From positions 45,151,911-45,189,246 of the forward strand of contig NC_068994.1 of assembly GCF_001194135.2 (NCBI RefSeq): 37,336 nucleotides of DNA. The letters run 5' to 3'. Shown here piece by piece: positions 1 through 37,336 of the stretch. The stretch's first letter is position 1; the number at the start of each line of letters is the position of its first letter. This DNA comes from Octopus bimaculoides. Taxonomy: Eukaryota. The position numbers were made by a program, and so were the translations under genes. The notes below the pieces were generated by a model. The model saw nothing but the letters and a program-made list of their open reading frames with translations. It did no database searches and was not told where the DNA came from.

Positions 1-217
1 AAAAAGGGTTAAAAGTTTGTTAAGCAGGAAATGTGGTGTCAAAACAGGAAGTGTGTGTAAGGGGAGACAAATGTTTTTAGTTGGAGTTATGAACTCTTTT
101 TGAACTTCCTGTTGAAAAAGAGTTCATAACTCCAACTAAAAACATTTGTCTCCCCTTACACACACTTCCTGTTTTGACACCACATTTCCTGCTTAACACA
201 AACTTTTAACCCTTTTT
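1..217. repeat. Long near-perfect inverted repeat (arms 1-101 and 115-217, 13-nt spacer)
   Basis: The arms are exact reverse complements except for a 2-nt indel. Confidence 0.95.
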
Positions 218-499
218 CTAAACCTAACAAAACTCTCAACTCTCATGCATCCTTATTTTTCCTACCATTATATACACGAACTACTATTGAACTTCAAAAG
301 CTTAAAGACAATATAATGTATGGGTATATTTATTTTTTATATATATTATTTTTTTATATATTATTTTCTTCATTTTGTACTTCTTTGTAAAAAACATTTT
401 CATTCTCCTTCTTCTTGATAATTTGCTTTCGCAATGAAAACCGGTTAGAAATCTTTATTAAAATATTCTTCCATTTTAGCATTCTTCCTTTTTATTCAT

Positions 500-503
<4 letters not shown>

Positions 504-542
<39 letters not shown>
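504..542. repeat. (TA)n microsatellite
   Basis: Direct reading. Confidence 0.97.
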
Positions 543-543
<1 letters not shown>

Positions 544-1957
544 TAGGTATAGCAATACTGTTAACCTGGTGTGAGAACCTAGTATACATAGGCTTCAGAG
601 AGAAGGATTAGTCGAGTACAGAGCGTAATAAGAGTACATAAATGACAAGGGAACAAGAAGTTCATTACATACTTTGTTCTGTTGTCGTACATACATACAT
701 ATATGCATGCATATGTGAATGTTCATGTGTGTGTTTGTGTCTCCCTGTTCTGACATTGTTTGATATTTGTAAATGAATGCCTCTGCCAGTATATTCTGCA
801 TATGGAGAATATTACCTTGTTTTGGGAATCGTGGGTGACAGGAAAGGCATCTGGTTGTAGAAAATCTTCCCCAGTAAATTCTGTCTGGCCTATGGAGAAG
901 TGTATGTTACAATAATGATATAAAAGGACAGTCTTGTGAGTTGAAAGTATGGAGAGCAAGAGTGATTTCAGACTGGTTCTTACCTAAAGGTAATTTAATG
1001 TGGCTTCAAAGGGAACTTCTTAATCACACACCCATGGTACTGATAATTTTTTTTTTTTTGTAAATATAATGAAGAAAATTTCTCATTACACCATAACCTC
1101 ACATTGTTTTAATTATTGATAAAATGATGACTTCAAAAAACATTGATAGTTAGGGGCTTGTTACCTTCCAGCTTGGCAATCTTGTGACAGTCCCATTTTA
1201 TATTTGGGCATTCTGCCTGGCATGGTACCTTCGTGTAATGAATGCATTTATCCTCGTACTCTCACCTAATACAAATGTGAGCAGTGCTCAAATGTAAGAT
1301 GCACTTGTACTTTATAAAGAATCAGTAACTGTTAAGAGCCTGAAGTAATTCTAGCATAATGACCTGCAGCAAAAACCTTGGTTGATGAGATGAAGAATGG
1401 TGCGTATACATTAAACTTCTTTAACCTCACAGCTTAAACAAAGCAGTGCTGAATGTAGAAGGGTAGTGTCTTGTTTTTGCTAATGGAATTCTGAAGTAAA
1501 CACTGGCTTAATAAGAATTAATTGCAATATGGTTTAATGTAAAGTGCTTGGTGATTCTGAAGAGAAAAGGCAATATCCTTGATGTGGAATTATGTTAATG
1601 GTATAAAAATTTGATATTATTTGTGTGAAAAGTATTGGCAGTTTAGTTAAAATCTAGAAGAGAACACATTTGAACAGATACAAGTTAGCCAAGTTAATTG
1701 TAGGTACGCTTTTTAATGAATGGGGTCACAGTGGTAAACTCAGTTCGGGTATTGGGTTATTTAGTTATAACCCAATAACTAACCCAATACCTTGCAAGCT
1801 TTTCAGGGTTTCTGCACAAGGTAAAAATCAAAGAATTTTTTTACAATACTGACAAGGAAAGGTACCACATTTTCTTGGGGATATTACCTGATGTTGAATA
1901 GTGGGTTTACTAGCAGTTGATTTTTGCTATGGAAACTAGTTGTGAGCTCTTTTTTTC

Positions 1958-2338
1958 CTCTTTTACTCTCTTTTACTTGTTTCAGTCATTTGAGTGTGGC
2001 CATGCTGGAGCACCGCCTTTAGTTGAGCAAATCAACCCCAGGACGTATTCTTTGTAAGCCTAGTACTTAATTTATCAGTCTCTTTTGCTGAACTGCTAAG
2101 TTACGGGGACGTAAACACACCAGCATCGGTTGTCAAGCTATGTTGGGGGGACAGACACATACACACACACATACATACATACGACAGGCTTCTTTTAGTT
2201 TCCGTCTACCAAATCTACTCACAAGGCTTTGTTCGGCCCGAGGCTATAGTAGAAGACACTTGCCCAAGGTGTCACACAGTTGGACTGAACCTGGAACATG
2301 TGGTTCATAAGCAAGCTACTTACCACACAGCCACTCCT
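1958..2338 (-). mobile_element. tRNA-derived SINE family A, near full length
   Basis: Minus strand has a head AGGAGTGGCTGTGTGGTAAG with A/B-box-like motifs (GTTCAGTCC), a CCTTGGGCAAGTG core-like segment, an internal (TG)n, and a TGAAACAAGTAAAAGAG tail. Homologous to copies at 3361, 10821, 11635, 25900 and 33923. Confidence 0.88.
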
Positions 2339-3314
2339 ATTTGAGATTTTTTTTTTTTTAACATGGTAGAAAGTGACTTCAGTTAGTGTGAAAAGATTTG
2401 TTTTTCTAGCGTTGGTGGTGTTTAGAATCTATGGTAGTAGCTATGGTGGTGGTGTCAGGGTCTATGGTGGCTTTGGCATTAGAATCAACAGTGATGTTAG
2501 GATTTAGAGCAGTGTTGTTTGGATCTGTGGTAGTGTTTGTGGTATAAGGTTACATAAACAACTGAAATAATTGTTGATCTGTGTAGTTTGTCGTGGCATG
2601 GGTAGATGTGTTTGATTTGTGCATTTTGATTGTCACGAATGCATTATCTCTGCAACTGAAGGGGATTGTCCACACAAGTCAGTGGTGTTCGTCATTTGTA
2701 CTTGATAGGAGCAATAAAATGAAATCTTGTTTTGAATGATTTGCTACTTGGCAAGAGATTTCAAATGAGGGTGTGTTTAAGGTGAGGAAGTTTTATTTAT
2801 GGTGTAAGTGGAAGTCTTTCTTCGTTGTCAACACACAAGTACTATTAAGGTAATTTATTTCATATAGCAAATTAAGGAAATCCCCCCCCCCCCAAATGAT
2901 GACTTGCACAAAAAAACTGCAACAGCAGATAACAGCAGTGGTTTAATTTCTTTTGATTGGGCAGGAACGATCAGTTCCTTTTAAGGTCTGGGTTGACCTC
3001 AGTAAGTGGATTGAACCAGGGACCCCGTGATTGGATAAGTGAACTTAAGCATTTAGTCATACCTGTGTCATCACACACCTCCATGCGCATGCGCATAATA
3101 CAAACATACCTGTACGCACCCTCACTCTTACTGTACAAACTGTGGTTGTTTCAATTTGCTTGATTAATGGACAAACAGGTTCCACACCCTACTTCATGAC
3201 TGAGTGGTTTACTCTAAATTCAGTTGCTCCAACAAACACTTCCCATCTATTCAAACAGGGAAATGTCAGAGTAAAATAGCAAAACAAACAAAACAGGACA
3301 AAAAAAAAAACAAT

Positions 3315-3354
<40 letters not shown>

Positions 3355-3360
3355 CGCCTT

Positions 3361-3738
3361 TACCTTTTATCTTGTTTCAGTCACTGGATTTTACAGTCAT
3401 ACTGGAGCGCTGCCTTGAAGGGTTTAGTTGAACAAATCAGCTCCAGTGCTTATTTTTTAAGCTGGGTGCTTATTCTATTTGTCTCTTTTACTTAGCAGCT
3501 AAGTTATGGGGATGGAAACAAACCAACATAGTTGTCAAGCAGTGGTGGGGACAAGCACAGACACATATATAATGGGCTTCCACACAGTTTCTGTCTACCT
3601 ACCAAATTCACTCACAAGGCGTTGGTTGGCCTAGGGCTATAACAGAAGCTACTTGGCCAATGTACTGTGCTGTGAGATTGAGCCAAAACTGTGTGGTTGC
3701 AAAGCAAGCTTCTAACTACACAGTTGTGCCTGCTCCTG
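3361..3738 (-). mobile_element. SINE family A, older diverged full-length copy
   Basis: Collinear with 1958-2338 along its length; preceded by a poly-T run. Confidence 0.8.
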
Positions 3739-5879
3739 TTAATTAATGAGTCTGTTTTGTTATCCATTTCTGATGTGGTTTTTGATAATCCATTTCAATG
3801 TATCATGAATGAGTGTTATGAAGGACTGACATAATTAATCACAGTGATATTAAATTTCAGTAATGAAATATAGCCAGGCATCGTTTTGAGTCCAAGGAGT
3901 TTGCTTCACAATTATGCAGTTCAGTTTGATGCTATCATAGAAGATTCTATGCAAAAGTCTCATTTTGGCCTCTCTGAATGAAATGTGAACTTGTGTGTTT
4001 GTTTATTGACGTAAAAACTTTATGGAAATAATGTTTGTAAAGGGACATAACTCAGATGAACTTGAACAATTTGATAATAGATGTGGATAAAATGAATACT
4101 AGACTAAGATTTAGGGTTATTGAAATTGGTGCTTGAAGGCTGTGCTCCAGTGTTTCTGCAGTCCAATGGTTGAAACTGGTAAAAGAATGAGATATTGTTC
4201 TGGTAAAAAAAAAAAAAAAAGTTCCTATTCAAAATCACTGAATAAATTTTTAAATTTCAAATGAGAAAAAAGAAACATTTAAGAATGTTGCTAATTTATA
4301 CAGTGGCAGCAACATCAGTAACTAGGAAACCTCTAAATAGTTATTCTTCTGGCTTAGAATAGCAACCAAATATCTCGCATCACACACCCTACCATTTTAA
4401 GATAGGACACTTAGGCAATTTAGTCGTAGATATTTAGAAAGATGGCCTGAATTCACTTTGATCATGGGTGTGGTTGAGCAAAGCTGTCTGAGAATTAGCA
4501 ACGTTTATGAGAAATCTGACCTTGATGAACTATCTAAGGGAATGACTGGGATAAAGTTAAAATGGAAATAATTGGAAGCTGGAAACTAAAGATAAGGGAA
4601 TATAAGTGATCCCTGTTTGACATTGTGTTGTGTAGTAATAGATATACAACTGACATGAAACAGAACAGGTCCATGTTCAACAATCTGTAAATTTTATTGC
4701 TTCTTCTCTCTCTCTTTCTTATCTCCCTCTTCTCTCATGTTCATCTCCCCCTCTCTCTCTTCCCAGGTCAGCTCTGATTGACCAGACCCAGTATGTAGGG
4801 TATGCATAATACTTATAAAAGTTGATCTAAAAGTAACACCCTATTTTTTGTATCTATCAAAAAAAAAAAAAAAAAAAAAGATTTTCTCTTTCTGAGAAAG
4901 AAAAAAACAATAATAAAGCCTTTATAAGTATTTTAATATTCAAATATATTTTTGCTTTAGCTCCAGTATAAAATCTTAGAATAATTTTCAAAATTTCAAA
5001 TCCTGACATAAGAAATAAGTTGTTAGGCACTAAAACCAAACACACACACACACACTCTCTCATGTACACATATAGTTACAATAAAATAAAAATATTAAAA
5101 ATGAAGTTATTTTAAAGTGTTTGCTGACTAGTCTGAGATAAATTCATTCTATGTGAGAAAGTATTTTTAGCCCTTCTTAAAATAATTTTCCGGGTTGGTA
5201 TTTGTAAATTTCCAAAGGGAACATTTTTGCATAACCACCTAATGCTTCAGAATTTGTTCTCATTACCTTTGACATAGTTAGACTCCTGTATCTTAGGTTT
5301 ATACTTTGCACAATATCTAGAATAAATCATGTCATCTGGAGGTCTAGACTTGGCAGTTAGTGTTTGAAAAAAATTACATGATGCATCATAAAACATAAAT
5401 GAATGAAATCTGTATGAGTATTTTATGTCTTGCTGTAAAAGCATTTTTGTTTGGCTCACATGTTTCTCTCTAAAGGTTGTAACAATTATGTTTCAGATTG
5501 ATGCTAGAAATATTTTCTTATATAGAATTAAATCATATGCTCTATAGAGTGTTATGTTTTAATCCAGGAGTGTTTGAAGAATTACTTGTTTTTTTGTAAA
5601 ATTGTGGATGCTAGCTGAAATAGCCTATAGAAAAGGTAGAGAATTCAAGTGGGTTGCTTTTTAATTATTTTTTTTCTAAAACCACTGTGTATCTGTACAT
5701 ATATACTCAGTACCTTCTCTGTCCTTTACCACTTGTAAAAAAAAAAAAAAAGCCTTGCAGACCAAAGCTAAGAGAATAGATCTTGATAAAGCCCAGGATA
5801 GTACAGGAAGTTTGTGTGAAAACCTTGCAGCAGTTCCTNNNNNNNNNNCTACATAAAATGTCTGTGCTTGCATTAAATT

Positions 5880-6680
5880 TCATAACTGAGTGGATTGAGC
5901 CCATTGATCTTAGTATTTGACTGTTTAAAAAATAAAAAAAATAAAAATTTTTTTATACTCTGGAGGGGTGAAATGCAAAATTCACTTTGGCGGGATCTGA
6001 ACACAAAATGTAAAGAACTACAAGAGACACTGCAAAGTATATTTGTTGGTTGCTGTAACATTTTTGCCAATCCATCACCTAAAATCCTATCTACTATAGA
6101 CACAAGGCCTGAAATTTTGTAGGGAGAGAGCTAGTCGATTACATTGACCCCAGTGTCCAACTGGTACTTATTTCATTGATGCTGAAAAGATAGAGCTGGA
6201 AGAAATGCTGCTTAGCACATTGTCTAGTGTGCTAACATTTCTGCCAGCTTGCTTTATAGTGATGATATTTGCCACCAGGGCCTATTCATGTGTATATTAA
6301 ATTACAATAAACATATTACGAAAAAAAGGGGGGGGGGCTGCAGACAATTATATGAGGAATGGGGTAAGACAGATTTGTGTTTCACCGTATATTAGGACAG
6401 ACTAAAAATGTTTTAAATTACTCGATAATTACACCAATTAGGTTTAACAGGGATATAATTGAGAAAAAGGATATAATTTAAAGACAACAGGACAGTTTAA
6501 CTACATGCTCAGCGCAAGCTACGAATTTTGACTGAGGAGCAATTGAATCAACTCTAGTACACATGTGATACTTATTTTATTGACCCACCTCACCCAAAAG
6601 TGTGAATGGCTAAGTATACCTAGACAGGATTTGTATGGAACATAAAGAAATATTTGAGCACATAACACAAGTGAATCAGT
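5880..6680 (-). mobile_element. Cluster of about three degenerate SINE family B copies
   Basis: Homology blocks at about 5880-6080, 6091-6253 and 6510-6680 (GACACAAGGCC, ATTGACCCCAGTG..CTGGTACTTATTT, CTGCCAGCTTGC). Confidence 0.7.
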
Positions 6681-8508
6681 GTGTTTTTTTTTTATCTATG
6701 AGGCTTGTTTATCACCTCTCTCTTCTTATTTTGGATATTTTTTGGAGCACCTCTAAGTCCATACTGTTGTTCAGTTGTAAGTCAGCCTGATTCAGTTGAC
6801 CTATGAGCAGTTCATCTAGTTTTTAAGAATAGTGTGTCTAGGTTTGATTATTGTGTACACTTCCTTCTTTTCTAAGTGTGGTTTGAAGAAGCTCAGCTGT
6901 TATTTCTTGCAAATTGAATAACTGCATAAAGGTTTCCGCCTTTCAGTTTGTATTTGTATCTAATGGGTGATCTTTGAGGGAGAAAGTGGTTATGCACAAT
7001 CACTAAGAAATAGTTCCGTTGTCATATGTGGAATTTCCATTTAAGCTTTGCTTATTTTGGAAACAAACCACAGCAATATCAAAGCTCAGTTATCTGAAAG
7101 CTGAGCTTTTATTTGACAATTGAAATATCTCAAATTCCTGCATTTCTGATCATAGTCCTCCAGACATAAAGACCACATTGGTTTAAATACAGCTATTCTC
7201 CACATTTCTTCGATTTTACATTCCTCTGTATTGCTGGGAAGGGATCCAATTGGTTCATTTATCTCAATTTCATACCAGTTCTCTCTTATGGCTAATGATG
7301 GTAAACTCCACCTATTGTTTGCACCATGTTTTTTTTTCAGGGAGTAAGTAGGTATAATATAGCTGAATGGTTAAGAAGTTTGCCTTGCATTTACTATAGC
7401 TTTGTGTTGACCCATTCCCTGTCAATGAAATTGGGTTACTGGAAACAGTATTGAAGGCTGTTGGGTGGTATGTACCTATAATTCAAAAAGGACAGCATCG
7501 TCAAACAGTCATGCTGATTCTGCTTGAGAATTACATTGAATACATAACATTTATATTACACATGCCCAGAATACTCGTGTTAATTCTGGAGTGGGTAATC
7601 TAGCTGATTGAACAACTGAATCCTTGTCATCAAACAATAGATCCATCACCACCACATAGAGAAATTAATATAAATGCTTAGAGGACGTTCTCTTTTAATG
7701 TCTGTTGAGACGAGATTCATATTACAACACCTACATGGCTTCTGTTGGCTTGGTTATATTTCTCTATCTCAGCACTGTCTCAAGATCATCTTGCCATTCA
7801 GGACCATATCTTCTTTCCAATTTTTAAATTGCTGGAAATGAAGACAAAATGAAAGTATTCTTTCATCTGTTTTCCCCCCACCCCACCAACCAATCATTTC
7901 TAGTAATAATAACAAAGCAGCTTCTATGTGGTCACTTAACTTGCAAAGTAATGGCAATTGAATCTCTCTCGCATATCAAGCCCTACCACCTTTAAACATG
8001 GGCATGTTAGATAATGCAGTTCTAGATGCATTTGGTGGAGAGAGAGGATAGGGCGGTCATAGGTCTGTAGTGCTATGTGACACTCCCTCCTAATTGTAGT
8101 CTCGAGTTTCACCTGCTGCTGAATCCAGTCTGTGTATTTCCTCATGCATTTCTGTGAATCATTGTTGTTAGTCAGTCAGTCATCTTTACTTGTAAATATT
8201 ATGGCTGAGAGAGAAAGAGCAAGCACTGCAGAGTGTCTTCAATTTTGACTTCTTTACATTAGATTGTGTTTTCTCATTGCTGTTCTTAGCTTCATTTGGA
8301 CCTTAGATTCAAAGTTTTGTTTTCATTTTGCGAAGATTAAAAAACATAACCATTTTTTTGGAAATGTTAGGCTTTATGATGTAATGTTTTTATATCCTGT
8401 ATATATGTGTGTATAACCTGTTACTAATTCTCTATTGTATATGTATTTGTTACACAAACACCAGTTTTTACAACCACTTTTGAATATCCTGTTATACACC
8501 AAACTCTA

Positions 8509-8511
<3 letters not shown>

Positions 8512-8597
<86 letters not shown>
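8512..8597. repeat. (CT)n microsatellite, about 43 units
   Basis: Direct reading. Confidence 0.98.
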
Positions 8598-8599
<2 letters not shown>

Positions 8600-9556
8600 C
8601 ACACCCTTTACATTGTTAGTTTAAGTCCGCTTTGCTTTTCCTGCTTTAGGATCAATAAAATAAGTCCTGGTATTGATGTAACAGGCTTGACCTTAGAAGG
8701 CAGTGCAATAGCATGGCAACAGCCCAATGGCCAAACCCATTGAACACTCACATTAAAAAAAAATTGTTTTCATTGTGTTTATTACAAAATTTGAATTGTT
8801 ATTTTAAACTCCTATGTTACTTATGGTCCATCCTATTTAAATTACATTTTCCCCCACTGTTAACTTGATCACCAGAGTATATATTTTTTTTTATAATTCA
8901 CTATGTTTCAGTTGGTTTAATTTCCAATCATCATGTGTCTGATTTCTTGATGTGTATGTAACTCTTACATTAGATTTAATCCAGAAACTTCTGTTGCTTA
9001 ATTAAAGGTAGTTCTTACCCAAGCAGTCACTGGTGTGTATAGTCTGGGATTATATACATATACACATTCAGGAATGAGACTTGATAATGGTTGTAAATGA
9101 AACTGATTGAAATATGTGGGTTTAAGCATTATAAATATACACTCTAAAGACAAGGTTAATAGCATGAACAACATGTATTTGAAGGAGAATAAGGGGATGG
9201 GGAGGCAGGCTGTCAACCCTACTCATTTTGGCAGTCTGTCTCCCCATTCCTTCATTCTCCTTCCCAAGCAATCTTGCCAACTGATTCTTCAACCACCTTG
9301 TACCTTGTGGGACCACCTAAGCACCTTATTACCATTATCTATCTCTTGCAGCTCCTACTGTTTGTTCTCTTTCTTGCCCCTTCTATGAGTTGTGAGTAGC
9401 CATGCAGATCTACAAGAACCTCCATTGCCTCCCTCCTTGCTCCACATAGTTTGAACCCCTCATCTCCCAGGCATGTAGCTGACTAGCACACTAGGTTTGT
9501 AGTTCTGTGAGGTGCATCAATAGTGTTGCTGGAAAGAAAGAAAAAAAAAAAAAGCA

Positions 9557-9710
9557 CTAACCCATGCTGTGAAATGGTTGACACAAGGAGGGGCATCCAG
9601 CCATAGAAACCATGCCAGACAGATATTGGAGCAGGATGTAGTCCTGACACACATAGGATCCTGTCAAACTGTCCAACCCTTGCCAATATGGACGTTAAAT
9701 GGTAATGGTG
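9557..9710 (+). mobile_element. Retroposon 3' tail, family C (AGGGCATCCAGC motif)
   Basis: GGGGCATCCAGCCATAGAAAC...TGTCCAACCCTTGCCAATATGGACGTTAAATG; shared with 24187-24415. Confidence 0.7.
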
Positions 9711-10120
9711 AAGAGTCAAAAGTGGGAACAGCATCTTATGGAGTGAATTCCTCAAGAAGCATTCAGTTCTTGCTGACATTCCATTCTGCCATCGAACTGC
9801 TTGATAAACAATGCATCAACAAAGACCCATCGGAGGAATCTTTTGCATACCAAGAAAATGTGATACAATGCTGTGTTTTTCGAAACTTGATATATGATTA
9901 CTAATATTGCGAGGAAGTGTAGCTATTACTTCATCACACTTTGAAAGTTGTGTTTTCACTATTCAAGTACAAATGGTGTCTACTAAATTACCTGTTGAAC
10001 AAAAATATTGTGAAGCTCATAACCCTGTAAGATGTGAACAAAACGTCACATATCTGTGGATCAGCAGCTAACAAAAAACATGAAAATATCTCCTTCCTAT
10101 ATAGAGTATCACATTGTCAG

Positions 10121-10355
10121 TAAAAGTCTTGTACCTTTATCAGAAGTCTTGTACCTTCATCAGAAGTCTTGTACCTTCATCAGAAGTCTTGTACCTTCAT
10201 CAGAAGTCTTGTACCTTCATCAGAAGTCTTGTACCTTCATCAGAAGTCTTGTACCTTCATCAGAAGTCTTGTACCTTCATCAGAAGTCTTGTACCTTCAT
10301 CAGAAGTCTTGTACCTTCATCAGAAGTCTTGTACCTTCACCAGAAGTCTTGTACC
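10121..10355. repeat. Minisatellite, 20-bp unit CAGAAGTCTTGTACCTTCAT, about 11.8 copies
   Basis: One variant unit (10121-10140), nine perfect units (10141-10320), one single-mismatch unit and a 15-nt partial unit. No spacers. Confidence 0.98.
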
Positions 10356-10820
10356 ATTTTTTTTTGAGGCTCAAGACTTTTCATACACCCCTCATACATA
10401 TATGCACACATAGACATAAATGCACAGACACACGCACACACACACACTTATATATGCACACATATATACTTATATATACAGATGCATATGTGTGTGTATA
10501 CACATACACACACATTACAACATATGAACGATTGGTGGAACACTCCAATCAAAATTTCCACTGAATGCAAACGTTACAGACCAGATACAGTTTTAGACAG
10601 AATAGAAGAATATATATATATGCTGTCGTAGTGGCAGTTGACTTATTTAATTTGATTCCAAATTAGTAATGAACAAAACATTTTAGCCACTTCAAGACCT
10701 ACAACTTTTCTTTGCAGATTCATAAATTTACATTTGTGTCTCTAATCATTGGCACAGTTAGTTATCATGCTAAATGTTTTAGTAGTTATCTAGAAAAGCT
10801 GGATTTTTCAATCCATCTAA

Positions 10821-10928
10821 CCGATAGAATAAGTACTAGGCTTACAAAGAATAAGTCCTGGGGTCGATTTGCTCGACTAAAGGCGGTGCTCCAGCATGGC
10901 CGCAGTCAAATGACTGAAACAAGTAAAG
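10821..10928 (+). mobile_element. SINE family A 3' fragment
   Basis: CCGATAGAATAAGTACTAGGCTTACAAAG...CCAGCATGGCCGCAGTCAAATGACTGAAACAAGTAAA is the reverse complement of the tail of the 1958 copy. It retains CpGs, suggesting a young insertion. Confidence 0.88.
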
Positions 10929-11634
10929 ATAAGGACAAAGAGAATTGTTTTAACCATTCTTGTGACTGTTATGAATATTGTCCTGAGAGGCTCAAGCTTC
11001 AGCATGGGTTTTCTAAATCCTTAAAATTCTATAGATTGCCCTTGAAGTACACCATTGTACTGTGAAGTGCTGTTTGAGAGCCCCTGCTCTAAGCCATAGT
11101 AAATGAATTCACACATGCACACTCATTCATGCCCTGACATATTTGAGCATTTACCCACTCACTTACACATTTACTCGTTTTCACTCTCACAAATCCTCCC
11201 ATTTATACTCCTAACATACACACTTTCACAGAGGCATGCATTTACTTATCACCATGCAATTTTACACCTCATCATACATTCACATGTACCCCACCATGCT
11301 CTCATCCTGCTATGAATATGATCATATCACATGCACATGTTCAACATGTCATATATATGCACACATTCCTGCTACATTTACACACATGCATATTCATGTT
11401 TACACTCACATAAATTCCCCCACACAAACATATGTAGAGAATCAAAATGAAAGAGGTAATTTAAAACCAGTTTGGTCTCATCATTGACTTCCTTAATTGA
11501 GAACAAGTTAAACATTGATAGTTAACCAATAAAAATAGAGATTTTTCTGGTGCTGTTGTCTACTATATTGAAATGTTTAAATGTTTTAGTTAGCCTGCCC
11601 TTGGTCTGTGATGACTGAGTTTGACAGCAGTTGT

Positions 11635-11727
11635 AAAGCAAATCGACCCCAGGACTTATTTTTTGTAAGCCTAGTACTTATTCTATCACTCTCTTTTGCT
11701 GAACTGTCAAGTTACAGGGACGTAAAC
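11635..11727 (-). mobile_element. SINE family A internal/3' fragment
   Basis: AGCAAATCGACCCCAGGACTTATT...GGGACGTAAAC matches the 1958 copy. Confidence 0.85.
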
Positions 11728-12109
11728 TATATTTTTATGAATAAAAATATAGTTACCATTGAGTTTTTATAAAAATATATAAATCAGATACAAAAATAAA
11801 ATATATAAAATATAGTTACCATTCAGGTAATCTTGATCCAAATAACTTATCAAAGCCATTCTAGTTGTGACTGTTTCAGCTTTGTTAGAATTATCAAGGA
11901 TTGCTTCACCCAAAGAACATATTTGTTCACTATTTTTAGTAGGTTGAGCAGTCATATTGAAGCTCTATCATTGACTCATTAAAATACCAGTGATACCATG
12001 CATTAAATAAAACCAATTCTCACAACCTTATTCTTTAAAAATTGTTCTTGTAGCTAATGAAAAGCTATTTTACTGAAATGCTTTTTTGTTTTCTCTTTCC
12101 TGTCTACAG

Positions 12110-12338
12110 GTTGAAAGTGCTGCAAATGTAGAAAGTATTTCCAAGAAAACACAAGAGCCCTCCTCACAATACTTAAAAGACCGTGATATCTGTTTAGCAT
12201 ACTTTGAACAGTGGTGTGAACATGACCAGGTGGAATTTGTACAGCTACTCTGTTCCCGCATGTGTCATTATCAACATGGTCAGATCAACACATTCCTTAA
12301 ACCTATGTTGCAGAGAGATTTTATTTCGGCCTTACCTG
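12110..12338 (+). CDS. BTRC: beta-TrCP/slimb (F-box/WD40 SCF substrate receptor), internal exon A: D (dimerisation) domain
   Basis: Pyrimidine tract plus CAG acceptor (AG 12108-12109). Translates [76 protein letters not shown], matching the beta-TrCP D-domain ([42 protein letters not shown]). Donor G|GTCAGT at 12339, phase 1. Confidence 0.96.
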
Positions 12339-13986
12339 GTCAGTATTTTGTTTCCAGATGGGAGACCTTCTTCTGGATTTTTTTGTTTGTTTTTTTCAAA
12401 ATTTTTATTTAAGCTTTTAAAATTTCTCTGTCATTATGTACATTAATTATGTACATTAAAAAAAAATGTCATTCACCATATCTTAACCACGTAAATATTT
12501 GTAGTTTTGTGGTTACCAGATCTTAATCTTTGAGGTATTTAATACAAAAATATACACAGTCAGCAGTCAAATAGTCATTTCCCACTGTTGAATAAAAATT
12601 ATCTCCTTATCTGTCTCTGTTTCCTACTTTTGTAATAGTTTTAGTTCTTGAGTACTTCCAGATGTTGGTAAGTATACTTGGTCAGTGCCCTGTAGCTTAT
12701 AGCTTATATAGCATAGTTTGCCAGGGCCTAGGGCTGCTGTTGGACTTTGGTTTAATTTAGCTGGTTCAACAAGAATGGTTGTTAAAATTATTGGGTTTTT
12801 AGAAATGATTTTAAGAAATTCAGAGCTCTACTGTATGACACCAATCTATTGTATGTTGGCATAGATCAGCAGTTGAATTGATACAAGTATTTGATTACTA
12901 CTTTGAGTTTACTGATACCCTCTCTGAACCACAGGAGGAAGCAAAACAGTGTCAACATTTCTGGGATTTAAGGAGAAAATGAATGAAAAAAACTGCAAAC
13001 CATTTAGTTCAATGTTCAAATCATTCTGTTGACTACCATTCTACAATATATATATAAATACATATTTATATTCATTTAACTTTTGTTTGCCATGCTGGTA
13101 TGGGTTATACGAGTATCACAGCATCTTGCCACCTGTTGTACCTTTATCTGGCATCTACAGTAACAAGAAAAAGAACAAAAAAACCTATCAAAGTTTGTTA
13201 GGTATGTTATGTTCTCCCTTTCCTATTTTTGCCCAGTAGACATTGGGTTGCAGATTTTTAGGATAGACTTCTGATCCGTCTGGAAAGGTTTTCAAAATCA
13301 TTGGCACTGTTCTTCATTTCCTAGAGCATAAAAGAACGGGTAATATTTTAAAGCCTATATTCAATATAAGAGATTGTATTTTTTTCCTTTTTTTGTGAGG
13401 AGAGTTTGAGTTTGCTGACCAATGCATGTTTTGTTTTTAGTAAACAACACATTCTTGTTAATGTGTTCTTACTGGTAGTAGGTTTATGCGGAAAGTGTTA
13501 ATTGGTTAAGGCTGGAGTAATGTTGCCACTTGTATACCCAACCCAGGTAACAGCAGACAAAGCAGTCGAGTGTATCCGAGCTTAACCAATCAATATTTGC
13601 CTGGCAAACACACAACTAGTTGGATATTGCACATGGCAGCTAATCTCACTCAGATACCGTCCACCTCTTAAAAATAAAAAAAATCTTGAATAAACTAATG
13701 CTTGATACCTGTTTGAATTAAAGACTGTGTAATCATAGCTAGAGTGCCTTCGATCCCAAGTTCACCCTATTGTGGTTGATCTATGGTTAGACAACAGCAC
13801 CAACAGAAATACATAGTTTAATCCTTACAGAGATCTTCCTAAATAACTATTGTATTTTTTTTTTTCTAATCTTGTATCAATAGTTTTCTTCTGGGACTTT
13901 TGTATTATTATTATTATTATTATCCTACTGTCTTTTTTTCTAAAAGACCCTTGTTGCTATGTTCAGTGTTTATGTTTGTTGTTTAG

Positions 13987-14173
13987 GCAAAGGACTCGAT
14001 CACATAGCAGAAAACATTCTCACATATTTGGATGCGAAGAGTTTATGTTCAGCAGAACTTGTTTGTAAAGAATGGTACCGAGTAATATCCGAAGGTATGT
14101 TATGGAAGAAATTAATTGAAAGAATGGTACGGACAGACACACTGTGGAGAGGCTTGGCTGAAAGACGAGGCTG
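13987..14173 (+). CDS. BTRC: beta-TrCP exon B: F-box domain
   Basis: TTTAG acceptor (AG 13985-13986). G+GC completes Gly, then [61 protein letters not shown], near-identical to the beta-TrCP F-box. Donor TG|GTGAGT at 14174, phase 2. Confidence 0.97.
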
Positions 14174-14439
14174 GTGAGTAAACCATCTTTTTGCTTTGTT
14201 GACATTTCCTTCTTCATACTTAACGCTATGTTCTCCATGCAGTGGGCAACCCTGGGAAATGTTCCCATGTCAATACTTTCTTTAGTTAAATCTCCTTTTT
14301 TGTACTTAACTGTTTCTTTCCCTACCCTCTAGCTCTTTCTCTTTTTCTCTCTTCCTGTAATTTACTTCTTCTGTCTCTCTTTGTATTGTATTTAACTCAC
14401 ACTCTTCTTCTTTGTTACACACACACACACTATTTTCTT

Positions 14440-14481
14440 TGTCTAGCTCTTTCACTCTTTCTCTCTCTCTCTTTCTTTCTT

Positions 14482-14532
<51 letters not shown>

Positions 14533-14898
14533 ATATATATATATATACACATANNNNNNNNNNNNNNNNNNNNNNNNNNNNNNNNNNNNNNNNNNNNNNN
14601 NNNNNNNNNNNNNNNNNNNNNNNNNNNNNNNNNNNNNNNNNNNNNNNNNNNNNNNNNNNNNNNNNNNNNNNNNNNNNNNNNNNNNNNNNNNNNNNNNNNN
14701 NNNNNNNNNNNNNNNNNNNNNNNNNNNNNNNNNNNNNNNNNNNNNNNNNNNNNNNNNNNNNNNNNNNNNNNNNNNNNNNNNNNNNNNNNNNNNNNNNNNN
14801 NNNNNNNNNNNNNNNNNNNNNNNNNNNNNNNNNNNNNNNNNNNNNNNNNNNNNNNNNNNNNNNNNNNNNNNNNNNNNNNNNNNNNNNNNNNNNNNCAT

Positions 14899-14940
<42 letters not shown>
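14440..14940. repeat. Compound (CT)n/(TA)n/(CA)n microsatellite spanning an assembly gap
   Basis: Direct reading; an N run lies in the middle. Confidence 0.92.
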
Positions 14941-15292
14941 TTCTTCTTTGCCTCACTCTCTCTGTATTTTCTTCTCTCTCTCCTTCCTGCTTTCTCTCTG
15001 TCTCTCTTTCTGTGGTTGATTTTCTCTTTTGTTTGACTCTTTCCTCTCTCTCTATTTGTAGATGACTCACTCTCTCTCTGTATGTGACTTTCTTTCTGTA
15101 GGTAACTCTTTCTCTCTGGTTGCCTAATTTTTTGCAGCCCCTCTCCCATATGTTCCATCCCTCCTCTTCCTACCCCCTCCCCGCCTCTGTTCTATATCTC
15201 CTATCTTTCTCCCCACCCTTTTCCTTACCCTCTCCATTCTCTCTTCTGTCTCTACCTATACTTAAAGTCAATAGTCCTTCAATGTGTTTCAG

Positions 15293-15386
15293 GGGTCAGT
15301 ACTTATTTAGACCAAAATACTGTGAAACACCAAAAGACCACAAATTCTACAGATCATTGTACCCACAGATAATTGAAGATATTGAG
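15293..15386 (+). CDS. BTRC: beta-TrCP exon C: F-box to WD40 linker
   Basis: TTTCAG acceptor (AG 15291-15292). TG+G completes Trp, then GQYLFRPKYCETPKDHKFYRSLYPQIIEDIE. Donor GAG|GTGAGG at 15387, phase 0. Confidence 0.94.
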
Positions 15387-15794
15387 GTGAGGCACTCACA
15401 TTTTCTTGTTTGTCATTTGCTAAACCATGAAGGCCACAACATCTTATTCTTAATCTATAAAAAAGACCTTGCTCTGATAATTCTAGAACTTTTTTTTATC
15501 TCTTAGTAAAGAAACTTGAAACCATTATTAACCATAATTATAAAGGAATTGTACTACAGTAGATCAAGTTGTGGCACACTCTTGTTCAGTGCTTCAGGGT
15601 ATCTCGGTTCAAATTCTGCAGGGATGGCATTGATGTTTCTTTTTTTTTTTTTTTTACCTTCTAACCTTTTGTTTGTGGGGTTGTTGGGATAAGTAAAAAA
15701 AAAAGTGTATACATTTTGTTACATCAACTATATTACATATAATGGGGGAAAAATATTCTTAGGCCTAGTCAGTGGGAATAATTGATAATTTCAT

Positions 15795-15827
<33 letters not shown>

Positions 15828-16232
15828 NNNNNNNNNNNNNNNNNNNNNNNNNNNNNNNNNNNNNNNNNNNNNNNNNNNNNNNNNNNNNNNNNNNNNNNNN
15901 NNNNNNNNNNNNNNNNNNNNNNNNNNNNNNNNNNNNNNNNNNNNNNNNNNNNNNNNNNNNNNNNNNNNNNNNNNNNNNNNNNNNNNNNNNNNNNNNNNNN
16001 NNNNNNNNNNNNNNNNNNNNNNNNNNNNNNNNNNNNNNNNNNNNNNNNNNNNNNNNNNNNNNNNNNNNNNNNNNNNNNNNNNNNNNNNNNNNNNNNNNNN
16101 NNNNNNNNNNNNNNNNNNNNNNNNNNNNNNNNNNNNNNNNNNNNNNNNNNNNNNNNNNNNNNNNNNNNNNNNNNNNNNNNNNNNNNNNNNNNNNNNNNNN
16201 NNNNNNNNNNNNNNNNNNNNNNNNNNNNNNNN

Positions 16233-16440
16233 TTGGTTTTATGTTAAGAAAAGTAGGAAAATATCCTCGTATCTTAATTTTTTAAGCCAGTCACATGGAG
16301 AAAAGTGTTTGCCTCCATCTTAGAAAACACTGCTATGCTTTCTAAAATAGAGCTGAGCCCCTTTCTCCATGTGATTGGCTTGAAAAATTAAGATACTAGA
16401 ATATTTTCCTACTTGTCTTTACATGAAACCAATGGTAGCC
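16233..16440. mobile_element. Palindromic MITE, possibly Kolobok-like; left end hidden by an N gap
   Basis: 16233-~16330 is an imperfect reverse complement of ~16335-16432. The right end is ...AAACCAATGGTAGCC followed by TTAA (16441-16444). Confidence 0.7.
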
Positions 16441-16609
16441 TTAATTCACGTGTATGTATGTCTGTGTGTATAGTGGGTTGAACCCCCCAACCCCTAACTC
16501 TCTCACGTTATATATATATATATAAAATGTGGTAAAACAAAATGAGTACTCAAAACACAGTAATGTGAAATGTGTTATAGCAGTTACAGACTTATTTTCA
16601 TAAAACATT

Positions 16610-18479
16610 AAATTTATTTATTAAAATTTTTCTGATTAGGAAGCAGCTGGTTCAAACAAAGAAACAAAGCTCTATCACTGGAATTTGGATAACAATGATG
16701 AATATTATATGTTGCACTTTAGAAAAGTCTTCCATATCTTTACTATTCCACTTGCAGATTGTATTTGTAAAGTGTATATCAGACTGAAAATCTTAGTTTC
16801 TCCAGATTACTTAAGCATTTACTAGCATAAGCAAGTGCACCAATAATTATTGGTATAAGTGTGGATTTATAATCAGGGAAGCAGAGCTGAAGGCTTCAAA
16901 GCAGTTGTCCATAGATATTTTTTTTTCCAGTGTATTTAAGATATTCACATCTGCAGAGCAGCTGATCTCTGTGACTATGCATAATTTTTTTTTTCTCTCT
17001 GTCCCAAATAACTTTATCACTAGTAGAAGCTTTGATGGAAATGTTTCACTAATATTCCTTGAGTTGATATGTATGTATTCAGTAACATGTTATTTATATT
17101 TATCCCAGATGGCATTGTATATCGTTTCAACATCATGAAGGTAGTATCTTGATGAAATTTTTGGGCAACTGCTGATCATATGAATTATGTTCTCCAGAAG
17201 AGTGACGTAATTGACATTTACAGTCGCACCTTCGGACTTTAAGGTTTTCACTTTCTCATTTGCTCAGATATATTCTAGTCTTCTCTAGTTCTAGAATTGC
17301 AAGAGCATAACTTTCAAGGCTTGGTGTCATTTAAGAGTCACAAGTTCAAATGCGGCTACATTTCTTGTTAATATTATCATCCACTTCAAGGCAGCCAGCT
17401 GGCAGAATGGTTAGCACACCAGGCAGATGCTTAGTGGCATTTCATTTGTCTTTATGTTCTGAGTTCAAATACCGCCCGAGTTCTCACTTTAAATTCTAAC
17501 TTCGCCTTTCATCATTTCATAAGTACCAGTTGAGCACTGGGGTTGATGTAGGCAATTTACCCCCTCCCTTGAAATTACTGGCCTTGTGCCAAAGCGTGAA
17601 ACCAATATTATCTCTTTCAAATTTACATGAAACATACTCATGCATAAACTTTTTGTAGTATGCAGTGTGTTTTGTTTCTAAGACTTTCCAAGTCCTACAC
17701 TTCTGGGTTCATATGGGAAGCCAGCAGAAAGTGATTGCTTCTTGAGGAGTTCACTTCTGACCTGCAGGATGTTATTACTTTTAAACACTTGATTGCTGTT
17801 CTTTTGTTTCTGTCATTCAGCAGATGTTGTCTGAGTGATACCATACAGCACTCAAAGGCTGTAAGCACTAATCTTAAGCCTCTTCTTTTTCATCTAAGAT
17901 AAACTGTCAGTATCATTGTTTCTATGGAAGTTAAGTTTGCTATTTGATGTCAAGATCTTGAGAGGTTTTATGTCCTTGGAACGGATTTCCTCTGTAAACT
18001 AGTCAAGTATCCCAAATGTTGGTAATAGTGGAATACTGTCTTGTAACAATAAAGCTCTGATTGTGATATCTTCAGTCTGGTACAATGTTTGGTTACTATT
18101 TGTTCATGGCACCTTTGTATGACATAATTTCATCAATAGTTAGGTACTTGTAGTACTGTGTGGAGCAAAGGAGATTGAGAGGTCACTGGTGCAAAGCTTT
18201 CTGGTTTGACTAACTGTTTTACTTCATTCAGTAATGCTTCTTTTAGCCAAATTCTATTGCTACTTCATCAGAAAATGTTGTGACTAAATCCAGCTGTTTC
18301 TCAGTATTGTAAATATTTTTGAGCATAGATCTTTAGATTCTGAAAAGAAATTATCGATTACATGAGTGCTTGGCGTAAATCCCAGAACATTACCAATGAC
18401 TTTTTATGCAAGATTTAACTGGATTTAAGGTTGAAATATACTGTAGTGCAGGCAGACTGTTGCTTTGGAACACTCCCTA
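16610..18479 (-). mobile_element. 5'-truncated, decayed non-LTR retrotransposon with a restriction-like endonuclease (R4/Dong-like); SINE inserted at 17388-17611
   Basis: Collinear relics: GVFQSNSL (RT QGD motif), NLKIYA (DDLKLYA), LDLVTTFSDEVAIEFG, YKYLTIDE, LPTFGILD, NFHRNNDTD, LESYALAILE, CDCKCQL..HMISSCPKISSRYY (CCHC knuckle), VIWDREKKKLCIVTEISC (RLE), IPIIIGAL, GIVKIWKTFLK. The 3' boundary is approximate. Confidence 0.85.
17388..17611 (+). mobile_element. tRNA-derived SINE family B, inserted in the RLE-type LINE
   Basis: GCTGGCAGAATGGTTAGCAC (A-box-like), GAGTTCAAATACC (B-box-like), AAGTACCAGTTGAGCACTGGGGTTGATG, GGCCTTGTGCCAAA tail. Confidence 0.85.
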
Positions 18480-18880
18480 TGTGTGTGAAAGCCCTGTTCC
18501 ATGAGACCCAATGTGCATGCGCGCGTGCACACACACACACATACACGCAAAGGCTACGTATATTATAAAATGTCAATGATCATCCTTTGTATTTTGTTTT
18601 ATTTTTATTGTATTTGTGTTAAATTCAAAGTTTTGTTTCCAGGTTAACTTCCAGAATGGTTCCTGATAGTCCTCCAGGAAGATTTGAACCCTGTTTTGTG
18701 GTCAGAATGTTGTCTGTACTTGAAATGAAGTGGGGGACACATTTTTGATATCCCCTCTTGAAACATCCCTTTTGCAAGATGTATCTTTTTGCTTGTCTTT
18801 TTGGAGATCAGTTTGTGTGTGTGTGTATATATATANNNNNNNNNNNNNNNNNNNNNNNNNNNNNNNNNNNNNNNNNNNNN

Positions 18881-18926
<46 letters not shown>

Positions 18927-19481
18927 TATTGATGTCTGAGTGAAATATATCTTCTCTTTGCCTCACACTCTGACTTTCCCTGTCCCTCTCAAAATACCAG
19001 CAATACTGTAAAATCACAAATGTTAATTCTGCTGTGACCTTTCACAAGCCTCTTGCTTCAAGCTGTATGTCCCTGTGCATCTGTGTGTGTGTGTGTTCAT
19101 GTTCCCTGTGTATGTTGCAGTGTCTCTATCTCTGTGTTTGTGTCCATATATATGTGTGTGTGTGTGTGTGGCTATATTTGTTCATGTTTTTCTGAGTTTC
19201 TATTCCAGTGTCTACCTGTTTGTGTCTGCCTGTGTGTGTGTATGTCCAATGTCCATCTAGGTGTGCATGTCTGTCTGTCTGTCTGTCTATATCTGGTCAT
19301 ATTTCTCCTGTGTGTGTGTGTGTGTATGCACGTGTGTATGGGAGTGTGCGTGCATAAGTACAAGTGTGTGTCCTTTTATGTATCTGTTACGTAAATATAA
19401 TTCCATCCCACTTCCTGCTTGAGGAGTTTCCTCTGGTGTTTGGGCTTTCTGACAACATACATTTATTTTTCATATCAGTTT

Positions 19482-19520
<39 letters not shown>

Positions 19521-19649
19521 GGTGTTTGCGCCTAGTTGTATATGTGCTTTTCTGCTTTGTGTTGTATGTGTAGGAAAATGAAAAAAAAAAAAAAAAATGA
19601 ATACATTCCTAAAGGTGACATTTCAAACGTGCTGTTGTCTTTGTAGTGG

Positions 19650-19875
19650 TAAATAACATTAATGCAACACACAGCTGCTGCTTGCTTGGTCATTCAACCT
19701 GTTAGAAATGGCAGCCAGTTCTCCCTCAAATCACACTTCACTGTCATAGGAAAGGGTACATTGGTTCATGTAGTCCTTGGCTCCCTACACATTGGGGGAA
19801 AAAAACAATATAATTACACTTGTAGGGTCTTTGATCATAAGTATGCTCAGTCAGAGCTGACCCGGGGCTAACCAG
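19650..19875 (+). mobile_element. Interspersed repeat family E
   Basis: CCTGTTAGAAATGGCAGCC..CTCCCTCAAATCACAC...TTGATCATAAG..CAGAGCTGACCCGGGGCTAA. Related diverged copies at about 4345-4500, 7920-8080, 13600-13806, 23035-23070 (minus) and 27880-28050. Confidence 0.68.
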
Positions 19876-20509
19876 TACAGCTACTGCCATACAACACTGC
19901 ACCATACCTCTCATTCTTGACTGCTTATTTTGTTTCACCTGTCGTCACCTGATTCTTATCTCTCATCATATGTAATGGGGTTTGTACTATTTAGTGGTAG
20001 TTCGCTCTACCACCACCAAGGGAGTATAAGTATTATTTGGCTGTCAGTTCATGAGCTCTTGGTTCAAATCCACTGCAGATGTTTTATATTTCAGAAGCAG
20101 TCTTCCAAGTGCTAAATGGAATATGCTGCCAAAATATGCACATGCACACATGTATTTTTACACATTGTAGGTGTACATACACATATGGATACACACATAA
20201 ACATATATGCATACACATGTTGGCAAAAGTTGTGTTTTTAGGATGGTATCATGGTAGTGTTGTCTATTTGTTTGGTGGTTTGGAGGTGGTTTTTTCATGT
20301 GATAGGGGTTCTGGGACGTTGCTTTCTGTGGCAGCAAACAGTTAAGTGTAATTTGAAGTGTTCCCAGATAACAAGCTTGTTGGCTGTTTGTTTATAATGG
20401 ATTATTTGGTCTTTTGGTAGCTTAGAAGTGTTATTTAAATTACTGATTTATGCATATGTACATATAAATTTTTATATACATACATATATCTATATCTATA
20501 TATATATAT

Positions 20510-20616
20510 GGGAGAATATACAAAAAATAACAACAGACGAGGACAGGTGGTGTAAATAACAAAAGTATATATTAGTATGACGCTCGGGAATACGGAAAGT
20601 CTTTGACGTTTCGAGC
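20510..20616 (-). mobile_element. Penelope-like element terminal fragment
   Basis: The minus strand reads GCTCGAAACGTCAAAGACTTTCC... and ends at a (TA)n run. CGAAACGTC is characteristic of Penelope-like terminal repeats. Abuts a 10-N gap. Confidence 0.5.
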
Positions 20617-20626
20617 NNNNNNNNNN

Positions 20627-20813
20627 AAGAGGTATTTCAAAACATGTGTAGAAGAGTGAACTTATGTACTGAAAATGGATGACACTTTCAACACCTATAA
20701 AGTTTTTTGAAGTCTTGTAAAGTCTAATATATTCTTTTGTGGTCTTATACCATCTTATAAATATTTATTTTGCAATAAAATACTGACTGCGGAGAGACTT
20801 TTTGAACACCCTG
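20627..20813 (+). mobile_element. Tc1/mariner-superfamily 3' remnant (CAGGGTG-type TIR)
   Basis: EVFQNMCRRVNLCTENG*HFQHL* (20629-20700) resembles the Tc1/mariner C-terminal RLxxCIxxNGGHFEHL. It ends in CTTTTTGAACACCCTG, the reverse complement of CAGGGTGTTCAAAAAG. Confidence 0.7.
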
Positions 20814-20845
20814 TGTAATTTTTTAAACTTGTTTAATTTCCTTTT

Positions 20846-20847
<2 letters not shown>

Positions 20848-20899
<52 letters not shown>
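20848..20899. repeat. Poly-T run of about 52 nt
   Basis: Direct reading; possibly a minus-strand poly(A) retroposon tail. Confidence 0.95.
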
Positions 20900-20901
<2 letters not shown>

Positions 20902-21320
20902 GTTTTACTTTCAATAAGCAGTTTTATTTGGTTGATATATTTTGTCGTGTTGAACTTGTTTTATAGATATTGATCTAAGCTTGTCCCTTTCCTTGTACAC
21001 ATAATTTGAGAACATTGTTTATGAGATGTACTGTTCCACTAATTGTTATTAGGCTTGTTTTGGGTGTGATATCCTGTTTGTGACGTGATGTTGATAGAGA
21101 AACAAAGTATCTAGTTATCTATGTTTGTTATATTGTCTGAATGAATGTTGTTTGGGAACAAGTGGTTTATTATAAGTACTATTTCATAGTTAACTTATAA
21201 CTATTTGTGTACTCTTATGTTGTTACTTGTGGTATTAAGTTGCTAGATCTGGTATTCTTTGGTTTTCTTCATGGGTAACTCAATTAAGCTTGGATAATGC
21301 TTAGATATTGGTGTATATAT

Positions 21321-21645
21321 ATTGGGTCATCCCGTAAATAATGTGTTTTTTTATATGTTTATTTTTCAGAATTAAGATAAATGAAGTTCTTTTTTTAATC
21401 TAAAATATACTCTCCTTCATTTTCTATAATGCTCTCCCATCTTTCTAGTAGACTTGAAAGGCCCCTCTTCCAAAATTCACTTGTCCATGGCGGAAAATAC
21501 TCCTCCAGTACTGTTCTGACCTCGTCTACAGAATTCATATTTTTTCTGCCCAAATGATTTTGAAGACTATGGAATAAATGATAATCAATGTCCGGCAAAT
21601 ATGGTGGGTGGGGCATCATTTCCCATTCAAACTACTCCAACCTTG
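21321..21645 (-). mobile_element. mariner transposon 3' remnant (transposase C-terminus and right TIR)
   Basis: LE*FEWEMMPHPPYLPDIDYHLFHSLQNHLGRKNMNSVDEVRTVLEEYF...FWKRGLSSLLERWESIIENEGEYILD matches the mariner WEVLPHPPYSPDLAPSDYHLF...RWQKVIDNNGEY pattern, with APS deleted. A mariner-like TIR (ATTGGGTCATCCCGTAAATAA) starts in a TA run at about 21321. Confidence 0.92.
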
Positions 21646-21789
21646 TTGAATATTTGCAGTGTTTGTTTTGGTGATTGTTGAATTTTGTTAATCTTAGTTT
21701 TGTTTCTTGGAGGAACTCTTTCATTATTGAAAGTTTTTTTGTTTTTTTTTTCCAGTTTTGAAAAGTGTTTTTGCTTTCTTCTTTGTGTG

Positions 21790-22200
21790 TGTGTGATGAT
21801 AATTGGCAAGTGACCTGAGTTGGGGAATTGTTTGCCAAAAGAGGAGGAGGTGGTGATGTCTGGGAAAGAGTTGTTGTCGTTGGTTTGGTGAGAAGTGTGT
21901 CTCTTGATGTGGGTTAAGATGTAAAAGAGTTCAGTAGCTATTATGTTATGTCAACTCTATTGTTGACTACTATTTGAAAGTCTAATGCTGTTGTGTGCAC
22001 TGAAATCTTCCCTGACAAGTGTTTGTGAGGGTGTTGTAGTGCATTACCTGGGGGTATATAATCCAGGTGGATGGTTGCTAAAAATGGTGGAGGTATACAT
22101 TGTATTTATGATATTAATATACTTTGTGTTATTTTGTAAATCTGTGTTTCTATTGGTGATAATGGTGGTGAATACAACTTTTTGTCTGCGATAATACTGC
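21790..22200 (-). mobile_element. Decayed LINE apurinic-type endonuclease region
   Basis: Collinear NVYLH (NVYxP), LVREDFSAH (GDFNAH) and SFPDITTSSS..SGHLPIII (SxPDIT..SDHLPI). Confidence 0.55.
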
Positions 22201-22737
22201 ACCTGTTGTAAAAGAGTCTGTCTAGCCTGGTTTCAATATAATTTAGCTTGATGTGTGTGTGTGTAATGGATGTTCAGTTTAAAAAAATTTTTTTTTTTAC
22301 TTGTAAGGCTGTCTCTTGAATTATTGCTACATGGATTTTGTCCGGTTTACAAAGTTTGAGTGTGACATGTTTATCTTTAAGTGGAATCTGTACAGGGTTT
22401 AGGTCAGCCATGGACAAATTGTGACCTACAGGAGTTTCTGAATGGCATGCCTAATGGAAAATTGCTCCACCCTCTTTTTTTTTTTAATAGTTGTGTGGTC
22501 TGTCAGATGGGATTGCAACCTTGCTGTTCAGACTTTATCATGTTTTACAAAGTGCAAACATATATTGCCAGAAATGTAAGAATAAAAAATGATTGGAAAG
22601 AGTGAGTCTTCATTTATATAAGCACATCACTAAGATAATTATGGGTAATGTTGTTTAATCCAGGTCATCTGTGGTTGACGTGACATTCTAGCTTGGCAAT
22701 CCAGTCATTTCCAGATACAGTTTGCTTAGGACTAGAT

Positions 22738-22992
22738 CAGTGGTTATCAACCAGCATCCATATGGCCTTTTGGGGGGGGGGGGCATATAAATCTTTAAGA
22801 TTGATCTTCAATAACTTGGTTGTACTTCTACAATACACAAAATATTAAAAAAAAAAATGTTAATACAGTTTCTAATAATATTCAATTATAAGAGTATAAT
22901 GATATTTTTAAACATCAAATGGCTAGGAGCATACATCTAAGTAAAATAGGAATCAAAGGGGTCCATAGGTAAAAAGTGTTTGAGAAACACTG
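22738..22992. mobile_element. hAT (Charlie-like) MITE with a perfect 8-bp target-site duplication
   Basis: TIRs CAGTGGTTATCAACC and GTTTGAGAAACACTG match at 12/15. Identical GACTAGAT at 22730-22737 and 22993-23000, with the central CTAG typical of Charlie target sites. Confidence 0.9.
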
Positions 22993-24186
22993 GACTAGAT
23001 TATCCAATGTGTTTTTTCTTTCTTTTTTCTTTTAAATGTGATTTGAGGGGAAATTGGTTGTTTTTTCTAACACCCATGTAGAAATTCATTCAGTTCTGTT
23101 TCCTCATAGTTCGATGTTTAAGAGCAGAGGCAAGTGTAGATTAAGTACTGTTTAGAAGAGTGGTTTTCAAACAGAAAAAATACCAGCATTCTCCCTACAT
23201 ATTAAGGAAGGTTTTTGCTACTTTTTAAACTTAATTTAATTAATTAGAAAACAAAAATAATTTGCATATTTATATTTTTTTTGCTATGATATTGGACAAG
23301 CATAAAATGTTTAAAAATTATCTGAATTTAATTAACCTGGCAATTTGACTGACCCATGATTAGACATGATTAGTGCAAAAGTTAGAATGGAGCTGGTGTT
23401 TGCTTTGTGACCAAAATTCAAAATAAAGCAAGTTTCATGAGCTGCTGTGTCCATTAGCAAAAGGACTCCTGCTACCCCAATGTCTCTCTCTCAGAAAGGC
23501 ACACTATGTGAAACATTTAAATGTGACAAAGCAAATAAACAACTAAACACCAAATGTAAATGGCTTATTAGTCAAATTGTACAGTATGGCACACAATATG
23601 GTCTATTAATATGAATAGATAACTATGGGAATGGATACTAAGGGTGAAAAGGTGCAGTTAGTTGACTGTGCAATGTGTGTGTGCATCTGCATGCATGCAT
23701 GCATGGTTGAGTTAGAGCTCGATCAATAAATTCTTGAGATAAATAAGCTGGCTTTAATGTGAGAACATTGACTTTTTACTGATAAAAATACACAGAATCA
23801 ATAGGTATGGAAAAATTATGTCATAGATCTTTCCATCCAAATGAGACAAGTGGAGAAAATTATGGTGGTATATAGCTATTTAAGTGCCTCTTTCTGGCTT
23901 TGTTTGTCTCTGTCCACCACCTATCTGTCTCTCCATGCACACTGCTGGAGAACTAAATACATGTCTGTAGTGTAAGCTGTTTTATAGACACTGTGTGAGA
24001 GTGAGCAAAAAGAAAATGTCACTGGAGTTGTTGGTGATGGGTGATTGTGTTGGTTAAGTCTACCTGGGAAGATATGGGATATAGGGAATAGTGAAGTAAA
24101 ACTAGAATGTGTTTGTCCTTGTAGAATCAAAGTATGGAAAACTGGATGTTCAATAATGATGAGGAATTGAGATTCTAAAACCGAGG

Positions 24187-24415
24187 TGTCATGTAAAGGG
24201 CATTTGTGTGGGTGCTGGTGTCACATAGAAAGCATTGGTGATGGTGTCAATGTAAAAAGCAGCCAGTACACTCTGCATAGTGGTTGGCATTAGGAAGGGC
24301 ATCCAGCTATAAAACCCAAGTTGAAACAGACTATGAAACCTGGTGCAGGCCCCTGACCATGCCAGTTCTTGTCTAACCCATGTCAACTTGGAAGACAGAA
24401 TCAAATGATGATGAC
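24187..24415 (+). mobile_element. Retroposon 3' tail, family C
   Basis: GGTTGGCATTAGGAAGGGCATCCAGCTATAAAA...CTAACCCATGTCAAC...AAATGATGATGA. Confidence 0.72.
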
Positions 24416-24519
24416 AAAGGAAACCTTAATGAAGCTTTACAAACTTATGTCGTGAAATAGGAATAATAAAACATGGAATTTTGTGCAAGTTCTACTTGTT
24501 CTTGTTAGTAATATTAAAA

Positions 24520-24745
24520 AGACAGTGGCTGGCAGAACATCAAATAAGATACGTAGTAGTATTTATTTACCTCCCTTTATGTTCTGAATTCAAATTCCAG
24601 TCAGGTTTACCTGTCATCCGTCAGTCAAAGAAAGAATCACCAGTCAGTATAAAAATAGTTACTGTGGTTGATGTAATGGGCTGTAATCTAGAGGATAGTA
24701 CCCCAGCTTGGCCACAGTCCAATGACAGACCAGTGAAAGAGGTTA
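24520..24745 (+). mobile_element. Degenerate SINE: family B-like head with a family A-like tail
   Basis: GCTGGCAGAA head, TTCTGAATTCAAATTCC B-box-like motif, CCAGCTTGGCCACAGTCCAATGAC tail. Confidence 0.6.
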
Positions 24746-25082
24746 TTTGTGCTTGCATGGCAGACAAAACAGAGCAAATGTGAAAACAATGGTAATTTTG
24801 GTATGTTGTTGCTGGATTGAAACCTTGATAGTTGTTTCTCCAAAACCTCTGCATTCTGTCCTCCCCCCCCCCTACTTCCAGTTTTCATTGGTTCAGTCTT
24901 CTACTGTAAATATGCTTCAGTTGTCACTGTGGAATGTTGACATTTGGATTAACAAGGGCAAAAACGTATACCTCCCTATTATTACTTATCCATAAATTGT
25001 GTGGGTGTGCATATGAGTTGTATGTGTTTGTGTGTGCCTTTGCATATATCTGTATAGTATGTGTGTGTGTGTGTGTGTGTGT

Positions 25083-25122
<40 letters not shown>

Positions 25123-25563
25123 GTGTGTATGTGTGTGCACATGTATATATGCACATACACATGTTCAAGTGAGAGTAATTTTAAAATCTAATTACTTCTC
25201 CATCTTGTAATTATTTTTGAATATTTTTATTTGTGAATAGTTTCATACAGAAAGAAAATTTAACAAATGGAGAGTAATATTCTTCAGTTATGAAGAATTA
25301 GGCTGCTTAGATGTCCTTTACATTTCAGCTTGACAGAGACAGGCTCTTTCTATGTCTTTCTTCATGATGGCAGTCAATAATTCTGGTTGAAAACTTTTAA
25401 TTTATTTCTGCGCAGATGTTGTTCTTGAGCTACTGAAATGTATGGAGGTTATTGGTGCATACACACTCCTTCAAATATCTATGAAGAAAAAGAACACAAA
25501 TTAGACACGGCCATGTGGCTAAGAAGCTTGCTTTACGATTATGCAGTTTCAGGTTCAGACATG

Positions 25564-25639
25564 CAATTTGGGTGCATTCATGTTCTGATTTAATTGATTG
25601 ATCAATCAACCAAATCTAACCATAAATGCACCCAAAGTG
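25564..25639. repeat. 76-bp imperfect palindrome with no spacer
   Basis: Arms 25564-25601 and 25602-25639 match at 31/38 positions, centred on GATTGATCAATC. Confidence 0.88.
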
Positions 25640-25899
25640 TATATCCAAAACAGCTGTAAGTCTACAATGCATGAATAAATGTATAAATCCCATTATTTAT
25701 ACCTATTTTATATATCACTCTGGAGAATCAAACCATATTAACTTGTTAATACAACCATGTATTTACAAATCTGACTGGTGATGGACTGCAACTTTGGATT
25801 ACCAATCATAGGGTCTTTTCTGAGCTTAATGTATTTTTATCTGCAGAGAGTTTAAGAAGTATTTAGTTTGGATTACTAGTCCTTTATAAACTCTGTGTT

Positions 25900-26005
25900 T
25901 TGGTGTGTGTGTGTTTTTGTCTCCCACCACTGCTTGACAATCAGTCTGATTTGTTTACAACCCCATAACTTAGCAGTTCGGTCAAAGAAACTGATAAAAT
26001 AAGTG
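25900..26005 (+). mobile_element. SINE family A internal fragment
   Basis: TTTGTCTCCCACCACTGCTTGACAA...CCCCATAACTTAGCAGTTCGG...GATAAAATAAGT is homologous to the family A body. Confidence 0.75.
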
Positions 26006-26779
26006 TACTTTTACTTGATGATATCAACTAACTGCCTTCCATCAAAATCATTGACTGGCATTGGTGAAAATCAACTGGTTCGTCTTTCCTGAAGGATTTT
26101 CATGCTGGAGCCAATGGATAATTTTCAGAAATCCTTGGCCTGGCAGTGCTACTGGAAGTTATTGCTAGTTTGGGATAATTATACAGACGTGGTAATGCTG
26201 TCTGCTGCACTTGCTGAAGATGAGCACAGAGCGATGAAACCATTCTGCATGGGCTTCTACAGTGCTTGGCCATTGCTAAATTGTATAGTTATGTTGAACA
26301 GCTACTATCATGTGTAGAATGGATCCAGCTATCAACTGATTCCATGGGAAAAATCGCTCCACTGTCTTCTTTGGCGAAGATGGGCTGGCAGTTTTCCTTT
26401 CCTGTGTCTGGTTGTTATGGCAAAAGAGGTTGTGTGATTGACATGACTGAAAGGACCGAAGACAAACACTCCTTTTTGGTTAAGCCTTCCTTGACTTTTC
26501 CAGGTTTCGCTTTGAAAGGAAAGTGAGAGTAGAGAGGGAGATGCTTGAACTATGTGCCTTTGGGCTGAAAAATTATGGAGAGAAAGGAATACTTGTCATG
26601 CTGCTCTTGGTGAGCAGGGTAACTTGGGATCTGTGAGGTTCCTTGGTTACACAAGGATTGCATCATTATCTTCAAATTTTTTCGTCTCCTTGTATGCCGT
26701 ATATCGTTACACTTTCAGTCATTACTTTTGTTCAATGTATACTATTGAGTTGAACTTTTGCTGTGGTCATCATTGCTTT

Positions 26780-27081
26780 TCATCCTTTTGGGATCAATAA
26801 AATAAAGGGCCAGTCTGGGGTTGAAGTAATTGTCTTGCCCCTATCCTGAAAATTGTTGGTTTTGTGCCAAAATTTGAAACCATTATTATTCAGTGGCATT
26901 TTGTCGGTCTTTATGTTGAGTTCAAAACCTGCTGAGATCAACTTTGCTTTTCACCTTTTTTTTCAGAGTAGATCGAATAAGTACCAGTGTCATACTGGCA
27001 TCAATGCAATTGACTTACCCCATCCCCCAAATTGCTGGCCTTGTGCCAAAATTTGAAATCATCATCATTATTATTATTATT
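26780..27081 (+). mobile_element. Two tandem SINE family B copies ending 27 nt before exon D
   Basis: Two successive TTGTGCCAAAATTTGAAA tails (about 26862-26890 and 27041-27081). The second copy has a GAGTTCAAAACC B-box-like motif and an (ATC/ATT)n tail. Confidence 0.82.
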
Positions 27082-27108
27082 AAAGCAATCTTTATTAACC
27101 TGTTTCAG

Positions 27109-27246
27109 AGAATTGAGAATAACTGGAGGACGGGCCAACACACACTACAGCGGATTCACTGTAGAAGCGAAACTAGTAAAGGAGTGTATTGCCTTCAGTA
27201 CGATGACCAGAAGATTGTTAGTGGCTTAAGAGACAATACGATTAAG
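27109..27246 (+). CDS. BTRC: beta-TrCP exon D: linker end and first WD40 repeat
   Basis: TTTCAG acceptor (AG 27107-27108). [46 protein letters not shown] is nearly identical to vertebrate beta-TrCP WD1. Donor AAG|GTAAGT at 27247, phase 0. The gene continues beyond this exon; the next exon was not found in the window. Confidence 0.97.
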
Positions 27247-27447
27247 GTAAGTATTTCATTCCGAACCCTCCTCTCCCAACTTCCACCACTTTTATCCATT
27301 TTTTTTTAAAAATGGAAATTTTGCTATATTTTGTTTTGTATTCATATATGTTTGTAGATGTGTACTTGATAGTCTGTGTCAAAGGGGTGGGAGGGTGCCT
27401 TGATTTTTTTAGAGATATTAGAAGACCTGCATACATCATACCCACAT

Positions 27448-27481
<34 letters not shown>

Positions 27482-27684
27482 CAAAGTAACAAACACATGC
27501 ACACATGAAATTTGATTCATTACTGAATAAAAATGACATAACTAGCAATACTACTACTACTACTACTGTTAATAATAGTTTCTTACATTGACACAAAGCC
27601 ATTTTTGTAGTGGGTGGGGGGATGTGGTTGTCAAGTAAATTAACTATAGTACTTGGTTGGTAACTGAATTTGTTGACCTCTGGA

Positions 27685-28500
27685 AGGTATCGATCCCTTT
27701 TGGGAATGATAAAATAAAGTACCAGTCAAGTACTGGGGTTGATGTAATTGACATATCTCCTCCTCTCAAAATTGCTGGTTTTGTGCCAAAATTAGAACTA
27801 TCATCATTATTAGTTAAGAACGTGATGGATGACAGACTTGGTGGAATGATGGGCGAAATGCCTTTATAGTATCATCTCTTTGTATGAGTCAATGAGGAAG
27901 CCTCTATGTGGTTGCTTGACCTGCTAGAAATAGCAGCAAAATTATGCTTAAGTCACTTTCATCCCTACTCTGCAGTATTACAATATTCATAGCTAAAACA
28001 CACTTGATCACAGGTCAGTGCATTCTGCTGACAAGGGGCTAAAAAAACAAGGCCTCTTTACATTGTGATCAACTCTGCTTTTTATTCCCCTCGAGTCAAT
28101 ACAATAGGTACTTGTTTAATAGTGGATGATTGATTTAACTGGCTGTACCCCTCCCCCTCCCTATCAAAATATCATCTTGGTGCCAAAGTTAGAAATTATT
28201 TAGTTGTCTCTGTTTTGAGTTCAATTCCTGTTGAAGTTTGACTTGGCCTTTTCATAACTCTGGGGTTGAAATAAAAAGAAAAGAAAAAAAAAAGGACCAT
28301 TTGTGTGCAGCAGTCTTGATTCAAATAGATTTGTTACTTGGTGCTAATGTAAGAAATTATTGTTATTGTGTCATGTTGGCAGATAAATAAGTGTTGGTCT
28401 AAATGCCTTTTAAACTATTCAGTTTTGTTCTAATTTTTAGATTTCAAATCCTGCCAGAGTAGCTTTTGCCTTATATTGTTATGGTTTGATGAAATAATTT
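27685..28500 (+). mobile_element. Cluster of degenerate SINE fragments (family B pieces plus one family E copy at about 27880-28050)
   Basis: Repeated GTACCAGTCAAGTACTGGGGTTGATG and GTGCCAAA..AGAA motifs; CTTGACCTGCTAGAAATAGCAGC and GGGGCTAAAAAAACAA motifs. Confidence 0.65.
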
Positions 28501-29409
28501 CAAGTCGTGTATTTTGTGATTGTCCAAAATGGGCTTGTACTAAGTTAAAATAAATTTATTATCATAATTAGTAATATTATTATTATTAATAGTAATATTC
28601 TCTGTGAATAAATACAAATACCAATTTTAAAATTATTTTATTTTTATATCATCATCATTATTATTATTATTATTATTGTGATTATTACAATGGAATAAAC
28701 CCTTTAAAAAAAAGACTTAGAAAAATTAAGGTTTTACGAGATAGATTATGCAATTTCCAAATTTTTAGAAGAAATTATTAGAAAGATTATTTTCCTCAAT
28801 CTGATTCAAAATTTTAAAAACACCAAAAATTCCTAAATTCTCATAGATTTCAATGTCTCAAAAAAAGAAAACCATTTTTATTTTTAGATTTACCAATATC
28901 CATGTAAGGAAGATTCGAATATTAAGGTTAGACCACTTTCGCTTGTAGTCTTGCTCCTATGTTTATACATACATACATATATATGCATACACATGTACAT
29001 ATAAAACATACACACATATATGCACACACATACAAACATGCACATGCATATACATACATGCATATACATACACAAGCATCCCCCACATTACAGAATTCTA
29101 CATTCCTGGAAAATCTTGGCATAATGCAGAATTTTGTAATGTGAAACTTATTTTCCCATTGATTTCCATGTTATAAATTGAGATGTTCTGATGGAATTTT
29201 TTTTTGTTTTTTTTTTGTTGGGGAGGGAATCAACAACAAAACATATTTTGATCAATTTTATGCATGAAAGTGATTTTTTTTTCAAACACATGGAACTGTA
29301 TTTATACATGAAAACATTTGAAGAGAAGTACATAAGGGAATGAATAGAATGCATTAATATAGTAAAATAGGAACTCACTACCAAAAAAAAAAAAAAAGAC
29401 AGGAAAGAA

Positions 29410-30515
29410 AAGAAAAAAAATTGACTGCTGTGTTGCAATGAAGACTTACTGGAAGGATGAAAAGCACTGTCTTCTGCCCTGTGGATCATAATTATAATCA
29501 TCCACTTCAGTAACGAAAAATGTACACAAAGCTGTGTAATATTTACAATGCTTTATTTCTTAGTAAGACTCAGTGTAGGAACGGAGCTCATTATGAACTC
29601 CTCTTGGCCATATTCTTTACAGCCAATTGAAATAGTGTGGGTGGAGCTTCTGTATCCTCTTCTTGCCATGTGGCCCTCTCTCTTAGTCTAAAAGCATCAG
29701 CTCTTTGTTTGACAAGCATTCTCTATTTGACTCGCATAACTCAACCACATCCCCTGCAACTTCTTCAAGCCCTGTATCATTTGTCAATCACAGTATCTTA
29801 CTGAACTTGTAGACTTTCTGCTGGTGGAAGGCCTGTACGGTCAGGAATACAGTCTAGCTATGTTTTGCCAAATGCCATTTATAAATTCAAAATTTTCCCC
29901 CAGTAGTCGCTTACTGCAGTGTTATCCTCCTCATAAATTACATTTATGTATTGTTTTAAAATTCTATTCATAACTCTTCTATGCCTTGAAATTAGCTATC
30001 ACACTTTGACCCATTGGCTGGAGCAAAGAAGTTCTTCTCTTAGGGTTGTATTCTGCTCTCACATTATCAGAGAGATCATTTAAGCTCACTGGGTATTCTT
30101 GGTACATTGTGTAAAAGAGCAGCATTTTTTTTTGGAACTATTATGCCTGGCATTATACTTTTCTAAAGCAGAGCAAAAAATGTTTATAAGCCAGTCTTGG
30201 AAACATTTGTAGTCATCCCAGCTTTTTTTAATTTTTTATTTGAATCCCTAATCACAGATCAATTAAACCTGTAGTCCATGGAGGACTTTAGATTTCCAGA
30301 ATAAGGGCTTTAATTTCATATCACTGGTAGCCTTTCATCCCACTAGAAGTGTTAGGGAGTTTTTGAAAGCTTACAGCCTACTATTGATTTATTTCACATA
30401 GAAATGAAAGTCCTAGCATATGCACTTCCAGAAAAGCGTAGTCTCATCAACCTTGTTTATTTGTTCTTGTTTGTGACCTCCTTCAGCAATAATTTTCTTC
30501 AGTTCCTCAGGATAA
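29410..30515 (-). mobile_element. Second decayed pogo/Tigger (Tigger1-like) transposase, DDE region to C-terminus
   Basis: YPEELKKIIAEGGHKQEQINKVDETTLFWK (first catalytic D), ARTFISM*NKS, LTLLVG*KATSDMKLKPL, FQDWLINIFCSALEKY, TSLLQPMGQSVIANFKA, INGIWQN, GLEEVAGDVVELCESNRECLSNKELMLLD, all collinear, with many stops and frameshifts. Confidence 0.88.
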
Positions 30516-31122
30516 GTAAATAAAATAGAAAAATGAAAGGGTGGAGAAGTGATATTGAAAAGTGGGAGCTGTATGATATGGGAGAAATAATGTATTGTTA
30601 AATCTAGTAACAAGACTCAGGGCAAGAATGCTGAGAGCAGTGAAAAAAACACGGTCATTTGAATTGATGCGGGCACAAACAAGGACTGGGTAGAAGAGAG
30701 TGTGAATAGTTGTTTGCAAGAAAGTTGAGATGTATGTAGAACAGGGTACTGTGGAAGAGGAGGGTATGGCTTGGTGTTGGCAAGAATGTTGAGGACAATA
30801 AAACTATAAAAAAGTTTGTAGGAGACAAAAACTGATAAATTTTAAATAATCAATTGGTAGACTAAGCAACAAAAATTTCAGTGAATGGAGACAGGAAAAT
30901 GAGAAAAATTGTTGATTGTATTCATGTATCGTACCAAGTATCTATTTCTAGAAAGAAATTGTGCATGTGTGTGTGTTGCATGGATTTTGATTTTTAGTTT
31001 TTGAAATTAAAGTTTCCATGAGGGTGGAATTACAAGCTCTATCTTTAAATTAGTGGTCATACTTTACAATTTCCCTTAGTGTAAAATTCTGTAACTAGAG
31101 ATTTTCATAACAAGGTGTATGC

Positions 31123-31175
<53 letters not shown>

Positions 31176-32830
31176 ATGCATGCACACGCATGGATATATA
31201 TGTACATGTACACAGTGTGCATATGTGTGTTTGTGTGTACATCATACACATGTACATGTCTGTATGTATACAGTACCTCAATATGACCCATAGGCAGCTT
31301 TAGCAGAGTTGACTGTGCTGCAAGCATTTGAACTAGGTCTCTGGTTGGAAGATAACTTCCTTCTACCAGTCCCACAGGCTCTAAAATGGGTCAAGACCAC
31401 TGCCCTTGCTCCTTCATGTCATTTTAGACACACGCACTATTGGACACACACACACACACACACTCATTCATTCACACTTACTCTCACATACATTCATTTA
31501 CACTTACTCACACACAATCACTTTCTCTTTCTTTCTCTGTCTTTCTGTCTTTCTCACATGCACTCACAGTGAATCTTTTGTTAAACTGTACTAATAATAG
31601 TGAGGAATGGTGTCTGTCTAACCTGAGTAAACCAGTGATAGGAGTTTAAAATTGTGATATCGAAAATATATGAAATTTAAGCTGCACATGATAAACAGTA
31701 ACAAAATTACTGAAAATACTGTAAGCATCCTATAATTTTATATAAAATATATCTATATATTATAAATTCATTTAACATTCTAGTATGTAAAAATCGAGAA
31801 GTTATAACTGTAAATTAATTTCATTTACTTGCAGTAGATACCAGTGGAGCTTGATGTAGTCTAGGTAGGGGTGAGGGTAGGGGTGATAACTTGTCATTAA
31901 GTACTGTGAGAGCTATGATGCTCTGCTAATCCTTACCTCTTAAACAGAAATCTGATTTGACGGTGAAGGATTGAGCTAACAGTAAGTAGGTCATCGATAT
32001 CAGCAGCAGCGTTGTGACAAATTGGCCTGAGGAATAAGTTGGAGTTTCAGTTGTTTAATCTTACTGAAACTACTTGTGGATAATGAGTTGCTATAAGACT
32101 TTTAACGATATCAATAATATTGCTAAACATTTGTTTCTGTTGACGAGTGATTATATGAACTGACAAGCCATGATCTATGTCAGATCATCCTCTGCTTTCA
32201 AGCCAGGTTTTGACATTCTCTTGTGTGACATCATCTCACCTGTTCTCTCTGAAGTTTATTATAAAAATCCCTTGTGTTCAATTCTTCAAAATATGTATTC
32301 TACTTCCACATTCTGCACAGGTCTTTCCCAAGCATTGATTACAGTAGTACACTTCAGTATCTTCCATGAGGCTGCAAAATTGGTTGCAGTTCTTGAGCCA
32401 CTGAGAATTTTTTCTTCTCGTGGTTTTTCTTAGATTGTCCTCTTGTCATAAGAACTTTGTTCACACACTTTCACTGCTACAATGTCTTACAGGCTGCAAT
32501 TACATTTTGAGTCATTGGCTAGACTCTGGATGTGACATTTGAGTGGCAAGAAGTGAACAGGTGCATTGTTCAAAATTAATATCTTAAAAGAATGATTGAC
32601 AATATACACTCTCAGTAAGTAATGTGAGAAAACCAGTCATTCAAGATGTGCACATTGAACCATGGTGATAATGACCTGATAGCCGGTGCATAACATCTTT
32701 CGAAGTTGCAAATGAACTGAACTTCTCCACCACCAACACTAACTTTAAAAGGCGCTTACTATCTGCATTCATGCAACACAGTACCACAAAACATTTCTTA
32801 ATTTGTGACTCGGTGTGGATGTTTCTTTAA

Positions 32831-33052
32831 CTCTTTAACATTTAAATCAACTACATCTGGCCCAAATATTTAACCCATTCTATGTTCAAACTGGCCAGAT
32901 CCAGTCTATCACACCTACCCTACAATGTCATTCTAAAAATAAACAATTACATCATCGAAATCTTGAAACTATGAAATAATGCATGATAAACCATGAAATA
33001 AACCATGAATAAATAAGCATTACATTTGACAGTAATCTGAGTGCTAAAGGGG
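32831..33052. mobile_element. piggyBac-like MITE with TTAA target-site duplication
   Basis: TTAA at 32827-32830 and at 33053-33056. Termini CTCTTTAACATT and GTGCTAAAGGGG are a degenerate inverted pair of the CCCTTTAGCA type. Removing it rejoins the Tigger transposase motifs. Confidence 0.8.
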
Positions 33053-33552
33053 TTAAAGTTGGGTATTCTGGGATAGTGAGCGCTTATGCCACCCAGCTTC
33101 GTTCTTCATATTTAAATCGTTTCATCTCTCCCCGAATGTTTCGATGGCCTTGATTTATACACTACCTGATTTGTTGTGGGCAATTTTGCTGCTCAATCAA
33201 GAAGTTTGAAGTTTGTGACGGGTGGTTGTCATTGTTTAAATTGCCACAGCCGTATGTCACTTGCTGGAAATTTTTTAATTGCATATACTTAGCTAGTTTG
33301 GTAGCAGTTCTTTGAATTTCCATACCACAAACATCGTTACCCACAAGATCATTGATGCATGCACTGTTGTTACTGTCTCCTCGGAATTTGCTTATTTTTC
33401 AACTGTCCTACACCTTCTTGCACTAGTTGATGGCAATTTATAATTAGCATCAGCATTAAATTTTCAAGAACCTGCAGTGAGTTTTTATTTAGTCTTGCAA
33501 ACGTCTGAAGCTATATGCTTTTTATCAGCATACGCTTTGCAGATTCTCACCA

Positions 33553-33714
33553 ATATACAAGTTGCCCTCCTTCTCCAAGGTCTAAGTCTGTAGCATCAAT
33601 GAAACCAACAGGAAAGTTAGCTTCTTCATTTTCATATGTCAGAAACTTGAAGGTGTCCTTTGTAAACTCTGGTTGTACGTCATTGACATTGGTAATTTGG
33701 ATAGAAAATTTCCT
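33553..33714 (-). pseudogene. Isolated protocadherin fragment (end of one cadherin repeat and start of the next)
   Basis: RKFSIQITNVNDVQPEFTKDTFKFLTYENEEANFPVGFIDATDLDLGEGGQLVY (54 codons, no stop). Shows the cadherin DxNDxxPxF linker (NVNDVQPEF), the xEN motif (YEN) and AxDxD (ATDLD). The wording resembles octopus-type protocadherins as I recall them. No other cadherin sequence was seen nearby. Confidence 0.88.
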
Positions 33715-33922
33715 TAGAAATTCCAGTCTGTTCTGTATTATCCTTGAAGCCGTGATGTAAAGTAAAAAGCTGACCATTGCCCAATCATTGAAATAGCAAC
33801 AAACAATGCAGGGCAACGCAACTTGTTTTGTAGTATATGGTAGTTACTGTCACAGAGTGCACTCTGCTACTATACTAAACATGCTACTATGGAATTAATA
33901 TTGCTGAAAAATAAACAAATGT

Positions 33923-34175
33923 AGGCGCAGACGTGGCTGTGTGGTAAGAAGCTTGCTTATCAACCACATGGCTTCGAGTTCAGTCCCACTGCATGGCACC
34001 TTGGCCAAGTGTCTTCTACTGTAGCCTTGGGCCGACCAAAGCCTTGTGAGTGGATTTGGTCGACAGAAACTGAAAGAAGCCTGTCATATATGTATGTTTG
34101 TGTGTCTGGTGTGTTTACATTCCTGTAACTTAGCAGTTTGGCAAAATAGACCAATAGAATAAGTATGAGGCTTAC
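33923..34175 (+). mobile_element. SINE family A, 5' two-thirds
   Basis: AGGCGCAGACGTGGCTGTGTGGTAAGAAGCTTGC...GAGTTCAGTCCC...CCTTGGCCAAGTGTC...GAAACTGAAAGAAGC; tRNA-like head. Confidence 0.88.
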
Positions 34176-34834
34176 TTTAGTTTTGGAAATCAAATCTCAT
34201 TACCAATTTTCACCTTGAAAGTGTAGTGTTTATTAGAGGGAGTGCAAAAGTGAATAAGAAACACACATTACTTGTATATATGTAACAGGTTAAATACAGG
34301 TAGAAAGAAGTAGGGTGATGGAGGAGGTATGAACGAATTTAAATAGCAGATGGATTAAGATGTTAGTTAGGTGGGGTTCCGCAGAGCACTAGAAAGAAAA
34401 CATTTTAAATGTAAATGCAAATAATAAACACAATGCAAACTGGTAAACTGTCACTCATTTCAAGTCCTTATTTTGTCACTATTCCAGTATGCTGCTACCT
34501 GGCCAGTACATATAAAATTAGCCGGAAGAAGGTATTAGTGAAGTAACTGTCACAATAGTTCATAACAGGGAACAGAAGTGTTAGTTTTCCATAAGGTTTA
34601 TATTATTGAATGGTCTTAAAATTTATGATAAATTTGTCATCTTTGCTGTGTGTTGCACTTACTTACCCAGTGCACCCAGAGAATACCCCCTCCTCCCCTT
34701 ACAACACTAATAATCAAAGACAGTGGCAGAAACCATCACTGACAGTCAGTTTTCTTAACTCAAATTTTGTCCAGTTTGTCCTATATCCAACCTAACAGGG
34801 TGTGGTTTAACAAGGGTTCACTGTGTGCTCGTGC

Positions 34835-34903
34835 CCACACACACACACACACACTCCCTCTCTCATACACATACACACACACAATATCTCTCTCACACAC
34901 ACA

Positions 34904-34937
<34 letters not shown>

Positions 34938-34995
34938 ATCTCTCTCTCATACACACACACAAACAATCTCTCTCTCTCACACACACACACACACC
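34835..34995. repeat. Compound (CA)n-AT-(CT)n tandem microsatellite
   Basis: Several CACACACAATCTCTCTC-like units in tandem. Confidence 0.9.
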
Positions 34996-35850
34996 TCCTT
35001 TTGTCTGGAGATTCCTTTACCTAACACTGTTACTACTACTATAATTATTACTGTTATTCTAAATGATAACCCTAGAATAATTATTACAACTATTAACTAC
35101 CAGTACTGCTACTACTACTACTACTACTTGTCAAGCATTTTTCAATAACTGCTTTTTTGTCTCTTTTTGTATTTTATAAAATTTTGATTTTCTTATAATT
35201 CTTAGAATAGTAACATACAGACACACACACACATTCTCTCTCTCTCTCATTTACTTACTCTCTACTTCTCATTGATTTTTTTTTCTCTTCCTGCTTACTG
35301 ACTTTCACCTACCACACTCTCTATTACTGTTGTCTCTTACTGTTTGATTTACTATCTCTCTTTGTCTTACTGTCTCTCTTTTACTGTTGTTCCCCCCCCC
35401 CCCTACTCTCTACCTTACTGCCTCTTTCATTTTTACTGTTGATTAGTTTGTCTCTGTGTTACTCTCTCTCTCTCTCTTTGGTTGCTATCACTTGTCTCTT
35501 GTCTGTGTCTCTCTTTCTCTCAGCTAGCAAGCTGAAGTGAAAAGCACAATATTGTGGTAGACTCTTCAAAGTATACAAGTAACATTGACTAACTTGCAGA
35601 CGATACATTGTACAATAAACTTTGGGTTTTAAGCGTTCATATCTTTATTCCTGTGGTTCTTAGTTGTACTTAGCTCTGTATGCATTACCATAGATGTGAA
35701 ACTACTTAATTTGACAAAATTTCGCACTAGTTCAAATCCACTGCAGGCTGTCCCATTCATATAATTGGGGAGGCAGTTAACTTAAATCTACATTGCCTCC
35801 AGTTACTGAACTTTCTGGAACAACAACAACAACAATAATAATAATAATAA

Positions 35851-36061
35851 TTTCAAATTTTGGCACAAGGCCTGAAGTTTTTGGGGTGGGGACTAGTCGA
35901 TTACATCAACCCTAGTGCATAACTGGTGCTTATTCCATCGACCCTGAAAGGATGAAAGGCAAAGTTGAGCATGGCGGAATTTGAACTCAGAACATAAAGA
36001 TGGATGAAATGCTGCTAAGCATTTTACCTGGCATGCTAATGATTCTACCAGCTCGCCACCT
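35851..36061 (-). mobile_element. SINE family B, full length, with an (ATT)n/(GTT)n tail
   Basis: Reverse complement of the 17388 copy; a simple-repeat tail lies just before it at about 35819-35850. Confidence 0.87.
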
Positions 36062-37336
36062 GAATGATAATAATAATAGGTACTAGACGAAAATAGGGGC
36101 AACTGAAGTTCAGTATGGGCTTGATTAATTTTAGGTATCTATTCAAGAATGAGGGGTAGGCACTAGTTTCTTCTGAGTGAGTGAAAGGTAAGCAGTCGTG
36201 TCTTCTGAGGATGCTGTGATGGATGAAGGATTAGTATTAGCCCCTCTTATGTCTTGCCAATGATAACCTGTCATTTCATCCAAAATCAATAAGGCATATG
36301 TGGGATGGGAAAGGGGTGGATGGGTTGGAATGGGTATCTTGATCCATTTCTGATACATTTTAATGGATGTATATTCTGGAGCTTAGTCCTTCTTGTCTAA
36401 CAAGTCTGACTGGTCTGAGGACTTTCATATTTTATGTATAAGAAGGAAACAAAGACTGAAACTAATTAATAGACAAACATGTCATAATGTATAGTTTAAT
36501 TGTTATTGTTGAGCGGCCTTCTTCTCGACCAACTCAATTAGCCTCAGAAATCTATGGTGTGGAGTTGGCTGATGGAATAACTTACAAACTGCAAGTCCAG
36601 CACACTCTCTGTAATAATGGAGCAGGTTACAAATATGTGTGCTGTGTTTGTTCAAATTGAATCATTCTGTTGGCTTTTTGGATATGGCTGCTCTTCAGCC
36701 CCATCCCTACATCTTCTTGTTGCTTGGCCTGGGTCAGGTTTGGAGAAGTATGTTGTCTGAAAGCAACTTTTTGTTCCTGAGTTTTTAGTCTGTAGTGCTG
36801 AGCAAGTCAAGCAACCACTTAGAACCTCCTTTAATAAGCTTATTGTAGGTCATCATTACTTTAAAAAGGCTTGGAGTGGTAGGTGAGTAATTTGGTTGTT
36901 ACACTGAGCAGGCAAAAAAAAAAAAACAAGATAGAAAAATCCCTTGCTTATTAATGTGGGCTTCCATTTGAAATACAGCTAAGAATTTTGTGTAAGAGAT
37001 AGGAACAGTGAGGTGGAAAGAGATATGGTGAGAGAGAGAAAGTTTGGTTGTGATACATCTAAATTGAGTTGTTTCATTTTAACATTTACTACTAATTAAT
37101 AATCTATTTTACTAATTATTCTTGTCAATATGCTACATTTTTCACATAATTTTGCTCTAGAATATTAACTTCTCTTTACTCAAGTTAACTTCTCTTACTA
37201 TAATTTCTTAAATTATATACACACATATGTATGTATGTATATATGTGTATAATTTAGCATTCTGCCTTATTCTTCATTTTCCTATTATTTCTCCACGTGT
37301 GGTTAACACAACCCCACTATTTACTGACTTATATAT

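What the first reader, a model, noticed from the sequence alone, without database searches (positions are those of the whole stretch)
33540..33753. Protocadherin gene fragment captured inside a Tigger/pogo transposase
Seen: on the minus strand the relic transposase starts (T)ASRIIQNRLEFLRK, continues in the same frame into 54 stop-free codons of cadherin sequence (RKFSIQITNVNDVQPEF...ATDLDLGEGGQLVY), then resumes after a frameshift as transposase HTH (VRICKAYADKKH...). The AGGAAA (RK) at 33714-33709 fits both partners, like a microhomology junction, and a few HTH residues appear to be replaced. Known: DNA transposons can pick up host sequence during gap repair (Pack-type elements), and protocadherins are greatly expanded in coleoid cephalopods. 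Inference: a host protocadherin piece was captured by a pogo element. If the chimera transposed afterwards, it would be a vehicle dispersing protocadherin sequence, which I am not aware of being described. The insert also looks less decayed than the flanking transposase, suggesting it arrived later.
Basis: partly seen in the sequence, partly recalled or inferred. Interest (0 to 1): 0.8.

Follow-up and report, generated by a model that had tools for sequence, protein, structure and literature searches.

The report
Stray protocadherin fragment in octopus intron
A 162-base piece copied from the middle of an octopus protocadherin gene really does sit alone in a repeat-rich intron of another gene, but the tests possible here do not show that a pogo transposon captured it, so it is most likely an ordinary one-off DNA-repair patch.

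Summary
The cadherin half of the finding is confirmed. Window 33714-33553 (minus strand) encodes 54 stop-free codons that are 67-74% identical to the EC4/EC5 boundary of octopod clustered protocadherins; generic cadherins reach only about 44%. Similarity starts and stops sharply. No other part of a protocadherin is in the window. In three paralogues the homologous DNA lies inside one uninterrupted exon. Codon-position statistics show almost no neutral decay.

The transposase half is not confirmed. That test has low power for N-terminal domains. A real but very decayed pogo/Tigger DDE relic does lie 0.7 kb downstream in the same orientation (32830-32150, z 7-9), so the fragment could lie in that element's former 5' part. 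No inverted repeats, target-site duplication, poly(A) or additional copies were found.

The locus is antisense in a 10-kb-plus intron of a beta-TrCP-like gene. The best reading is a single templated patch insertion of a known kind. A mobile pogo-protocadherin chimera is unsupported but not excluded.

The parts
33553..33714 (-). Protocadherin-derived fragment: 54 codons (RKFSIQITNVNDVQPEF...GEGGQLVY). It covers the last strand of EC4, the DxNDxxPxF-type linker and the first half of EC5, corresponding to residues ~445-512 of ~850-1160-aa octopod protocadherins.
   Evidence: 67-74% aa identity to O. vulgaris, O. sinensis, O. bimaculoides and Argonauta protocadherins. (sharp nucleotide-level borders). 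(codon-position pattern).
33550..33843 (-). Stop-free frame of 98 codons that contains the fragment. It has an in-frame ATG (MVSFLL..., 76 aa) and ends TGG TGA. The text TTG|GTGAGA at 33551/33550 and CTAAG|G at 33713/33712 would delimit a 162-nt symmetric potential exon.
   Evidence: No annotated or predicted protein in the collections carries it.
33715..33910 (-). Upstream flank, unassigned. No detectable transposase similarity.
   Evidence: Pfam and PDB nothing; z about 0. No copies in L001-L005.
33057..33552 (-). Downstream flank, unassigned. If relic A was once full length, its HTH and early DDE region would have been here, but nothing is detectable.
   Evidence: The geometry argument is inference.
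32798..33056 (.). Dispersed octopus repeat inserted between the DDE relic and the fragment.
   Evidence: 73-81% identity to L003 29860-30115, L005 4036-4274 and L004 7-58.
32150..32830 (-). Relic A: a very decayed pogo/Tigger DDE transposase remnant. Segments: CFVVLCCMNADSKRLLKLVLV 32793-32731, WFNVHILNDWF 32662-32630, FKILILNNAPVH 32588-32553, SNVTSRV*PMTQNVIAACKT 32542-32483.
   Evidence: 32 control windows reach at most z 2.9 and raw score 135. Pfam alone does not detect it.
29603..30514 (-). Relic B: a separate, better-preserved Tigger transposase remnant in the same intron. It is context and the positive control, not part of the fragment.
   Evidence: tblastn with P0274 (tigger transposable element-derived protein 1-like, Homarus americanus) E=1.3e-28. 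Pfam DDE_1 E=0.008.
33911..34175 (-). Octopus SINE copy immediately upstream (minus sense) of the unassigned flank.
   Evidence: 83-92% identity to many copies in L003/L004 and to window 2054-2338.
27250..37336 (+). Intron (at least 10 kb, running off the window) of a beta-TrCP/FBXW11-like F-box/WD40 gene. The fragment lies in it, antisense.
   Evidence: exons at 13986-14174 (89% to the human F-box region), 15294-15404 and 27103-27249. No later WD40 exons are in the window.

Best explanation
A ~162-bp stretch was copied once from the interior of the large ectodomain exon of an octopod clustered protocadherin gene. The donor is a paralogue not among those I could sample. The copy was pasted into repeat-rich intronic DNA of a beta-TrCP-like gene, most likely as a templated patch filling a chromosomal double-strand break (end-joining or synthesis-dependent repair with a template switch to a distant DNA or RNA template). 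It is a non-functional half-domain fragment. It may happen to lie in the eroded 5' part of an old pogo/Tigger copy whose DDE remnant is 0.7 kb away, but the transposon was probably already dead and played no active part. Shown: the identity, borders, isolation and low decay of the fragment; the intronic antisense context; the absence of retro-insertion hallmarks. Inferred: the repair mechanism, single-copy status and the relative age of fragment and relic.
For: Identity and family. Sharp borders, with paralogue genomic DNA reading straight through both borders inside one exon (L002 10001-12982 is a single 2,982-bp exon). No other protocadherin piece in 37 kb. Divergence from paralogues is third-position dominated (pS 0.85-0.96, pN 0.14-0.17), as between functional paralogues, and only 4 of 32 paralogue-invariant residues are changed. 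So there has been little time as neutral DNA (rough upper bound ~5% per site, with a wide interval). No target-site duplication, poly(A) or A/T run at either junction. No inverted repeats bracketing the region. Flanks not recognisable as transposase. No second copy in the window or in 180 kb of octopus loci. Short templated insertions from distant loci at breaks, lacking TSD and poly(A), are a documented class (PMC5110952). Filler capture at breaks is also documented (PMC2567098, PMC1976456).
Against: The empty site and the true donor were not available, so the junction signatures expected of end-joining (microhomology, microdeletion) could not be examined. Copy number in the source genome is untested. 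The geometry fits a location inside relic A. Counting back from the DDE start (~32795), through the 259-bp repeat, places Tigger residue ~46 at ~33540, next to the 3' junction. There is also a by-eye resemblance of SRIIQ...LRK and KKHIASD to the CENP-B-type HTH. A transposon-linked origin therefore cannot be dismissed. The N-terminal test has low power: even the well-preserved relic B shows no clear N-terminal signal (z<=2.3).
Confidence: 0.6

Rival explanations
1. A pogo/Tigger element acquired the protocadherin piece during transposition-linked gap repair (interrupted synthesis with a template switch), replacing a few HTH codons. The chimera may then have transposed, spreading protocadherin sequence (a Pack-type pogo).
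For: A real pogo/Tigger DDE relic lies 0.7 kb downstream in the same orientation. Its spacing is compatible with the fragment lying in the element's N-terminal coding region (inference). There is a weak by-eye HTH resemblance. Host-fragment capture by DNA transposons is known, including in animals (PMC2572040, PMC3597677, PMC4224331).
Against: The flanks have no statistical similarity to any transposase N-terminus. No TIRs or TA duplication were found. The fragment looks much fresher than the barely recognisable relic, which argues that it arrived in a dead element. No other copies were seen in any data I could reach.
Confidence: 0.12
2. It is the last remnant of a larger protocadherin duplicate or retrocopy that once sat in this intron and was whittled down by deletions and repeat insertions.
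For: The intron is riddled with SINEs, a dispersed repeat and two Tigger relics, so turnover is high. The single-exon donor genes make DNA copies and retrocopies look alike.
Against: Both borders are sharp, and there is no residual homology anywhere else in 37 kb even at E<=10. The fragment shows too little neutral decay to have lived through two large clean deletions. An internal piece without a 3' end or poly(A) is atypical for a retrocopy.
Confidence: 0.1
3. The 162 nt are a functional or exonised exon, or part of a small ORF, of an antisense transcript. The low decay would then be due to selection, not youth.
For: The frame is intact. A strong donor-like TTG|GTGAGA sits exactly at the 3' border and an AG at the 5' border, giving a 162-nt symmetric unit. 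There is a 76-aa ATG ORF with a hydrophobic start. The codon-position pattern resembles purifying selection.
Against: Half an EC domain cannot fold by itself. There are no partner cadherin exons in the window. The acceptor has a poor pyrimidine tract. No annotated or predicted protein in the 15-billion-sequence collection contains it; the best match is 74%. The Ca2+-binding D of the DxND motif is changed to N.
Confidence: 0.04
4. It is an assembly or read chimera that joins protocadherin sequence to unrelated intronic sequence.
For: The window has five N-runs, so it comes from a gapped assembly. Large paralogous families are prone to mis-joins.
Against: The nearest gap (20617-20626) is 13 kb away. 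A chimera would normally carry a near-identical copy of a real gene and a longer stretch, not 162 bp that is only ~70-76% identical in nucleotides to the sampled paralogues.
Confidence: 0.03

Closest known systems
Class 2 templated sequence insertions (DNA or RNA 'patches' at double-strand breaks; Onozawa et al., reviewed in PMC5110952)
   Same: A short stretch copied from a distant locus, inserted at an unrelated site, with no target-site duplication, no poly(A) and the donor family retained. It can include coding sequence.
   Different: These were described in human cells and populations, not cephalopods. Here the empty site and the exact donor are unknown, so junction microhomology or microdeletion and RNA versus DNA templating cannot be assessed.
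Filler DNA / NUMT-type capture during end joining (PMC2567098, PMC1976456)
   Same: An unrelated DNA fragment is used to seal a break, as a one-off event that is neutral afterwards.
   Different: The source here is a nuclear protocadherin gene, not organellar or extrachromosomal DNA.
Transduplication / Pack-type DNA transposons (Pack-MULEs in plants; Turmoil-1 in C. elegans, PMC2572040; host fragments in TE consensus sequences, PMC3597677)
   Same: A host coding fragment is embedded in (possibly) transposon-derived sequence.
   Different: The defining features were not found here: no TIRs, no multiple copies with shared junctions, and no recognisable transposon sequence abutting the fragment.
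Helitron gene-fragment capture in animals (bats, PMC4224331)
   Same: Short pieces of host genes dispersed into introns by a DNA element.
   Different: No Helitron hallmarks were looked for beyond repeats and protein domains, and none were seen. The only transposase remnants nearby are pogo/Tigger type.

Membership tests
Octopod clustered protocadherin (cadherin superfamily) | Extracellular cadherin repeat sequence with inter-domain Ca2+ linker motifs (DxNDxxPxF; AxDxDxGxN) | tested here: met
   the match spans the linker and first half of an EC repeat. The linker reads NVNDVQPEF (first D changed to N) and ATDLDLGEGG is present.
Octopod clustered protocadherin (cadherin superfamily) | Closest relatives are octopod protocadherins of the single-chromosome arrays, well above generic cadherins | tested here: met
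   67-74% identity to P0139, P0113, P0130 and P0137, named protocadherin in O. vulgaris, O. sinensis, O. bimaculoides and Argonauta. The next-best cadherins reach 44%. Array organisation is from PMC9795677.
Octopod clustered protocadherin (cadherin superfamily) | A complete gene: signal peptide, about six EC repeats, a transmembrane segment and a tail | tested here: not met
   Only 54 codons are present and no other piece is in the window. It is a fragment, not a gene member.
pogo/Tigger DNA transposon (as the host of the insert) | DDE_1-type catalytic domain | tested here: met
   Met for relic A at 32830-32150 only (z 5.2-8.9; controls <=2.9). This is 0.7 kb from the fragment, not adjacent to it.
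   There is no signal with Pfam, PDB or the chain test (z about 0). The same probes also fail on the well-preserved relic B (z<=2.3), so power is low.
pogo/Tigger DNA transposon (as the host of the insert) | Terminal inverted repeats with TA target-site duplication bounding the element | tested here: not met
   only short, imperfect inverted pairs typical of chance, and none at plausible element ends.
Pack-type / transduplicating element | Several dispersed copies sharing the same host-fragment junctions | not testable with these tools
   The source genome is not searchable here. There are no copies in the window or in 180 kb of octopus loci, and no related short ORFs in the protein collections.
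Class 2 templated sequence insertion | A short insert templated from a distant locus, with no TSD, no poly(A) and no endonuclease-site preference | tested here: met
   A 162-bp internal gene piece. The longest word shared between the flanks is 5 nt and lies far from the junctions, and there are no A/T runs of 6 or more within 150 nt.
Class 2 templated sequence insertion | End-joining signatures at the junctions relative to the empty site (microhomology, microdeletion, untemplated bases) | not testable with these tools
   This needs the orthologous empty site and the true donor. Neither could be fetched.
LINE-mediated retrocopy / class 1 insertion | 3' end of the transcript with a poly(A) tail and a target-site duplication | tested here: not met
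   The fragment is from the middle of the coding sequence.
Bona fide exon | Splice signals plus partner exons or an annotated product | tested here: not met
   GT and AG dinucleotides are present at the borders. There are no partner exons and no product in the collections. In the paralogue genes there is no intron at either border.

The most novel reading that the evidence does not exclude
The fragment and its flanks are one copy of a multi-copy, non-autonomous pogo/Tigger derivative that picked up a protocadherin EC4/EC5 piece and spread it through an octopod genome. That would be a Pack-type pogo element in an animal, seeding cadherin-coding modules with ready-made splice-like borders into introns.
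Probability: 0.05. Interest if true: 0.6.

Novelty: new member of a known kind. Interest (0 to 1): 0.2.

Why it matters
As it stands this is a small, probably neutral scar: one more example of a short gene piece pasted into a break. It shows that such templated patches occur in cephalopod germlines and that the hugely expanded protocadherin family can act as donor. It would matter more only if the genome search shows many copies with the same junctions (gene-fragment capture by a pogo element in an animal) or if the piece is spliced into transcripts. Practically, it is a caution for annotation. Isolated, intact-looking cadherin pieces in octopus introns can seed spurious 'protocadherin-like' gene models.

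Tried and rejected
(1) Plain exon of a nested cadherin gene, suggested by TTG|GTGAGA at the 3' border. Rejected: there are no partner exons, paralogue genes have no intron at either border, and no product is known.
(2) Chance cadherin resemblance. Rejected.
(3) Pfam on the 54-aa and 89-aa peptides. Only Cadherin_4 at E=0.1, because the piece straddles two domains; superseded by the PDB and exhaustive searches.
(4) Word-index search with the short peptide found nothing. With an alignment it returned only short proteins, the best being O. bimaculoides 'protocadherin beta-2-like' at 65%.
(5) My own by-eye reading of a CENP-B-like HTH in another frame (QLFTLHHGFKDNTEQTGISKEIF) and a hand-stitched 330-aa 'relic A' protein. 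No Pfam support, and it recruited nothing in the database search, so I treat it as unproven.
(6) Plus-strand Tigger-like words (KKFEVCDGWLSLFK at 33199-33240, LVIWIEN at 33689-33793). Not collinear, E 4-9, treated as noise.
(7) Relics A and B as one element. Rejected: both contain the same DDE region.
(8) Recent donor among the sampled genes. Rejected: only ~70-76% nucleotide identity in BLAST alignments and 66-70% over the full codon alignment.
(9) Fetching this locus, its orthologues or extra copies by exact-ORF look-ups failed.
(10) Rfam and tRNA scans of the window found nothing.
(11) My first negative-control loop was faulty: reseeding made it repeat one position. It was redone properly.

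Full report
WHAT IS IN THE SEQUENCE. On the minus strand there is a stop-free frame of 98 codons (33843-33550). It reads ...TASRIIQNRLEFLRKFSIQITNVNDVQPEFTKDTFKFLTYENEEANFPVGFIDATDLDLGEGGQLVYW and then a stop. The peptide VRICKAYADKKHIASD follows in another frame at 33550-33503.

THE CADHERIN PART IS REAL. Pfam alone gave only a sub-threshold Cadherin_4 hit, because the piece straddles two domains. Against all PDB sequences the 53-aa peptide matched 126 cadherin chains (CELSR1, clustered protocadherins, cadherin-23). The alignments run from the end of one EC repeat, through the DxNDxxPxF linker, to the AxDxDxGxNGxxxY region of the next. An exhaustive HMMER scan of 1.8 billion representatives gave 2,794 hits at E<=1e-3. 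Re-ranking by best single alignment, four proteins of 852-1162 aa stand apart at 67-74% identity over 54-58 residues, against about 44% for any other cadherin. They are annotated protocadherins of Octopus vulgaris, O. sinensis, O. bimaculoides and Argonauta hians, all on the protocadherin-array chromosome (organisation as in PMC9795677). The match is to their residues ~445-512, the EC4/EC5 boundary.

IT IS AN ISOLATED, SHARPLY BOUNDED INTERNAL FRAGMENT. Full-length tblastn of those proteins against the window finds no other piece, even at E<=10. I fetched genomic loci for three paralogues (L002, L003/L004, L005). In L002 the whole 993-aa protein is one 2,982-bp exon. In all three, the genomic DNA reads straight through both positions that correspond to the fragment's ends. 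Sliding nucleotide identity is 0.6-0.9 inside 33714-33553 and falls to 0.1-0.4 outside on both sides. The fragment's ends are therefore not inherited exon ends. The splice-donor-like GTGAGA just after it is not donor-gene intron.

AGE AND STATE. Nucleotide identity to the sampled paralogues is only 66-70% over the full codon alignment and 70-76% in BLAST alignments, so none of them is the donor. The differences fall 10-14 / 6-7 / 31-35 at codon positions 1/2/3. Synonymous sites are saturated (pS 0.85-0.96) and pN is 0.14-0.17, the same as paralogue-versus-paralogue comparisons (pS 0.77-1.07, pN 0.12-0.20). Nearly all the divergence therefore accumulated under purifying selection in a functional, unsampled donor lineage. 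Little has been added since the piece became free DNA. Of 32 residues invariant among four paralogues, four differ (V to I, D to N in the Ca2+ linker motif, N to D, P to L). That gives a rough upper bound of about 5% neutral divergence, with a wide interval (inference).

CONTEXT. The window is octopod DNA: its SINEs match copies in the Octopus loci at 80-92%. No later WD40 exons are in the window. So 27250 to the window end is one long intron, and the fragment lies in it, antisense. The intron also holds SINEs (for example 33911-34175), a dispersed repeat at 32798-33056, microsatellites and two transposase relics.

THE TRANSPOSASE CLAIM. Relic B (30514-29603, minus strand) is unmistakably Tigger. 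tblastn with a real lobster 'tigger transposable element-derived protein 1-like' (P0274, obtained) gives E=1.3e-28, and Pfam DDE_1 gives E=0.008. For the region next to the fragment I wrote a frameshift-tolerant collinear-chain aligner and compared scores with shuffled-query nulls. Its opposite strand gives z=0.7, and 32 control windows give mean z 0.35 and maximum 2.9 (the first control loop was faulty and was redone). So a second, very decayed pogo/Tigger DDE relic (A) is real.

THE FLANKS THEMSELVES. The sequences that actually touch the fragment (33715-33900, 33300-33552 and 33057-33552) give z between -1.6 and +0.9 against Tigger residues 1-165 or 40-216, the CENP-B N-terminus (from memory) and P0274. 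PDB finds nothing. A database search baited with relics A and B recruited a hit only through B. No terminal inverted repeats bracket the region.

POWER CAVEAT. The same probes do not clearly detect an N-terminal domain upstream of the well-preserved relic B either (z<=2.3). The negative result is therefore inconclusive rather than proof of absence. Two things keep 'inside a dead Tigger' alive. First, counting back from the DDE start (~32795) through the inserted repeat places Tigger residue ~46 near 33540, right at the 3' junction. Second, by eye SRIIQ..LRK and KKHIASD resemble CENP-B's KSRIIQEVEENPDLRK and KRAILASE. Both are inference and memory, and neither is statistically supported.

MECHANISM. 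There is no target-site duplication and no poly(A) or A/T run at either junction, and the piece is from the middle of the coding sequence. That argues against a LINE-mediated retrocopy. A short, clean, internal piece with little decay also argues against the eroded remnant of a larger duplicate. The pattern fits the documented class of templated sequence insertions or filler DNA at double-strand breaks (PMC5110952, PMC2567098, PMC1976456). It requires, however, that the flanks were a mobilisable element at the time. The contrast between a fresh fragment and a barely recognisable relic argues against that. Capture of host fragments by DNA transposons is known in plants and in a few animal cases (PMC2572040, PMC3597677, PMC4224331).

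COPY NUMBER. I found no second copy in the window or in about 180 kb of octopus loci, and no related ORF in the protein collections. I could not search the source genome or fetch the orthologous intron. This remains the key open test.

VERDICT. The most likely explanation is a one-off templated patch of protocadherin sequence in a transposon-littered intron (confidence about 0.6). The mobile pogo-protocadherin chimera is given about 0.05. This is an ordinary phenomenon in a new organism and gene family, of low to moderate interest.

Noticed in passing
window 12077-12409, 13986-14174, 15294-15404, 27103-27249 (+): Exons of a beta-TrCP/FBXW11 (slimb)-like F-box/WD40 gene. The F-box exon is 89% identical to the human protein. 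Introns are very long (about 12 kb and more than 10 kb).
   Followed up: partly
window 29603-30514 (-): A second, much better preserved Tigger transposase relic (42-61% identity to a Homarus americanus Tigger-derived protein, with several stops and frameshifts). Its N-terminal DNA-binding region is missing or undetectable.
   Followed up: yes
window 1958-2338, 3356-3723, 10820-10939, 11665-11727, 33911-34175: Copies of one abundant octopus SINE family (80-92% identical to many copies in the O. sinensis and O. vulgaris loci). No tRNA or Rfam match to its head.
   Followed up: partly
P0130 residues 946-970 versus window 10851-10916 and 1983-2048: The annotated cytoplasmic tail of O. bimaculoides 'protocadherin beta-15 isoform X1' contains a stretch (CGHAGAPPSRVLVDHIDPSAYF) that matches the translation of this SINE at 60-64%. 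This suggests an exonised SINE or a gene-model artefact.
   Followed up: no
window 17362-17611, 26746-27077, 35827-36078: A second dispersed repeat family shared with all octopus loci (70-81% identity). One copy abuts the WD40 exon at 27103.
   Followed up: no
window 10038-10410 (+): A tandem array with a 60-nt period that translates as repeated SLVPSSEVLYLHQKSCTFIR units, followed by a CA/TA-rich microsatellite.
   Followed up: no
window 5839-5848, 14554-14895, 15828-16232, 18836-18880, 20617-20626: Runs of N (assembly gaps). Two of them flank the small exon at 15294-15404, so the gene structure there may be incomplete.
   Followed up: no
window 33550-33780 (-): An ATG-initiated 76-aa ORF (MVSFLLYITAS...) with a hydrophobic start runs into the cadherin fragment. 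This is probably coincidental.
   Followed up: partly
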